Notes: a model not told the origin generated them from the sequence alone. A DNA stretch of 61,921 nt, filler included, from Limisphaerales bacterium (GCA_044225505.1; 3 parts of 3 records of this genome joined end to end with filler, not necessarily neighbours in it), one strand, 5' to 3'. Numbered from the whole stretch's first letter, positions 1 through 61,921 are shown. Numbers and translations: made by a program.

Positions 1-1
1 G

Positions 2-1003
2 CTCTAGGAACGGCGCCTCGGACCGTTCCAAGACGAATTTGGCGCTAGCAGTTCCCCCGTTCTCGTAAACGATAAGCTCATTCTGAACGAGGACCATGAT
101 CTCGATAGCTTCCTCGTTGCGCTCAATTGCCGCACGGGCGAGATCCTCTGGAAGACCCCCCGGCCAGAGGCTGTGCGGAGCTATTCCACGCCCGCGGTCT
201 GGACCCGGGAAGGACGCACGGAATTACTCGTGGCAGGCGCTCTGGAATTGGCGGCCTACGCTCCCGCAACAGGGGAAAAACTTTGGTGGGTTCGTGGACT
301 GGCGCGCATTGTCATTCCAGTGCCGGTGCCTTGGAAGAACATGATCTTCATGGCCTCCTGGACTCCTGGCGGAGATTCCAGCAAGCGCCTCACCTTGGAC
401 CCGTGGTCCAGCGCGGCTTTCAAGTGGGATCGAAATCACGATGGCAAACTCGCGCGCGGGGAAATTGAGAGTCCTGAGATTCTCGACCGTTTTTTCCGTA
501 TGGACCTGGATCAAAGCGGCAGTCTTGATCAGGGGGAATGGGAGAGGCATGCCGCTGTCTTTCAAAAAGCGCAGAATGCCATCCTGGGAATCGCCCCGGG
601 GAATGGCACTGGAGATCTGACCGGCCAGGCGATCCAATGGAAACACCTCCGGGGCGCGCCCTACGTCTCAACGCCGGTGGCGACGCACGGGATCCTGTGG
701 GTCGTGAAAGACGGAGGCTTAGTCACGAAACTCGATGCGGCGAGCGGGGAATTACTCCAGGAAGAACGATTGCCAGGGATGGGAAACTATTACGCCTCGC
801 CAGTCGCTGCAGGAGACCGAGTTTTGTTTGCGGGAGAGCTGGGCACAATCAACGTCCTGGCGGCCACTCGGACATGGCAAATCGTTGCTACGCACGACCT
901 GCATGAAAAGATTTACGCCACTCCCGTGGTGCACCAGGATCGCCTTTACCTGCGGACCGAAGGAGCCCTTTATTGTTTTCCGCGCAAGACAGCCCACCCT
1001 TAG
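2..1003 (+). CDS. PQQ-binding-like (BamB-type) beta-propeller protein with inserted EF-hand-like pair; 5'-partial, in-frame TAG at 5-7
   Basis: Frame is open from 8 (ERRLGPFQDEFGASSSPVLVNDKLIL...GEILWKTPR...YSTP, YYASPV, IYATPV propeller motifs). DRNHDGKLARGE and DLDQSGSLDQGE are EF-hand-like loops. Confidence 0.75.
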
Positions 1004-1196
1004 CCTTGGGTTTCGCGCGATTCGGGCAATGCATCAGGTGCGGATCAGGCGCGAGCCCGATATCCAATTTTGGTCATGGCCTGCGATGGTCTATTGGCAA
1101 TCGGAGAAACCGTGTTAGGGTTGCCGTCAGAGATACGGCCAGGCAACGGCTGACACAAGGCTGGCCGTGACAACGAATTGATTGCGCACAAGGACT

Positions 1197-1475
1197 ATGG
1201 AAGAGAGCACCAAATCAACGGGACGTAAGATAAATGCCGCTTTAGCAAAACCTGTCCAACCTGACGAGAAGCTTGCGGCGATCGTCGGTTCAGAACCTTT
1301 ACCTCGCACCGCCATCACCAAACGCATTTGGGACTACATTAAAGAACACGGCCTGCAAGATCCGAAGAACAAGCAGCGAATTAATGCGGACGAAAAACTG
1401 AAAGCGGTCTTCGATGGGAAAGACCAAGTGAGCATGTTTGAAATGACAAAGCTTGTCTCCGGACACATGCGTTGA
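1197..1475 (+). CDS. SWIB/MDM2 domain protein (stand-alone bacterial type)
   Basis: LAAIVGSEPLPRTAITKRIWDYIKEHGLQDPKNKQRINADEKLKAVF...VSMFEMTKLVSGH is the typical SWIB signature; AAGGA precedes ATG 1197. Confidence 0.9.
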   Translation: MEESTKSTGRKINAALAKPVQPDEKLAAIVGSEPLPRTAITKRIWDYIKEHGLQDPKNKQRINADEKLKAVFDGKDQVSMFEMTKLVSGHMR

Positions 1476-1503
1476 CGTTCGCTGCCATGATCTTTCGCGA
1501 GCA

Positions 1504-1525
1504 AGGCGGGCGAGATCGCCCGCCT
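1504..1525. terminator. GC-rich hairpin between convergent genes, possible bidirectional terminator
   Basis: AGGCGGGCGA-GA-TCGCCCGCCT perfect inverted repeat; weak U-tract. Confidence 0.45.
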
Positions 1526-1589
1526 GACGTTTGTAAATTGAGGAGCCGGTCCCCAGCTGCGATGGCGCGGGCAACCGACATGGCTCTTC

Positions 1590-1775
1590 TCACGCGGCGG
1601 CGAGGATCCAGCCTTCCGCCTCTTGGATTTGCTGATTGAGCTGGGCGGCTTCGCACGTCAGCTTGCCAACGGCGCGATAGTCACCCCGCTGCGTCGCTGC
1701 TAGCGACGCTCTACGGACATGCTGCAGACGCTGTTTCATCTCCCTCAGCTCTCTTTCGCTTATCGTTAGTTTCAT
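1590..1775 (-). CDS. Small hypothetical helical protein (61 aa)
   Basis: Strong SD (GAGGAG) upstream of ATG; coiled-coil-like composition; fills the intergenic gap. Confidence 0.65.
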   Translation of the reverse strand: MKLTISERELREMKQRLQHVRRASLAATQRGDYRAVGKLTCEAAQLNQQIQEAEGWILAAA

Positions 1776-2053
1776 TGGTTGTTTCTCCTCAAGCCCAGAT
1801 CGTCTCCGCCAAGTCGACCGGTGCTCGCTTGGTTACGCTCAACCAATACCAGCGGAGAACGAACAGTAAACCTGCTTTGGCTCCTGAAAAATTGTTACAC
1901 AACCGGCCTGATCCCCACTCAGTGACAAGCCGATGTTCATTCCAGCTCCACCTCCCGATGGCAGCGCTCTACGTCAACGGCCGTCAGGATTGGGAGCGCC
2001 TGCACTTTCCACTTTCCTTTCTGACCGACCACCGTACGCTCCTCCAACAACGC

Positions 2054-3526
2054 ATGGGACTCAAACTGTTCAATACGCTGACTCGCACCTTGGAAGAATT
2101 CATTCCTTTGGACCCCAAAGGGAAGGACGTCGGCGTCTATTGCTGCGGACCTACGGTCTACGATTTCGGTCACATCGGAAACTTTCGCACGTTCACGTGT
2201 GCCGATCTTGTCCGGCGCTACCTGGAATTCAAAGGATTCAACGTCCGGCATGTGATGAACATCACGGACGTGGAAGATAAAATTATTGCCCGGGTCCGGA
2301 CGAGCGGATCGACGTTGCAGAAGTACACCCGTCAGTACGAAGAAGCCTTTTTCCACGATCTGACTCAGCTGGGTTGCCATCGACCTCAGGAAGCTCCGCG
2401 CGCGACGGAATACGTGCCCGCGATTGTTGCTCTGATTGAGCAACTGATCGGAAACGGCTTTGCTTACCAGGCGTCGGATGGATCCATCTACTTTAGCATC
2501 GAAAAATACCGCGCCGCTGGCAAACGCTACGGCCAATTGAGTACTCTCAATTTCGATGAAATGCGCGTGGGAGAAAGAGTCCGCCAGGACGAATACGCGA
2601 AAGAATCCGTGGCTGACTTCGCGTTGTGGAAAGCACGGGTTCCCGAGGACGGGGCAGTCTTCTGGCCAAGCCCCTGGGGGGACGGACGCCCCGGGTGGCA
2701 CATTGAGTGCAGCGCGATGAGTATGGCGCTCCTCGGCCCCAGCTTTGACCTCCACCTGGGTGGCGAGGACCTCATTTTTCCCCATCACGAAGATGAGATC
2801 GCTCAGAGTGAAGGCGCAGGCGCTCAACTCCCAGGGAACAAGTTCGTGAAGTATTGGCTGCATTGCGCTCATCTCCTTGTCGAAGGAAAGAAGATGAGCA
2901 AATCGCTCGGCAACTTCTTCACCCTCCGCGACCTGCTCGGAAAAGGGTTTTCCGGACGAGAAATCCGATTTCTCCTGCTCAGCGCCCATTACCGGGAACA
3001 GTTCAACTTTACGATCGACGGGTTGCAAGGCGCCCGAACCGCTCTAAACCGCCTTGACAACTGCATTCTCCGATTGCATGAAGTCGCCGATTCGGCGACT
3101 TCCGCTCCGGAGGCGGCAATCCTTGCGCGGGTCACGAGCTGCCTGGATGACGACTTGAATGTTTCCGCCGCATGGGGAGCCATCTTTGAATGGGCGGCGC
3201 AGCTCAACCGTTCGCTCTCTTCGAACGGTCTATCCCGCGAAGCAGCCGCGTCGGCCTTGGCGGCGTGGGAACGACTCGATGGAATCTTTGGACTTCAGTT
3301 CGGCCGCCAGAAACTCGTCAGCCATAACCTGGGCGGGACGGCCGGGACGGTTACGAGCAGCGATCCGGGAGGCGTGCCGCCAGAAGACGCCGCCCTGCTC
3401 GCCGAGCGCCAAGCGGCGCGCAAAGCGAAGGATTTCAAACGCGCCGATAGTATCCGAGACGCTCTAAAGGCGAAGGGTTGGGTCATTGAAGACACAGCTC
3501 AAGGAGCGCGTTTGAAACGCATCTAA
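2054..3526 (+). CDS. cysS: Cysteine--tRNA ligase
   Basis: YCCGPTVYD, HIGN, DFALWK, GRPGWHIECSAM, FPHHEDE, KMSKS motifs; start taken at MGLKLFNTLTR. Confidence 0.98.
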   Translation: MGLKLFNTLTRTLEEFIPLDPKGKDVGVYCCGPTVYDFGHIGNFRTFTCADLVRRYLEFKGFNVRHVMNITDVEDKIIARVRTSGSTLQKYTRQYEEAFFHDLTQLGCHRPQEAPRATEYVPAIVALIEQLIGNGFAYQASDGSIYFSIEKYRAAGKRYGQLSTLNFDEMRVGERVRQDEYAKESVADFALWKARVPEDGAVFWPSPWGDGRPGWHIECSAMSMALLGPSFDLHLGGEDLIFPHHEDEIAQSEGAGAQLPGNKFVKYWLHCAHLLVEGKKMSKSLGNFFTLRDLLGKGFSGREIRFLLLSAHYREQFNFTIDGLQGARTALNRLDNCILRLHEVADSATSAPEAAILARVTSCLDDDLNVSAAWGAIFEWAAQLNRSLSSNGLSREAAASALAAWERLDGIFGLQFGRQKLVSHNLGGTAGTVTSSDPGGVPPEDAALLAERQAARKAKDFKRADSIRDALKAKGWVIEDTAQGARLKRI

Positions 3527-3556
3527 CCCCCCCGATCCAGAGAGAGTTCTTTTTCC

Positions 3557-4192
3557 GTGAAGGGACTTTTCATAACGTTCGAAGGCACCGAAGGCAGCGG
3601 CAAAACCACGCAAATCCGCACTTTGACAGATCGGCTCAAGTCCGCGGGACGCACCGTTCGCCTCCTCCGAGAGCCTGGGGGCACCCCGATCGGCGAGGAG
3701 ATACGCCACACGCTCCAGCATAGCAGTCAGAATCAGTCCATGTGTGCCGAAGCGGAGCTTCTCTTGATCAACGCCAGCCGAGCGCAGCTGGTTCGAGAAA
3801 TCATTCGACCGAGTTTGACGGCTGGCGAGATCATTGTCTGTGATCGATTTTACGACTCGACGACGGCGTACCAAACGTACGGACGGGGACTAGACGCCCG
3901 CCTCGTGCAGACCGTCATCGACTTTGCCGTCGGCGCCACCCGACCTGACCTGACGCTTCTGTTGTTTGTCCCAGTCGCCGTGAGCGAATCGCGTCGCGCG
4001 CTCCGGCATTCCACCGAAGGCCCCCTTCGCGACCGCATGGAGGAAGCTGGACAGGACTTTTTCCGGCGCGTGGAAGAGGGTTACAGCGCGATTGCGCGGG
4101 CGGAACCAGCCCGAGTCAAGCTGCTGGATGCGACTCTGGACGCCGAATCGGTGGCGCGGGCGGTTTGGAACGAGGTCGCCCGGATCTTGTAA
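3557..4192 (+). CDS. tmk: Thymidylate (dTMP) kinase
   Basis: FITFEGTEGSGKTTQ P-loop, REPGGT, CDRFYDST, PDLT. Confidence 0.97.
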   Translation: MKGLFITFEGTEGSGKTTQIRTLTDRLKSAGRTVRLLREPGGTPIGEEIRHTLQHSSQNQSMCAEAELLLINASRAQLVREIIRPSLTAGEIIVCDRFYDSTTAYQTYGRGLDARLVQTVIDFAVGATRPDLTLLLFVPVAVSESRRALRHSTEGPLRDRMEEAGQDFFRRVEEGYSAIARAEPARVKLLDATLDAESVARAVWNEVARIL

Positions 4193-4198
4193 GAGCCG

Positions 4199-4226
4199 TT
4201 GACATCCGAGCGGTTTACGATACCGT
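4199..4226 (+). promoter_or_regulatory. Possible sigma70 promoter for rpsT
   Basis: TTGACA-N16-TACCGT about 27 nt upstream of the rpsT start. Confidence 0.35.
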
Positions 4227-4253
4227 TTGCCCCTCGAAATTTGAGTCAATCTT

Positions 4254-4547
4254 ATGCCGAATACGAAGTCAGCCGAACGTCGCGCACGCAATAGCGTCCG
4301 GAAGCAACAGCACAATCACAGTGTCAAATCAACGCTCAAAACGTTGGAAAAGCGGTACTTAGGAACATTGTCAGCTGGCAATAAGGACCAGGCGACCGCT
4401 TCCCTTCGGTCCGTTAGTTCTGCCCTCGATAAGGCGGCCAAAACTGGGATTATTCATAAATCCACCGCGAACCGAAAGAAGTCACGATTAGCGCTTCGGC
4501 TCCTAAAGCCCATTGCGGCTGCCCCTGCGCCAGCGCCCGCTTCCTGA
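4254..4547 (+). CDS. rpsT: 30S ribosomal protein S20
   Basis: MPNTKSAERRAR...LDKAAKTGIIHKSTANRKKSRL. Confidence 0.97.
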   Translation: MPNTKSAERRARNSVRKQQHNHSVKSTLKTLEKRYLGTLSAGNKDQATASLRSVSSALDKAAKTGIIHKSTANRKKSRLALRLLKPIAAAPAPAPAS

Positions 4548-4635
4548 CGGAGTGGGTGCCGGAAGGACCGGGAGAGAAAGCGTCGAGGATGTGTCTTACG
4601 CTGTTCAGTTGAGTGCTCCGTTCGATGTCGCCGGT

Positions 4636-5100
4636 ATGTGCCGAACCACACATCTTCTGACCGTCCTGCTTGGGGCCGGGCTCCTTTTCGCGTCCAGCAG
4701 CTGCGCAACCCGCCCTAGCGGATACAAGATCACCCAGGAGACCATCGAGTTCGTTCAGCCCGGAACCACGACGAAGGCTGAGGTCATCGAGAATCTCGGC
4801 CCCCCCTTGTTTGAACTCCAGCCCGAGCGCGTCCTGGCCTATAGTTGGGGAAAGATGCGATCGACGGGCGCGAAGCCAGCCTCTGCTAACCAGGATCCAT
4901 CCATGGCCGGACGTCCCATGCGCTACGCTGTCGAGCCCGGTGGCATTGACGAGACGGGCGTCGTGGAATCGCAGCGCTGGATTTTTTGCATCGCTTTCGA
5001 TGCAAACGACCGGGTCCAGCGCGTCGAACGACTTAAAGTTGAAAAAGAAGGCGCCTCCTTGGAACAAACCGCCCGGCATTGGGTCCAAGGCGCCCGCTAG
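4636..5100 (+). CDS. Lipoprotein, BamE/SmpA-like domain
   Basis: Hydrophobic leader ending SSSC; IEFVQPGTTTKAEVIENLGPP and IAFDANDRV resemble SmpA/OmlA. Confidence 0.6.
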   Translation: MCRTTHLLTVLLGAGLLFASSSCATRPSGYKITQETIEFVQPGTTTKAEVIENLGPPLFELQPERVLAYSWGKMRSTGAKPASANQDPSMAGRPMRYAVEPGGIDETGVVESQRWIFCIAFDANDRVQRVERLKVEKEGASLEQTARHWVQGAR

Positions 5101-5102
5101 GC

Positions 5103-5837
5103 CTACTCTTTGACGCGCTTGGCTTCCAGGTCGTAGGTCCGCTGGGTCCCGCCCCAATTCGACTGGATCTTTCCGCGCAGTTGCTCCCCTTCCAGACGTG
5201 CGTTGTACTTTGTGGTGAACGTCTCACCATCCCGTTCCCGCGTGACCTTAAAAGTAATCTCTCCACCGGAGATCTTGCCATCTTGAATGGCGCGTTCGTT
5301 TTCACCAATGATCACCACTCCGGTGACCTTTTCGCCATCTTGCTTGAGGCGTAATGTCGGCTCGAGTGTCTGCCCCCCAGACGTCGTGAAGCTATATTTC
5401 CAACTCCCCGTCACATCCGCAGCGGCTTTGGCGCCTTGACGCTTGGCCTCCCAATCACGAGTCCGCGTTTGGCCGTCACGATCGGTTTCCATCTTGCCCC
5501 GAATCGCATCGCCACTGATTTTGCCGGAGTAACGCGTCTTGATGGTGTTGCCGTCCCGTTCCCGAACCAGCAGAAAAGCGATCTCATCACCGGTGATCGC
5601 GGCGTTTTGAATGGCCGTCTCGGTGCCGTTCCGCCCCGTGACCGAGCCGACCCATTTGCCCCCTTCCGACTTCAGCTTCAGCGAGGAATTGATGGTGGTG
5701 CCGTCTTGGGTCGTAAAGCTCCAAGTCCAAGTTCCGGTCGGATCGACCTTGTCAGCCGCGGACGCCCACGGGCCGCCGACCAGGCATAGAATGGCGGCCA
5801 AGAACGCTCGAGCCAAGGATCGCGCAGGTATTTGCAT
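5103..5837 (-). CDS. Secreted protein with two tandem ~100-aa beta-rich repeats
   Basis: Signal peptide (…WASA|ADK); repeats VDPTGTWTWSFTT…WEAKR and ADVTGSWKYSFTT…LEAKR. Confidence 0.75.
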   Translation of the reverse strand: MQIPARSLARAFLAAILCLVGGPWASAADKVDPTGTWTWSFTTQDGTTINSSLKLKSEGGKWVGSVTGRNGTETAIQNAAITGDEIAFLLVRERDGNTIKTRYSGKISGDAIRGKMETDRDGQTRTRDWEAKRQGAKAAADVTGSWKYSFTTSGGQTLEPTLRLKQDGEKVTGVVIIGENERAIQDGKISGGEITFKVTRERDGETFTTKYNARLEGEQLRGKIQSNWGGTQRTYDLEAKRVKE

Positions 5838-6080
5838 AAGATTGTGGAAGATTACAGGTTGATTTCCAGACGCGCGCTTACGCCACTCCGTCCGGGGGTT
5901 CACCCGCTAATGACCCGGATGGCGCCGTCCCGGTTACGAAACGCTCCCAGCCGCTTTGTGGAGCGGTTGTATTGGTAATCTCACACCGTCAGAATCGTGC
6001 TTCCCGAGGTGAGGTCGCGATTGACATATCTCCCTCGAAATGAATACAAACCAGAAGAATCTGGTCAAAAGTCGATCTCT

Positions 6081-7670
6081 ATGCGAACGAAGCGCTTGTT
6101 AGTTTGGTTCTCCCTCTTGCTGGCTCTCAATTCTTTCATCTCCCGCGCGGCCGATTCGGCTTCAAGCACTAAAGGCAAGGCTGAACACGTCGTGATCGTG
6201 GTTTGGGATGGAATGCGCCGAGACTTTATCACCCCCCAATACACGCCGACGCTCTACGCTTTGACCCAGTGCGGAGTGTTTTTCAAGAATCACCATCCGG
6301 TCTATATCAGCTCGACCGAAGTGAACGGAACGGCCATCGCCACCGGTGCGTATCCGATTCGGAGTGGAATTATGGCCAACAGTGATTACCGGCCGCTCCT
6401 CGGTTGGCTTGGCCCCAACGCTACCGAGGGCGTGGAAGCAATTCGCCGTGGGGATCTTATGTCGGACGGGCATTACATCATGGTGCCGACCGTGGCGGAG
6501 ATCCTTCAGGAAGCTGGACACCGCACGATCATCGCCGGCAGTAAACCAGTCGCCCTGCTGCACGACCGCGCGATCAAAAGGGCGCCAGGGGCTGCCAGCG
6601 ATTCCACCATGCTTTACAAAGGAAAGACGATTCCGCGCAGTTTGATTGACCGGCTGGTCAAAGTAAACGATGACAAAGCATTTCCGGCTAATACGAGCTA
6701 CCCAAACACCGCCGTCGACACTTGGACCACGAAAGCTCTCATCGACGGGCTCTGGAAAAAAGAAGTCCCGAAATTCACGGTCTTGTGGCTAAGTGAGCCA
6801 GATGCTTCCCAGCACGAGACGGGTGTAGGTTCCGACACGTCACTGGCAGGAATCGCGAGCAGCGACCAACGCCTCCATGAGGTGCTCGAAGCGCTCGAGA
6901 AAAAGAAGCTTCGCGAGAAGACCGACATCTTTGTGGTCTCTGATCACGGTTTTTCCACAATCAACCGCGGCCCGGACGTGGTTGAAATCCTCAAAAGAGC
7001 GGGCTTCCAAGCCACCAAGAAATTTGACGATCCGGAGCCCGGAGATGTCCTCGTGGTTGGCCTGGGCGGGAGCGTTTCGTTCTACGTTTTCGACGACCAC
7101 GAAGGAACTATCGAACGACTCGTCCAGTTCCTTCAAGGCACCGACTTCGCCGGAGTTGTCTTTTCACGACTGCCGTTGCCCGGGACCTTTCCCTTGGAGA
7201 AGGTAGGGATTAGCACGACCAGCGGCGCACCGGATGTTCTCGTCGCCTTGCGATGGAGTTGGGAAAAAAACGAACATGGAATCCCAGGTGTCTTCGCTGC
7301 GGAGGGGGGCAAGAAAGGCAAAGGCAGCCATGCGTCGCTCAGCCGGTCCGACATGCTAAACACCTTGGTCGCGGCGGGACCGGATTTTCGATCGGGAATG
7401 ATCAACGAACTCCCTAGCGGTAACGCTGATCTCGCTCCCACGGTGTTGCACATCTTGGGCGTGGCGCAACCCAAGGGCGCCCCGATGGATGGCCGAGTAT
7501 TGCACGAAGCCCTCATCACGAGTGTCACGCCTTCGGAACGGCCAGTGACAAAAACGATCGAAGCGAGCCGAGACATCGGGCTGTTTCACTGGCGCCAATA
7601 CTTGAAATTCACAGAATACGCCGGCCGCACCTATTTCGACGAGGGCAACGGGGAAGCGACCGCCAAGTAA
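6081..7670 (+). CDS. Secreted alkaline phosphatase superfamily enzyme (nucleotide pyrophosphatase/type I phosphodiesterase-like)
   Basis: [19 protein letters not shown] (candidate catalytic Thr), EPDASQH, VSDHGF, GSHAS, DLAPT; signal peptide. Confidence 0.88.
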
Positions 7671-7839
7671 AGCGTCTGAGTCAACCGCGTCGAACTCCGA
7701 GGACAAGCGGTGCAGCGAAGCGCGGTCTTCGGCACACAGGTCCACGGTCAGCGAACGATTCCGGTCCACGCACGCGGACCGTTTGCCTCGCGGATTCGCG
7801 ATTGTCTCCGGGACGGAGCCCGACATACTCTTTCGGGAC

Positions 7840-9021
7840 ATGAAATATCGACGTTTCGGACGCACGGAGCTGCAAATCCCCGTGATTTCTTGCGGCGGCA
7901 TGCGCTATCAGCACAAGTGGCAGGACGTATCTCCTTCGGAAGTGCCGCCGCAAAATCAGGCGAACCTCGAAGCCACGATTCATCGCGCAATCGCTTTAGG
8001 CATCAATCACATTGAGACCGCACGAGGCTACGGGTCGTCCGAGATGCAACTGGGAGGCGTCCTCCCCACGCTGCCTCGCGACAAGATCATTGTGCAGACC
8101 AAGGTGGTCCCGCACGAACGGCCGGAAGATTTCCTGAAGACCTTTGACCGGTCGATGAAGAATTTACGTTTGGACCATGTCGATCTGCTCGGTCTCCATG
8201 GGATCAACGACCGTCGGTTTCTCGATTGGTCATTGCGGAAGAACGGCTGCCTGGCTGCAGCCCGCCGACTGCAAAAAGAAGGCCGGGTTCGATTCGTCGG
8301 CTTTTCCACCCACGCGACCACCGACATCATCTTGGAAGCGGTCAACAGCGGCGAGTTTGACTACTGCAATCTCCATTGGTACTTCGTGAACGACTTGAAT
8401 TGGCCGGCCGTGCAAGCCGCGCACGCGCGCGACATGGGTGTCTTTATTATCAGTCCGAACGACAAAGGGGGAAAACTCTACGCTCCCCCTCAAAAACTCG
8501 TGGACCTGTGCCAACCGCTCAGCCCAATCGCTTTCAACAATCTCTATTGCCTGTCTCGACCTGAAGTGCACACGTTGAGCTGCGGCGCGGCTCGTCCCAG
8601 TGACTTCGAGGAGCATGTCGCGAGCCTCGAACACTATGAGCGAATTCCAGAGACCATCGCTCCAATAGAAGCGCGCTTGCGCCGGGAAATGCAGCAGGCG
8701 TTAGGTGCTGAGTGGTGTGAACGGTGGTTCGAAGGCTTGCCCCAATACGTGGACGTGCCAGGCCAAGTGAATTTACTCGAAATCCTCCGATTGTGGACCT
8801 ACGCCAAGTCCCTGGACCTGGTTGACTGGGGAAAAATGCGTTACAACCTGCTCGGGCAAGGCGATCACTGGTTTCCCGGAGAAAACGCAGAGCGCATCCA
8901 GAAAGAGTCATTCGAGGGCGTGCTGCGAAAGAGTCCATTTGCGGCGCGTTTACCGGGGATACTGCAGGAAGCTCACCGAATGCTCTATGAAGCCCCGGTG
9001 AAACGGCTCAGCCAAAGCTAA
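7840..9021 (+). CDS. Aldo/keto reductase family oxidoreductase
   Basis: [46 protein letters not shown]. Confidence 0.9.
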
Positions 9022-9410
9022 GCCGCGCTCAAGATTGCTCCTCAAGGTTGGCTAACAACCAGACCACCAATGCCCGCGAAGGCCGTCGAATGGGGCACAA
9101 AACCCATCCATACTCGCGCCCTAGCTCACTCGACCACATGGTCCGTTTGGTCGTCATAAACATACGGACCTGGCCGGGTCTCTCCGCAGCCCAAACGCCG
9201 GCTACGATCCGGGCCCATTCCATGTCACTGTAATGGCGGCTCACAGTTTTGTAGAGTTACGATACTGCGGTCCGTTCGTTTGTAAACCTGAGGGCGCGAG
9301 CGCCTCGTCTGGAGGATTGCTCTTGCATTCGAGGCTGCCTCAGGGTAGCAGACCTTTGAGCCTGTTCCGCACGTTGCGCGGGCGATATAACCCAGTTCCA
9401 GTCCAGCTAT

Positions 9411-10451
9411 ATGAAAGCCAATGGCACTTCACGTCGTGAATTTGTTCGAACCGTTGCAGTCGGGTCTGCCGCCCTTGCCTTCCCGCTGATCTTGAATGCG
9501 GAAGACAAAGCGGGAACGAAAGCGCCTGTCTTGGGCAGTGGGGAGCATACTTACGAGTGCATTCACGATTGGCCCCAGTTGCCCGAATCCATCCGGTTTG
9601 GCAACACCCACGGCGTGATTGAGGATTCCCAAGGCAACATCCACATCAAACATACGGTACACAAGACCAGTCAAAAAGGGGACGCGATCTGCGTTTTCGA
9701 TCCGGACGGCAAGTTTGTGCGGTCTTGGGGCGCTGAGTATCGCGGAGTCGCTCATGGTCTCGAGCGCGTGACCGAAGGGAAAGACGAGTTCCTCTGGTTG
9801 TCATGCACCGGGGCCCATTTAGTGCGCAAGGTGACGCTCACCGGCGAGGAAGTGCTCACGATCCGGTGCCCGATGGAGTCTGGGCTTTACAATAACGAAA
9901 ACGAATTTGTGCCGACCAACACGGTCGTCGGCCCAGATGGCCGCGTCTATGTTTCCGATGGCTACGGCAAAAGCTGGATTCACATTTACGACGCCAAAGG
10001 GACTTATCTAAAATCCTTTGGCGGCCCTGGCAAAGAACGCGGCCAGGTATCCTGCCCGCACGGACTCTACGTTGACAAGCGCGGGGCCGAGCCCGTGTTG
10101 GTGGTGGCAGATCGGAGTAATCGGCGCTTGCAAGTCTTCAACTTGGAAGGCAAACACCTGCGATTCGTAACGTCGGAGCTGCGTGCCCCCTGTCATTTCC
10201 ACACCCGCGAAAAGGTGCTTCTGATTCCAGACTTGGAAGCCCGCGTGACCTTGTTTAACCAGGACAACCAGTTGATCACACATCTGGGAGACGGAACTCA
10301 TTATAACGGAATCCGTGACAAGGAACGGACTGCGTTCACCCCAGGCAAATTCATCGCGCCGCACGGTGCGAATTTCGATTCACACGGCAATATCTTTGTC
10401 GCAGAATGGGTGGAGGTCGGTCGCGTCACCAAGTTGCGTCGCGTCACGTAA
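9411..10451 (+). CDS. Tat-exported NHL-repeat beta-propeller protein (peptidyl-alpha-hydroxyglycine lyase-like)
   Basis: SRREFV Tat motif; VYVSDGYG, CPHGL, VADRSNRRLQVF, APHG...IFVAEW repeats. Confidence 0.82.
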   Translation: MKANGTSRREFVRTVAVGSAALAFPLILNAEDKAGTKAPVLGSGEHTYECIHDWPQLPESIRFGNTHGVIEDSQGNIHIKHTVHKTSQKGDAICVFDPDGKFVRSWGAEYRGVAHGLERVTEGKDEFLWLSCTGAHLVRKVTLTGEEVLTIRCPMESGLYNNENEFVPTNTVVGPDGRVYVSDGYGKSWIHIYDAKGTYLKSFGGPGKERGQVSCPHGLYVDKRGAEPVLVVADRSNRRLQVFNLEGKHLRFVTSELRAPCHFHTREKVLLIPDLEARVTLFNQDNQLITHLGDGTHYNGIRDKERTAFTPGKFIAPHGANFDSHGNIFVAEWVEVGRVTKLRRVT

Positions 10452-10456
10452 TCGTG

Positions 10457-10477
10457 CCGCGCGGATAATCCGCGCGG
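10457..10477. repeat. Perfect palindrome in intergenic spacer
   Basis: CCGCGCGGAT-A-ATCCGCGCGG immediately after the NHL gene stop. Confidence 0.5.
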
Positions 10478-10574
10478 ATTCCGAGCGCCCCGAGCAGTTC
10501 GTCTGCTCAGCGCTGGCAGGCGACAAAGCGCGCGTTCTTGGTTGCGGGCGCGCCTGCCACCACTGACATACGCG

Positions 10575-11705
10575 ATGAAAACCAACCTGCCTTCGGCCCG
10601 GGACAAATTGCTTTTTACCCCTGGGCCGCTCACGACCAGCCTCACCGTCAAGCAGTCGATGCTGCGTGACGCGGGTTCCTGGCACTTTGAATTTAACGCC
10701 TTGGTGCGAACCATTCGGGATCGACTTCTGGCGTTGACCGGCCTCTCCCGAGACGCTGGTTACGAATGTATCCTCTTGCAAGGAAGCGGGACCTTTGGAG
10801 TGGAAGCAGTTTTTGCGACGTGCGTCCCGCCCCAGGGCAAGGTGGCCGTTTTGTCGAACGGCGCTTACGGCGAGCGAATGGTGCAAATGCTGCGCCATGC
10901 TCGGATCGAACATGTGGTTCTTCGCACGGCGGAAGATGTGCCATCCGACGCCGCTGCCCTGGAGCAGACGCTCGCCCAGGATGCTGCGATAACGCATGTG
11001 GCGATTGTCCACTGTGAAACCACCACCGGAATCCTCAATGATATTCATGCCGTCGGGCAAGTCGTCAAAAAATACAATCGATCCTATATCGTCGATGCCA
11101 TGAGCAGCTTCGGCGCGATTCCGATCCACTTTGCGACCGCTGGGATTGATTACTTGGTCTCTTCAGCCAACAAATGCGTCGAGGGTGTGCCCGGATTCTC
11201 CCTGGTCCTGGCCCGCCGCGCGGCACTGCTTGCTTGCGATGGCTACGCGCGCAGCCTGAGCCTCGACTTGCTCGGGCAACTCAAGGGGTTCGAGAAAAAC
11301 GGTCAATTTCGCTACACGCCCCCAACCCACTCGATCCTCGCGTTCCATACGGCCTTGGATGAACTTGAACTCGAAGGGGGCGTGACGGCCCGCGGAGCGC
11401 GCTACCGTCGGAATCACCAGATTCTTGTTGAGGGAATGAAGCAACTGGGATTCCGGCCGTACTTGCCGCCGGCCATCCAGAGCTACATCATCACCTCATT
11501 CTATTACCCGAAAGATCCCAAGTTCACATTTGACGAGTTCTACGGAAAACTGAGCGACCACGGCTTCATTATTTACCCCGGCAAGATCAGTCAGGCCGAT
11601 ACGTTCCGCATCGGCTCGATCGGCCGGCTGTTTGAAGCGGACATGCGCGCGTTGCTCGCTGCCATCGCGGCAACGATCCGGGAAATGGGAGTGTCACTTC
11701 CTTAG
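10575..11705 (+). CDS. phnW: 2-aminoethylphosphonate--pyruvate transaminase (class V PLP enzyme)
   Basis: [69 protein letters not shown]. Confidence 0.93.
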
Positions 11706-11737
11706 CCAGAGCAGAGCGCCTGGCAACCCAGAACGGC

Positions 11738-12592
11738 TCAACCACTCCGAGTCGCCGTGCGCTTTGCCAAAAGCCCGCCAAACAGATTGTGGAAGTTCTG
11801 GCTGACCCTCGCCGCGAGGCTCTCCAGGCTTTCGCCGAAGAGTTCGGCCGCAAATTGGTAGACGGCAAGTAAATTGGCCGGGTGGTTGATAGGCTCTGCC
11901 GAACTCTGGCATTGGAGTGGGAATAGCGTGCGAATCGGTGGCAGCCTTTGATCGGGAGCATCCGTCTCGATCAGCAATCGCTCGGGAGGAACGCAGCGGA
12001 ACGCTTCACGCTGCCGGACCTTGCGATCGTGGGCGAAATAGCCGGGCAATGAGAAATAGGCGCCTAGTTCAGTCAAGGCTGGGATCATTTCCGCTGGGCC
12101 GCCAAACGAATGAAGCAAAAACCCACAGGCCGGCGTCGGACCAGCGCGGAGGAGCTCGAGCAACCGCCCCCACGCTTGCAAGCAGTGAATGCTGACCGGG
12201 AGATTCCGTTCCGCCGCGGCCTGCAGTTGCCAGCGGAAAACCTCTTGCTGGGCGCTCCAGTCGTAGTCCTTCATCCACCGATCCAGCCCGATCTCCCCTA
12301 CCCCCGCTGGGATTGCCTCCAGAAGATCGAGTAGTGTTTCACGCCACTGCGGTGAGCGCTCTTGGACGTACCAGGGGTGGTATCCAAAAGAAGGAATGAT
12401 CATCGGATTGGCGCGAGCCAGCTCCAAGACGAGCGGCCAATCATCCTCGGCGGCGCCGTTCACTACCATGCCAGCGACTCCCGCGCCAATCGCTTCTTCC
12501 AACACTTGCGATCGGTTGGGCGCCAACCGTTCATCCTGCACATGGTTGTGCGCGTCGTACAGCCGCAAATTCGGCATCGGCATCGGCATCAT
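11738..12592 (-). CDS. tatD: TatD family hydrolase
   Basis: DAHNH, GYHPW, GEIGLD, SIHC, LHSF, LIETDAPD; exact start uncertain (12592-12577). Confidence 0.9.
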   Translation of the reverse strand: MMPMPMPNLRLYDAHNHVQDERLAPNRSQVLEEAIGAGVAGMVVNGAAEDDWPLVLELARANPMIIPSFGYHPWYVQERSPQWRETLLDLLEAIPAGVGEIGLDRWMKDYDWSAQQEVFRWQLQAAAERNLPVSIHCLQAWGRLLELLRAGPTPACGFLLHSFGGPAEMIPALTELGAYFSLPGYFAHDRKVRQREAFRCVPPERLLIETDAPDQRLPPIRTLFPLQCQSSAEPINHPANLLAVYQFAAELFGESLESLAARVSQNFHNLFGGLLAKRTATRSG

Positions 12593-12833
12593 TTCAAGAT
12601 TACGGTGGGGCTCGCTCCGGGAGCAACCCGGTTTTATTGGGAAAGCAGGTCGAGCCTGACGCCGTATCTTCATGGGGCGCGGCCGTGGCGAGTCCAACGA
12701 CACAGCCATGATCCTGGATCTCACGCCGTTTTAATCTCACCCAAGCAGCCCCCGCAAGGCGATCTGAACTTGCCCCGGGATGGGAGGAGCGACTATTTTA
12801 TTCATCAGGTTCCACTTCAATCCCGGGCAAAAT

Positions 12834-14240
12834 ATGAATAATGCCAACGTCCAAAACGGTGCTCATGGCGCGCCCTCGAGCGCGATTCCTTATCAACCCG
12901 TCGCCGGGCAACGCGAAGCGGCGCTCCATCGGCAGCGCGCTTACCCGTACCGATTCCCGCGCGACTTCCGCTGTCTCGGCGGCAAGTTTACGGTGGCGGA
13001 GAACTCCCAGCGTTTGCTGCGATTCTTTTACTTCGAAAGGCGGCTGGCCCAAGCTTTAGGTGCCTGGACGCTCTCCATCCCCGAGTTCGAAGTGAAACTC
13101 GAAACGGGCCGCCACATCTTCTACCACGCGGATGCGGCCCGTTTGCTCCGTGAGCGACTTACCGAACAGGAAATGCGCCCGAAAGAAATCGATAGTTTCC
13201 GTGACACCGCTATCGACGCTTTCATCGACGAGGCCTTAAGTGCCCAAAGCGCTGCCGAGCTGCTGGTCGGGATTCACCAAGTCGTTGGACGCGCCCTGGC
13301 GACTACTTACCGTCACCACATGGACGACACGGATCCGGTGGCGGATGCACCCACCATTCGATGTTTGCGACGGATTCTCGTCGATTACGAACCGATGCTC
13401 GACTGGGCGGATGCGGCCCTGGCAGCTTACGTGGACGGTGGAGTCCTCGAGGCTGATCTGGCCGTATGGCGCTGGCACCTGCAACGTCTCCTGGCATCAA
13501 TTGGGGGCATTCCCGGGACGGACCGACCGGCCGAAGCGCCATCTCCGCTCCGTAGCCAAGCCAAGCCATTTGAACGCGGGACGGTGCCGCTTAGAGACGT
13601 TCGCTTTGACACATTTAAGAATACCGGGGACTACGACGTGGCCGACCAGAAAGAGCGCTTTCCGAAGGACTCTTACGAAGCGCTCCGGCTTCGGTTTATA
13701 CGCACGCAGCGCGATGAGGTTGACGCCATCGAAGCATTTGGGACCTTTCTGTGGGACATCCGCTTTCGCGACTTTCAGGCCGAATATGACTTGGCTCGCA
13801 TTACCTGGGATGAGGCACGCCACACCGAGATTGGCCATCGCGCGTTACTAGCGGCGGGTTATGACCCGTTCGAATTGCGGAACCGGCTGACCGGATCGAC
13901 CTGTCGCGGCCCTATGGACCCGGCGTTCGCCATGGCAGAGATCAATCTCTTTGGCGAAGTGGGTGTGTTGAAAACGATCAACCAACTCATCGACAAAGCG
14001 GCGGAACGTCGCGATGAACTTTTGCGACATGTTGCCGATTTTATTCGCTCTGACGAGCGCACGCATGTGCGAAAAGGGGGGCGCATCATTAAGGTGATGA
14101 CGGATCTGGATGCTAAAGCTCTGGAACTGCGGACGCGCGAACTCTTTACGGAATGCCTGGTCAGCCTCGGAGCGGTCACCAAAGACATGGACGTGTTTAC
14201 GGTCTCGCGCGAAGATATCGAACATCTCGTCGGCGAGTAG
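12834..14240 (+). CDS. Ferritin-like (DUF455-like) protein with two four-helix-bundle modules
   Basis: C-half has E…WDEARH…E…SDERTH diiron-type ligand pattern; N-half is a degenerate ferritin-like bundle. Confidence 0.65.
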   Translation: MNNANVQNGAHGAPSSAIPYQPVAGQREAALHRQRAYPYRFPRDFRCLGGKFTVAENSQRLLRFFYFERRLAQALGAWTLSIPEFEVKLETGRHIFYHADAARLLRERLTEQEMRPKEIDSFRDTAIDAFIDEALSAQSAAELLVGIHQVVGRALATTYRHHMDDTDPVADAPTIRCLRRILVDYEPMLDWADAALAAYVDGGVLEADLAVWRWHLQRLLASIGGIPGTDRPAEAPSPLRSQAKPFERGTVPLRDVRFDTFKNTGDYDVADQKERFPKDSYEALRLRFIRTQRDEVDAIEAFGTFLWDIRFRDFQAEYDLARITWDEARHTEIGHRALLAAGYDPFELRNRLTGSTCRGPMDPAFAMAEINLFGEVGVLKTINQLIDKAAERRDELLRHVADFIRSDERTHVRKGGRIIKVMTDLDAKALELRTRELFTECLVSLGAVTKDMDVFTVSREDIEHLVGE

Positions 14241-14310
14241 TGCAAGAAGAGCCTTCGTATCGTTTGACGAAGGTCAACCCCGCGCGCGAGGATTAGGTCA
14301 TAATTGGCCT

Positions 14311-15333
14311 ATGTCCCAGCGTGTGCTTCTTTGGGCCTGGCTCCTCTTGGCCATGTCCCTCCCAGAGGCTAGACCGGACGCGGTCCCGGTTAGTCCCATC
14401 ATGGAGGCCGTTTTGGACCGCGCCTCCGGCCAAGTTCAGATCACAGAACGCGGGCAGCGCGTCCTGCGCTACAATTACTCTACGGTCGATCCAGGTGACT
14501 GGGTCAAGCAAGTGCGGCCCGAGAACCTCAAATATGCCCGTGCCCGTAGTGACTATATTCACCCTCTTTACGGACTGCGAGGCGAAGAGTTGACCAAGGA
14601 TTGGTCCGTGGATCATCCTCACCATCGAGGGATCTATTGGGCTTGGCCGGAGGTCGCATGGCACGATGAATTCGGCGATCTCCACGCGCTTCAGCGTCTG
14701 TTCGCACGCCCCACCGCCCGCTGCCAGGTCCAAAGTGGCGAGACCGTCGCGCAAATCGACGCCGAGAATGACTGGCTCTGGGAAGACCGCCAACCCATCG
14801 TCCACGAACGGGCCCGGGTTCGAGCGTATCGCGCGGATGCGCGCGGGCGGATCATCGACTTAGAATTGCGCTTTACCGCCCTCGTGGACCACGTCTCGCT
14901 CGCCCGCCGCGGCACGGACAAGTATGGAGGCTTGAACATCCGCCTGAACAAGATTCAGGACCAACGCATGACAACTCACACCGACCCAACCAACTCCGCG
15001 CCACGCCGCGCCTGGGCGGATGTGTCCGGACATTTCGCAGAAAACTCGTCCGATACCGGAATCACCATTCTGCAAGCTTCCAATAATCCGCGCTATCCAG
15101 GCGAGTGGATCTCGTACCCGGAATTGAATTGGCTGCAGCCTACGTTCCCATCGTCGGGAGAACGGTTTTCCCTGACGAAGGGAAACCCGCTCGTTTTGCG
15201 ATTCCGCTTTTGGATTCACGCGGGAGCAACGCCATCGGCAATAGAGTGTGCCGAGTTGTGGAACGACTATAACGACTCGCTCCGTTCCGATTCTATTCTC
15301 CCGTCCAAGACCGACCGTCCGGTCGGAGAGTGA
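14311..15333 (+). CDS. Secreted DUF6807/'PmoA-family' beta-sandwich protein (not methane monooxygenase)
   Basis: YIHPLYG…DHPHHRGIYWAW, YGGLNIR, NPRYP; signal peptide. Confidence 0.75.
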   Translation: MSQRVLLWAWLLLAMSLPEARPDAVPVSPIMEAVLDRASGQVQITERGQRVLRYNYSTVDPGDWVKQVRPENLKYARARSDYIHPLYGLRGEELTKDWSVDHPHHRGIYWAWPEVAWHDEFGDLHALQRLFARPTARCQVQSGETVAQIDAENDWLWEDRQPIVHERARVRAYRADARGRIIDLELRFTALVDHVSLARRGTDKYGGLNIRLNKIQDQRMTTHTDPTNSAPRRAWADVSGHFAENSSDTGITILQASNNPRYPGEWISYPELNWLQPTFPSSGERFSLTKGNPLVLRFRFWIHAGATPSAIECAELWNDYNDSLRSDSILPSKTDRPVGE

Positions 15334-15342
15334 CATCTGCCT

Positions 15343-16713
15343 ATGAAAAGCCAACCGCAGCAATCTTCCTCCTACACACGACGCCAGTTCTTAAAGACGA
15401 CCGCCGGAACCGCCCTCGCCGCCCCGTGTTTGGCGCCTGCGTCGATCTTTGGCGCGCCTGGTGTGACCGCGCCGAGTGAACGGATTAACCTCGGCATCAT
15501 TGGCGTCAATGGCATGGGACGGGCAAACCTCGGGAACTGTGCCGCACACTCGGACGTTGTCGTCAGAGCGGTTTGCGACGTTGCGAAAGCTCGCCGCGAC
15601 GCTGTCTTAGAAACGTATGGAGCGAGTGCCAAAGGCTATGAAGACTATCGCGAACTGCTTGCCAGGCCTGACATCGATGCGGTCATTATTGCCACGCCTC
15701 CGCATTGGCACGCCCTCATGGCCATCCACGCCGTCGAGGCTGGCAAAGACATTTATCTCCAAAAACCGATGTCGCTCTATCCGGAGGAGGGTCTCGCCGT
15801 CCGGAATGCGGTCAACCGTCATCGGCGAATCAGCCAGATCGGCACACAGATTCACGCCACGGAAAACTACCGTCGAGTCGTGGAGTGGATCCGATCGGAA
15901 CGACTTGGCCCAGTGAGCGTGGTCCGCACGTTCAACGTCATGAATCAGGGGCCGAACGGCATTGGGCGTGCTCCAGCGGCCGGTCCACCCGCGGGCCTGA
16001 ACTGGGACCTTTGGCTTGGCCCAGGCCCAGTCCGACCATTCAACGCTCTCTTATTCGCCGACAGTTACAATCACTGTTCGTTCTGGGACTACTCCGGTGG
16101 TTGGACTCCAGGAATGGCGCCGCACATCATTGACCTCCCCATTTGGGCACTCGACTTGGGCACCCCCTTGGTGACCACTTGTTCCGGAGGTCGATTCGTC
16201 ATCCATGACGATGGAGATGCGCCCGATACCCAGGAGGTTGTCTGGCGGTTTCCTCACCTCACGATGACCTGGATGATGAGCACTTGTAATAGCTTCGGAT
16301 TTGATTTCGGACGAGGTCGACCGGAGCGCCGCTTGGGCATCTATTTTCATGCGCTCAACGGGACTCTTTTCGCAAACTATGACCGGCATGAGATTGTGCC
16401 TGAAGGTGATCTGCTTCCGGATCTGACCGCTCCTTCCGTGCGATTGCCAAGTTCTCCTGGGCATGAGCGGGAATGGCTCGACTCCATCAAATCTCGGCGC
16501 GAGCCTAGTTGCAGCGTCAACTACCACTACCGCGTCGATCTGGCCATCTCGCTGGCTAATCTGTCCTACCGCCTCGGTCGCTCTGTCCGATTTGACCCAG
16601 CCACTGAGTCGATCGTGGACGACGCCGCTGCCGCGCAGATGGCCCGGCCTGAGTACCGTTCACCTTGGAAGCTGCCAGAGCAGTACTTAAAAGCAGCGCC
16701 CAAACCGGCGTAG
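15343..16713 (+). CDS. Tat-exported Gfo/Idh/MocA oxidoreductase
   Basis: TRRQFLK, IIGVNGMG, DAVIIATPPHWH, KDIYLQKP, QIGTQ, WDLWLGP. Confidence 0.92.
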   Translation: MKSQPQQSSSYTRRQFLKTTAGTALAAPCLAPASIFGAPGVTAPSERINLGIIGVNGMGRANLGNCAAHSDVVVRAVCDVAKARRDAVLETYGASAKGYEDYRELLARPDIDAVIIATPPHWHALMAIHAVEAGKDIYLQKPMSLYPEEGLAVRNAVNRHRRISQIGTQIHATENYRRVVEWIRSERLGPVSVVRTFNVMNQGPNGIGRAPAAGPPAGLNWDLWLGPGPVRPFNALLFADSYNHCSFWDYSGGWTPGMAPHIIDLPIWALDLGTPLVTTCSGGRFVIHDDGDAPDTQEVVWRFPHLTMTWMMSTCNSFGFDFGRGRPERRLGIYFHALNGTLFANYDRHEIVPEGDLLPDLTAPSVRLPSSPGHEREWLDSIKSRREPSCSVNYHYRVDLAISLANLSYRLGRSVRFDPATESIVDDAAAAQMARPEYRSPWKLPEQYLKAAPKPA

Positions 16714-16795
16714 AAACGTGCTCTTGACCAGGGCAGCTAGGGGAAGAACGAACTTAGCGGCGCAAGAGGTCACGCCGGCAGCCAAGCGGATTGCC

Positions 16796-16811
16796 TGGCA
16801 CAGATTAGGCT
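16796..16811 (+). promoter_or_regulatory. Possible sigma54 (-24/-12) promoter upstream of the sensor kinase
   Basis: TGGCACAGATTAGGCT keeps GG-N10-GC but has AG instead of TT. Confidence 0.3.
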
Positions 16812-16919
16812 CACACGGAGTGGAGGCACCGGATCGTTCTCTCGAGTGCTAACGCAAGTTGCTCGTCATTAGCGAGCGAGGGGGCTGTGGCCATCTTTTT
16901 GTGACGATGGCACCGCTCC

Positions 16920-19900
16920 ATGAATTTTGTGCATTCTGTCCTGGTCGTTTTGGGTCAGGCGCTGATCGCGCTTGGCCGTTGTATGCCGCCGACGTTTTCA
17001 AAAACGCCTTTCGGGACGCACTGGTTGCCAGTCGATTGGAAGCGAAACGTGCGGGGCTTCCTTTGCCATGGCTGGATGCCCTTAGCCCTGTTCGCGGCAC
17101 TGCTAAGTCCTTGCTCTCCCTTCGGCGCCGTCCCTGAACAGGAAGATCCGCCATCCAACCTGCCTTTATTGACAAAGGCCATCGAAGTCCGACGCCTGAC
17201 GGAAGTAGACGCTCAGCGACGATTTCCCGTCCAATTGTCAGGGACGGTCACTTACTACGACCCGGATTGGAATCTATTGTTCCTTAGTGACCCTACAGCT
17301 GGAATTTACCTGCATATTGCAGGGGAATCGCTTGACCTTGTGCCAGGGCAATCTCTCGTCGTCGAGGGGTCCACGGACCGCGGCGAATTTAGCCCGATCG
17401 TCACTCGCTTGCGGATTCATTCCGGAGAGCGCGCCCCGCTTCCGATCCCCAAGGCGATTCCGATCCCCAAGCTGCTAGCAGGAAGCGAGGATTGTGAGTA
17501 TGTCGAGACGGTCGGAACGGTGACCTCCGTGACGGAGGCAGGTCGCCATCTCAAGCTTGCCCTCATCGCGGACGGGCATGGAATTGAAGTCTCAATTCCT
17601 CACGCGGCGCAGGCAGAAGCAGCAGCGCTTCTCAACAGTACGGTGCGTGTTCGCGGTGTTTGTTCGGTAAGGCGGTCTCCCGCATTGGTGGTCCTGTTTG
17701 TGTCGTCGCTGACGGAGGTGACGGTTCTGAAACGAGGTGAATCGACTCCGTTAGCGTTGGTTTCACGTCCGATCCGCGACCTCACCAATGCCCCGGCCAA
17801 CGATATCGAGGGCCCAGTGCGCACGGATGGAATCGTCGTTCAACAACTGACGCCGAATGAGTTCGTCATCCGCGATGAATCCGGGTCTCTGCGAGTGCGA
17901 AGTCGTCAGACCAATGCGCTCGCCGCAAATATCCACTTGGACGTTACGGGCCAACTGCGCTGGGAAACGGAAGTCCCCGTTCTGCAGGACGCGATCTTTA
18001 GGAAAATTGGGGTTGGACTGACGCTCCCTGAAGAGGAGTCCAAGACCTCGCTGCGGAAGTCCTTGAAGGGCGTGGAAACTCGCGTCTTGACGCAAGCCGC
18101 TTCGCTTCGCGCTCTGAGCAACACGGATGCTGAATCAGGTTTTCCCGCGGTCCTGCGAGGCACGATCACCTACTACGATTACACGAACAACGATTGCTTC
18201 ATTCAAGACAACACCGGCGGGATTTGGATTGATGTCGAAAGCGCTGGTGTTGGCGAACTCGATCTGATCCCCGGAGAATTCGTTGCGGTCTCTGGATACT
18301 CGTCCCCCGGGTTTGCGCCTGGCTTGCTTAAACCTCACTTCCAATTGCTCGGGCAAGGCCGAATGCCCGAAAGAGATCCGGCGCCTTTAACCGCTCTCCT
18401 GACCGGCAAGGAAGATGGTCAATGGGTGAAAGTGATCGGAATGATCCGCGCCGTGGAGAGAGTCTGGAACGGAATTCAGGTGGAGTTGGAGATGGCGAAT
18501 GGCGGGCGGCTCCGGTCGACGATTGCGTGCCCAGCCAGCCAACCGCTCCCGGAAGCATGGGTGGCAGCAACCGTGGAGATTCAAGGAGTCTGCGTCACCA
18601 CGGTCAATCACAAGCGCCAGTTGATCGGTGTCCGCCTGCTAGTGCCACAAATCAGCCAAGTCCGACTACGGGTTCCGGCGGAGCCGAATCCCTATGCGCT
18701 GCCCGTCCGCCCGATCAACCAACTGTTGCAATACCGGGCTGATGGCCAAGGTGATCATCGCGTCCATGTGCAAGGCGTGGTCACGCTCCGTCGTCCTGAC
18801 AAGACGCTCTATATCCATGACTCTTCCGACGGCGTTCAAGTGCAGGCGCAGCAAGAGTTAGACGTTAAACCAGGGGATCTGGTCGAAGTGGTAGGGTTTC
18901 CCACCGTCGGAGAGTTCACTCCGGTTCTGCAGAATGCGGTTGGCCGGCGAATTGGCGAGGGCCAAATGCCCGAGGTTCGGCCGGTGGCGGTCTCCGTGCT
19001 GAGCGCTGGCCAGTTCGACAGCGATCTCGTGCAAGTGGAAGCCACATTTCTGGAGCGGACCACGCATCTGGAGGAGATTGTTTATACCGTCGAATCCGAA
19101 GATCGCGTGTTTACAGCGGTCGTGCCGAAAACGAACGGTTTGGAGCCGATGCGCACCTTGCGCCAAGGCACCCCTCTGACCTTGACGGGAATATGTTCGG
19201 TGCAAACGGATGAAAACCAGGCACCGAAATCCTTTCGCTTGCTCCTGCGCGACGGCAAGGATCTTAAGGTCCATCCCAGCCCTGCCATTTGGCTTCGCGC
19301 CTATGCGACGCGATGGATCGGAGCGCTCTGTTTTATCAGTCTCACAGCGTTCACTTGGGTCGCGCTTTTGCGAATTAAGGTTCGGCAACAGACCGAACTG
19401 GTGCGGCAAAAACTGCTTCGCGAGGCCGCCTTGGAGGAGCGTTACCGCCAGTTGTTCGAAAACACGAATGACCTGGTGTTCAGCCTCGACTTCCAAGGCA
19501 ACTGGCTAAGCCTCAACCAGGCGACGCAAAAACTACTTGGCTACACCTGGTCTGAACTGGAAGGCCGGACCGCGTTTGACTTGATCGCTCCCGCTCACCA
19601 CGGACTCGTGCGGGAAGCGATGCATCGGACCAAGACTGGCGACCAGTGCCATACTCATGAATGGGAAGTCAACACCCGCGTTCATGGACGCCTGATCTTG
19701 GAAGTCAGCTGTAAGTTGCACTTGAACGAAGGTCAGGCGGTCGGCCTGGATTGTATCGCTCGCGACATCTCTGACCGCAAACGTAGCGAAGCAGCCCTGC
19801 GCGAAAGCGAAGAACGTTTTCGTAATTTGGTCGAAAACTCTCCCGAAGGAATCTTCATCCAGACGGAGGGGCGATTTGCCTATCTCAACTCGGCCGCCGT

Positions 19901-20610
19901 GCGGCTATTTGAAGCGAAATCGCAAACAGACCTCATCAACACCGCCGTCCTGGATCTTTGCCATCCCGACTTTCGAGAGAGCATTCAACAACGAATCGAG
20001 CTCCTCAACGATGGACGGCAGTCCGTGCCTTGGGTGGAAGAAAAGTTCCTACGGATCAACGGAAAATCGTTTGAAGTTGAAGTCAGCGCCACCCCGATCA
20101 CCTTCAAAGGCAAACCTGGCGCTTTGGTCTTTTTCCGAGATGTGAGCGAGCACAAACGACTGGAAGAACAGTTGCGGCAAGCGCAGAAGATGGAAGCGGT
20201 CGGCCAATTGGCAGGAGGTGTCGCTCACGACTTTAACAATATCCTCGCAGCCACCTTCATGCGGTTGGATATGACCGCGATGGATCCGACATTGACTCCG
20301 GATCTTCAGGCCTCCATCCGAGAACTGCGCGAAGATGCAAAGCGGGCGGCCGAGTTGACGAAACAGTTGCTTCTTTTTAGCCGGCGTCACGCTTTGAACA
20401 TGAAAGTGATCAATCTCAACGAGGTTGTAGATCACTTGCTCAAAATGTTGCGACGGCTTTTGGGAGAACATATCGAACTGCAATTTCGCACCGTCTCCGC
20501 CGCTGTTTGGGTCAATGCGGATGTCGGCATGATCGAGCAGGTGGTCATGAACCTGGCTGTCAATGCTCGAGACGCCATGCCAGACGGCGGGCATCTCCGC
20601 ATCTCCACCC
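16920..20610 (+). CDS. Sensor histidine kinase: repeated extracellular OB-fold-like modules, TM, two PAS domains, HisKA/HATPase; 3'-truncated by gap
   Basis: AQKMEAVGQLAGGVAHDFNNIL H-box, QVVMNLAVNARDAMPDGG N-box, PAS ends RDISDRK and RDVSEHK; start uncertain. Confidence 0.9.
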
Positions 20611-20710
20611 NNNNNNNNNNNNNNNNNNNNNNNNNNNNNNNNNNNNNNNNNNNNTTAATTAATTAANNNNNNNNNNNNNNNNNNNNNNNNNNNNNNNNNN
20701 NNNNNNNNNN
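20611..20710. other. Assembly gap with artificial TTAATTAATTAA linker
   Basis: 100 nt of N surrounding a 12-mer (20656-20667) with stops in all six frames. Confidence 0.97.
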
Positions 20711-20814
20711 CGCGCACAACCGCCCGCCATGAGGTGGCAGTCGCCGCCCCCTACCCGACCGTTCAGCCGGTGCCCACGAGGTGAACACCGGCTGACGATG
20801 GGGTTCGATCAACC

Positions 20815-23800
20815 CTACGGTTTCTTGATAAGCCGGTAGAAGCTGGTTTTTCCTCCCAAATCAGCAGCATGCAGCGTGAGGGTTTTGACGCTGCCCGCAC
20901 TGGATGCGCCAGCGATGTTGACGTCGGTCCAAGAGCCTGCCGCCAGGCTTGAGCTGGTCTGGAGGACAAAGCCCGTGTCCGGAAGGGTCCAGCTAAGAGC
21001 GTAGCCGGCAGCTTCTCCGGCAACTTGGATGCTGTCCGGCGCGGCCGCTTGTTTGACCCAAGTCCAGGCCCGTCCGCCCCCGGCGGGATTCAAATCAGGA
21101 CCAGGAAAAGAATCATCGATAGCGGCGGCGCGAGGTGTCCCCTCGATCTGAATTCGGCCAAACTCAGCGGACTGTCCGACTTGATCGGGTGTATTGGCCT
21201 GAACTCCGAAAAACGCGGTGACTTTACCGCCAAACAGCAATGGCAACGCGCCGCCATCGGGGATGGTGATGGCGCTACTGGCGCCGTTGGGAGCCGTCAA
21301 AGTGACTCCGGAATCGTTCACAAAGCTCATGCTCCAGGTGCCAATGACACCGGACGCGCTATCCACTTGCCCTAGAGTTCCTGCGCTATACAAGAAGGCG
21401 TTCGCTGAGGGCTCGTTGGTTTTATATCGGAACCAGCCGGTCGCCGTTCCGTCGGGCAACGCTTGGATATCGAACATGACGATATTCGGGTCTTCGTAAT
21501 CCGGCGCGACATTCCCGGAAGTGTCAGGCACCAGGAAGATGTGAGCCTGAAAACCGGCGAAGGCCGTTCCCGGAAACTTCGTGAGGGTCAGCGCATAGGT
21601 GACAGGATTGGCACCGGCACCAATCCAACCGTAATCACTCGAGGTCGTCTCGGTGGCGATACTCTGGCGATCGTATTGGCCAGGAGCCGCGGTCAAGGTC
21701 AGTCCGCCGTGAACGGGCGCAATGGACAATTCGGGCGAGGCCGCTGGAGGCAACGGAGCGACCGTGGTGAGTTCCACCGTCGCTTCGGCTGGAGCACTCT
21801 TGGACACAGCATCACCGACGATCAACTCAAACCGGAGTCTCGCCGCCGCGGTCAGCGTTGTTGTCTCGAATGACGGTTGGGCCGAGTCCGGGTTTTTCAA
21901 TGTCACGGGCGGGCCGTCAATCTGGCGCCAAGTGTAGGTGAGTGCGTCGCCGTCCAAGTCGTAGCTGGCGCTTCCGTCCAGGGTGACGGTCTGAGGTTCC
22001 CCCAATACCAGAAGGCTCGGGGCCGAGGCCAAGGCCACGGGCGGTCGGTTGGGCTGTGCGGCGAGCGGCCCGAGCGCTGCGGAAGTCCAGGTATTCGGAT
22101 GGTTCACGTCGGCGGCGGGTGGCCAGATTTTGACCTGCGCAAAGAGGTTAGGGAAATAGTGAACGATCATGAAGCCGGACTCATGATTCCAACCTGCCAG
22201 CAAGGAATCCGCAATGCGCAACTCGGCGCTCCACGCTCCATCCCCGAGCACTACCGCGCCCGTGAAACCGGATGCGACCGGCTGCACCACCATTCCAGAG
22301 CCGTTGCCCGCGACCTGAGACAGGATTCCGTCTTCGCTAATGCCAAATCCAACGTCAGAACTCTGCGAGTTGGCGTCACGACTGCCATCGAGGTCGAAGT
22401 AGATGCCGACCGAAGCGGGAAGGTTCGGTGTGGTGGTATAGGCGAGATCGGTAAAGGCGACATACAAATAGCCGCCGCTATGGACCAGGCGCACGTCGGT
22501 CGGCGTCCGGTTTCCATTGTTGGGGCGGATTCGCACCAAAGCAGCGGTGGCATAGGCCGCGTCAGCCGCAAGCCCGTCCAGAACCGGAGCGGGACCCTCG
22601 GGAATTTCCACGGGCAAAACGCGGAGCTGCACATTGGCCGATCCAGTTGCCCCATCACTGTCCGCGGCGGTTACCGTTAGGTCGTAGGTCCCCGGCGCGA
22701 GGCTTCGCAACGTCAGATTCTCACCCACGCCCGATCGCGACTCGGGTCCAGCGAGGGCCCAGTGGATCGCGCTGGGGTCGAGGCTCCCGTCGTCTGGGTC
22801 ATAGGCAATGGCACGCGCGTTGATCGGCGCGGTGCTGGGGAAGGCTTGCTGATTGCGCACGCCGTGGATCTGCAAGATCGGCGCTTGTTTTGGTAAGGCG
22901 AAAGGCTCGGTAATGGCGATTTCCGTATGCAGGCCATCGGTCGCGAGGACGCGCAGCCGGCACTGGGCGCCGCCCCGGAGCAAAGTGGTGCTTACGACCA
23001 TTCCTGGAGAAGGATCGCGCACTTGCAGCGCTTGCCACGTGGCGCCGTCATCGTTGCTGAATTGAGTGGTGAACAAGAGTGCATCCCCGTCCGCGTCGGT
23101 CCCTGTCCAAGATAGTCTGAGCGTATGCGCATCCAGATCGATCACAGGCGCATCAAGCTTGAGAACGGGCGAGTTCGCGCCCGCGACGATTTCAGCCAAG
23201 ACTTTGCCTTCGGTCACCAGTTGAATGCGCGTGACGCCTTCGACGTAAGGAACCGCTTGGGAAAAGCGCAAGACCTCCGCGGGTCCTTCCGAAGTCGAAC
23301 TCACCGCCACGGGCTGCTCGAGTAATGGGGCCGCTTGAGGGTCGCCGAGCAAGCGCAGTCGATAAGGTGCATCAACAGGGAGCGCGGCCGCGGCGTCGAG
23401 CGACCGCTGCACTTTAACCGGATCCAACGTGCCTGCGGGATACTGCCAGGCCGGGAGCAAAACGGCCTCGCCAGTTTCGGGATAGATCGTCCCGGTCACG
23501 CGGAAGATAGCTGGGTGCGGCCCGATCATCGCGGGCGCAGCTGGGACGTTGGCCAGGGCGGCATGAGTGCCTCCGGTCGAATCCCCGAGAGAGGAGACTC
23601 CCGCTGGAATCGAAGCGACCAGGGCATTCCAGCTGAACGGCGAAACCCAACGCGGGCTGCCGTAAGTCATCATGTCCGCGGAGGCACTGGGAAGAATCAG
23701 CGTGTCGGTCAGCCAATCATAGCCGATCGGTGCCCCGGCATTGGTCAAGTCCGTGATGCCCAGGGTGCAGGGGTCTTGCCCACCGGGTTCGACGTCTAGA

Positions 23801-25932
23801 TCCCCGGCGGGCTTGTTCGTTCCGCAGCCGGTTGGCGAGGTCGTTTGGTCGATGTGTTTCCGTCCGTAGTTATGGCCGAGCTCGTGGGCCAAGGTGTGAC
23901 CTCCGACGATTGACCCCCAGATTCCACCACGACTACCGACAGCATCCATACGCAAGATCAGGCTGTTGCCAGGGCGTTCTCCCAAGCCGTTGAAGTTTTC
24001 CACCCCAGGCGGGAACATCCCAGCCCAGTGCACATCCGTACAACCAGGCGGGTCGTGGCTATCTTCCTGGGCTTCGTCGAGTTCGTCCAAAGCCTGATCG
24101 GCGTCGCTGGGGATATCGAACGAACGATCTTTGAATCCCAGGAGAGTGAATTGCGGTCGGACGACGGCACCGGGGCTAAAAAACGTTTTCAGATGATCCA
24201 GCGGAAGCATTGAATTAGCGCGGTCGACGATTGCTCCGAATCCAGAGTTAGGGGCGAACATGTCATAATTGGGGATCGAACTGCGCATCGTCTTGAAGAC
24301 CACGCAAGGCCGGCGTGGAGCGACGATCGTGAGCGTTGCGGCTGCGCTGTTATTGTTCAGGGGCCCGACCCCTGTTTCCGGAACGCTCCCCGTTGGATTA
24401 ACAGTAAACTCCAGGCGTAAGGTCCCCACTTGAGCCAGCCACTCATCGGGAAGTTGGAAGTTGAAGCTGCGACTAAGATTGGCGCGTAAGGTCGGGAGAT
24501 CCGACGCCGTGTCCACGACCGCATCGCTGTAAGGATAAATCGGCGAGACGGGAAGTTCCGCGCCGTTCAAAAACCCGCGCAACTGCGCGTTCGGCGCGAA
24601 GTTGCCCAAACCGGTGGTGTTCTTGAGCAACTGGGCATAGGCGCGGACGATGGTCCCTTTATATGCGACCAGCGGGATCGAGTTGTTGTAATCCTGAACG
24701 GTTTGCACCGCTTCCAGCCCGATGGCACGATAATCCAACTCCAGTGCCGGAGCGTCTGTTTTGATCTTTCGAATTTGGTTGCCGTTAGCCCAATAGAGCC
24801 ATTGCCGGTCAGAGCGCAAGTTACGGCCTTCCTGCTGCACAGCGATCGTGGCGTAATCGGTAACACCAAAAAAACTGCCATTGGATGGCGCTCCGCGGCG
24901 CAGGAGTTGCGAGTTGGGGAGGTCCAACCGACTGGCAAACAGTCCGCTTCCAGGCGTGACGGGAGTTTGGGTCAGGAAGATGCGGTCGCTATCGACGGCC
25001 ACGCCGGTGATTTGGAGATTGATGTCTCGTGTATCATAGTCCGTATAGGTGCTGCCGTTTCCCAGATCAAACGCCACCAATTTTCCTGACCCACGATTGT
25101 TCGATAGGTTCGCGCCGGTGGCAGCATAGATGACGGAGGTGTGGCGGAGCTGGATGAAAATGGGCCCTGAGACGTCGTGAGTTTCCTCACGCACCGCGAT
25201 GTCGGTCACGTTATTGGCGACGAACGTAGGACCAGGCCGTTGGATGGCCGGGTCCAAGACGTATTTCCAAACGCTGCCGTCGTTGGCGAGCAACACGAGA
25301 TAATAGAAATCCGGCGCGTCGGACTGCGGCACGCGGGTGACGACCATTTTCTTGGCGAGGCCAACCCCCTGGAAGAGGATTTCGTCGCCACCGCCGGGAG
25401 GTCCGTTCAAGGCCTTGATCCGGACCTGGCTTTGACCGCCCTGGACCACCGACCAGAGCAGCGTGTTGCCATACTGCAGCATGGCGCCGACTTGACTGTA
25501 GCTCACGCCACTAAAGTCGATGCCCAACGCTGACTCCGCCTGTCCGAAGATCGGTCGACGGAAGATGCGCAGTCCAAGGCTATTTCCGAAAAAGAACAGA
25601 TCGGAGTCGGTCCGGACCACGCCGTTCAGGGTGGATGTGACCGAGGGGGAGAGCACCGCGTTAAACGTCCGTGAGGGCCGGACGGTTAACCCGACGCCAG
25701 GCAGTGCGGAGCGAATCGCAATAATGCCGTCCGTCCGACGAATCACCTCGTCGCCAGGATAACCACCTGTCCACCAAACGAGGCCATTCCCGTAGAGATC
25801 GAAGCCATCAACCGTTCCCGCCGACGACGTGTCGACGACGACCGGCGCCGCCCGCAAGGAAGCAATGGTTGACAAGGCCATCAGCAACCCGATGACGAAC
25901 CGGCTGCGCAAAGAGGAGCATTTTATATTCAT
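20815..25932 (-). CDS. Large secreted zinc metalloprotease (metzincin) with Ig/PKD-like and CBM9/DOMON-like modules
   Basis: Signal peptide; AHELGHNYGRKH (HExxHxxGxxH) and ADMMTYG Met-turn; VTLDGSASYDLDGDALTYTWRQ PKD-like; APVLDG…WSAELRI CBM9-like. Confidence 0.8.
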   Translation of the reverse strand: MNIKCSSLRSRFVIGLLMALSTIASLRAAPVVVDTSSAGTVDGFDLYGNGLVWWTGGYPGDEVIRRTDGIIAIRSALPGVGLTVRPSRTFNAVLSPSVTSTLNGVVRTDSDLFFFGNSLGLRIFRRPIFGQAESALGIDFSGVSYSQVGAMLQYGNTLLWSVVQGGQSQVRIKALNGPPGGGDEILFQGVGLAKKMVVTRVPQSDAPDFYYLVLLANDGSVWKYVLDPAIQRPGPTFVANNVTDIAVREETHDVSGPIFIQLRHTSVIYAATGANLSNNRGSGKLVAFDLGNGSTYTDYDTRDINLQITGVAVDSDRIFLTQTPVTPGSGLFASRLDLPNSQLLRRGAPSNGSFFGVTDYATIAVQQEGRNLRSDRQWLYWANGNQIRKIKTDAPALELDYRAIGLEAVQTVQDYNNSIPLVAYKGTIVRAYAQLLKNTTGLGNFAPNAQLRGFLNGAELPVSPIYPYSDAVVDTASDLPTLRANLSRSFNFQLPDEWLAQVGTLRLEFTVNPTGSVPETGVGPLNNNSAAATLTIVAPRRPCVVFKTMRSSIPNYDMFAPNSGFGAIVDRANSMLPLDHLKTFFSPGAVVRPQFTLLGFKDRSFDIPSDADQALDELDEAQEDSHDPPGCTDVHWAGMFPPGVENFNGLGERPGNSLILRMDAVGSRGGIWGSIVGGHTLAHELGHNYGRKHIDQTTSPTGCGTNKPAGDLDVEPGGQDPCTLGITDLTNAGAPIGYDWLTDTLILPSASADMMTYGSPRWVSPFSWNALVASIPAGVSSLGDSTGGTHAALANVPAAPAMIGPHPAIFRVTGTIYPETGEAVLLPAWQYPAGTLDPVKVQRSLDAAAALPVDAPYRLRLLGDPQAAPLLEQPVAVSSTSEGPAEVLRFSQAVPYVEGVTRIQLVTEGKVLAEIVAGANSPVLKLDAPVIDLDAHTLRLSWTGTDADGDALLFTTQFSNDDGATWQALQVRDPSPGMVVSTTLLRGGAQCRLRVLATDGLHTEIAITEPFALPKQAPILQIHGVRNQQAFPSTAPINARAIAYDPDDGSLDPSAIHWALAGPESRSGVGENLTLRSLAPGTYDLTVTAADSDGATGSANVQLRVLPVEIPEGPAPVLDGLAADAAYATAALVRIRPNNGNRTPTDVRLVHSGGYLYVAFTDLAYTTTPNLPASVGIYFDLDGSRDANSQSSDVGFGISEDGILSQVAGNGSGMVVQPVASGFTGAVVLGDGAWSAELRIADSLLAGWNHESGFMIVHYFPNLFAQVKIWPPAADVNHPNTWTSAALGPLAAQPNRPPVALASAPSLLVLGEPQTVTLDGSASYDLDGDALTYTWRQIDGPPVTLKNPDSAQPSFETTTLTAAARLRFELIVGDAVSKSAPAEATVELTTVAPLPPAASPELSIAPVHGGLTLTAAPGQYDRQSIATETTSSDYGWIGAGANPVTYALTLTKFPGTAFAGFQAHIFLVPDTSGNVAPDYEDPNIVMFDIQALPDGTATGWFRYKTNEPSANAFLYSAGTLGQVDSASGVIGTWSMSFVNDSGVTLTAPNGASSAITIPDGGALPLLFGGKVTAFFGVQANTPDQVGQSAEFGRIQIEGTPRAAAIDDSFPGPDLNPAGGGRAWTWVKQAAAPDSIQVAGEAAGYALSWTLPDTGFVLQTSSSLAAGSWTDVNIAGASSAGSVKTLTLHAADLGGKTSFYRLIKKP

Positions 25933-26123
25933 AACGGTGCACGGAAACTGAATCTGTCCCCGCAGCCGGAGCCCCGAGACCTGGCGGATCGACTGCCTTC
26001 TCCCAACCATTCCCATCAACTACTGAATAGAAAGGCCATGGAGATTACAGACTATCTTTAAATCAAGGAGCGCCTGTGACTTATGGAGCGAGGTTGTGTC
26101 CGTGCGGGTTCCGCGCATGGAGC

Positions 26124-27605
26124 TTACGTTCCGGCTCTCGGCGTCGAGGATTTCGCCGCCGCAAGGCGACGCCACAAGTAGTAGACGGGCACTCCGGCCA
26201 AGACGATCGCGACGCCGGGCCAGGTATTGCCGCGAGTTTTGGGTGAGACGAGCAAATCCAAGGCGATGGCCGAGGCAATGGCGATGTAGAGCGCGGGCAC
26301 AACTGGATACCCGAAAGCGCGATAGGGGCGTTCGGCGGCCGGCTGAGTACGTCGTAAGACAAAGACTCCGAGAATCGTCAGCACGTAGAATACCAGCACG
26401 GCAAAGATCACGTAATCGAGCAAATCACTGTAAGTCCCGGACAACGTCAGCACGCACGCCCAGACGCATTGAAGAATCAGACCATTTCGCGGCACGGCGT
26501 TGCGATTGAGAGCGCCGACCTGGGAAAAGAACAGGCCATCCTGGGCCATGGCGTAGTAAACCCGCGCCCCGGCCAAAACCATCCCATTAATACAACCGAA
26601 AGTGGAAACCATAATCAGGGCCGCCATCAGCGCTGCTGCACTGGGTCCAAAAATGACTTCCATCGCCGCCGTCCCAACTCGGTCATTCAAGGCAAACTGA
26701 ATGCCACGCTCGACCGTGTTCGTTCCTCCCGCGGATCCATGTAATGGCAGAATCACCAGATATGCGAGGTTCGCCAGGAAATAGAGCAGGCAAACCCCAG
26801 TCACCCCGAGAAAAAGGCTTAAGGGTAAGTTCCGCTTCGGGTTGCGAACTTCTCCCGCAGTGAATGTCACGTTATTCCAGGCGTCGGCGGAGAAGAGGGA
26901 GCCTACCATAGCGGTCCCGATCGCTAGCAGGAGAGCCCAGGCGGAGAGAGGAACAGCGTTGGTTCCTCCGGGCGTGGCTGACCAGGCGTCGCGAAAGTTG
27001 GAGGAGATTGCGGTCGAGCTGACACCGACAGTCAATCCGATGGCGACCAATCCGATCAACGCGACAATCTTGGTGACCGTAAAAAGGTTCTGCACAAGTT
27101 TGCCCGTCTTTAGTCCAGTCGTATTCGACCAGGTCAGGAGGATCAGCACGCCCATCGCGACACAACGCGTCGGGGAAAAACCAAAACGGCCGGTTTGCAC
27201 GGTATCGGTCAGGCTGGGGATCAGGACACCAAGGAATCGTGCGAAAGCCACGGCGACGGCCGCGATCGTCCCGGTCTGAATTACCAGGAAAAGCGTCCAA
27301 CCGTAGAGAAAACCCCAGAGCGGACCGTAGGCTTCGCGCAGGTAGATGTACTGCCCGCCCGCCCGCGGCATCATAGCCGCCAGTTCGCCATAACTCAGCG
27401 CCGCGAAGACCGTCAGAATCCCGGTCAGTCCCCATACCGCCAGAAGCCAACCCGCCGCGCCGACCTGCCGGGCGATGTCGGCGGAAACAATGAAAATGCC
27501 CGACCCAATCATCGAGCCCGCCACGATCATCGTGGAATCGACCAAGCCCAATCCTCGCACAAACTGATTGCGCGCTGGCGGATCGATTAGAGTTGGATCG
27601 GTCAT
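26124..27605 (-). CDS. APC family amino acid permease (LAT-like)
   Basis: GSMIGSGIF, SYGELAAMMPRAGGQYIYLREAYG, ARVYYAMAQDG, RPYRAFGYP. Confidence 0.93.
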   Translation of the reverse strand: MTDPTLIDPPARNQFVRGLGLVDSTMIVAGSMIGSGIFIVSADIARQVGAAGWLLAVWGLTGILTVFAALSYGELAAMMPRAGGQYIYLREAYGPLWGFLYGWTLFLVIQTGTIAAVAVAFARFLGVLIPSLTDTVQTGRFGFSPTRCVAMGVLILLTWSNTTGLKTGKLVQNLFTVTKIVALIGLVAIGLTVGVSSTAISSNFRDAWSATPGGTNAVPLSAWALLLAIGTAMVGSLFSADAWNNVTFTAGEVRNPKRNLPLSLFLGVTGVCLLYFLANLAYLVILPLHGSAGGTNTVERGIQFALNDRVGTAAMEVIFGPSAAALMAALIMVSTFGCINGMVLAGARVYYAMAQDGLFFSQVGALNRNAVPRNGLILQCVWACVLTLSGTYSDLLDYVIFAVLVFYVLTILGVFVLRRTQPAAERPYRAFGYPVVPALYIAIASAIALDLLVSPKTRGNTWPGVAIVLAGVPVYYLWRRLAAAKSSTPRAGT

Positions 27606-27623
27606 GAGGCAGAAGAATCGGCG

Positions 27624-29177
27624 CTAGCGAACAGGGGGCCGGTTCTCATCCGCCGGTTGAGCGATGGCACGTCGAAAGCCATAAACAAAGTAAAACACAA
27701 GTCCGACCGCCAGCCAGGCGAAGAACCGGATCCAGGTCACCGTTGGCAATTCCCACATCAACCAGAGACAAGAAACGATGGCGCCCAAGGGCACCCATGG
27801 AAAGAGCGGCGTTCGGAAGGGGCGCGGTCTTTGCGGCTCGATAATCCGGAGGACGATGACACCCACTGCGACGAGGACGAACGCAAACAAGGTTCCAATG
27901 TTACACAGTTCGACAACCTCGTTGATATTGGAAAACGCCGCAAATAGCGCGACCACGACGCCGGTCAGGATCGTCGTTACGTGCGGAGTCCGGTAGCGCG
28001 GATGAATCGCTCCTGCCCACTTGGGCAGCAGTCCATCCCGAGCCATTGACAAAAAGATTCGCGGCTGTCCCAACTGATAGACCAGAAGCACGGAAGTGGT
28101 CGCAAAGACCGCTCCGATAGAAATGAAAGCGGCCATCCAATTCAGGCCGCGCTCGCTAAACGCTTTGGCCAACGGATCAGCGACATTTTGGAAGAGCTCC
28201 CAACTTACCATTCCAGTCAGGACGAGTGCGACAGCAATGTAAAGCACCGTGCAAATCACCAAGCTGGCAATGATCGCCACAGGCAAATTGCGCTGCGGAT
28301 TGATTGTTTCTTCGCCTGCGGTCGAGACCGCATCGAACCCGATATAGGCGAAAAAAATAATGGCGGCGGCGCTGGAAATCCCGGCCCATCCGTGCGGCGC
28401 GAAAGGATGCCAATTCGCCGGTTGAGTATAGAACGCGCCGACGGCCACAAACACGCCCACCACCAACAGCTTGACGAGGACCATCGCGGTGTTGAATCGC
28501 GCACTTTCTCGGATACCGATTACGAGCAACCAGGTGATAAAGGCAATAATCATGATTGCGGGCAGGTCAAAGACGATGGGGAGACCGAAGAGTCTCGGAG
28601 CTAACGCGTAAGCCTGCGCGTCGTTCCGCACGGTCGCATCCAGGGTTGACAGGTCAACGTGGGCTGCCGCCGCGGCCGTTACCTTCATTGAAGCCTGCAG
28701 AGCGGTCCGGTAATCCACGGCCAACCAGGCGGGCCATGGGACATGGATTCCGGCCAACAAACTTGTAAAGTAATCCGACCACGAGATGGCCACAGCGACA
28801 TTGCCGATGGCATATTCCAGAATCAAATCCCAGCCGATGATCCACGCAACCAATTCTCCCAGCGTCGCATAGGCGTAAGTGTAAGCCGAACCGGCCACAG
28901 GGACCATCGCCGCAAACTCCGCATAGCACAGCGCGGCAAACCCGCACGCTATGGCCACCAGAGCGATCGAGAGAGCCAGCGCCGGACCGGCCCCCAGATG
29001 CTCTCCCCCACCCGCCGCCGCCGTTCCAATGGTTGAGAAGATTCCGGCACCTACAATGGCGCCAATCCCCAGAAACGTGAGCTGCAACGGGCCGAGCGTT
29101 CGTCGCAACCCGTGTTCCGAATGGTCCTGTCCCGCCAGAATGGCATCGATCGATTTCCGTTGGAACAGTCGGCTCAT
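27624..29177 (-). CDS. APC family amino acid permease (cationic/CAT-like)
   Basis: GAIVGAGIF, CYAEFAAMVPVAGSAYTY, FFAYIGFDAVST, NIGTLFAF, RPFRTP. Confidence 0.93.
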   Translation of the reverse strand: MSRLFQRKSIDAILAGQDHSEHGLRRTLGPLQLTFLGIGAIVGAGIFSTIGTAAAGGGEHLGAGPALALSIALVAIACGFAALCYAEFAAMVPVAGSAYTYAYATLGELVAWIIGWDLILEYAIGNVAVAISWSDYFTSLLAGIHVPWPAWLAVDYRTALQASMKVTAAAAAHVDLSTLDATVRNDAQAYALAPRLFGLPIVFDLPAIMIIAFITWLLVIGIRESARFNTAMVLVKLLVVGVFVAVGAFYTQPANWHPFAPHGWAGISSAAAIIFFAYIGFDAVSTAGEETINPQRNLPVAIIASLVICTVLYIAVALVLTGMVSWELFQNVADPLAKAFSERGLNWMAAFISIGAVFATTSVLLVYQLGQPRIFLSMARDGLLPKWAGAIHPRYRTPHVTTILTGVVVALFAAFSNINEVVELCNIGTLFAFVLVAVGVIVLRIIEPQRPRPFRTPLFPWVPLGAIVSCLWLMWELPTVTWIRFFAWLAVGLVFYFVYGFRRAIAQPADENRPPVR

Positions 29178-29446
29178 AGGGAACGCGTCCGCCTCGCCTC
29201 TCGGCCTACTATTGACGTGGAAACCGTTGCGCGCCCCCAACTTCGGTCCACCGACGCAGGTCGGCAGCGAGCGTCCATGCAGATTGGGATGAGATTGATG
29301 AGCGGTGTGAAAACGGAAAGCGAAAGACCTTGTTCTTGCGCAAAGGTGTCGGGCCTGGTTAGGCGTGCCACGGCGCTATGGTGCGGCAGAATCCGAGAGA
29401 ATTGCAAGGTTGCAATGCAGGCCGCAAGGGATAGATTGCCTCGCAC

Positions 29447-30316
29447 GTGAAGGTATCTTCCCAAAGGAACTCGAGATCTCGTTATTGGCGCGAGCACAGA
29501 GGCTTTACGTTAATCGAATTGCTGGTGGTGATCGCGATCATCGCTGTTCTGGCATCGCTCCTGTTACCCGCCCTGGCCAAGACGCGCGCGCGAGGCCAAG
29601 GCATTTTCTGCTTCAACAACTTGCGGCAATTAAACCTGGCTTGGTTGGTGTATGCGCAGGACAACAATGATCGCCTGGCCTACAACCTTGGAGCGACAGA
29701 AATTAAACAACTCCTCGCCGCACAGCAAACGCACAACTGGGCCAACAGCGTCCTGAATTGGGAACCCGACTCTGATAACACCAACATCCTGCTGAACACC
29801 GAAGCCAGCCTCGGCTCGTTTCTAGCGCGCAATCCCCGAGTTTTCCGGTGTCCATCAGATTCGGTCGTGAGTTCGGTTCAACGCAAGCTGGGGTGGACGC
29901 AGCGAACCCGTAGCATTTCGATGAACGCAATGGTCGGGGACGCCGGCGAATTCACCCGCAGCGGCACGAACGTAAACAACCCGTACTATCGGCAGTTCCT
30001 GAGATTAGGGGATTTCCAAGTGCCATCTTATACGTTCGTGCTGATCGAAGAACACCCTGACAGCATTAATGATGGATATTTCTTAAACCGCGCGCTTGAA
30101 AGTTCGTGGACGGATCTTCCCGCGTCGTATCACAACGGATCGGCCAATCTCTCGTACGCGGACGGGCATGTGGAATCACATCGGTGGACGGCGCCCAGCA
30201 CCCTTGCTCCGCCCAAGCCCGACGCTGCCGGCTTACCTTTTGCACCCGCTCCAGAGCAGCGAGGCGACTTGTCGTGGTTGATGCGGCGCACGAGCACCTA
30301 CCAGGACGTTGATTAA
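29447..30316 (+). CDS. Prepilin-type N-terminal cleavage/methylation domain protein with C-terminal H-X9-DG motif
   Basis: [51 protein letters not shown]. Confidence 0.92.
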
Positions 30317-31114
30317 GGCTGGAACCTCGGGATGACTCGTCCGGAATTGCCCCTGAATCCAGGCGGAGTCAGCGGGTCGGACAAGGCTTCGCAGGTAGTC
30401 CGATCCGGTAGCGGCAGCGACGAGGTAGAGCTTCCCGTTTTCAGTCCAACTGGCGGTTGCGAGGCCAGCCACTTGGGCCAACACAGGGGTTGGCCCCGGC
30501 GGACTTCCGTGCTGGATGGCCGACTGGTCAACGACAAACATATACAAAGTCTTATTCGTCAAACTGAAGCAGACCATGCCGACCGGATGCCCTTGCCACG
30601 ATAAGCTTGCCCCCCCTTTCACCGGCGTGGCGAGCAATCCTGCGGATAGATGGTATTCCGAAGGGATTCCCCGAGATTGGAGGTATTTGACCACCTCCGC
30701 AAAATCGTTGGTAACGATGTCCATGCGGTAAAGCCTGAGAGCAAAACCGACCATGCGAGAACGAAAGCCGGCGAAGTCAGCCTGATCATGAGACGATCCC
30801 GGACGCGCCCAGAGCATCGCGACAATCAAGGCCAGTCCAACACAGGCAGCCATAAGCCGCCATGCGGGTTGTTGCCAGATCGGGACGATGACTGGAGGTG
30901 GCACGAGCAGCCGCTCTCGAAGACCCGCTGGCAGGGGCAACTCCCGCAGGCGGCCGCGCACGGTTTGTTGAAACGCCTCCTGGTCTCGCAGCCAAGCCCC
31001 TAAGTCGGAGTCCTCACGTGCCAACTCCAGAGCCGCCTTCATTTCCGGATCTTCACGATCACTACAGTCCGGTCGATAGGCCAACAACAAGCGCTTTGCC
31101 ATTTCCCTAGTCAT
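30233..31114 (-). CDS. Membrane-anchored anti-sigma factor (DUF3379-like)
   Basis: Start overlaps the ECF sigma stop; cytoplasmic N-domain, one TM ([16 protein letters not shown]), periplasmic domain; 3' end overlaps the convergent prepilin gene by 84 nt. Confidence 0.75.
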
Positions 31115-31631
31115 TGGCTCCCTCCCGAATGAGTTGGCACTGCGGGTCCGCGAGCAGCTTCTGGAGCTGGGCAATGCCTCGTGATATCCTGGATTTGACA
31201 GTGCCTAAGGGAATTTCCAGGATCTGGCCGATCTCCTGATAGCTGTAGTCTTCGAGGTAGAACAAAGCGATGGGAGCCCGGAAAATCGGGTCCAGACGTG
31301 AGAGTGCGTCAAGAACAGCACCTCCATCCAGCTGCTCCGGACGAATCGGAGGAACATCTGGCAACTCCAACTCAGCCTCGGCAAGATCGAGATCGGAAAA
31401 CCGAGATTTACGTCGCCGCTGCTGCAAATACTCGCGATGCAAAGTCGTAAACAGCCAACTCTTCACCTTCGAAGCGTCCTGAAGCTGATGCCCTTTGCGA
31501 GCCCAAACGTAGAACGTTTGCTGAGTCAAATCGCAAGCGTCACTCTCACGATGAGTTAGACTCAATGCAAAACGGTACAACGACGGATAATAAAGGTTCA
31601 CAAGCCTTTCAAAATCCGTTTCGACAGCCAT
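31107..31631 (-). CDS. ECF RNA polymerase sigma factor
   Basis: DACDLTQQTF, KSWLF, YSYQEIGQILEIPLGTVKSRISRG. Confidence 0.95.
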   Translation of the reverse strand: MAVETDFERLVNLYYPSLYRFALSLTHRESDACDLTQQTFYVWARKGHQLQDASKVKSWLFTTLHREYLQQRRRKSRFSDLDLAEAELELPDVPPIRPEQLDGGAVLDALSRLDPIFRAPIALFYLEDYSYQEIGQILEIPLGTVKSRISRGIAQLQKLLADPQCQLIREGAND

Positions 31632-31649
31632 GCCTGTTCATAACACTAG

Positions 31650-31678
31650 ATAGGAGGCCAGGACAACCCTTTGGTTCC
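31650..31678 (-). promoter_or_regulatory. Putative autoregulatory ECF promoter
   Basis: GGAACC-N15-CCTCCTAT ending 18 nt upstream of the sigma ATG; twin motif faces the opposite way. Confidence 0.65.
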
Positions 31679-31770
31679 GCAAGGTCATTGCGATCGACGG
31701 AATCGTCAGTCGGGCCAATGAATAAAGATCGCAGGACGGGAAGGCGGCGAAAAAATATTTTGCTACGTCG

Positions 31771-31800
31771 GGAACCCGATCGCACGTCGCGACCTCCTAT
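31771..31800 (+). promoter_or_regulatory. Putative ECF target promoter for the cupredoxin/CHRD gene
   Basis: GGAACC-N16-CCTCCTAT. Confidence 0.65.
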
Positions 31801-31901
31801 GTGAGGTCGAGCCCGAGACTGCGGAATCGCCAGTTCCCGATTCCAATGCGGCTGCGTGCCGCCAAACGGCAGTGTGTTATTTAGATGTGCATGGACAAAT
31901 A

Positions 31902-32552
31902 ATGAAAACCAATTCCAGTTACTCTCACCGAAGCCTCTGGGGTCTAGCGCTTCTCTTCCTGGCTTGGACGAGCCGTACCCAGGCAGCGGATCACACGGTC
32001 GAGATTACAAATTTCTCGTTTCGCCCTGCGACCCTGACCATTGACGCGGGAGACACAGTAACTTGGATTAACAAGGACGCTGTGCAGCATACCTCCACGA
32101 GCGGCGTTGGGGGTAAGGCAGACGGTCTTTGGGACTCGGGTTTGCTCAGTTTGAATAAGTCTTTCCCGCACACGTTTTCAGACCCGGGAAGCTTTCGTTA
32201 CTACTGTACTCCGCACACGTTCATGACCGGCACGATCACGGTCAACGCAGGCACGGTCGCCTTGCAGGTCAGTATTACCAGCCCAACGAATCAAACGGTT
32301 TTTGCCGGACCTACCAACGTCACGGTTGAGGCAACGGTCACCGCCACTGGAACAACCGTAACCAACGTGACCTTCTTCGATGGGACGACGTCGCTCGGTG
32401 AAGATACGACAGCGCCGTATTCAGTGACGGTCCCGTTGGCTGCAGGGAGTCACACCTTGACTGCGCAAGCCGCGGGTACCGGCGACCGGAAAGCCACTTC
32501 CAGCTCCGTGACGGTGACAGTCAATACCGGAGGAACTGGCGGCGACCCTTAA
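31902..32552 (+). CDS. Secreted cupredoxin (plastocyanin/amicyanin-like) plus Ig-like domain; probably N-terminal part of the following gene
   Basis: Signal peptide; F.P..LTI..GDTVTW.N.D..QH and YYCTPHTFM type-1 Cu ligands; VSITSP…TLTAQA Ig-like domain. Confidence 0.85.
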   Translation: MKTNSSYSHRSLWGLALLFLAWTSRTQAADHTVEITNFSFRPATLTIDAGDTVTWINKDAVQHTSTSGVGGKADGLWDSGLLSLNKSFPHTFSDPGSFRYYCTPHTFMTGTITVNAGTVALQVSITSPTNQTVFAGPTNVTVEATVTATGTTVTNVTFFDGTTSLGEDTTAPYSVTVPLAAGSHTLTAQAAGTGDRKATSSSVTVTVNTGGTGGDP

Positions 32553-35524
32553 ATACGAGCGGAACCGGCGGCGACCCTGGCTCGGGCGGAAAGAAGATCG
32601 AAGATCCAATCCCTGCCCATCTTGTCAAAGGTGACACAACGATCGAGTTGGAAACGGTCGCCGAGGGGTTGATCTCCCCGCTCGGGTTGACTGCTCCGGA
32701 CGATGGGAGTGGACGGATGTTCGTTTACGACCAAGCAGGGCTTGTTTACGTCATTGCTAATGGGAGCAAACTCGAAACGCCATTACTGGACGTGCGGGAT
32801 CGACTGGTCGCACTTGGTTCCTACGATGAACGTGGTTTGCTCGGATTCGCCACGCACCCGAACTTTGCGCAAAATCCATTGGTATACACCTACACATCCG
32901 AAGCGAACGGAGGCAAGGCAGATTTTACCAGCTCCCTTCCAGGGGGAAGCACCAATGATCATCAGTCCGTCATCACGGAATGGCGGATAGACCCGGCGAA
33001 CACGAACCGGATAGACCTCGCCAGTCGACGTGAGATTCTTCGCATTGATCAACCGCAACCCAATCACAATGGCGGCACACTCCGATTTGGTCCGGACGGC
33101 TTTCTTTACATTAGCTTAGGCGACGGCGGCGGAGCGGACGACGAAGGACCTGGGCATGGGGCGACAGGGAACGGGCAGGACCGCGAAAACCTCTACGGCA
33201 CGCTGGTCCGGATCAACATCGACGGGCGAACGTCCAACAATGGCCAATACGCGGTCCCTACGGATAATCCGTTTGTTGGACAGGCAGGGGTAGACGAGAT
33301 CTACGCGTATGGCTTCCGAAATCCCTACAGCTATAGCTTTGATCGGCTCACGGGCGAACTTTACCTGGCGGATGTTGGACAGAATCAAGTCGAAGAACTC
33401 GATCGGGTTTTTGCGGGTGGCAATTACGGGTGGCCAATCAAGGAAGGCGGCTTCTACTTTGATCAGGCCGGAACCAATGCCGGATTTGTCACAACGGTCC
33501 CGGTCCGCGATGTGCCAGCCGATCTCGTGGATCCCATTGCCCAGTATGATCACGACGAAGGGACTGTCCTGGTGGCCGGTTATGTCTACAGGGGCGCGAA
33601 TATTCCAGGTTTGATTGGACGTTACCTCGCTGGAGACTGGGGTAACTTCGCACAACCGCTCGGCCGCTTGGTTTACTTGGATCGGACGGAATTCAAACAG
33701 CTTCGAATCGGGAATAACGATCGACCTTTAGGGCTTTGGCTGAAGGGCTTTGGGCAGGACGCCAACGGTGAACTGTATGTGCTCGGTTCCACAAACCTGG
33801 GGCCCGGTGGGACTTCCGGGAAAGTGCTGAAGATCGTCCCTCCCCAGCCGATCGAGATCACGGGAGTCGCTCGCAGTTCGACCAACCTGGCGCTTGCTTG
33901 GACCGATGGAATCGGACCGTTCCTGGTCCAGGAACAAGATGAGATCTATGAAGATAGCTGGAAACCCGTCTCCTATCCCGTCACGGCGACGGTGACACTC
34001 CCCATTCAACAGGAAGTCAACTTTTTCCGAGTAGCGCCGGTCACTGGAAATTCCGATATTCCCTTTACGGTGTTTATGAGTGGCAGTGCGGAGCGGCCCA
34101 CGCCAGTGGAAACGACGGCCACCGGAAGTGGAACCCTCAGCTTGGCTGGGAACACCTTGCACTTCGACATTCGCTATGCCGGCCTAAGTGGCGCAGCCGT
34201 TGCCGCTCACATCCACGGACCTGGGACATCTTCTGCCGCAGCCGGAGTCTTAATTGATCTCAAGCCGTATAACGGCGGTGCCTTCGGCACAAACGGTACG
34301 CTCTCAGGATCCGTCACCGTAACTCCCGAACAAAAAGCCATGGTGCTCTCCGGGCTGACTTATGTAAACGTTCACACGCCAGCGCATGCGGGCGGAGAGA
34401 TTCGGGGGCAGGTCGTTCCGGTGGCTTTCCAGGCCTCACTGTCTGGAGATGCTGAACGCCCTCAACCGGTCGCAACCCTTGCGGAAGGCGCTGGCACATT
34501 TCTGCTCGCGGGAAACCAGCTGACGTTCAACGTGAACTACCACGATTTGAGTGGCGCTGCTGTGGCCGCGCACATTCATGGCCCTGCGGGGCCCGACGAA
34601 GCGGTGGGTGTCTTAATTGATCTAAAGACATTTGCGGTGGGTGGATTTGGCACGAATGGGACTCTCGCTGGAACCGTCACGCTCACTGCCGATCAACTGG
34701 CATCGGTCGCGGACGGGCTCACTTACGTGAACATTCACACGCCCGCCCATGCCGGAGGTGAAATCCGCGGTCAGATCCTGCCGAACCCCTCATCCGTTCC
34801 GCTAAGTGCCTCGTTAAGTGGGGCGGCCGAGCGGCCGACGCCCGTTGAGACCACGGCCACGGGTTCGGGCTACTTCCTCTTGTCGGGAAGTCACCTCCAG
34901 TTTCACGTTAACTACTCGGGCTTAAGCGGCCCAGCGGTCGCTGCTCACATCCATGGACCCGCCCGTGCGTCCGAAGCGGCTGGCGTGTCCATCAATTTAG
35001 CACCGTTTGCGCAAGGTGGATTTGGCGCCAACGGGACACTGGCAGGCACCGTTTCAATTACCGACCTTCAACGGGCGATGTTGCTGGATGGACGAGCTTA
35101 CGTAAATGTCCACACGGCAGCTCATGGCGGCGGGGAAATTCGCGGCCAGGTCAGTCCGGTGTTGTTGCATAGCGTGCTTTTAGGGGCGTCCGAACGACCG
35201 AGCGCCGTGCAGTCCCCCGGAAAGGGAACCGGACATTTCCTCTTGCTCGGCAATCAACTTAACGTGCAGACCACCTACGCTGGACTTTCGTCCACAGCGG
35301 TAGCGGCGCATATCCATGGTCCAGCGGCTCCTTCAGGAGCGACTGGGGTCCTGATTGATCTTGAACCGTTGAATGGCGGAGCCTTCGGGACCAACGGCAG
35401 TCTGGCGGGGACCGTGACACTCACTCCGGATCAGTTGGCAGCGCTGGTTGATGGATTAACCTACGTGAACTTTCACACTGGCCCACACGCTGGCGGTGAA
35501 ATACGAGGGCAGATTGTCCGCTGA
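32552..35524 (+). CDS. PQQ-dependent glucose/sorbosone dehydrogenase domain plus four CHRD domains; frame continues from the upstream ORF by a -1 shift
   Basis: DERGLLGFATHP, NHNGG, FGPDGFLY, YAYGFRNP, GNYGWP; 4x AAHIHGP…YVNxHT…GEIRGQ; no signal peptide or good start of its own. Confidence 0.88.
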   Translation, partial: NTSGTGGDPGSGGKKIEDPIPAHLVKGDTTIELETVAEGLISPLGLTAPDDGSGRMFVYDQAGLVYVIANGSKLETPLLDVRDRLVALGSYDERGLLGFATHPNFAQNPLVYTYTSEANGGKADFTSSLPGGSTNDHQSVITEWRIDPANTNRIDLASRREILRIDQPQPNHNGGTLRFGPDGFLYISLGDGGGADDEGPGHGATGNGQDRENLYGTLVRINIDGRTSNNGQYAVPTDNPFVGQAGVDEIYAYGFRNPYSYSFDRLTGELYLADVGQNQVEELDRVFAGGNYGWPIKEGGFYFDQAGTNAGFVTTVPVRDVPADLVDPIAQYDHDEGTVLVAGYVYRGANIPGLIGRYLAGDWGNFAQPLGRLVYLDRTEFKQLRIGNNDRPLGLWLKGFGQDANGELYVLGSTNLGPGGTSGKVLKIVPPQPIEITGVARSSTNLALAWTDGIGPFLVQEQDEIYEDSWKPVSYPVTATVTLPIQQEVNFFRVAPVTGNSDIPFTVFMSGSAERPTPVETTATGSGTLSLAGNTLHFDIRYAGLSGAAVAAHIHGPGTSSAAAGVLIDLKPYNGGAFGTNGTLSGSVTVTPEQKAMVLSGLTYVNVHTPAHAGGEIRGQVVPVAFQASLSGDAERPQPVATLAEGAGTFLLAGNQLTFNVNYHDLSGAAVAAHIHGPAGPDEAVGVLIDLKTFAVGGFGTNGTLAGTVTLTADQLASVADGLTYVNIHTPAHAGGEIRGQILPNPSSVPLSASLSGAAERPTPVETTATGSGYFLLSGSHLQFHVNYSGLSGPAVAAHIHGPARASEAAGVSINLAPFAQGGFGANGTLAGTVSITDLQRAMLLDGRAYVNVHTAAHGGGEIRGQVSPVLLHSVLLGASERPSAVQSPGKGTGHFLLLGNQLNVQTTYAGLSSTAVAAHIHGPAAPSGATGVLIDLEPLNGGAFGTNGSLAGTVTLTPDQLAALVDGLTYVNFHTGPHAGGEIRGQIVR

Positions 35525-35573
35525 CCCTTTGGGAAACTTGTGACAGGCAAGCAGGGTTCACTTCCTGTCCTTG

Positions 35574-35606
35574 ACGCCCCGTCGATGCACGTCCGCGGGG
35601 CGTTTT
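35574..35606 (+). terminator. Probable intrinsic terminator
   Basis: ACGCCCCG…CGGGGCGT stem followed by TTT. Confidence 0.45.
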
Positions 35607-35679
35607 GCTTCTTCCGATCTCGTTTGACGGTGGGCAGTCTTCAGACTTACTATCCGGTCAAGCACTATCGCTACCTTTT

Positions 35680-36588
35680 ATGAGGACGCAAATCTCTCGC
35701 CGCACTGCCCTTCGCACTATGACCAAAACCGCCGTTACTGTCTCCGTGGCTGGCGCACTCGAAACTCGCCTGCGCGCTGAAGATCGTGCCGCCGGAGCGA
35801 ATTCCGGAAGAGTGAATCACTCCGTTTGCAAATGGTGTTATGGCAGTATCAGCCTCGAAGATCTCTGCATTGCGGGCAAAGAAATGGGCTTGCAGTCCAT
35901 CGAGCTCTTGGAGACCAAGGATTTTCCCACTTTAAAGAAGTACGACCTGCAATGTGCCATGGTCAGCGGTGTTCCAGGTGGCATCACTCAGGGATTAAAT
36001 CGCGTTGAGAACCACGACGACATTGTGGAATTCTATGCTGCAACCGCGCCCATCGTGGCTAAAGCGGGATTCAAAAACATCATCTGCTTCTCCGGCAACC
36101 GGGACGGTCTGAGTAATGAGCAAGGGTTGATCAATTGTGCCGTGGGCCTCAAACGCGTGGCGCGGATTTGTGAGAAACACGGCGTGGTGGCGGTGATGGA
36201 ACTTCTCAACAGCAAGATCGACCACCACGATTACATGTGTGACCACACCGCGTGGGGCGTCGAACTTTGCAAACACGTGGGGTCGGAGAACTTCAAGCTG
36301 CTTTACGACATCTACCATATGCAAATCATGGAAGGTGATGTCATCCGCACGATCCGCGGCGACAAAGGAAAGGGGATTGAATCGGCAGCTCCTTATATTG
36401 CCCACTACCACACCGGAGGTGTCCCAGGCCGCAATGAAATCGATGAGACTCAAGAGCTTCACTACCCTGCCATCATGAAGGCGATCCTGGAGACGGGCTT
36501 CAAGGGATTTGTGGCGCAGGAGTTCATTCCGAAACGCCCGAACGCGCTGGCATCACTCAAGCAAGGCGTGCAGATCTGCACTGTCTAA
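35680..36588 (+). CDS. Tat-exported hydroxypyruvate isomerase family TIM-barrel protein
   Basis: ISRRTAL leader, ICFSGNR, MELLNS, LLYDIYHMQIMEGD, HYHTGGVPGR, QEF. Confidence 0.9.
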   Translation: MRTQISRRTALRTMTKTAVTVSVAGALETRLRAEDRAAGANSGRVNHSVCKWCYGSISLEDLCIAGKEMGLQSIELLETKDFPTLKKYDLQCAMVSGVPGGITQGLNRVENHDDIVEFYAATAPIVAKAGFKNIICFSGNRDGLSNEQGLINCAVGLKRVARICEKHGVVAVMELLNSKIDHHDYMCDHTAWGVELCKHVGSENFKLLYDIYHMQIMEGDVIRTIRGDKGKGIESAAPYIAHYHTGGVPGRNEIDETQELHYPAIMKAILETGFKGFVAQEFIPKRPNALASLKQGVQICTV

Positions 36589-36603
36589 TCATAACCCTGG
36601 TAG

Positions 36604-37074
36604 TCAGGCGTCGAACAGTTGCTTCATACTGATCCCGAACCCGGGCAACGTAGGTTCTTCGAGCAACTCGATATTTGCCAGAATGCGTTTCAAGACCAAG
36701 CCGTATGGGCTGCCGTGATACACTTCAACATTGTCGTAGCGCGGGTCAACCATCCATAAGCGCGGAAGCCTGATTTCTTCGTAGACGGATTTCTTGACCA
36801 CCGTGTCTGTCCGGTGGTCTTGGGAATTGACGATCTCGGCCGCAAGCCAGAGCTTGCCCGTCGCTGAAGTGACCAGCGCGAGATCTGGACGCATGATGCT
36901 TCCAGGAGTGATACGGACCACCGATCGGGCCGGGAGTAGCTTCGTGCTGGCCAGGCCGGCGATGGCTGACGCTACGCCAGCGTGCAAGCGTTCACAAATC
37001 TTCTCGTGGCGATCGTCTGGCGGTGATCGCAACAGCGACTCCCCATGGAAGATCTCTTCGTAGGGCTGACTCAT
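36604..37074 (-). CDS. Uma2 family (PD-(D/E)xK-like) endonuclease
   Basis: EIFHG…PPDDRHE, RPDL, AEIVN…DTVVKKSVY, LWMVDP, LPGF. Confidence 0.8.
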   Translation of the reverse strand: MSQPYEEIFHGESLLRSPPDDRHEKICERLHAGVASAIAGLASTKLLPARSVVRITPGSIMRPDLALVTSATGKLWLAAEIVNSQDHRTDTVVKKSVYEEIRLPRLWMVDPRYDNVEVYHGSPYGLVLKRILANIELLEEPTLPGFGISMKQLFDA

Positions 37075-37160
37075 CGCGTCAGTGTGACGTCTTAAACTGC
37101 GAACAGCAACGAACAACGAACGAAGCCAGTATTAGTCGCGCGGCCCGCCATTGGCGCTGC

Positions 37161-39980
37161 TTATCCCCTCCGCGGCGCTCGCTTCCGCTTGGACTGGAGA
37201 AGCTCTTTCAAGAACCGCCCGGTATGGGAACGGGCATGCCCCGCGACACGTTCTGGTGTCCCGGCGCACACGATCTCTCCCCCACCCTCTCCCGCTTCCG
37301 GGCCAAGATCGATCACCCAATCCGCCTCGGCGATTAACTCCATATTGTGTTCGATGACGATGACGGAATGCCCTGCGTCCACCAGCCGCTGCAAGACTTC
37401 GACCAATCGTTTCACATCCGCCATGTGCAGGCCGATGGTCGGCTCTTCAAGAATGAACAAATTGTGCCGCGGCAACGGATGGAGCACATCTGGTCCGCCC
37501 TTGAGTCCCGTCAACAGGTGAGTGACGAGCTTCATGCGCTGTGCTTCCCCTCCGCTCAACGTCGGACTGATCTGTCCAAGTTGGATGTAATCCAGGCCTG
37601 TGTCCCGCAATGCTTCCAGCGGAGCTCGAATCTTCTTGATCGTGGAAAAGAACTCCAGCGCCTCGTCGACACTCATGTCCAATACTTGCGCGATGTTCTT
37701 CTCCCGATAGGTAATGTCGAGCGTCTCCCGGTTAAACCGACGTCCCTCACATGCTTCACACCGGACAAAGGCAGCCGGAAGAAAATTCATTTCCAACTTC
37801 ACATTGCCAGCCCCTTCGCAAGTGGAACAGCGGCCTTGCGGACTGTTGAACGAGAATCGTCCGGGCGAGTAACCGCGCAAGCGAGCCTCGGGCGTCTGAG
37901 AAAACAGCTGTCGGATCGTATCGAAAAATAGCAGCCGTTGTTGCTGAGTGGAATGAGGCGTGCGGCCAATGGGTGATTGGTCACTTCATAGACGGCCTTG
38001 ACCAGATTGCCTCCTTCTAATTGCGCATAGGACCCATCCATGCGCTGGGTGACGCCACGCTTCCGCCTGTAGGCTGGGAAGAAGGCATTCTCGAACCAAC
38101 GTGCTCTTCCCAGACCCACTGACCCCAGTCACCACGACCAGGCGATTCAGCGGAAAAGCGACGGTGAGATCCTTGAGGTTGTTCACCGAGGCATGTTTCA
38201 GAACCAGCGCCGGTTCGGCTAGCCATTGAGAACTTCGGGGTTTCAACGGATCCTTCGCCCGGAAGGGCGCGGCTTGCTCGCGAAGCACAAAATCGTCCCC
38301 AACCTCTCTCTTCAAGCCCGAGGGAACCGGTCTCGCGACTGAACCGCCCGCACGGACTGGCCGTCTGGCGCCGCGGGTCGGATAGCTCTTGTGCGCACGC
38401 AGACATTGGCCCGTTATCGAATCATCATGGCGCATTAACTCCGCGAGAGTGCCGCTAGCGACGACCGTTCCTCCATGCACACCGGCGCCGGGTCCCAAAT
38501 CGACGATGTGATCCGCGCTCCGCATGGTCGCCTCATCATGCTCGACAACGACGAGGGAATTGCCCCGGGAACGCAGCATGGAGAGCGCGATCAACAATTG
38601 CTCATTGTCTCTCGAATGCAGCCCGATCGTGGGTTCATCCAGAACGTAAAGAACACCGCTCAAGTTCGATCCAAGTTGCGCCGCCAATCGAATCCGTTGC
38701 GCCTCGCCGCCAGACAACGTGGTGGCACTTCTCCCTAGGTGCAAATAACCAAGCCCGACCTCTGCCAGGAATTTCAGCCGCTCAACAATCTCCGGCAAAA
38801 TGTCCCGAGCAATCGTGGCGTCGCGCCCGGCAAACTTTAGCTTCCTAAAGAAGGCGAGAGCTTTTTCGACGGCCGCACTGCCAATGTGATCGATCGTCGG
38901 AAAGCCTTTCCCATGGATCGCTTGCGCTGCTGACGCCGCTTTCCCGCTGGTGAGCCGGACGGCGCGCGCGACGGGATTTAACCGGGCTCCCCCACAATCC
39001 GGACACAGTTCGCGCTTGCCTTCCTGCCACTCAAACCATGATTCCTCAATCGCGTCCGCACGGGCTCCACGATCGACATCGGGTAGATAGAACAGTTCGC
39101 CAAAGCCGCGGCAACGCGGACACCAGCCTTGCGCGGAATTGTAGCTCAGGTTCTTTGGATCCAAGGGCTGGAAGGAAGCGCCGCACTCCGGACACGCCCG
39201 TTCCGTGGAGTGCACCGTGGTTTTCCCAGACCGATTGAGCGTCAATACAGTCCCATGACCGATTTCCAGGGCGCTGTCGATCAACTCTTGGACCGAACGC
39301 CTCGGACGCGGGCCGCCTCCTGAAAGTGTTCCCAAGACGATCTCCACATCGTGTTCACGAAATCGGTCGAGACGAAAAGGCTCGTTGGTTCGATACAGCC
39401 GCCCATCCGCGCGAAGCTGCGCATAGCCATGTTTCGCCGCCCAATCCGCAACTTCGGAATGAAATCCTTTCCGGTTTTTGACGACTGGAGCCAGAAGCGT
39501 CAGCTCTCCCTCCGATTTCAACTGCGCGGCGATGCGCCGACCAAGTTGGTCCCGGGATTGGGCCTCCACCGGGATTTGACACTCCGGACAGTACTGAGTT
39601 CCCAAACGGGCAAAAAGGAGACGAACAAAATGGTAAATTTCGGTAACGGTAGCCACCGTGCTTTTGCCACCGCCTCGCGAATTCCGCTGTTCAATGCTAA
39701 CGGTGGGAGGAATGCCCGTAATAAGGTCGACGTCCGGCCGGGCGAGTTGATCCACGAATTGGCGGGCGTAAGCGCTCATCGAATCCAAGAAGCGCCTCTG
39801 CCCTTCGGCGAAGAGCAAATCGAACGCGAGGGTGCTCTTGCCGGAACCGCTGACGCCGGTAATTACCACGAACTTGTTTCGCGGAATTACCAGGTCCAGA
39901 TTCTTTAAGTTGTGCTCCCTGGCACCGTAGATGGCGATGCTATCTTCGGGCAGCTTTAGGGAGAGCGGCTCAACAATCAC
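37161..39980 (-). pseudogene. uvrA: Excinuclease ABC subunit A, interrupted near 37925-38075 (compensating indels leaving a TGA at 37986); possibly a sequencing error in an intact gene
   Basis: GAREHNLKN, two GVSGSGKST Walker A, two LSGGEAQR signatures, CxxC zinc fingers, DQSPIGRTP, GRFSFN. Confidence 0.85.
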
Positions 39981-40116
39981 GCCACTCTATTTACCATCAG
40001 AGCGGAGCTTAGCAACTTCGTCCGCTCGTAAAGGCAACAAACGCTTTGGCGAGCCCCGGGGATAAGCCCCAGGCGCTCGGCAGTCCAACGCCTCGGCCCG
40101 CGCCAGACCGATCGGT

Positions 40117-40275
40117 TCAAAGGCGGCCCGTTAACAGCAAAATCAACAGAATCACGAGAAGCAATCCTACCGTCCCGCTCGGAGCGTAACCCCAGGAGCG
40201 GTTGTATCCCCAGACGGGCACCGCCCCAAGTAGTGCCAAGACGAGGACAATGATTAAAATGGTGCTGAGCGTCAT
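40117..40275 (-). CDS. DUF3309 family small membrane protein (52 aa; absent from the ORF track)
   Basis: MTLSTILIIVLVLALLGAVPVWGYNRSWGYAPSGTVGLLLVILLILLLTGRL; strong SD AAAGGAGA. Confidence 0.9.
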   Translation of the reverse strand: MTLSTILIIVLVLALLGAVPVWGYNRSWGYAPSGTVGLLLVILLILLLTGRL

Positions 40276-40470
40276 AGATCTCCTTTCGGTTTCTTAGTCG
40301 CCTTAAACCAGTGCCTACGCTCGTTTAAGCAACTAAAACCAGCTTAGAAGCGGCTTTATGCGCCGCAATCCTCTACGACACTTGAATTCGCCCCCTGGAA
40401 TACACGCGATAGAGCTAGGGCCCGCCCCGAGAGCGAGCCACTAACCTCAGAAGAAGATGAAGTCCATGGA

Positions 40471-40502
40471 CTGAGGAAACGCCAGAACGTGCGTTCCCTC
40501 AG
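40471..40502 (-). terminator. Hairpin downstream of icd
   Basis: CTGAGGAAACGC-N8-GCGTTCCCTCAG imperfect inverted repeat. Confidence 0.35.
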
Positions 40503-40553
40503 CTCCTGCGACAACTTAGCGCAACTCCGGATCGAGGCTCGACCACCAATTCG

Positions 40554-41345
40554 TTACGCCATGTGCTGAATGATATTGTCGCCGAACTCAGAGCACTTGA
40601 TCTCGGTCGCACCTTCCATCAGCCGCGCAAAGTCGTAGGTGACGCGCTTCGATGAAATCGCGCCATTTAATCCCTTGACGATCAAGTCAGCCGCCTCATT
40701 CCAACCGAGGTATCGAAGCATCATCTCTCCGCTCAACACCACGCTGCCGGGATTGACCTTGTCGAGGTTCGCATACTTCGGAGCTGTTCCATGGGTCGCT
40801 TCGAAGATAGCGTGGCCAGTGATGTAATTGATGTTGCCGCCGGGTGCGATCCCGATGCCGCCAACCTGCGCCGCGAGCGCGTCTGAGAGGTAATCGCCAT
40901 TCAGATTAAGGGTGGCGATCACATCAAAATCCTCCGGCCGAGTCAGCACTTGCTGCAAGGTAATATCCGCAATGGCATCCTTGACCAGAATGGCGCCCCC
41001 TTTCACAGCGGCACGCTGCTCTTCATTGGCGACCGGCTCTCCCTGCTCGCGTTTGGTTCGCTCCCACCGAGCCCAGGTATAGATCTTGTTACCAAAAATA
41101 CGGTCCGCCGCTGCGTAGGCCCAGTCGCGAAATGCACCTTCGGTGTATTTCATGATGTTGCCTTTGTGAACAATCGTCACGGAGCGACGCTGATGCCGAA
41201 TCGCATATTCGACCGCCGCTCGGATCAATCGGATTGTTCCCACCAAAGAGACCGGCTTGATTCCAATGCCCACGCAAACTTGGGCCGCCTGTGCGGAATG
41301 ATCGGGCGCCGCGACTTTAAGGTACTCCGCCACCTTCTCCGAAGT
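40554..41345 (-). CDS. icd: NADP-dependent isocitrate dehydrogenase, C-terminal part (5' end lost in gap)
   Basis: [52 protein letters not shown]. Confidence 0.95.
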
Positions 41346-41445
41346 NNNNNNNNNNNNNNNNNNNNNNNNNNNNNNNNNNNNNNNNNNNNTTAATTAATTA
41401 ANNNNNNNNNNNNNNNNNNNNNNNNNNNNNNNNNNNNNNNNNNNN
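41346..41445. other. Assembly gap with artificial TTAATTAATTAA linker
   Basis: 100 nt of N around the 12-mer at 41390-41401. Confidence 0.97.
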
Positions 41446-42033
41446 TTCTTTGACGAGTTTCTCGAGTTGCAGAATCAGCTCCGGGGGTTGTCGGCTCTTC
41501 CGGAGTCGATCCAAGGCGACCTGCAACGCTGGCTCAGCCACGGGCTCGCGGGAGAGGTTGGGTAACGGAACGGGTTGCTGGCCCGCGATGAACTGTTCGA
41601 CATGCTGGAGAAGCTTGCCCATCCGCCGCGTGACGAGCGGACCTAGTCCATAGCGGACCAAAAGCAGAGCAGCCCAGTTGCGCGGGCGTATCTCGGATCT
41701 GGCGGTCACCGAGACAGTTGTGGCCGAGCGTGAGGTGAGTTGAACGCTGAATCGTGCGTCGTCAATGGGTCCGTGATCAAACGATCGACGGACAGAGTAA
41801 TAGTCGTTCTCGACCCATTCAAATGGCCATTCTTTCCATCGCAACGGCAGTCCAAAATAGCTGGCCCTGGCTTTGACGAGAATGCCACCGTTGGATTCAG
41901 GGGACATTTCGTATTGCACCGACGGAAGTCCGAGCGAGCGGTTGATCCAATCCGTTTTTGCCAAGATTGGCCACACCCGCTCGACTGGAAAAGCGATCTC
42001 ACGTGCGATTTCATTTCGGACGACGTGCGGCAT
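41446..42033 (-). CDS. N-terminal SRPBCC/START-like region of a probable DUF5939-adenylate/guanylate cyclase protein (3'-truncated)
   Basis: VWPILAKTDWINRSLGL and WKEWPFEWV…RSFDHGP resemble the N-termini of that family; the cyclase domain itself is not visible. Confidence 0.55.
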
Positions 42034-42212
42034 CGGCGGAGGATAGGCAGCCAGATCCAACAGTTCAAGAATGCGACGTGGCCAGAGGCGATCCGGCAGA
42101 ATCCATCGGCACAATCTACGAGTACCCGCCCAATCGATCTCTTCTCAGCGGGCGGAACCATCATTCACGTCGTGGCATCACCAAGTGCGGACCATGCCCA
42201 ATTGTCCCGATT

Positions 42213-45200
42213 TCAGCGGTATTCCGTGACCCATTCGCGCGTGCCAGCAGGCATGGTCATGCGCGATTTCTTGCCGCCCGGCCATTGCACCTCCAATTCG
42301 CATGCCCCTGGGAAGCGAGGCAAGACGGCCACCACGCTGTCTTGACTGAGATATCCGGAGCCCGCGTGGATTTCACGAACCGGTCGAGTTGTGCCTTCCG
42401 ACGACAGTCGGAGAACAGCACCGATCCCCGCGGGATTGTGGTCCGGACCGCGGAGACGAATCCGAACTCCGGCTTGTGCCCACAGATTTTGGAAAAGCCT
42501 GGTCGGACCGTTGTTCTGACAGACGACCAGGTCGATCTTTCCGTCTTCGTTGAAGTCTCCCGCGGCAGCACTTCGTTGTTCTCCATAGACCTGAATCCCC
42601 GAGGCCTGACCGGATACCGGCTGTAATTCGCCGTGGCCATTCCCGAGCATTAATAAGCCGCGCCCTGCGTCGAGTCGCGGGGTGCTCGGCTCGGTTCCAA
42701 AGAAGTTTTGGCTCAGAAAGACATCCTCACGTCCATCCCCGTCAAAGTCAGCCACGACCGGGCTAAAGGCCGGCGCCAACTGTGCCTCCCGTGGCATCGG
42801 TTTAGCCTCAAATCGATCGCCTCGGTTGAGGAACACCAAGGACGCAAGGGTGTTGGCTTGAAGCCGCACTGCCGGACCTCGCGCGGGGGCGAGCACTGCG
42901 TCCAGACGGGCCTCACTAAACGCTCGATGGTTCGCGAACTTGTCGGAAAGGTAGGGCAGGGACGCTATCAACGCATCCAACGGCCGGCGAGGAGCTAGTC
43001 CGTTGATTTCGGGTTCAAACTCCGCTTCGACAACATCGACTAAGCCTCGCCCGCTCAATTCGCCGTAGCGGACCTCGGTGGGGTGTTCGAACGTTGCGCG
43101 ATAGGGACTATTGAGCCCCCAATTCGCCGCAACGATGTCGAGCCGTCCATCACCATCCAGATCTCCAGTGGCGACCCCGTTCCACCATCCCGTCCAACGA
43201 TCCAAACCGAGTTTGGCGCTGAGCTCCTGCAGTGTCCCGTCTCGGGCGGCAAAAACCCGGATTGGTCCCCACTCGCACGCCAGTATCAACTCAGACCGAC
43301 CATCGCCGTCCACGTCGCTGAATACCGCGCCGCCGACCAATCCAATGTTCGCCAAGGCCTTGCTCTTGGCTTGGTCAAGGACAAGGTGGCCACCGCGATA
43401 CCTGTAAATAGCGGAAGTTGCCGCTGTGGGCCAGCGGCCTGGAACAACCCTCCCACCAACGAACAACTCCAAGCCCCCATCGTCATCCAGCGGACCTAAT
43501 GCTAAGGGACCGATGCTCGACTCAAACTCCGGGTTTAATCGCTCGGGTCCGTTTGCGGGCCAGGTATAGCGGGCGATCGTGCTGCCAGTCTTGCCAGGAT
43601 TCTCGTAGTTCGCGGCCGCGATCAGGATCGATGACTGTCCACGTTCGGGAAGCCAGCCGAGCACGCCCAATTGATCGAACGAAACCTGGTTTGTTGTGAA
43701 GGCGTTTTGGATGGGCTGGAATTGCCCTAGTCCATCTCCAAGAAAAAGCCCGGGTGTTCCGCTTTTGCCGCTGCCAATAATGAGGTCATCGTGTCCGTCC
43801 CCGTTTATGTCCCACCAGGCGACTCCTGGGCCAAGTTGACTGAGTCGACGGGGCAAGAGCGGCTGGCGGACAAAGTCGTTATACGGCTCGTCGCGATGAA
43901 AATGATTCAGCTTGGAAGTGACGTCCTGGAAATATGGCTGTGTGGCGAATCCGCTGCCCCGGGGTGAAGCCTCGATGCCCTTCGAATTGGTTGGCTCGTT
44001 CAACGGCGAGTTTGGAATGCTGGAAGATACCGTTGGTTCAGCGACTCCCTCAGCAATCTCGTAAAGCCGGTTGGGTTCAATATTTCGGATGACGATCTTT
44101 TGCCCGCTCCGCCATGTGACCTCCAGAGTCATCGCTCGACTCTGCTTGCCAGCCGCAAATACGATCATGGGCTCGCTTCCGGATAAGTACCGGCCGCCTG
44201 AGACAATCTCCTGACTTTGCATCGGGACGGCGCCACCGAGGAGTCGGACCTTGGCGCCCGTTCCCTCCGTATTGGGCGACCGGCCGCGGAGGCGCACGGC
44301 TAAGCGGCCCGCGGTGGAATTGTTGCGATAAAGCTGCAGAGCTCCATTGCAGTCGTTGAGGGCGAGGTCCATCGCCCCATCATTGTCCAGGTCGCCGACT
44401 GCTATCCCCTGGTGGACGCCAAGCTCGGCGGTGCCCCAAGACTCGGTAACATCCTCGAAACGAAGATTACCCAGGTTCCGAAAAGCGACGATGGGACAGT
44501 GATAGGCAGGGAATCGGCGTGAATTCGTCATTCGATCGAGCGCGGACGCGAGTTGGAGTGTCGTTGGGCTGCTGCCTTTGAGAGGAGCCGAACGCCGGGC
44601 TGACGTGGCGGCAATGGCGTCCCGGTCTTGCACGTCCCGGTAGAAACCAGCAGCGATCAGCAGGTCCTCATATCCGTCGAGATCCACATCCAGGAAGATC
44701 TGCTGCCAAGCCCACTCGGCCGATGAGACGCCGGAGTAATCGGCGATATCCGCGTAGGTACTGTCGCCACGATTCCAGAAGAGCGTGTTGCGCATCACTT
44801 GCGGACGATCCGAAATCACGCCCGCAGGCGGTTGCATGGGATCGAAAGGTGGGCTTTGCGGATTGAAGGCATAGATCTGGCGCTTTCGGAGCCGTGGATC
44901 CCGACTCTGCATGTCTGTGACGAAGAGGTCTAGAAACCCGTCCCGGTCAACATCCGCGAAATCAACTCCCATGGAGCTGAAACAGACGTGGCGCAATGCC
45001 AATGGAGCGATCGCTCGAAAGGTGCCTTTTCCGTCATTGATCCAGATTCGATCCACCGTCCAGAAATCGTTGCAGACATAGAGATCCGGGGCGCCGTCTC
45101 CGTTCAAATCGCGAAAGGACGCAGTCTGACCCCAGTCCAATGGTGGCGCGGTCAGAGGGTTGCCCGCTTCATCTACGAATCGACCCCCTGTCCACGGAAC

Positions 45201-46022
45201 CGCTGTAAACTGTCCCTGGCCGTCGTTGAGGTATAGAATGTCCGGATCTCCGACCTCTCGCACCACATTGTTCAGCACGACCAACCGGTTGGTCAGATCT
45301 GGAGGAATAATGTACTCGCCGTTGCGTCGATACACCTGCACGCTGCCCCGATTCCGAATATCGTCACTGCGATAGTTCGCAACGTAAAGATCCAAGGTTC
45401 CGTTGCCATCCACGTCAGCCAAGGCCATGGTGGCACTTCCAAACTGGGATGTTGTGCCCGCTGCCGCGGTGGCATCGCGAAAGTGGCCCGCGCCGTCATT
45501 CAAAAAGCAGAGGACCCCTTGGTTTAGTGTCGAAACCAACAGGTCTGGAGCGCGATCTCCGTTAACATCGGCGAAGACCGCTCCTCGTTGATATTTACCT
45601 GCGAAAGCCAGTCCCGAGCCCGCTGTGACATTGGTAAAATGCCAATGGCCCAGGTTCCGAAAGAGCGCGCTGGGCGTATCGAGCCCGCAGGCAAATATAT
45701 CCAATCGGCCATCGCCATCGTAATCCCCTAAAGCGATGCCAGAACCGTTTTCCAAAACACGGTTCGTCGCGGCGCTGAATTCAAGCAGGATATTAGTGAA
45801 TTCGATTCCTGTTTGTTTTGGAGAGAGCAAAGTGAATCCGGTTTTGTCAGGACCCGAGACCTCCAGAGAGGTCCAACGCGACTCGGGTGCTCCGTGCCAG
45901 ACTCGTGATTTACCTTCTGCCGCTGAGGTTTCGCCTGGCTTGATCGCCAACCAGGCTACGAACAGTAGCGAGAGTGTGAGCGTTTCGAGTCCGCGTCTGC
46001 CTGGCGCTGCAACTTCCGTCAT
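42213..46022 (-). CDS. FG-GAP/VCBS repeat protein with two ASPIC/UnbV domains (CRTAC1-like)
   Basis: Many D-x-[DN]-G-D-G-x-x-D loops; GAKV…GGRYLSGS and GAVL…GSGYLSQ ASPIC motifs; start could be as far up as 46148. Confidence 0.9.
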   Translation of the reverse strand: MTEVAAPGRRGLETLTLSLLFVAWLAIKPGETSAAEGKSRVWHGAPESRWTSLEVSGPDKTGFTLLSPKQTGIEFTNILLEFSAATNRVLENGSGIALGDYDGDGRLDIFACGLDTPSALFRNLGHWHFTNVTAGSGLAFAGKYQRGAVFADVNGDRAPDLLVSTLNQGVLCFLNDGAGHFRDATAAAGTTSQFGSATMALADVDGNGTLDLYVANYRSDDIRNRGSVQVYRRNGEYIIPPDLTNRLVVLNNVVREVGDPDILYLNDGQGQFTAVPWTGGRFVDEAGNPLTAPPLDWGQTASFRDLNGDGAPDLYVCNDFWTVDRIWINDGKGTFRAIAPLALRHVCFSSMGVDFADVDRDGFLDLFVTDMQSRDPRLRKRQIYAFNPQSPPFDPMQPPAGVISDRPQVMRNTLFWNRGDSTYADIADYSGVSSAEWAWQQIFLDVDLDGYEDLLIAAGFYRDVQDRDAIAATSARRSAPLKGSSPTTLQLASALDRMTNSRRFPAYHCPIVAFRNLGNLRFEDVTESWGTAELGVHQGIAVGDLDNDGAMDLALNDCNGALQLYRNNSTAGRLAVRLRGRSPNTEGTGAKVRLLGGAVPMQSQEIVSGGRYLSGSEPMIVFAAGKQSRAMTLEVTWRSGQKIVIRNIEPNRLYEIAEGVAEPTVSSSIPNSPLNEPTNSKGIEASPRGSGFATQPYFQDVTSKLNHFHRDEPYNDFVRQPLLPRRLSQLGPGVAWWDINGDGHDDLIIGSGKSGTPGLFLGDGLGQFQPIQNAFTTNQVSFDQLGVLGWLPERGQSSILIAAANYENPGKTGSTIARYTWPANGPERLNPEFESSIGPLALGPLDDDGGLELFVGGRVVPGRWPTAATSAIYRYRGGHLVLDQAKSKALANIGLVGGAVFSDVDGDGRSELILACEWGPIRVFAARDGTLQELSAKLGLDRWTGWWNGVATGDLDGDGRLDIVAANWGLNSPYRATFEHPTEVRYGELSGRGLVDVVEAEFEPEINGLAPRRPLDALIASLPYLSDKFANHRAFSEARLDAVLAPARGPAVRLQANTLASLVFLNRGDRFEAKPMPREAQLAPAFSPVVADFDGDGREDVFLSQNFFGTEPSTPRLDAGRGLLMLGNGHGELQPVSGQASGIQVYGEQRSAAAGDFNEDGKIDLVVCQNNGPTRLFQNLWAQAGVRIRLRGPDHNPAGIGAVLRLSSEGTTRPVREIHAGSGYLSQDSVVAVLPRFPGACELEVQWPGGKKSRMTMPAGTREWVTEYR

Positions 46023-46499
46023 GATTCGGTGGGCGCGACGCAAGCCGAAAGCCACCTTTCTTTCCCGTCGAGGCCAGCGGCGGTCGCCCGGGCGATAGTT
46101 TGATCCTCGCGGATGCTTCAAAAAAAGCCGAACGAGTCGTTCGTCCATGAGATCGGTTCCGTGGAAACGTCAGTGATTTAGCTGACCGGTATCTTCCATT
46201 GTCGATACTTTGGTTTCAATCTTGAATTCGTTTCCTTGTCTGACGGAACGGCCGCTGGCGTTTGGATCGGCCTGAGTTGTCAAGGTCCCAAGGCGGCCGT
46301 CGCCTAGGCCGGTGTGAGCTTGGGACAGGCAGGGGGCATTGGAAGCGGCGGTTTGGCCTCTGACCTGGGAGGTTGTGAGTGGCTGACGGCTGACCGTAAC
46401 GATTCGCCCCCAGCGCCGTCTAAACTTGTGATGGTGCGGCTCCTATGAAACCACAAGCATCCGTCGAGTTGTTTTCTTTTGCATGGCTGCTTTAGTCCA

Positions 46500-47339
46500 A
46501 TGAACGATCTACGGATCACCAAGTCTGACGCATGTGAATCCGCTGGGAACAATCCCGTGCTTTCCTTTGGCACGGCACGTTTGAAACGGCGACAATTCAT
46601 TGGAACAGCGATGGCAGCCTTGACAATCGCTCCGGTGATTTACGCTTCTGTTTGGGAACCGAAGTGGCTCGCGACACGTCGGGTGACGATTCCCGGGACC
46701 ACTCCACGACAGCGGTTGGTTCATTTCACCGATCTCCACTACAAAGGCGACCGCCGGTATTTGACGCGGGTCGTAGACCGAATCAATTCGGTGCATCCGC
46801 AGCTAGTCTGCTTCACGGGAGATATTGTCGAGGAGGCCGAATACCTACCCGAGGCGCTCGAGTTGATGCAGCGAATTGACGCTCCACTGTACGGTGTCCC
46901 GGGAAATCACGACTATTGGGCGAAAGTTGATTTTGCGGTCGTCGCCCAGACTTTCTCCAAGACGGGCGGCCAGTGGTTGATGGACGAAAGTGTACTTACC
47001 GCGGACCAGCGGATTAATGTGATCGGAGTGACTTGCAGCAAGCCGCCTTTGGTGCACCCGGTGCCAGGAGTCAAGAACGTGTTATTATTTCATTACCCGG
47101 CGTGGGTTCAAAAGCTCTCCCAGGTCCGATTTGACCTAATGTTAGCCGGACATTCCCATGGCGGGCAAGTTCGGCTCCCATTCTATGGCCCTCTGTTGGT
47201 TCCGTTTGGGGTGAATGATTTCGACCTGGGGCTTTATCAAACTGCCGTTGGCCCTCTCTATGTTAATCCGGGTATTGGTTACTTTTATCTCAACGTTCGG
47301 ATTTGCTGCCGTCCGGAGATCACAGTGCTCGAGGTTTGA
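46500..47339 (+). CDS. Calcineurin-like metallophosphoesterase (YkuE/YaeI-like)
   Basis: TDLH, TGD, PGNHD, GHSHGGQ, RPEI; RRQF leader. Confidence 0.92.
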   Translation: MNDLRITKSDACESAGNNPVLSFGTARLKRRQFIGTAMAALTIAPVIYASVWEPKWLATRRVTIPGTTPRQRLVHFTDLHYKGDRRYLTRVVDRINSVHPQLVCFTGDIVEEAEYLPEALELMQRIDAPLYGVPGNHDYWAKVDFAVVAQTFSKTGGQWLMDESVLTADQRINVIGVTCSKPPLVHPVPGVKNVLLFHYPAWVQKLSQVRFDLMLAGHSHGGQVRLPFYGPLLVPFGVNDFDLGLYQTAVGPLYVNPGIGYFYLNVRICCRPEITVLEV

Positions 47340-47547
47340 CGCTCGGCGGAGTTGGGGAGGGTAGGGGATTGCCTGCCCATATTTCCGTCGGCCCTAACAT
47401 GCGAATTTTCCAGGGCAGATCCATTCGGAAGTGAAGTCCCATTGCCGAACGAGGGGTTTTCCCCAAGCTCGATCCTTCAACTCTGGCGGTTTACCCAAGG
47501 AGGGACGCAGGAAAGTTTGATTTTTAGAGGAGAATGCAAGGATGAGA

Positions 47548-47574
47548 TAAATAGATACTAATGCGTGACGATAA
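47548..47574 (+). promoter_or_regulatory. Sigma28 (FliA)-like promoter for the MCP gene
   Basis: TAAA-N15-GACGATAA versus consensus TAAA-N15-GCCGATAA. Confidence 0.55.
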
Positions 47575-47751
47575 TAAGGTGAGAGAGTGTGATGGTACGC
47601 GCCGGTTGGCCACAGTTGATGGCATCGAGCACCGTGAGCGAAGAAAATCGATCACGATCCGTTTCGGATTGTCCAGGCAAGTCGCGCGTTGAACCGGCTC
47701 GGATGTGGTGACGACGATTTTGAGCCGACAGATTACTCTCAGATTTGAGTT

Positions 47752-49767
47752 ATGACGACCAAACCACTGACATTGGGAAAGAAGATCGCACTTGGTTTCG
47801 GCGTAGTCATCTTCATTACGGCTGCGCTCGGGACGCTCGGTCTGGTTACCATGAGGTCAGGACAGGCCGTTGCCTCCAAGTTGGCGGGTGTTTATGTGCC
47901 CGAAGCCGAAATTACGGGAGATTTTCAGGATGCCTTTTCCGACGTGCAATTGGCCGTCAGAACATATGCACTGACGGCGCAAAAGGACTACCTGGAAGCG
48001 AGCCAAAAGGCGTTTGATCAGGTTCGCCGACATCAGGAACGAGCCCAGACCTTGGCCAACGAGCACCTGGAACTTACGATGCTTCGCGATCAGTTAAAGA
48101 ACATCGAACCAGCACTCAACACTTACCAAGAATTGATTTCTCAAACCGTGGCGAAGAACAATGCCATCGCGGCTGATCGGGACCTAATGGATCGCCTGGC
48201 CACAGAGTTTATTGCCAACGCGGATAAGTTGACCGCCGTCCAACGTGAGAAGCTCGACCGGGAAATTGCGGCGGCGGCGGAGTCGGCCAAGCTCCAGGAC
48301 CGCCTGCAAAAGATGATGCTCATCCGCGAGATTCGAGGCGACGGTAATTCGGCGCGCATTGCTGCATACAAATCTCAGGCGCTGCGCGATCCAAGTATCA
48401 TCGAGGATGGCTTGAAACGGTTTGAGGCCATGGACAAGAAGTTCGCGGAACTTCTCCCGTTGCTCACCGTTGCCGAGGATAAGGAGGCCGTGAATCACAT
48501 CAAAACAGACGGGCTCACCTATCGCGAAGCAATGCGGAGCCTGATGTCAAACAATCTGGCGCTGGCCGAAATCGCCGTAAAACGGACAGAAGCCCTGACG
48601 CGGGTGGAGCAACTCGTCAAAGACGCTCAGTCAGCGGGGATTCAACGCACGGTGGAGGCCGCCAGGGCTTCGAGCCAGAAACTTGCTTCCGCATCCCGGG
48701 GATTGGTCTTCGGGGTAATTGTTGCCTTATTGGCCGGGATTGCGATTGGTGCACTGATCATTCGAAGCACAACCCGGGTTCTGGAGGGCGTCGTGGAGCT
48801 CTTGAGGAGCGGAGCTGAGCAGACTGCCTCCTCAGCCGGCCAAGTAGCTTCGGCGAGCCAAGAACTTGCCGAAGGCACCAGTGAACAAGCCGCGTCATTG
48901 GAGGAGACGAGCGCATCGCTCGAAGAAATGTCGAGCATGACAAAGCGCAACGCGGACAACGCGTTGACCGCAAAAGAAACAGCAGCCCAAGCGAGCCGAT
49001 CGGCTGACGCTGGAGCGGAGCAGATGAAGACTCTTTTAGGGGCCATGGATTCCATTAAGACCGCCAGCACCGAAGTCACAAAGATCTTAAAGACCATCGA
49101 CGAGATTGCGTTTCAAACAAATATTCTCGCCTTGAACGCAGCGGTTGAGGCGGCGCGCGCTGGAGAAGCAGGAGCTGGGTTCGCGGTTGTGGCCGACGAA
49201 GTGCGCAACCTCGCTCAACGCTGTGCGGCCGCGGCCAAAGAAACCGCCGCGAAGATCGACGACAGTGTCAGCAAAAGCCAGCAAGGGGCCGACTTGAGTA
49301 CGGAAGTGGCCAAGACTTTTGATCAGATCCAAACGAGTGTCCGAGGGCTCGACCAAATCGTCGCTGAGATTGCATCTGCGTGCACCGAACAAAGCCAAGG
49401 AATCTCGCAAGTGAACACCGCGGTGATGGAGATGGACAAGGTTACTCAAAGTGCGGCCGCCAGCGCTGAGGAAAGCGCCAGTGCTAGCGAAGAACTCAAC
49501 GCGCAAGCGGAGAGCTTGAAGGATGCGGTCTCAAGCTTGCAAGCACTCATCGGCGATACGGGACGGCCAATCGGCGACAAATCGTCCACTGCGACAGATG
49601 TTTCAACAAGGTGGCAAAACAAGCCTGTCAATGGCCAGGCCCCGCGGAGTCGAAGATTCGACCATGCAATGGCGAATACGCCCGTTCGAAACTCTGCCGC
49701 CCAACCTAGTCTCGAGGAAACGGCAAGCACCGACTTTTCGGTCCCGAAGAGCGGCCACGGGTTTTAG
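47752..49767 (+). CDS. Methyl-accepting chemotaxis protein
   Basis: Two TM helices around a large helical periplasmic domain; [39 protein letters not shown]. Confidence 0.96.
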
Positions 49768-49969
49768 CGGTGCGGACGTCACGCGGCGCGGAAGTGATGG
49801 CCGAACTCAACCGGGTAATGCGGACGTTTCCAAACCGCCGCACGGTTGGAATTGCGGACGCTCTGCGAACGAGCCATCTCGTTTGACAAGCTCTTCTTGC
49901 AGAAGATTGCGCCTAAGGTACAACATCCAATCATTGTCCGTGAGATTCAGACGCTTTATTACCATCCGA

Positions 49970-51118
49970 ATGCCGTTGAGCCTGGGGCTAAAGCTGAGCC
50001 ATTCCAAGAGCCTCTCGGGCGTTCTCTTGAGTTTAGCCTTGGTCTTTTCCGGGTGTCGCAGTCGTTTCCACTCCAACGCGACAGGCTCGTTGCCAAGGCT
50101 CGCCCGGACGATACCACTCTCCGGGGTCCGGGGAACCCGTCCCGATGTCGGGGTTCCAGGCCGTATCGATCACATGGCGTACGACCCTGGGACAAAGCGG
50201 CTCTTTATTGCCGCGCTCGAAAATGGTTCTTTAGAAGTTGTGAACCTGGATCAAGGAAGACGAATTAGAAGCATCTCTGGTTTGGAGCGGCCGCAAGGCG
50301 CCGCCATTGTTTCGCTTCAATCGTCGGTTGCGGTGGCTTGCGGCGGCGACGGGCGGATGCACGTGTTTGACACCCAAAGTCTGAAGGAAACAGCTACTCT
50401 TTTAATTGGATCGGATGCCGATAACGTCCGCTATGACAAGTCCGCAAACGCTGTTTACGTGAGTTACGGCGATACCAATGCAGGTGCAATTGCCGTCCTG
50501 GACGCGGCCAACTGGAAATGCTTAAGCGTGATCACGTTCATTTCCCGCCCAGAATCTTTTCAGCTCGATCCAGCAGCGAATAGGCTCTTCGCGAATCTGC
50601 CCGGAGGATTGAGGGCGGTGCGGGATGGAGCCGTGGCGATCGCGGACCTGGCCGGCCGTGAAGCTCAGGCTGCCATTGGCTTAACGCGCGCCGCGCGAAA
50701 TTTTCCCATGGCCTACGATGCGGACCATGAACGGTTGTTTATTGCTTCACGTCGTCCGGCAAAGCTGATCGTGATCGACACGCGGCGAGCCAAAGTGATC
50801 GCGGAGGCGCCGTGTATTGATGATTCCGATGATCTTTTTTACGATGCCCAAACTCGTCGTGTTTTTGTGATCGGTGGCGGGTTCCGTCCTGACCTGCAGG
50901 AGCCCAACTCGCGCAGTTCCTGTTCGCCACCGGGCACGATGGGAGCGATCGACACCTTTTCCGTCGCAAATGATGGGGCTCTGGAGAGGTCAGGTAACGT
51001 CCCAACAGCACCTCATGCGCGCACGGGAATTTGGGTGCCTTCACGCAGAGCTCTTTACGTGGCGGTGCCCATGCAGGAGGGGCGCGACCCTGAGATTCGC
51101 GAATATCTCGTCGACTAA
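49970..51118 (+). CDS. YncE/YVTN-like beta-propeller lipoprotein
   Basis: Lipobox FSGC; GRIDHMAYD, DADNVRYD, PESFQLD, NFPMAYD, DDLFYD, ARTG. Confidence 0.8.
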   Translation: MPLSLGLKLSHSKSLSGVLLSLALVFSGCRSRFHSNATGSLPRLARTIPLSGVRGTRPDVGVPGRIDHMAYDPGTKRLFIAALENGSLEVVNLDQGRRIRSISGLERPQGAAIVSLQSSVAVACGGDGRMHVFDTQSLKETATLLIGSDADNVRYDKSANAVYVSYGDTNAGAIAVLDAANWKCLSVITFISRPESFQLDPAANRLFANLPGGLRAVRDGAVAIADLAGREAQAAIGLTRAARNFPMAYDADHERLFIASRRPAKLIVIDTRRAKVIAEAPCIDDSDDLFYDAQTRRVFVIGGGFRPDLQEPNSRSSCSPPGTMGAIDTFSVANDGALERSGNVPTAPHARTGIWVPSRRALYVAVPMQEGRDPEIREYLVD

Positions 51119-51232
51119 GTCTGGCACTCTCTACGGGACCGCGAAAGCCGGGAGTTCGCCCACTGGCATTTCACCGTTCATGGGGATGGAGGACGCCGTA
51201 GAGCTAGCTCGGCTCAACCGTCCCAGCGCGGT

Positions 51233-51430
51233 TCAATCTGCCGTAAGCGGCATCGGTCTCAGATAAGCCGTCCACGTAGACAGCGACCCGTTCGGGCGGT
51301 CAATCATAGAGCTTTGGCATTCTGCCGGCAAAAGCCAACCTGTTAACATCGCAATGATCGAAATCACAACTAGCAGCTCAATCAGAGCAAACCCGCGACG
51401 ACGCGCGGCGTTTTTATAAACAACCCTCAT
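51233..51430 (-). pseudogene. Remnant of a prepilin-type N-terminal methylation domain gene
   Basis: [26 protein letters not shown], after which the family pattern is lost; only 65 aa. Confidence 0.55.
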
Positions 51431-51648
51431 GGAAGTTAGATGTCTATCCTTGGCAAGCTACTGGTGACCCCGTCACGGAGAATGCTTTCCGTAGCCGCCT
51501 CCATTTTTGCGCTATGGAAGTTCTCGCGATTACGGCCCGATGAGGGCAACGAAGCCCTACCTTTTAGGATGGGCCCGATCCTGTTTTGCGAATCAATTTC
51601 GCTCGAAATAATTGCCCTTCGAACCGATCTGAGCGACAATCTTGTCCG

Positions 51649-52938
51649 ATGAAACACTCAGTTCACGTGGCTTTGGTGATCGCCGGCGGTGTGCTCGCTC
51701 TTTCTCCCAATTTATCAGCCGAGGATTGGCCTCAATACCGCGGTCCGGTCGGAAATGGAACTTCGCCCGAGGCAATTTCACCTTGGGCTGATTCGGGTCC
51801 CAAACAACTTTGGAAAACGCCGCTTTCTGAGGGCTTCAGCTCGGTCTCCGTGGCGGATGGGCGAGCGTTCACTTTGGTGGCGCGCCAACTGGAGGGAGCG
51901 AACCGCGAGGTGTGCGTCGCCATGGACGTTAAGACTGGAAAGGAATTGTGGGCTACGCCGCTTGGCATCGCCAAGTACGACGGTGGCGGCGATAGCGGCA
52001 CTCCGGAAAACAAGGGAGGCGACGGGCCTCGTTCGACTCCGAGTGTGGATGGCGATCGCGTTTACGTGCTCGACAACCGGTTGGTGTTGTCCTGTCTCGA
52101 TGCGACCAATGGGAAGTTGATTTGGAAAAAGGACATTATCAAAGAACACGATGGTAAACTGATCTCCTGGCAGAATGCGGCGTCGCCGTTGATTGATGGT
52201 GATCTCGTTTTTGCCATGGGGGGCGGGGCAGGGCAATCGTTGCTCGGGATCAATAAAGCGGATGGGAAAACCGTGTGGAAAAAGGAAGATGATAAAATCA
52301 CCCACGCCACGCCGGTCGCGGCGACCATTCTTGGCACCAGGCAAGTCATCTTCTTTACTCAAGCTGGGTTGGTCTCGATAGCACCCAAGACTGGAGAGGT
52401 GCTCTGGAGGTATAAATTTCCTTATAACGTTTCGACGGCAGCATCACCGGTAGTTTGGAACGATATTGTCTACTGCTCCGCGGGATACAACGTCGGTTCC
52501 GGCGCCGTTAAGATCACCAAGAATGCTTCGGGTTTTTCTGCCGACGAAATCTGGAGAACGAAAGGTAACGGCGTCGCCAATCACTGGAGCACACCCGTCT
52601 GCCATGACGGTTTCCTCTACGGCATTTTCGGTTTCAAACAGTACGGGAGCTGTCCTCTGAAGTGTGTCGAAATTGCGACCGGCAAAGAGATGTGGTCCGA
52701 AGCAGGCTTTGGCGCTGGCAACGTTATTCTCGTGGGCCAACGATTAGTGGTTTTGGGCGATAAAGGCCAAGTGGTTTTGGTGGACCCCAATTCGAAAGGT
52801 TACAAAGAGGTCGCCCGTTATCAGGCAGTGTCGGGAAAATGCTGGTCAACTCCGACGTTTAGCAATGGGAATCTCTTCGTTCGCAGCACGAAGGAAGGGG
52901 CTTGTTTTCAGGTGGAAATGAAGACGGCGGCCCGCTAA
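51649..52938 (+). CDS. Secreted PQQ-binding-like beta-propeller protein
   Basis: Signal peptide, DWPQYRGP, GPRSTP, AASPL, HWSTPV, CWSTP. Confidence 0.9.
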   Translation: MKHSVHVALVIAGGVLALSPNLSAEDWPQYRGPVGNGTSPEAISPWADSGPKQLWKTPLSEGFSSVSVADGRAFTLVARQLEGANREVCVAMDVKTGKELWATPLGIAKYDGGGDSGTPENKGGDGPRSTPSVDGDRVYVLDNRLVLSCLDATNGKLIWKKDIIKEHDGKLISWQNAASPLIDGDLVFAMGGGAGQSLLGINKADGKTVWKKEDDKITHATPVAATILGTRQVIFFTQAGLVSIAPKTGEVLWRYKFPYNVSTAASPVVWNDIVYCSAGYNVGSGAVKITKNASGFSADEIWRTKGNGVANHWSTPVCHDGFLYGIFGFKQYGSCPLKCVEIATGKEMWSEAGFGAGNVILVGQRLVVLGDKGQVVLVDPNSKGYKEVARYQAVSGKCWSTPTFSNGNLFVRSTKEGACFQVEMKTAAR

Positions 52939-52987
52939 GTCCACTCCGAGTCGTCAGGGCCCAAGAGTTCAGTCACGCGCCGTGATT

Positions 52988-54145
52988 CTAGGCAGGCGCG
53001 GACGGGTGTGACGTGTCGCAGACGCTGCGGTAAAGCGCTTCGTACTGCGGAACGATGGCTTCCGCCGAGAACCTTGCCTGCGCTCGGATTCGTGCCGCTT
53101 TTCCCTGAGCCGTTCTCAACGCCGGGTCGCGCATGAGTGTTTCCACCGCCGCGACCAAGTCAGCGACATCGCCGGAACGCGCCAAGATCCCGGTCGCGTG
53201 ATTCTCAATTACTTCCGGGATTCCTCCCACGGCCGTGGCGACGCTGGGCCGTCCGAATGCCATGGCTTCGAGGATCCCCAGGCAAAAGCTTTCACTTTCC
53301 GACGTAAATAAGGCGAAATCTGCGACCTGCAGATAGTCTTCCACGTCGTTAACCTTCTCTTTAACGATCAGGCGATCCTTAAGGCCGAGGCGTTCAACGT
53401 CCGGAAGGAAGGGCGCAAAACTTCCACCGGCCAGGATCAGCAACTTGAATCGTTCTCGCGGGCGCAGTCGTGCCACGGTCTCAAGCAGCAGGTCGACCCG
53501 TTTGACCGGGCGCAGATTGGACGAATGCACGATCAGGATTTCGTCTTTCAGCCCCAATTCTTCTCGAACGAGGTGAGCGGGACGGCGTGGCGCGCGCGGG
53601 GCATAGAAGTTGTAAATGACACGCATGTCTCCTTGAAAACCAAGCACCCGCCGGGTTTCATCCCGCAAGTAATTCGAGACTGTCGTGACGGCATCGGAGC
53701 AATTCAACGCGTGGAGAATGGCAGGACCGTATCCTGGATCTCGGCCGAGCAACGTGGTGTCCGTTCCATGCAGAGTCGTCACCACTCGGGGTTGCAGCTC
53801 CTCGGGCAACATCGAGCGGGCGAGGATCGCGGCGGTGGCATGGGGGACTGCGTAATGCACGTGTAACACATCTAATCGATGTTCACGACTCACCTCGGCC
53901 ATGCGCACGGAGAGGGGGAGCGTGTAGTCCGGATACCTGAAAAGCTCGTAGTCGTTGATGATCACCGGGTGAAAGTGGAGGCGGGCGACATCGACCGGGA
54001 GCCGGAAGGGCCTCTCATAACTAATGAAATGGACTTCGTGCCCGCGCCGCGCGAGGTCCTCTCCCAATGCGCAAGCGAGCACTCCGCTCCCGCCCACTGT
54101 GGGATAGCACGTCATCCCAATCCGCATGGGTCGAGACTGGGTCAT
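52988..54145 (-). CDS. bshA: N-acetyl-alpha-D-glucosaminyl L-malate synthase (GT4)
   Basis: IGMTCYPTVGGSG, LHVHYAVPHA, TTLHGTD, HSSNLRPVKRV, SESESFCLGILEAMA. Confidence 0.92.
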   Translation of the reverse strand: MTQSRPMRIGMTCYPTVGGSGVLACALGEDLARRGHEVHFISYERPFRLPVDVARLHFHPVIINDYELFRYPDYTLPLSVRMAEVSREHRLDVLHVHYAVPHATAAILARSMLPEELQPRVVTTLHGTDTTLLGRDPGYGPAILHALNCSDAVTTVSNYLRDETRRVLGFQGDMRVIYNFYAPRAPRRPAHLVREELGLKDEILIVHSSNLRPVKRVDLLLETVARLRPRERFKLLILAGGSFAPFLPDVERLGLKDRLIVKEKVNDVEDYLQVADFALFTSESESFCLGILEAMAFGRPSVATAVGGIPEVIENHATGILARSGDVADLVAAVETLMRDPALRTAQGKAARIRAQARFSAEAIVPQYEALYRSVCDTSHPSAPA

Positions 54146-54146
54146 A

Positions 54147-54875
54147 TTAAAAGCGCCGGGCGCCTGTTCCCAGAGCGATCAGAGACGAGACGACGATTGG
54201 ATCGTTTGGGAAAAGAGCGATGGCATGGCCTATGCCCGCTCTTGCGCCCAGTGCTTGGGCGCGGAGGAGCTGCAGTTCGACATAGTTACGCGTCCGAAGT
54301 TGAGAGGCGTGAGCCTGCATGGATCGCGTCCAGGCCTCCAGAACAGGTGCTTCCGAAACGTTGATGAGCACGGGAGAGATGTCACGAGGCTCGGCGTCCG
54401 AAGTCAGAGCGTAATAGAACAGCTGGCTGGTTGTGTGAGGAGGCAGGGCGCGGAGCTCAGCGAAGCCGCCATACCGCGCCAGTCGGCATGCGTCCCGCAC
54501 CATCCGGCCGAGGCGCGCGTGGTCCGGATGCTGATTTTCCACGAGGCTCGGGGCAAGAACGATTCCCGGTTGCCATTTTCGTATGCTGGCAGCGAGCTGG
54601 ATCGTGTGCGCCGTTTTTACTTCCAAATGAGCGTCTCCGTCCAGTTCGATGAATTCGATCGTGGCGCCGAGCAACGCGGCCCCGGCCTCCGCCTCGCGAC
54701 GCCGCTCTTCGGGTGAACCGTTGGTCGATGCTTCACCGCGCGAGCAGATGACAAAGTGCACCTTTCGGCCTAATTGGGATTCGGAAGCAATCACGCCGCC
54801 GCATCCGAATTCGATGTCGTCCGGATGCGCGCCGAAGACGAGCATGGGCGGCAGATCAATCGGGGAGGTCAACAT
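54147..54875 (-). CDS. bshB1: PIG-L family GlcNAc-malate deacetylase
   Basis: FGAHPDDIEFGCGG, SRGEASTNG, QHPDH, AHASQ; directly upstream of bshA. Confidence 0.85.
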   Translation of the reverse strand: MLTSPIDLPPMLVFGAHPDDIEFGCGGVIASESQLGRKVHFVICSRGEASTNGSPEERRREAEAGAALLGATIEFIELDGDAHLEVKTAHTIQLAASIRKWQPGIVLAPSLVENQHPDHARLGRMVRDACRLARYGGFAELRALPPHTTSQLFYYALTSDAEPRDISPVLINVSEAPVLEAWTRSMQAHASQLRTRNYVELQLLRAQALGARAGIGHAIALFPNDPIVVSSLIALGTGARRF

Positions 54876-55632
54876 AAGCTTCATCAGAGCGGTCAATCGA
54901 ATCGCGGCCAACGAAGGTGATTTCCGGCGTTTCTTCTTTGCGAAGATAGGCCTGTTCACCAGCTCCGGCGATGTAGTGCGTGCATCGGAGCACGGACTGC
55001 ATCCACCGCAAGCGGGTGTCGCGAGTTGGGCTGACCTGCTCTTTGCTGAACGGCACGAGCGGCAACGTCACGAACGAGTCTCCGCCTTCATGCAGCTGCA
55101 ACGCTGTTTCCGTGTAACGAGCGCGGACAATTTCGCCTTCATATGGCACGTCGACAAAGAACTCGGCAATCTCGCAGGCCGCTCGACGCACGGTCGGGTC
55201 GCTCGAGCGGACGACGCGAATTCCCTCGAGCAAGCCCATCTGCCGGTATGAGGCCAGGCAAAAGTCGGCTGGAGTTTGTCCGGAGGTCTCTTTGAAACGG
55301 TCGATCAGGCGAGTCGACACGTAATTCGGGAGCTGTTGGACCGTCTTGGCCTGCCATTCTGGGGCAATCCGCTTCAAGAAGAGCGGTGAGAACTTCCGCT
55401 GCACTTTATTTTCGACGGCGAAGTTCAGCACCGCAGGAATTTGAGTCGTGCGGTGTCGCAGAATGGTGCGTGTTTCTCTCGGATCGTGATCGCTGTCATG
55501 GCAAAAGAAAATAATCTCACCTCCGATTTCCGATTGGAGCCGCCGAGCGGTTTGAATTTTGGCAAATAAGAAACGCCGCGGGAAGAAGCCGCAGGGTTGT
55601 TGCCCGAAGGCGATGACAGGGCTGGTGCTCAT
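54856..55632 (-). CDS. Short (258 aa) BshC-like putative cysteine-adding enzyme
   Basis: GQQPCGFF…K, FF..DSDHD..E and SP..TR..MQ…YIAGAGEQAY parallel the BshC motifs as I recall them (GQQxGL, EDHD..E, RPxxQ…GPGExxY); operonic with bshB1/bshA. Confidence 0.7.
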   Translation of the reverse strand: MSTSPVIAFGQQPCGFFPRRFLFAKIQTARRLQSEIGGEIIFFCHDSDHDPRETRTILRHRTTQIPAVLNFAVENKVQRKFSPLFLKRIAPEWQAKTVQQLPNYVSTRLIDRFKETSGQTPADFCLASYRQMGLLEGIRVVRSSDPTVRRAACEIAEFFVDVPYEGEIVRARYTETALQLHEGGDSFVTLPLVPFSKEQVSPTRDTRLRWMQSVLRCTHYIAGAGEQAYLRKEETPEITFVGRDSIDRSDEAYVDLPD

Positions 55633-57332
55633 GCGGCCTGGGAAGGGGTTGGGCCGTTGGCTGCGGACAACGCCACTTGCAGGACCAGGCTAAAAACCAC
55701 GCAGGCCGCGCAGCCGATCACGTTGTACCAAAGATAGCTAATGCTCAGCGAGCAATACATCGCGATGACCAGAGTCTGAGCCGTCACCGCCGCAATGAAT
55801 ACTGCCGTCCCGCGCACGCGCTTGAGAAAGAACGCCACCAGGAAAATGCCCAGCACGACGCCGTAAAAGATGGAAGCGATAATGTTCAAGGCCTCGATGA
55901 GGTTCTCGGCAAAACTGGCGAAGAGCGCAAACCCAACCGCAAAGCTGCCCCACAGCGCGGTGAACCATTTGGCTACCCGGACGTTGCGCGCCTCGTCATG
56001 CGCGGCGAGTGGTCGGAAATGCCTCCACAGATCGATGGTGGTCGTGGCTGCGAGAGCGTTCAGTTCTCCCGCTTTTGAAGAGAGGGCGGAGGCAAACATG
56101 ACGGCGATCAGCAAGCCAATCGCTCCGTGTGGAAGCTGCGATAGAATAAACGTGATGAACACGTAATCGGAATCCTTCACTTTCGCTCGTGGATCCGCGG
56201 AGAGCAGTGCCTCTTTCGCTTCTTTACGAACATTGTCGACCGCCCGTTGCGCGTCAACCATTGCGGCGCGGGCCTTCGCTCGGGTCGGTGCGTCCGGAGT
56301 TGCGCGCGAGGCGAACCAGGCGCTGACCGTCTGTCGTTTGGCTTCGTGCAATGCGGCATGCTTGGCCTCTATCGCACGAAATTTAGCTCCGTCCGCGGAT
56401 TGCGTGTGCCTATCCCATTCGGCCCGGTTGAAAAAGACGGGGGTATTCGGCTGAAATTGGAAGAACACAAACAGGAGAGCCCCGACCATGACGATGAAGA
56501 ACTGCATCGGTATCTTCAAGACGGCGTTAAACATGAGGCCGAGACGCCCTTCTCGCGCGCCGCCTCCACCGATGTATCGTTGGACCTGCGATTGATCCGT
56601 CCCGAAATAGGAGAGCGAAAGGAACAGACCTCCCAGAAGGCCGCTCCAGAATGTGTAGCGCTTGTCTGGGTCTATCGAGAAGTCCACGGCTTGCAGTTTG
56701 CCCATGGCTCCCGCCATCTCCAACGCGCCGCTGGGCAGTTTCGCAACGAGGATGACAAAGGCCGTCAACATGCCGCCAAAAATGACGGCCATCTGCCATT
56801 TCTGTGTCAGGCTTACGGCGGCACTCCCCCCAGTTACAGTGTAAACGATGACGACCAGCCCGGTGCCCAGGATGGTCAGATTCAAGCGCCATCCCAGGAC
56901 GCTCGAGAGAATGATCGCGGGGGCGTAGATCGTCACGCCGCTCTGCACTCCCCGTTGCAGCAAAAAGAGGCTCGCGCCCAGGAGCCGGGTCTTAGCGTCA
57001 AACCGTCGGCCGAGATATTCGTAGGCGGTGTAAACGCCAAGGCGACGATAGATCGGCAGAAATACCGCGCAGACGATGATGAGAGCGATCGGGAGTCCGA
57101 AATAGTTTTGCACGAATGCAATACCGCTCTCGTACGCCTGGCCAGGGAGCGAGAGATAAGTGACGGTGCTGGCTTGCGTGGCCATGATCGAGAGGCCGAT
57201 CGTCCCCCACTTGGTCGAGCGACTTCCCTTTAAGTACGTATCGAGGTGATCGGTGTGGCGGGTGCGCCACGTGCCGTAGGCAGCGATGCCCAGCATGGTC
57301 CCCAGCAGCACAACCCAATCCAACAGATTCAT
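55629..57332 (-). CDS. Sodium:solute symporter (SSS family)
   Basis: LSIMATQAS, TAYEYLGRRF, YTVTGG, SYFGTDQSQVQRY; many TM helices. Confidence 0.93.
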   Translation of the reverse strand: MNLLDWVVLLGTMLGIAAYGTWRTRHTDHLDTYLKGSRSTKWGTIGLSIMATQASTVTYLSLPGQAYESGIAFVQNYFGLPIALIIVCAVFLPIYRRLGVYTAYEYLGRRFDAKTRLLGASLFLLQRGVQSGVTIYAPAIILSSVLGWRLNLTILGTGLVVIVYTVTGGSAAVSLTQKWQMAVIFGGMLTAFVILVAKLPSGALEMAGAMGKLQAVDFSIDPDKRYTFWSGLLGGLFLSLSYFGTDQSQVQRYIGGGGAREGRLGLMFNAVLKIPMQFFIVMVGALLFVFFQFQPNTPVFFNRAEWDRHTQSADGAKFRAIEAKHAALHEAKRQTVSAWFASRATPDAPTRAKARAAMVDAQRAVDNVRKEAKEALLSADPRAKVKDSDYVFITFILSQLPHGAIGLLIAVMFASALSSKAGELNALAATTTIDLWRHFRPLAAHDEARNVRVAKWFTALWGSFAVGFALFASFAENLIEALNIIASIFYGVVLGIFLVAFFLKRVRGTAVFIAAVTAQTLVIAMYCSLSISYLWYNVIGCAACVVFSLVLQVALSAANGPTPSQAA

Positions 57333-57484
57333 GAAAATGCTCGTGTAAACACGGCGAGCAGGGCCACCACCAGGACGAACCATCCGAAGACGAACAAATA
57401 AACCATTCCCCAACTCCGAAACCCTGGCACGCCCGGCAGTTCATCGTCGGGCGGAGTTTTGGGGAGAGGTTGGGCGGGAATCAT
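57329..57484 (-). CDS. 51-aa single-TM protein, putative symporter accessory subunit (absent from the ORF track)
   Basis: MIPAQPLPKTPPDDELPGVPGFRSWGMVYLFVFGWFVLVVALLAVFTRAFS; ATGA overlaps with both neighbours. Confidence 0.8.
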   Translation of the reverse strand: MIPAQPLPKTPPDDELPGVPGFRSWGMVYLFVFGWFVLVVALLAVFTRAFS

Positions 57485-60000
57485 TTTCCGAGAGAGATAA
57501 GGTTCGCCAGTAGCCGATATGCCCCGGGCACTCCGGCGGGGAGTTGGCGAAAGAAGGCTAGTCCCGTATAAACGTAATAGCCCTTGCCATGCTTGGCGAT
57601 CAACAGGCCGCTCGTCAAAGGTTCCTCACCTGGGTCGCTCATCGCCAGAAGTGTGTCATACTGCGCTTTGGACCAGCTGCTGGGAAAATAGGCGCCTCGC
57701 TCTTGCACCCAGCCGTCAAAATCCTGCGATGTAATGCGGTTCGGAGAAATCAGCGCTGCATGGTCAGGGATCAGAAACGTGACAGGCGCGCGCTCATCCG
57801 TGACGCGAAGTTGCGGGGCCGGGCCTTGAATCGAGAGCGGATAAGGTCCCAGTGCTGGCACATTCAGGCCGTTGGGCCGGTTATACTGCACCACGACGGT
57901 TCCTCCCTGTTCGACATATTCAAACAGATTCGTCACGGTCGACGCCAGGTCTTTACGCTCGTTGAACGCGCGGACTCCCAACACCACGGCGTCGAGCCCG
58001 CGCAGCTTCTCGGTGGTTAAATCCGCTCCTTTCAAGGACGTGACGGCGCAGCCCATCTCTGCCAACGCCTGAGCTGTACTATCGCCCGCCCCAGACACGT
58101 AGCCAATGTTGCGGGCGCGCACGGCAAAGTCCAAACTCAGAGCTCGACTCTGAGCGGGCGGTTGCAGCAGCAGCAAGGGCAAGTGCGGATAGTTGATTTC
58201 AATTCGGTCGTTGGAGTAGCTGGACCCGTTCACGGTGGCAATCGCGGATAAACGCGCCGAGGTTGGCTGGGGCGGAGCGCTCACGTCAAAGCGGACACTC
58301 ACCTTGCTTCCAGCCTCGTCCAGCTGGAACGGCTGCTCGGCAGGCGAGGTTCTCCACCCATCCGGCGTGTCCAGGCGCAGGCGTCCAGTTTGGTTCGCGC
58401 GTCGCGCCACAATTTCCACCACCACCGGTCGTGTGCTTCCGGGCCGGAACAGGGACACCAGAGATTCGAACCTTAACGACACTGGCGGAACCACATCAAC
58501 GCGGCGGTGCCGTTCCTTGCCATTGGCCTGTTCAGGGTATCTCGGCTCGTCCGCAACCACCAGTTGTTGATCACCGACGGCAAAAACATATTCGATGGGA
58601 ATGGCTGGGGCGTTTTCCGGGGTCCCAATCAACTGCGGATCGTCAACCCGGAAGATCCCACTGCTCCCTTCGCGTCGCAGCCAGTAAGGCTGTGTTAACG
58701 CCAAGTCGGGCGGCGCTCGGAAGAGTCCTTCCGCTGTCCGCCTTTGAGTCGAGATCAAGTTTTCGGAGGCGATCGCTGGTGACTCGAGGTGCTGACCACG
58801 CGTCTCCAACCAGCGGACGGGGACTGTGCCACTCAACGACACGGTATAGCGAAGTTTGAGGACTTCCCCTGGCACAATCTCGGGCCGGTCAGCGACTGTC
58901 TCTACCGACAATCCAAGGCAAGCTTGCAGGATGCGATCGAGTTGGGCGCGCTTGTCCGCGAGCACTGCATCGGACGGCAAGTTGCGGAGTTTCGTCCGAA
59001 TCGTCAACAACGCGGGGACCGACGCGGACGGGTTGTTCGTCTCGAAACTGTCGATGATCTTTGCTGTCAGAGGGCCAATTTCTGCTCCTCCAGGCACTCT
59101 CGCCCACGTCGTATCGATGCCGTCAAAGATGTCATTGGTTGCCGAAGCCCCTCCCAGGATCATGAACGTCTGGACATTGGGACCGCTGCCTCCCCGCCCG
59201 CCAAAATTGCTGAATCCTTGCGTAATGTGCATGGCGCGGCTGCGCCCAGCAATGGTGCTGAAGGATTCACCCGTGACCCGGTCAGTCCCGGCAATATCCG
59301 TGGTGACAGTGGGGCCTGTTGGCCCCGCGTTGTTCCGTCCCCCAAAGCCATTCCAAGCGACTCGTTTTGGCTGCCAGATCGACAGTCCTTGCGCCAGTTG
59401 CTCCGGATACGCCTTGGGATCTCCCGCCAGGTTGAACGCTTCGACCCCTAGAATCCCCGACGCGGTGTGATGACCATGCCCTCCGCTGCCCGGAGGTATG
59501 GGAAACCTTGTCACAATCACATCCGGCCGAAACTGGCGGATGATCCGGACGACATCGCCCAGGACCTGATCCCGATCCCAGAAGCGCAGCGTCTCTTCCG
59601 GCGTCTTGGAGAAGCCAAAATCGATCGCTCGGGTGAAGAACTGTCGCCCGCCATCCAGTCGTCGTGCCGCTAGCAGTTCCTGAGTACGGGCCACGCCCAG
59701 TTTTTCATCAAACTCAGGCCCGATCTCGTTCTGGCCACCGTCGCCTCGGGTCAGGGAGAGATAAGCCGTTCGATAGCCTCGACCGCGCGCGAAGTAAGTG
59801 ATGAGCGCGGTGTTTTCGTCGTCCGGGTGTGCGCCGATGTGGAGCACGGTCGCCACGGTGGAGAAACTCCGGAGTTCCTCCAGGATTGCGGCAGGCGTGG
59901 TGGGAAGAAACTCGGTGGCCAGGGCAGGCGTGGCTAAAAGCCACACCGCCCCCAAGCTAGCCGAGGTTAGAAGAGCGCGCGCGCGCCGAACGGCACTCAT
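57481..60000 (-). CDS. Secreted large PIG-L/LmbE family deacetylase/amidase with Ig-like and C-terminal class I glutamine-amidotransferase-like domains
   Basis: Signal peptide (…ATPALA|TE), AHPDDE, TRGDGGQN, DFGFSK, HGHH, VVQYN, GWVQERG. Confidence 0.88.
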   Translation of the reverse strand: MSAVRRARALLTSASLGAVWLLATPALATEFLPTTPAAILEELRSFSTVATVLHIGAHPDDENTALITYFARGRGYRTAYLSLTRGDGGQNEIGPEFDEKLGVARTQELLAARRLDGGRQFFTRAIDFGFSKTPEETLRFWDRDQVLGDVVRIIRQFRPDVIVTRFPIPPGSGGHGHHTASGILGVEAFNLAGDPKAYPEQLAQGLSIWQPKRVAWNGFGGRNNAGPTGPTVTTDIAGTDRVTGESFSTIAGRSRAMHITQGFSNFGGRGGSGPNVQTFMILGGASATNDIFDGIDTTWARVPGGAEIGPLTAKIIDSFETNNPSASVPALLTIRTKLRNLPSDAVLADKRAQLDRILQACLGLSVETVADRPEIVPGEVLKLRYTVSLSGTVPVRWLETRGQHLESPAIASENLISTQRRTAEGLFRAPPDLALTQPYWLRREGSSGIFRVDDPQLIGTPENAPAIPIEYVFAVGDQQLVVADEPRYPEQANGKERHRRVDVVPPVSLRFESLVSLFRPGSTRPVVVEIVARRANQTGRLRLDTPDGWRTSPAEQPFQLDEAGSKVSVRFDVSAPPQPTSARLSAIATVNGSSYSNDRIEINYPHLPLLLLQPPAQSRALSLDFAVRARNIGYVSGAGDSTAQALAEMGCAVTSLKGADLTTEKLRGLDAVVLGVRAFNERKDLASTVTNLFEYVEQGGTVVVQYNRPNGLNVPALGPYPLSIQGPAPQLRVTDERAPVTFLIPDHAALISPNRITSQDFDGWVQERGAYFPSSWSKAQYDTLLAMSDPGEEPLTSGLLIAKHGKGYYVYTGLAFFRQLPAGVPGAYRLLANLISLGK

Positions 60001-60003
60001 GCG

Positions 60004-60573
60004 CTATTTCTTCACGGCAAATGGCACAGAATACTCTGTGTTCTCCCAAGATAATTTGAGCAGGCCGCCGCCGCTGGGATTCTTCTGCACGGCCATGGTG
60101 AATTGTTCAACCGGGGAAGCGGTCGCCGCCTTGGTCAAATCGACCCGGGCCAAGTCGTTCTTCTCGTCGACGGGAACACCCCATTGGCCGATCTTCTTGC
60201 TGATGGCGAGTTTGGCGGTTCCCGCTTCGTCCGGCACCATATAAAGAGTGTAAGCACCGGCAGGCAGGTCAAAGCCTCCCAAGGTAATGGGCTGTTGGGT
60301 GATGAGCAACGTCGCTTCGTCCGATCCCATCCGCCAGGCCTTGCCATACGGCACCAGCCCGCCCCAAATCTTTCGCACTTCGCCTGTTTTCGGACTTTTG
60401 GTGTAAGGGCGGCCGTAAGTGACCGTGACGCGATTGCCATCAATGACCGCGCTCGTTGTTTCGTGGGGACTATTGCCGCCCGTGGACGCTGCGCGTGTTG
60501 GGGATTGCGCGTTGCTGAGGGCCGTCGTGACGACCAGCGCGGCTAAGCTAAGCGCGTATAGAGTTCTGTTCAT
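60004..60573 (-). CDS. Secreted DUF2911 family protein
   Basis: SP…VTYGRP, GGLVPYGKAWRMGSDEAT, PAGAYTL, EQFT, LSWENT; signal peptide. Confidence 0.88.
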   Translation of the reverse strand: MNRTLYALSLAALVVTTALSNAQSPTRAASTGGNSPHETTSAVIDGNRVTVTYGRPYTKSPKTGEVRKIWGGLVPYGKAWRMGSDEATLLITQQPITLGGFDLPAGAYTLYMVPDEAGTAKLAISKKIGQWGVPVDEKNDLARVDLTKAATASPVEQFTMAVQKNPSGGGLLKLSWENTEYSVPFAVKK

Positions 60574-60840
60574 GGAATTAAGGTTGTTGCCAAGATTTTG
60601 GTTTGCAGTCCGCAACTAAGCCCCGGACAACTGGTTGTACCCGGCTTGCGGCGATGCATGAATTTCAAGACAGTCTCCATCACCAATCGGTTTCACTCAA
60701 TGCTGATTTTTTTAAAGGACCGCACCAGCTTGAATATCCCATCCTTGCGATCGCGGTCCCCCACAACGGCATTGGGTCGATTGGTTAGGAGCAAATTGCT
60801 CTCGGTTTGCCACTTTGAGCCTCCTTCGCTGAGGACCGCT

Positions 60841-60912
60841 TGAGAACAGGATGAGAACAGGATGATACCGGGATCACGATCCTGTTCTGATAGGGGTCTC
60901 ATCCTGTTCTCA
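60841..60912. repeat. 35-bp imperfect inverted repeat built of 11-bp units (TGAGAACAGGA)
   Basis: Arms 60841-60875 and 60878-60912; outer 16 bp perfectly complementary. Confidence 0.85.
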
Positions 60913-60930
60913 TAGGGTTCTGAACGTATC

Positions 60931-61018
60931 AATCCCGCTGGAATCCCGCTCCAATCCCAGTCATACCCCACTAGTGAAGGAGGTATGACTGGGATTGAAC
61001 TGGGATTCCACCGGGATT
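60931..61018. repeat. 37-bp imperfect inverted repeat built of 11-bp-phased AATCCC/GGGATT units
   Basis: Arms 60931-60967 and 60982-61018, 4 mismatches, 14-nt loop. Confidence 0.85.
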
Positions 61019-61154
61019 ACTCCGTGCTGTCGATGGCACCGTCCGCCAGGCCTATCGGTTGATTGCGATACGTAGCCGCCGTTGGAGACAATTGTCGCCA
61101 ACGTCTCACGCATTGGGAACGGGCTGTTCCCAAAACGGCCAGGCAACCGCGATT

Positions 61155-61595
61155 TGTCTCACACTCTGTCCGCAATTTGCGGACAAACCCGCTAGCCCCA
61201 CCTACCGGAGCGGTGTTTCCTACACCGCTGGCAGCCTCAAGACAGCCTGTAAACGGCTTGCTCACAGCCTCGCGACGCTGTGACCAAGCTGTCAGCAAGC
61301 CGTGACCAGGGAACGACCAAGTGCTCAAGAGCGGATTCAGGCCGCGAAACCAGGGGCGCTACTTCATACGGTGCGGTAAACGGATTTGAAGATACTTTAC
61401 CCATTGCGGGCCAGCGTCTTGGACTGGGCCAGACTTCGGGCGCTGTTTCGTTCGAACGATCGAAGTCTCGCTAACGATCAAATGTCTCACACTCCGTCGA
61501 CAATTTGTCGGCAATGTGTGCGACATTTCCCGGGGAACTCTCCGGAAGCGGCCTCACCGGAATCCAGGAGCAATTTGCTACTTGTATGTGAGACA
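61155..61595. promoter_or_regulatory. Repeated composite dyad motif TGTCTCACA-N9-CAAWTTG
   Basis: Copies at 61155-61179 (+), 61483-61525 (fully symmetric) and 61571-61595 (-). Confidence 0.6.
61232..61303. repeat. Third 11-bp-phased inverted array (C[A/G]GC units then GC[T/C]G units)
   Basis: Units at 61232, 61243, 61254, 61265 mirrored by 61277, 61288, 61299. Confidence 0.7.
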
Positions 61596-61921
61596 TATCT
61601 CTGGCCAGTCGCTCCATCTCGAGTTGATGGCTTAAATGTCTTCCTCACGCTCAGCTCACCCGTTCCCGTTTAAGCGTCCTTACGCTCTCCCGGAATCGGC
61701 CATCGAAGTGGCGCGACCTTCCCAGGTCGCGATTCTCCGGAAAAACGGGTGGAGACGATCGAAGTCTAGCCCGGGGCGGTCTGGTGCAGCGCTTAGTTCT
61801 TGCGCGGCAGCGTTTTGAAGTGCTTCCAAGGTGCTGGCGTTTTGTCCCGAGAGCCACGCAAGCCCCCAACGCAACGATTCCTCGGATCGGTCGCGCCGAC
61901 TGTCGTCCGCAATTTGCGGAC

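Follow-up and report, generated by a model that had tools for sequence, protein, structure and literature searches.

A conserved operon in Verrucomicrobiota joins a minimal bacillithiol-type gene set to an exported PIG-L hydrolase and a predicted two-subunit symporter

In the genome of a Limisphaerales bacterium (GCA_044225505.1), seven genes make up one conserved operon of two modules. The first consists of BshA, a BshB1-like protein and a half-size relative of BshC, hereafter referred to as mini-BshC; the second consists of a DUF2911 protein, an exported LmbE/PIG-L zinc hydrolase, a 51-aa membrane peptide and a sodium:solute symporter (SSS). The operon is a real, conserved unit and a variant of the known bacillithiol pathway, which we describe here through its gene content, homology, fold, conserved order, co-occurrence and the predicted binding of the peptide to the symporter. 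We hypothesize, with a probability of roughly 55%, that the first module is for bacillithiol-type synthesis and that the second is an envelope hydrolase and importer feeding a product back at the mini-BshC step.

The window analyzed is a stretch of 61,921 nt joined from 3 parts of this genome with filler. All seven open reading frames start with ATG and lie on the minus strand within 52988..60573 (Table 1). Computed from the sequence, the junctions are a 3-nt gap from the DUF2911 gene to the PIG-L gene, a 4-nt ATGA overlap from there to the 51-aa gene, a 4-nt overlap from the 51-aa gene to the SSS gene, a 4-nt ATGA overlap from the SSS gene to the 258-aa gene that spans the boundary between the two modules, a 20-nt overlap into the BshB gene, and a 1-nt gap before the BshA gene (+3, -4, -4, -4, -20, +1 nt). 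The initial annotation had described these genes, at coordinates that we confirmed, as a co-oriented and tightly coupled seven-gene unit; this description stands, as do the gene identities it gave. Because positions 41446-61921 are a single contig (G000:C251:1-20476), with all seven genes on it, we ruled out that the operon is an artefact of joining contigs. Where 2.2 promoter-like and 8.7 (sd 2.8) terminator-like sites would be expected, a scan showed 1 and 13, respectively, and Rfam gave no match anywhere in the window.

Table 1. Genes of the two-module operon, listed from the DUF2911 gene to the BshA gene
Product	Length	Coordinates	Strand	Family or basis of assignment
DUF2911 protein	189 aa	60004..60573	-	PF11138
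Exported LmbE/PIG-L zinc hydrolase	839 aa	57481..60000	-	PF02585
Single-pass membrane peptide	51 aa	57329..57484	-	No family match; predicted symporter small subunit
SSS/SLC5 sodium:solute symporter	567 aa	55629..57332	-	TIGR00813, PF00474
Mini-BshC	258 aa	54856..55632	-	Fold and profile comparison
BshB1-like PIG-L deacetylase	242 aa	54147..54875	-	TIGR04001 best match, PF02585
BshA, GT4	385 aa	52988..54145	-	TIGR03999

We collected 78 Verrucomicrobiota-type loci by way of the PIG-L protein and, for each gene, scored the loci long enough to tell. Downstream of the PIG-L gene, the SSS gene was found in the same order in 65/65 loci, the 258-aa gene in 59/60, the BshB gene in 54/56 and the BshA gene in 47/52. 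Because this order is kept across the loci, the arrangement is more than chance. Among 301 sampled genomes of the class, mini-BshC occurs in 42 and the 839-aa PIG-L protein in 42, and these are the identical 42 genomes, from 25 of the 156 genera; the linkage is thus not limited to the genome in which it was first noted. None of the 42 carriers has a canonical BshC (PF10079). In a sample of 151 genomes of the phylum, BshA scores above its cut-off in 8, seven of which have mini-BshC and the PIG-L gene without PF10079; in the eighth, G070, the situation is reversed, with PF10079 but neither mini-BshC nor the PIG-L gene.

Physical linkage accounts for most of this co-occurrence in Verrucomicrobiota. 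Some lineages split the cluster, at two different breakpoints, and still retain every part. Genomes G538 and G580 keep the DUF2911, SSS, mini-BshC, BshB and BshA genes together with the PIG-L gene elsewhere (2.5 Mb off in G538), and in G153 the cluster is broken between the SSS and mini-BshC genes. We also observed a Verrucomicrobiota-type mini-BshC (E about 1e-125) in two of three MAGs that bear the labels Acidoferrum, Limnocylindria and Bifidobacteriaceae; those two are probably mislabelled bins.

BshA is N-acetyl-alpha-D-glucosaminyl L-malate synthase, a GT4 glycosyltransferase. The operon's BshA scores 386.7 bits on the TIGR03999 equivalog model (cut-off 273.7) over model positions 1-374 of 375, and its gene is the sole match above the cut-off in the host genome. 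The 242-aa protein has a PF02585 domain (79.5 bits) and reaches 132.1 bits on the BshB1 equivalog model TIGR04001, below the cut-off of 182.5, with TIGR04001 still its best family (BshB2, 26.9 bits; MshB, 22.4 bits). We predict that it is a cytoplasmic BshB1-like deacetylase that would convert GlcNAc-malate to GlcN-malate.

The 258-aa protein matches no Pfam or NCBIfam model, and PF10079 (Rossmann-like_BshC) is absent from it even at E values up to 10 and has no match in the whole host genome. Against PDB sequences, phmmer found nothing and a profile search returned only an antibody chain (E 2.2); BLASTP showed no significant similarity to the canonical BshC of G070. The AF2 model of the protein, with a pLDDT of 94.5, has BshC as its top Foldseek match (4wbd, 1.4e-10). 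VIA-align superposes 243 of its 258 residues on Bacillus subtilis BshC (4wbd) with a Z score of 20.4 and an rmsd of 2.9 Å, followed by class I LysRS (Z 14.5) and others at 9.5 or less. Comparison of the 258-aa family with 12 BshCs by hhalign gave an E value of 3.8e-6 and a probability of 87.3% over 214 columns. The protein had been labelled "BshC-like" from the outset, and by fold and profile comparison this label is right, though no family model detects the protein. It is invisible to PF10079 and to BLASTP with a real BshC, and the assignment rests on the predicted structure and the 87%-probability profile match, by which the protein is a stripped-down BshC homologue with a Rossmann-type core. 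It aligns to BshC residues 86-354 of about 530 by hhalign, or to chain positions 81-518 with gaps by VIA-align. About 85 residues at the N-terminus and the C-terminal coiled-coil region are missing, and the protein falls short of the full BshC architecture of about 520-540 aa, in which the coiled coil is a dimerisation domain.

The shortness of this ORF relative to BshC and its lack of a family match could suggest that it is a degraded bshC remnant and that the seven genes are mere neighbours with no common function. We consider this scarcely credible: the protein has 6705 homologues of similar length, the best 120 of which are 73-80% identical to it (the window's own copy aside), its model is compact and confident, the gene order is conserved as far as the BshA gene in 47 of 52 loci, and the genes are linked by overlapping start and stop codons. 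A truncated pseudogene was rejected on the many same-length homologues and the confident model. A phmmer search of 1.84 billion representatives yielded 243 matches; among the best 150 of these, which are 49-475 aa long, none resembles full-length BshC, and the alignments are partial or about as long as the 258-aa protein itself.

We also weighed whether the protein may be a BshC-fold ligase with another addend or acceptor, in which case the product handled by the envelope module would be a non-bacillithiol derivative of GlcN-malate, possibly no thiol. Its identity to BshC is about 18-19%, 9 of the 19 positions in the aligned span that are invariant in the 12 BshCs differ, and the N-terminal and coiled-coil regions are missing; in addition, the BshB-like protein falls below its equivalog cut-off. 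YpdA/Bdr (best score 45 bits, cut-off 340) and YtxJ/BrxC, the usual bacillithiol redox partners, were not found in the host genome. Against these points, the other 10 invariant positions are identical (Q12, K25, D48, D50, E53, S201, R207, G223, E226 and Y229), and the motifs shared with BshC, GQQ...K, DHD..E, SP....R and Y.GxGExxY, are kept. The mini-BshC gene sits directly before bshB-bshA, the same place as canonical bshC in G070, and its distribution is complementary to that of PF10079 in BshA-positive genomes. Neither GshB nor another recognised thiol route was found in the host genome, which is 95% complete. We therefore judge a different ligase to be unlikely.

Compared to the BshA-BshB-BshC pathway of Bacillus, Deinococcus-Thermus, Bacteroidota and Chlorobi, the operon shares a BshA above the cut-off, a BshB1-like deacetylase and a BshC-fold protein in the bshC position, in the gene order of G070. 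It differs in that the third enzyme has 258 aa instead of 520-540 aa and is missed by PF10079, that translational coupling ties the trio to an envelope module, and that YpdA and YtxJ are not among the genes found. The available text of a 2018 comparative study reports Verrucomicrobia, along with other major lineages, as having no documented or predicted low-molecular-weight thiol, and describes a search that demanded full-length bshC (PMC6282198). The missing step is accounted for here by a half-size BshC homologue that escapes the family models. Our literature search, judged mostly by titles and the beginnings of abstracts, found nothing on bacillithiol in Verrucomicrobia, and it found no work joining LmbE, a solute symporter and bacillithiol.

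The largest protein of the envelope module has 839 residues and a PF02585 domain (61.3 bits). In its AF2 model (pLDDT 86.1), a signal peptide (about 1-29) and a PIG-L catalytic domain (about 35-300) are followed by a helical linker, then by beta-sandwich domains (about 364-622) and finally by a C-terminal alpha/beta domain (631-839). Across 18 sequences, H58-P-D60-D61 and H175/H178 do not vary, and the spacer is 114 or 117. The LmbE-like zinc motif, as given in the accessible part of PMC4101496, is HXDD plus H, ligands 2 and 3 being separated by 97-148 residues, and the 839-aa protein has this motif. The same text states that all known LmbE-like enzymes act on substrates with GlcNAc or N-acyl-GlcN cores (PMC4101496). 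Structural matches of the PIG-L domain include MshB (4.5e-9), LnmX, diacetylchitobiose deacetylases and BshB BC1534.

The enzyme resembles the cytoplasmic S-conjugate amidases Bca (BshB2) and Mca in belonging to the LmbE/PIG-L superfamily, with its HXDD plus H motif, and by analogy in its proposed chemistry, which would be cleavage of a Cys-GlcN amide with recycling of the GlcN core, as described in the portions of PMC4101496 and PMC5790435 available to us. Unlike them, it has a signal peptide and the extra beta-sandwich and alpha/beta domains, and its matches to the Mca, BshB1 and BshB2 equivalog models reach no more than 26-44 bits, where the cut-offs are 182-277 (Mca, TIGR03446, 43.9 bits against 277.15; BshB2, TIGR04000, 26.5 bits against 195.25). 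It is paired with an importer and would therefore act outside the cytoplasm.

The DUF2911 protein matches PF11138 over the full model (1-145 of 145) with 127.1 bits against a cut-off of 27 (E 6.3e-37). Its ORF has an alternative start, an upstream TTG at 60615, that would give 203 aa. The N-terminus has a signal-peptide-like stretch, so the protein is presumed to be periplasmic. A search of PDB sequences gave no usable match and no solved relative by sequence. In relatives, a DUF2911 gene is upstream of the PIG-L gene in 62 of the 73 loci whose upstream DNA is long enough.

The symporter scores above the family cut-offs of TIGR00813 (223.6 bits against 184) and PF00474 (125.2 bits against 22.8) and carries a hydrophilic insert of some 90 residues in the middle of the protein. 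Its nearest solved relatives are carboxylate and anion carriers, namely SMVT (1.3e-42), NIS, SMCT1 and the sialic acid carrier SiaT (3.7e-39); sugar carriers (SGLT) match at about 1e-23. The 51-aa peptide has no Pfam or NCBIfam match, even at E values up to 10. A conserved motif, PGxPGFRxW..VY, in which P20, W25 and Y29 are invariant, precedes its transmembrane helix. By script, 65/66 loci have a homologous small ORF immediately ahead of the SSS start, and one is also visible in the 66th. Predicting the complex of peptide and symporter gave a score of 0.81 (median of three runs) against 0.00 for the best control, with at least 76% of contacts shared among the runs and a partner pLDDT of at least 70. 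This level is attained by 116/157 solved complexes and 2/215 mismatched pairs, a calibration that is only rough here as purpose-built alignments were used. The peptide is thus predicted to be a small subunit that binds the symporter.

A small membrane subunit is part of known two-component SSS transporters such as the VC_2705 family with its small partner and pairs of the ActP/YjcH type. The pair described here is like them in having a translationally coupled small membrane protein before the permease, with binding predicted by modelling. It differs in that the 51-aa peptide matches no family and the symporter lies far below the TIGR03648 (VC_2705-type) cut-off, at 38.9 bits against 320.75. 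The peptide would be a separate, undescribed type of SSS small subunit.

The PIG-L, SSS and DUF2911 genes had been proposed to be a cassette known from other phyla, and we found this to be so. In Bacteroidota, the SSS gene is directly downstream of the PIG-L gene in 8/12 loci, and one locus, L078, also has the small peptide and a DUF2911 gene; clusters in the atlas are labelled Acidobacteriota and Bacteroidota. Full-length hydrolase occurs in 55/201 sampled Bacteroidota. All 76 Bacteroidota genomes with a PIG-L match are BshA-positive (76/76; P 0.012, uncorrected for kinship), an association that is weak because 192/201 of the sampled genomes are BshA-positive. In this phylum the PIG-L/SSS pair does not sit beside bshA, lying at least 46 kb away or on other contigs, and a PIG-L match is lacking in 116 of the 192 BshA-positive genomes. 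The linkage between cassette and bsh genes that the initial annotation saw is conserved across the class, where the PIG-L gene and the bsh module share the same 42 of 301 genomes, and the refuting case it had named, linkage in this genome only, does not apply. In Bacteroidota the two are unlinked and the cassette is dispensable for BshA-positive genomes.

These Bacteroidota data would also fit an envelope module that serves general amino-sugar scavenging, in which an exported deacetylase works on GlcNAc compounds from chitin, peptidoglycan or glycoconjugates and an importer brings in the product, with no direct action on bacillithiol-type compounds and a bsh linkage that comes only from UDP-GlcNAc supply or inheritance. 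The generic structural matches of the PIG-L domain, its low scores on the Mca, BshB1 and BshB2 models, and the beta-sandwich domains, which are common among glycan-active exported enzymes, point the same way. However, the PIG-L gene and mini-BshC occur in the same 42 genomes and neither occurs alone, and where lineages have broken up the cluster, at either of two points, all parts are retained. The SSS gene stays joined to mini-BshC-BshB-BshA when the PIG-L gene relocates, it overlaps the mini-BshC gene by ATGA, and its product is closer to carboxylate than to sugar carriers; the 76 Bacteroidota genomes with a PIG-L match all have BshA as well. On this evidence we regard general scavenging as rather improbable.

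We favor the two-module operon with a product returned to synthesis; all of its substrates, the way in which compounds flow, the export step and what the DUF2911 protein does are our inference. In the first module, BshA would join UDP-GlcNAc to malate, the BshB-like enzyme would take off the acetyl group, and mini-BshC would stand in for the canonical 520-540-aa BshC and add cysteine, giving a bacillithiol-type thiol. The second module (DUF2911 protein, 839-aa PIG-L enzyme, 51-aa peptide and SSS) would act outside the cytoplasmic membrane. There, the zinc hydrolase would cut an N-acyl or N-acetyl bond in a compound built on glucosamine (likely bacillithiol, its disulfide, its S-conjugates or GlcNAc-malate) that the cell itself exports or that neighbours release. 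The carboxylated product, most likely GlcN-malate, would then enter through the two-subunit sodium symporter and rejoin the pathway at the mini-BshC step. Such a salvage loop of extracytoplasmic hydrolysis, GlcN-malate import and cysteine re-ligation is plausible.

Gram-negative bacteria salvage glutathione in the periplasm by means of gamma-glutamyltranspeptidase and uptake of the products. By analogy, the proposed loop would share the logic of a periplasmic thiol that is cleaved by an exported hydrolase and whose parts are re-imported; the enzyme family, the thiol and the transporter all differ, and the parallel is functional only. We identified no exporter for a bacillithiol-type thiol, and bacillithiol export is described as not established in the accessible text of PMC5790435. 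More speculatively, Verrucomicrobiota might run an extracytoplasmic bacillithiol cycle in which the thiol is made with a minimal core, serves as a periplasmic redox or metal buffer, and is recaptured by the amidase, a DUF2911 helper and the two-subunit symporter, an extended version that we hold to be doubtful.

From the cluster, a bacillithiol-type thiol is predicted for a sizeable share of the class, namely 42/301 sampled genomes in 25/156 genera. It also brings to light a previously unrecognised half-size version of the last bacillithiol enzyme. According to the available portion of PMC5790435, the reaction of canonical BshC has never been reconstituted in vitro. At 258 aa, the core enzyme offers BshC biochemistry a simpler object and, if the assignment is true, mini-BshC would be the smallest natural form of this never-reconstituted enzyme and a handle on that problem. 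The set of PIG-L, peptide, SSS and DUF2911 genes is widespread, and its hydrolase has no studied member. Linkage to the bsh genes gives this exported hydrolase set its first testable function, and the tie between the two bears on whether bacillithiol crosses the membrane.

On the minus strand at 52988-60573, the window sequence holds seven head-to-tail open reading frames, each with an ATG start: DUF2911, a large PIG-L hydrolase, a 51-aa peptide, a sodium:solute symporter (SSS), a 258-aa BshC-like protein, a BshB-like protein and BshA. The coordinates and junctions that the initial annotation gave for a seven-gene operon agree exactly with those we computed (in order, a gap of 3 nt, three ATGA-type overlaps of 4 nt each, one overlap of 20 nt and a gap of 1 nt), which confirms that observation. 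The window consists of joined contigs and contains 176 Ns, whose runs part it into at least three contigs; neighborhoods are not to be read across these joins. Since the operon lies within a single contig, G000:C251 of the window's own genome, a joining artifact is excluded.

A beta-propeller gene convergent with bshA bounds the unit on that side, with 49 nt separating the stop codons. Upstream of DUF2911, a dispersed repeat terminates the contig; its matches, at 70-100% identity, lie on many contigs of the genome, often close to contig ends, and it may represent a MITE-like or REP-like element. Within the unit, a consensus scan revealed no excess of promoter- or terminator-like sites (13 terminator-like sites vs. 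8.7, sd 2.8, in shuffles).

Positions of the operon and of other features along the window
Feature	Position	Strand	Remarks
N run	20611-20710		contig join
Contig G000:C250	20711-41345
Long ORF outside the operon	20815-26019	-	1734 aa
N run	about 41346-41445		contig join
Contig G000:C251	41446-61921		contig end is the window end
Long ORF outside the operon	42213-46148	-	1311 aa
PQQ-like/BamB-like beta-propeller protein	51586-52938	+	450 aa; N-terminal signal-like stretch
SSS gene	55629-57332	-	567 aa
Dispersed repeat	60821-61921		~1.1 kb, no long ORF; about 90 BLAST matches
Hairpins in the repeat	60827-61025		large, imperfect; arms 44 and 49 nt

By its sequence, BshA is a clear family member (TIGR03999, 386.7 bits vs. 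a cut-off of 273.7), and the genome has no second one. The 242-aa protein resembles BshB1, with 132.1 bits falling below the equivalog cut-off of 182.5, and the 189-aa protein is a full-length DUF2911. Among relatives' loci, two tandem DUF2911 genes lie upstream of PIG-L in L017, L021-L025, L035, L054, L057, L058, L069 and L087, one copy being close to the window's and the other about 25-33% identical; the window has a single DUF2911 before the contig enters repeats.

No Pfam or NCBIfam model matched the 258-aa protein, even at E up to 10, nor did any PDB sequence, and BLASTP did not match it to a real BshC. It belongs to a strongly conserved family of 6705 homologs of similar length, the best 120 of which are 73-80% identical to it (the window's own copy excepted); "hypothetical protein" is the name given by every source displayed. 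AF2 modeled it with very high confidence (pLDDT 94.5, pTM 0.91), and the best structural match returned by Foldseek was Bacillus subtilis BshC (4wbd, 1.4e-10). VIA-align matched 243 of the 258 residues to 4wbd with a Z of 20.4 and an rmsd of 2.9 Å; the next matches, class I LysRS (Z 14.5) and further class I synthetases (none above 9.5), score well below that. Profile-profile comparison of the family with 12 canonical BshCs (E 3.8e-6, probability 87%) placed residues 2-232 on BshC 86-354, and of the 19 columns in this span that do not vary among the BshCs, the window protein shares 10 (Q12, K25, D48, D50, E53, S201, R207, G223, E226 and Y229). The Rossmann-type core is kept, whereas some 85 residues at the N-terminus and the C-terminal region that makes up the coiled coil of BshC are missing. 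Based on fold and profile comparison, the predicted identity of this protein is a hitherto unrecognized minimal BshC, hereafter mini-BshC.

We compared its occurrence with that of canonical BshC, as represented by the Pfam model PF10079.

Occurrence of the bsh genes and the large PIG-L gene in the genome samples
Sample	BshA above cut-off	Mini-BshC	839-aa-type PIG-L	PF10079
Own genome, 95% complete	yes	yes	yes	none
Phylum, 151 genomes	8	7	7 (same 7)	1 (G070)
Class, 301 genomes		42 (25 of 156 genera)	42 (same 42)	1 (G577, outside the 42)
Bacteroidota, 31 genomes				31

In the phylum sample, PF10079 is absent from all seven genomes with mini-BshC. The eighth BshA-positive genome, G070, has neither mini-BshC nor the large PIG-L; its BshC is canonical and its gene order is bshC-bshB-bshA. 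The lone PF10079 match of the class sample is a 45-residue fragment in a MAG. The complementary distribution, together with the shared position, suggests that mini-BshC substitutes for BshC in gene order and across genomes.

Family matching places a PIG-L domain in the 839-aa protein. Across an alignment of 18 sequences from two phyla, H58-P-D60-D61 and H175/H178 do not vary, consistent with the LmbE-like superfamily's zinc motif, HXDD+H; PMC4101496 describes every known member of this superfamily as acting on GlcNAc or N-acyl-GlcN cores. The AF2 model (pLDDT 86.1) falls into five regions. Residues 1-29 are disordered and look like a signal peptide; the catalytic domain, a helical linker and beta-sandwich domains follow, and an alpha/beta domain forms the C-terminal end. 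Named relatives were found for the catalytic domain only (MshB at 4.5e-9, LnmX, diacetylchitobiose deacetylases and the BshB BC1534). Scores of 26-44 bits on the Mca and BshB2 models rule the protein out as an equivalog of either. The window's own genome holds a second, weaker relative (G000:C337:77378-78028), which is 39% identical over residues 50-271 and lies in an open frame of 661 aa, and divergent PIG-L paralogs of 630-830 aa with the same N- and C-terminal domains occur in Bacteroidota.

With 223.6 bits on TIGR00813 vs. a cut-off of 184, the 567-aa protein belongs to the sodium:solute symporters. Its nearest solved relatives belong to the carboxylate/anion branch (SMVT at 1.3e-42, NIS, SMCT1 and the sialic-acid carrier SiaT at 3.7e-39), compared to about 1e-23 for sugar carriers (SGLT). 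At residues about 300-400, a hydrophilic insertion of ~90 residues, probably helical, splits the Pfam match in two; it occurs in variable form across relatives.

The 51-aa peptide, encoded between PIG-L and SSS, belongs to a type of small ORF that encodes a single-pass membrane protein and carries the motif PGxPGFRxW..VY. A small ORF immediately 5′ of the SSS start was found by script in 65 of 66 loci and by eye in the 66th, and an analogous ORF, also of 51 aa, is present at L078 in Bacteroidota. Complex prediction for the peptide with SSS scored 0.81 (median of three runs) vs. 0.00 for the best control. Among solved complexes, 116 of 157 reach this mark, as do 2 of 215 mismatched pairs; since own alignments were used, these calibration counts are only rough. 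Contacts agree to at least 76% among the runs and partner pLDDT is at least 70; the modeling supports the predicted binding of the peptide to the symporter.

To survey the whole unit, we scanned the 839-aa protein against one genome per species. The scan confirmed 209 relatives, from which the 80 best loci were retained (78 Verrucomicrobiota-type, 2 Bacteroidota), and gene order was counted only in loci of sufficient length. Among these, DUF2911 lies upstream of PIG-L in 62/73 loci, and downstream are SSS (65/65), mini-BshC (59/60), BshB (54/56) and BshA (47/52), with all four in order in 47/52. The misses concern all bsh genes (L058), BshB (L071) and BshA (L090, L091, L094, L096), and some of these loci have insertions shifting genes past the position limits of the count. 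Contigs titled Candidatus Acidoferrum, Bifidobacteriaceae and Akkermansia muciniphila (L038, L075, L032, L039) carry a Verrucomicrobiota-type cluster at 64-78% identity, and the genomes under the first two titles have mini-BshC too (about E 1e-125); the MAGs behind these loci are probably mislabeled or misbinned.

We considered whether the cassette of envelope genes (DUF2911 to SSS) is distributed independently of bshA and linked to it only here. This was not the case: the large PIG-L and mini-BshC occur in an identical 42/301 class genomes, neither alone. Much of this co-occurrence is plain physical linkage. The cluster is broken in three genomes from two lineages, all of which retain every part: G538 (a single contig) and G580, of one genus, have DUF2911-SSS-miniBshC-BshB-BshA with PIG-L elsewhere, 2.5 Mb from the rest in G538, and G153 has the cluster split between SSS and mini-BshC.

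The Bacteroidota data count against a tight tie between the two modules. Full-length PIG-L orthologs are present in 55 of 201 genomes (hand count of rows with E <1e-100) and weaker paralogs in 21 more, with SSS directly downstream in 8/12 loci. Across the 201 genomes sampled, bshA never adjoins PIG-L, and at least 46 kb separate them where they share a contig. As 116 of 192 BshA-positive genomes lack a PIG-L match, the envelope module is accessory and not part of synthesis. BshA accompanies PIG-L in 76/76 genomes with a match, an association that is weak given the base rate of 192/201; without correction for kinship, P is 0.012 for all 76 and 0.052 when just the 55 are taken. The interpretation of the cassette in the initial annotation is partly supported: the unit is conserved and the linkage to bsh genes extends beyond one genome; in Bacteroidota the cassette is unlinked to bshA. 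In a single case, L078 from a Cyclobacteriaceae MAG, a gene for gamma-glutamyltranspeptidase, another exported enzyme cleaving thiol conjugates, lies at 17796-19502, ~3 kb from a PIG-L/peptide/SSS/DUF2911-TPR set.

The best-supported reading of the operon is thiol synthesis followed by extracytoplasmic cleavage and import. BshA, BshB and mini-BshC would make a bacillithiol-type thiol; outside the cytoplasm, the predicted exported hydrolase would cut the N-acyl or N-acetyl bond of a GlcN-malate-based compound; and the two-subunit symporter would take up the carboxylated product, which would rejoin the pathway at the mini-BshC step. What the analysis demonstrates is homology, fold, gene order and co-occurrence, along with a predicted binding between the symporter subunits; all substrates, export, the flux direction and the part played by DUF2911 are inferred. 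The mechanism mirrors the cytoplasmic Bca/Mca recycling described in PMC5790435 and PMC4101496. It is weakened by the BshB score below the equivalog cut-off and by a search of the window's own genome in which YpdA/Bdr, YtxJ/BrxC and GshB were not found; the compound therefore may not act as a classical cytoplasmic redox buffer.

A 2018 survey, whose search demanded full-length bshA-C orthologs, lists Verrucomicrobia among lineages without a documented or predicted thiol (PMC6282198), and a 2018 review describes the BshC reaction as not reconstituted and bacillithiol import or export as unknown (PMC5790435). Our literature search found no paper combining LmbE, a solute symporter and bacillithiol, and none on this subject. 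The unit is real and conserved, holding an unrecognized minimal BshC and an unstudied, predicted exported hydrolase-importer module; it is a known pathway in altered form and not a new kind of system.

Follow-up and report, generated by a model that had tools for sequence, protein, structure and literature searches.

BshC (YllA; PDB 4WBD), the enzyme that adds cysteine in bacillithiol synthesis, comprises the PF10079 and PF24850 domains, is the subject of the sequence model TIGR03998 and is the closest described relative of the protein reported here. In the structure of BshC, as the available text of PMC4360819 and PMC5790435 describes it, a Rossmann core with CP1 and CP2 is accompanied by a coiled coil that serves dimerisation; the active site contains citrate, and a second pocket contains ADP. 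In the same text the activated cysteine donor of BshC is given as still unknown, and the activity of canonical BshC as never having been reconstituted in vitro; MshC is described there as carrying out the analogous step in mycothiol synthesis. A phylogenomic co-occurrence profile for the bacillithiol partners YtxJ and YpdA is also described in the available text of PMC5790435. As far as the available part of Hiras et al. 2018 (PMC6282198) states, Verrucomicrobia had no documented or predicted low-molecular-weight thiol. The thiol-gene surveys in PMC6282198 and PMC12719100, as described in the portions available from both, required BLAST similarity and a length similar to that of BshC. Because they demanded both, such surveys would miss the family described below. 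Among the papers listed on bacillithiol in Verrucomicrobia or on BshC structure and in vitro work, none dealt with a short BshC.

The window, that is, the whole stretch of 61,921 nucleotides from Limisphaerales bacterium (GCA_044225505.1) that was analysed, consists of three contigs with stretches of N between them (20611-20710 and 41346-41445). The whole gene cluster lies in the third piece, on the minus strand, in the order DUF2911, PIGL839, SSF symporter, X, BshB, BshA. The subject of this study, hereafter X (54856..55632, minus strand), is an ORF of 258 aa with an ATG start and a candidate minimal BshC-like Rossmann-core protein. The first-pass annotation had described an intact ORF with three ordered motifs, and the translation agrees with this: GQQPCGFF...K occupies residues 10-25, CHDSDHDPRE residues 44-53 and SPTRDTRLRWMQ...YIAGAGEQAY residues 201-229. 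The protein had also been said to end about 30 aa past the GxGE motif; it stops 32 residues after E226 of GAGE.

The first gene of the conserved cluster encodes a DUF2911 protein (60004..60615, minus strand; PF11138, 126.8 bits). It is followed on the same strand by PIGL839 (57481..60000), an 839-aa protein with PF02585 at residues 53-188. Its N-terminus, as read from the sequence, contains a signal-peptide-like segment, and its best NCBIfam match is the mycothiol conjugate amidase Mca at E 2.1e-11, far under the cut-off of that model. A sodium:solute symporter of the SSF family (55629..57413, minus strand; PF00474 126.3 bits, TIGR00813 223.4 bits) directly precedes X. Downstream of X, again on the minus strand, lie a BshB-like PIG-L deacetylase (54147..54845; PF02585, 79.1 bits) and BshA, the N-acetylglucosaminyl-L-malate synthase of family GT4 (52988..54145), which matches the TIGR03999 equivalog with 386.7 bits against a cut-off of 273.7.

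Overlap of X with its neighbours had been claimed for both ends. At the 5' end this is the case, the symporter stop codon sharing bases with the X start codon in the sequence ATGA. Overlap at the 3' end is uncertain and hinges on the bshB start codon, requiring the deacetylase to start at ATG 54884 or at GTG 54959, the latter giving a 104-base overlap with the 3' end of X. In the long deacetylase ORF read from GTG 54959, the first residue of the PIG-L domain is residue 40. A further candidate, ATG 54845, lies 10 bases past the X stop codon, and it is favoured as the deacetylase start because the BshB match begins 11-20 bases past the end of X in related loci.

A word-indexed protein search yielded at least 6705 homologues of X at E <= 0.001, the best 120 of which span 254-289 aa, and this number rules out a chance reading frame as an account of X. 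Where the matches listed carried a name it was 'hypothetical protein'; among these matches no homologue had a functional name or a precomputed Pfam domain, and those with a named source were Verrucomicrobial. When 1.84 billion cluster representatives were searched exhaustively with phmmer, 243 family members were obtained at E <= 0.001, with full-length members down to 33-46% identity among the matches listed. The best 150 of these 243 matches included none as long as BshC (about 520-570 aa), the longest having 475 aa. The homologues are about 258 aa long rather than full length, so X is not a lone truncation. The earlier opinion that X is unlikely to be a decayed fragment is supported by the size and conserved length of this family, as well as by the finding, detailed below, that X is more conserved than any other protein encoded in the cluster.

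Curated models and direct sequence searches did not connect X with BshC, as the first-pass annotation had anticipated for standard BshC models. X gave no Pfam or NCBIfam match at E <= 0.1 and was not matched by TIGR03998, and PF10079 matched 0/22 members of the X working alignment at E <= 10, frame-shifted representatives having been left out of this alignment. A phmmer search of X against PDB sequences had no match at E <= 10, and the profile of the X family found only antibody chains there (E 1.8). With BLASTP, the best alignment of X to a Verrucomicrobial BshC covered 17 residues at E 0.094.

Comparison of alignments was more sensitive. When the 22 X family members were compared with 27 canonical BshC sequences using hhalign, a probability of 95.4% and an E of 1.7e-8 were obtained over 219 columns. 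In global mode (97.5%, E 2.3e-11), X 1-258 was placed on residues 82-423 of a 544-aa Bacillus BshC, in which the Rossmann-like PF10079 covers residues 1-383 and the coiled coil residues 386-544. A template-free AlphaFold model of X was predicted with pLDDT 95 and pTM 0.91. When this model was compared with the PDB using Foldseek, 4WBD (B. subtilis BshC) was the sole match at E <= 0.001, with E 3.4e-10 and a TM of 0.65 on the query. VIA-align also ranked 4WBD at the top (Z 20.2, rmsd 2.7, 242/258 residues), with class I LysRS next (Z 14.3) and the remaining class I synthetase cores at Z 9.4 or below, and the proposed structural relationship to BshC was in this way recovered by both methods. In the ESM Atlas, which is based on a protein language model, the BshC Rossmann-domain clusters ranked next after the two clusters of the X family itself (score 0.91). 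Sequence identity between X and BshC is about 17-19%. From these profile comparisons and the predicted structure we conclude that X is a remote homologue of BshC.

The two proteins share the Rossmann/HUP core fold and the loops GQQ...K, DHD..E and AGxGE.AY, the cores of all three BshC motifs (GQQ..G..K; EDHD..E; AGPxE.AY) being present in X. Within BshC residues 82-390, 13/25 invariant columns are identical in X, namely G91, Q92, Q93, K106, D135, D137, E140, F286, S333, R339, G355, E358 and Y361. The differences are substantial. BshC has about 520-570 aa compared to the 258 aa of X, and two of the three BshC parts are absent from X. The N-terminal ~81 residues of BshC are missing, as residue 1 of X aligns with BshC residue 82 and the symporter gene ends at the X start codon. 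About 45 internal BshC residues are missing as well. X also lacks the C-terminal coiled-coil dimerisation domain (PF24850), stopping where the coiled coil of BshC starts. The prior description of X as keeping only the catalytic core was therefore right about the coiled coil and incomplete with respect to the N-terminal and internal segments. The X family in turn has conserved residues of its own, C125 and H219 in 22/22 members and C217 in 21/22, none of which occurs in canonical BshC; the alignment of 27 canonical BshC sequences contains no invariant cysteine column.

Class I aminoacyl-tRNA synthetase catalytic domains (LysRS-I 1IRX, TyrRS, GluRS and CysRS) and MshC, the CysRS-like mycothiol ligase, belong to the same HUP nucleotide-binding fold class as X. 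However, X is much nearer to BshC (Z 20.2) than to any synthetase (Z 14.3 or less), with Z values of 8-9.4 for TyrRS, GluRS and CysRS in VIA-align. A pattern search of X identified neither a HIGH nor a KMSKS motif, and its Pfam and NCBIfam matches included no synthetase or MshC model. Replacement of BshC by a ligase of the MshC type was ruled out as well, since the window's genome (9.04 Mb, 95% complete) contains a single cysS-like gene. A BshC divided between separate genes was likewise rejected: this genome has no match to PF10079 or TIGR03998, no stand-alone PF24850 coiled coil (best E 0.29) and no other BshC piece. Short proteins that match the canonical BshC profile do occur in sequence collections, and like X they are half-size or smaller. 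They carry PF10079 and, unlike X, are scattered in length. There are 161 of them, the 120 listed spanning 91-272 aa, mostly as single sequences with several labelled partial, compared to the at least 6705 X homologues of about 258 aa. From their sequences these short proteins look like gene pieces rather than a fixed-length family.

Gene order was determined in two sets of loci. The genome set comprised the best 80 of 575 stretches encoding a relative in a scan of species genomes, and the metagenome set comprised 80 loci extending down to 41-55% identity to X. The metagenome scan was aimed at divergent X members and mostly returned the main family again. Counts were restricted to loci with enough flanking sequence. 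The gene next after X was bshB or bshA in 72/73 genome loci and 59/60 metagenome loci (131/133 evaluable), and bshA was present downstream of X in 62/64 and 39/40 loci, respectively. A BshB-like gene followed X in 61/64 genome loci, and in 17/40 metagenome loci X was followed directly by bshA with no bshB between them. Upstream of X, the symporter was found in 68/73 genome and 47/48 metagenome loci; two of the five misses in the genome set are artefacts of the distance rule, caused by a gene overlap of a few bases (L072) and a 2-kb gap (L087). PIGL839 was present farther upstream in 57/62 genome and 28/29 metagenome loci, and a DUF2911 homologue lay upstream of PIGL839 in 51/61 long loci. Even the X-like gene of lowest identity among those found (41%) adjoins a PIG-L deacetylase, and it also adjoins a GNAT acetyltransferase. 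Some loci bear submitters' labels such as Bifidobacteriaceae, Obscuribacterales, Methylomirabilota and others; the range that we claim for X is Verrucomicrobiota only.

In both sets, X was better conserved than the other proteins of the cluster. Compared with the window's proteins, the genome loci had a median identity of 71% for X, 69% for BshA, 65% for BshB, 61% for SSF and 55% for PIGL839. The corresponding values in the more distant metagenome loci were 58% (X), 51% (BshA), 45% (BshB), 52% (SSF) and 43% (PIGL839).

The distribution of these genes was established by searching 251 genomes of the phylum for X, BshA, PF10079 and the partner families. X was present in 15/251 genomes, BshA above cut-off in 17/251 and PF10079 BshC in 2/251. 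X and BshC were complementary among the 17 BshA genomes, 15 of which had X and no PF10079 while the other two had PF10079 and no X. PF10079 was also not found in five further X-bearing genomes reached via the loci. The number of X genomes overstates their independence, as the 15 are related to one another: they represent 10 genera, and 12 of the genomes belong to one family. Several sampled genomes are single contigs and may thus stem from isolates. In all 15, bshA lies on the same contig as X and within 2.4 kb, so that the linkage expected for a BshC-like gene holds in the sampled genomes as it does in the two locus sets. X had further been proposed to occupy the position in which bshC is expected. 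In a genome of this phylum that encodes a canonical BshC of 521 aa, the order is bshC-bshB-bshA, and X shares this gene place upstream of bshB-bshA.

Within the phylum sample, PIGL839 was detected in 16/17 genomes positive for BshA and in 0/234 of the rest. In one genome with canonical BshC, YtxJ and YpdA, the PIGL839 and SSF genes are adjacent but do not share a contig with bshC, and in two genomes PIGL839 is far from the cluster. These occurrences connect the accessory genes with both kinds of BshA-type pathway, those with X and those with BshC. The known bacillithiol partners were distributed differently. YtxJ/BrxC above cut-off was found in 0/15 X genomes and in 2/2 BshC genomes, and the same counts were obtained for YpdA/Bdr; a search of the window's genome for BrxA/B (PF06491) found none. 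As the known machinery for bacillithiol use and recycling is absent where X replaces BshC, the product or its use may differ.

The organism of the window occurs in activated-sludge or bioreactor samples. Four sequencing runs labelled as RNA, or guessed to be RNA, were compared with the cluster. In one metatranscriptome, a 219-base contig matched X at 54867-55066 with no differences, a contig of 160 bases matched bshA, and another metatranscriptome contained a 251-base contig matching the symporter. As DNA carry-over is possible, these contigs are a weak hint of expression only.

Taken together, we consider it probable (roughly 0.65) that X belongs to the BshC superfamily as a divergent, minimal member and performs the BshC step of the BshA-BshB pathway in a large group of Verrucomicrobiota, adding cysteine to GlcN-malate with a bare Rossmann core. 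In the pathway that we envisage, BshA would form GlcNAc-malate, which the PIG-L deacetylase would convert to GlcN-malate. X would then attach an amino acid to the free amine of GlcN-malate, with cysteine as the most likely candidate; we infer this substrate and this added group, and with them a product that would be bacillithiol or a close derivative. X would act as the HUP/Rossmann core alone, its GQQ...K, DHD..E and AGxGE.AY loops following parallel strands of the predicted fold. Several observations were counted against this explanation: X fails every curated BshC sequence model and lacks two of the three BshC parts, the BshB-like neighbour scores under the BshB1 cut-off (131.6 compared to 182.5 bits for TIGR04001), the X genomes are not independent, and YtxJ and YpdA are absent from the 15 X genomes, such that, if bacillithiol is made, how it is kept reduced is unexplained.

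The same observations bear on what X might do instead. One alternative, which we regard as unlikely, is that X has the fold and pathway place of BshC but a different chemistry, attaching a group other than cysteine or using another amine, with the result that a GlcN-malate-based metabolite other than bacillithiol, possibly without a redox thiol, is formed. Such a change could account for the lack of YtxJ and YpdA/Bdr in all 15 X genomes when both canonical BshC genomes have them, and it would be consistent with the conserved C125, H219 and C217 that canonical BshC lacks, with the lack of an invariant cysteine column in BshC, with the conservation of just 13 of the 25 invariant BshC columns and with a BshB-like enzyme under its equivalog cut-off. 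On the other hand, BshA scores more than 100 bits over the cut-off of the GlcNAc-malate synthase equivalog, and X keeps the conserved loops of BshC. In addition, the PIGL839-SSF pair also occurs together with canonical BshC, YtxJ and YpdA, which suggests that the X and BshC systems handle the same class of metabolite. A search of the window's genome for glutathione synthesis genes (gshB, TIGR01380; E. coli-type gshA, PF04262) found none, so that a requirement for a thiol would still have to be filled. The last possibility considered under this heading, that X catalyses nothing and is a remnant of BshC serving, for example, as a scaffold or regulator while an unrelated enzyme encoded elsewhere adds the cysteine, is highly improbable. 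Large parts of BshC are indeed missing from X and no curated model recognises it, but over wide distances X is conserved better than any other protein of the cluster, its family is large and of fixed length, the BshC-invariant loop residues are retained, and its fold is predicted with very high confidence (pLDDT 95). Moreover, no second CysRS-like ligase is present in the window's genome.

The genes upstream of X raise a further question, that of where its substrate comes from. If X served mainly in salvage, a secreted PIG-L protein would split exported or environmental bacillithiol or its conjugates beyond the cytoplasm, the SSF symporter would import GlcN-malate, and X would add cysteine again; this scheme differs from our preferred explanation in the source of the substrate, the reaction being the same. 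The regular occurrence of DUF2911, PIGL839 and SSF upstream of X in both locus sets, the restriction of PIGL839 to BshA-positive genomes of the sample, its signal-peptide-like N-terminus and its best curated match to the conjugate amidase Mca, weak as that match is, all point in this direction. Nevertheless, that bshA and also bshB occur in the same cluster argues for de novo synthesis. PIGL839 and SSF are without assigned substrates, PIGL839 is far from the cluster in two genomes, and related genomes can inherit a shared gene order even when the genes are not linked in function. We therefore think it improbable that salvage is the main role of X.

The reading in which X performs the BshC step can be extended, as a speculation that we hold to be rather doubtful, to the cluster as a whole. 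The X clusters might constitute a separate low-molecular-weight thiol system of Verrucomicrobiota that dispenses with the known bacillithiol reductase and bacilliredoxins. Ligation would be carried out by the Rossmann core, and C125, C217 and H219 may bind a metal through which cysteine is selected, in the way that zinc selects cysteine in CysRS and MshC. The secreted PIG-L amidase, DUF2911 and SSF would together run an outside-in loop that recycles the thiol or its conjugates, with a logic comparable to that of the gamma-glutamyl cycle. If a bare Rossmann core does carry out the ligation, catalysis would not require the N-terminal and coiled-coil parts of BshC.

Judged from sequence comparisons and the predicted structure, the X family forms a half-size branch of the BshC superfamily that has so far gone unannotated, with a function that we infer, and it takes the place of BshC in many Verrucomicrobiota. 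It would fill a gap in print, the available part of PMC6282198 stating that no low-molecular-weight thiol was documented or predicted for Verrucomicrobia. A half-size homologue that is natural, strongly conserved and found in the gene slot of BshC provides a working definition of the minimal unit and offers a smaller protein for biochemical and structural work on the BshC reaction. The linked secreted PIG-L protein, SSF symporter and DUF2911 protein, together with the missing YpdA and YtxJ, point to an unexplored turnover of thiols in these bacteria.

Runs of N at positions 20611–20710 and 41346–41445 indicate that the window consists of three contigs placed end to end. Of the window, only positions 20711–41345 are assigned to contig C250, and the cluster encoding X, the 258-aa BshC-like Rossmann-core protein, lies on contig C251. 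Near-identical DNA of this cluster (window 52988–60000) was found in metagenome runs from activated sludge, bioreactors and wastewater. Some part of the cluster was present in 20 runs spread over 13 studies, and nine of the runs listed contained at least half of its sampled words. The best-matching run may be the source sample itself.

X was followed directly by bshA, with no intervening bshB, in 17 of the 40 evaluable metagenome loci (among L105–L172; for example, L153:6001–7871), and this arrangement characterizes one branch of the X family. The deacetylase of this branch must be encoded elsewhere or have been substituted. Among the X-like genes, the one farthest from X in sequence (41% identity; L099:3402–8756 with its neighbors) has a GNAT acetyltransferase gene on one side and a convergent PIG-L deacetylase gene on the other, and this group is flanked by gatA-like and gatB genes. 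No bshA occurs in 6 kb of this locus. Mycothiol synthesis uses the MshC/MshB/MshD trio, which the predicted ligase, deacetylase and acetyltransferase set of L099 recalls. Another member of the X family, P0169 (257 aa, ~32% identity; alignment A4), lacks the GQQ and DHD core motifs as well as the near-invariant C217. It could be a paralogue that is inactive or has taken on another role.

In the genome that carries a canonical BshC, the 3' end of a gene for a 252-aa class I SAM methyltransferase (L013:738–1496) overlaps the start of bshC. This candidate NmbA-like enzyme could be an N-methyl-bacillithiol synthase.

The genes for a DUF2911 protein, the 839-aa PIG-L-domain protein PIGL839 and a sodium:solute symporter (window 55629–60615, minus strand) constitute a conserved module 5' of X (loci L015–L094, L099–L178 and L179). 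A canonical-BshC genome also has the PIGL839 and symporter genes side by side, on a contig separate from that of its bshC. Within the phylum sample PIGL839 was confined to BshA-positive genomes (16 of 17, versus 0 of 234 others). Its look-alikes in the Atlas are PIG-L/LmbE proteins of 830–850 aa from Acidobacteriota and Bacteroidota. PIGL839 appears to be secreted, and it may have a role in turnover of the thiol or of GlcN-malate.
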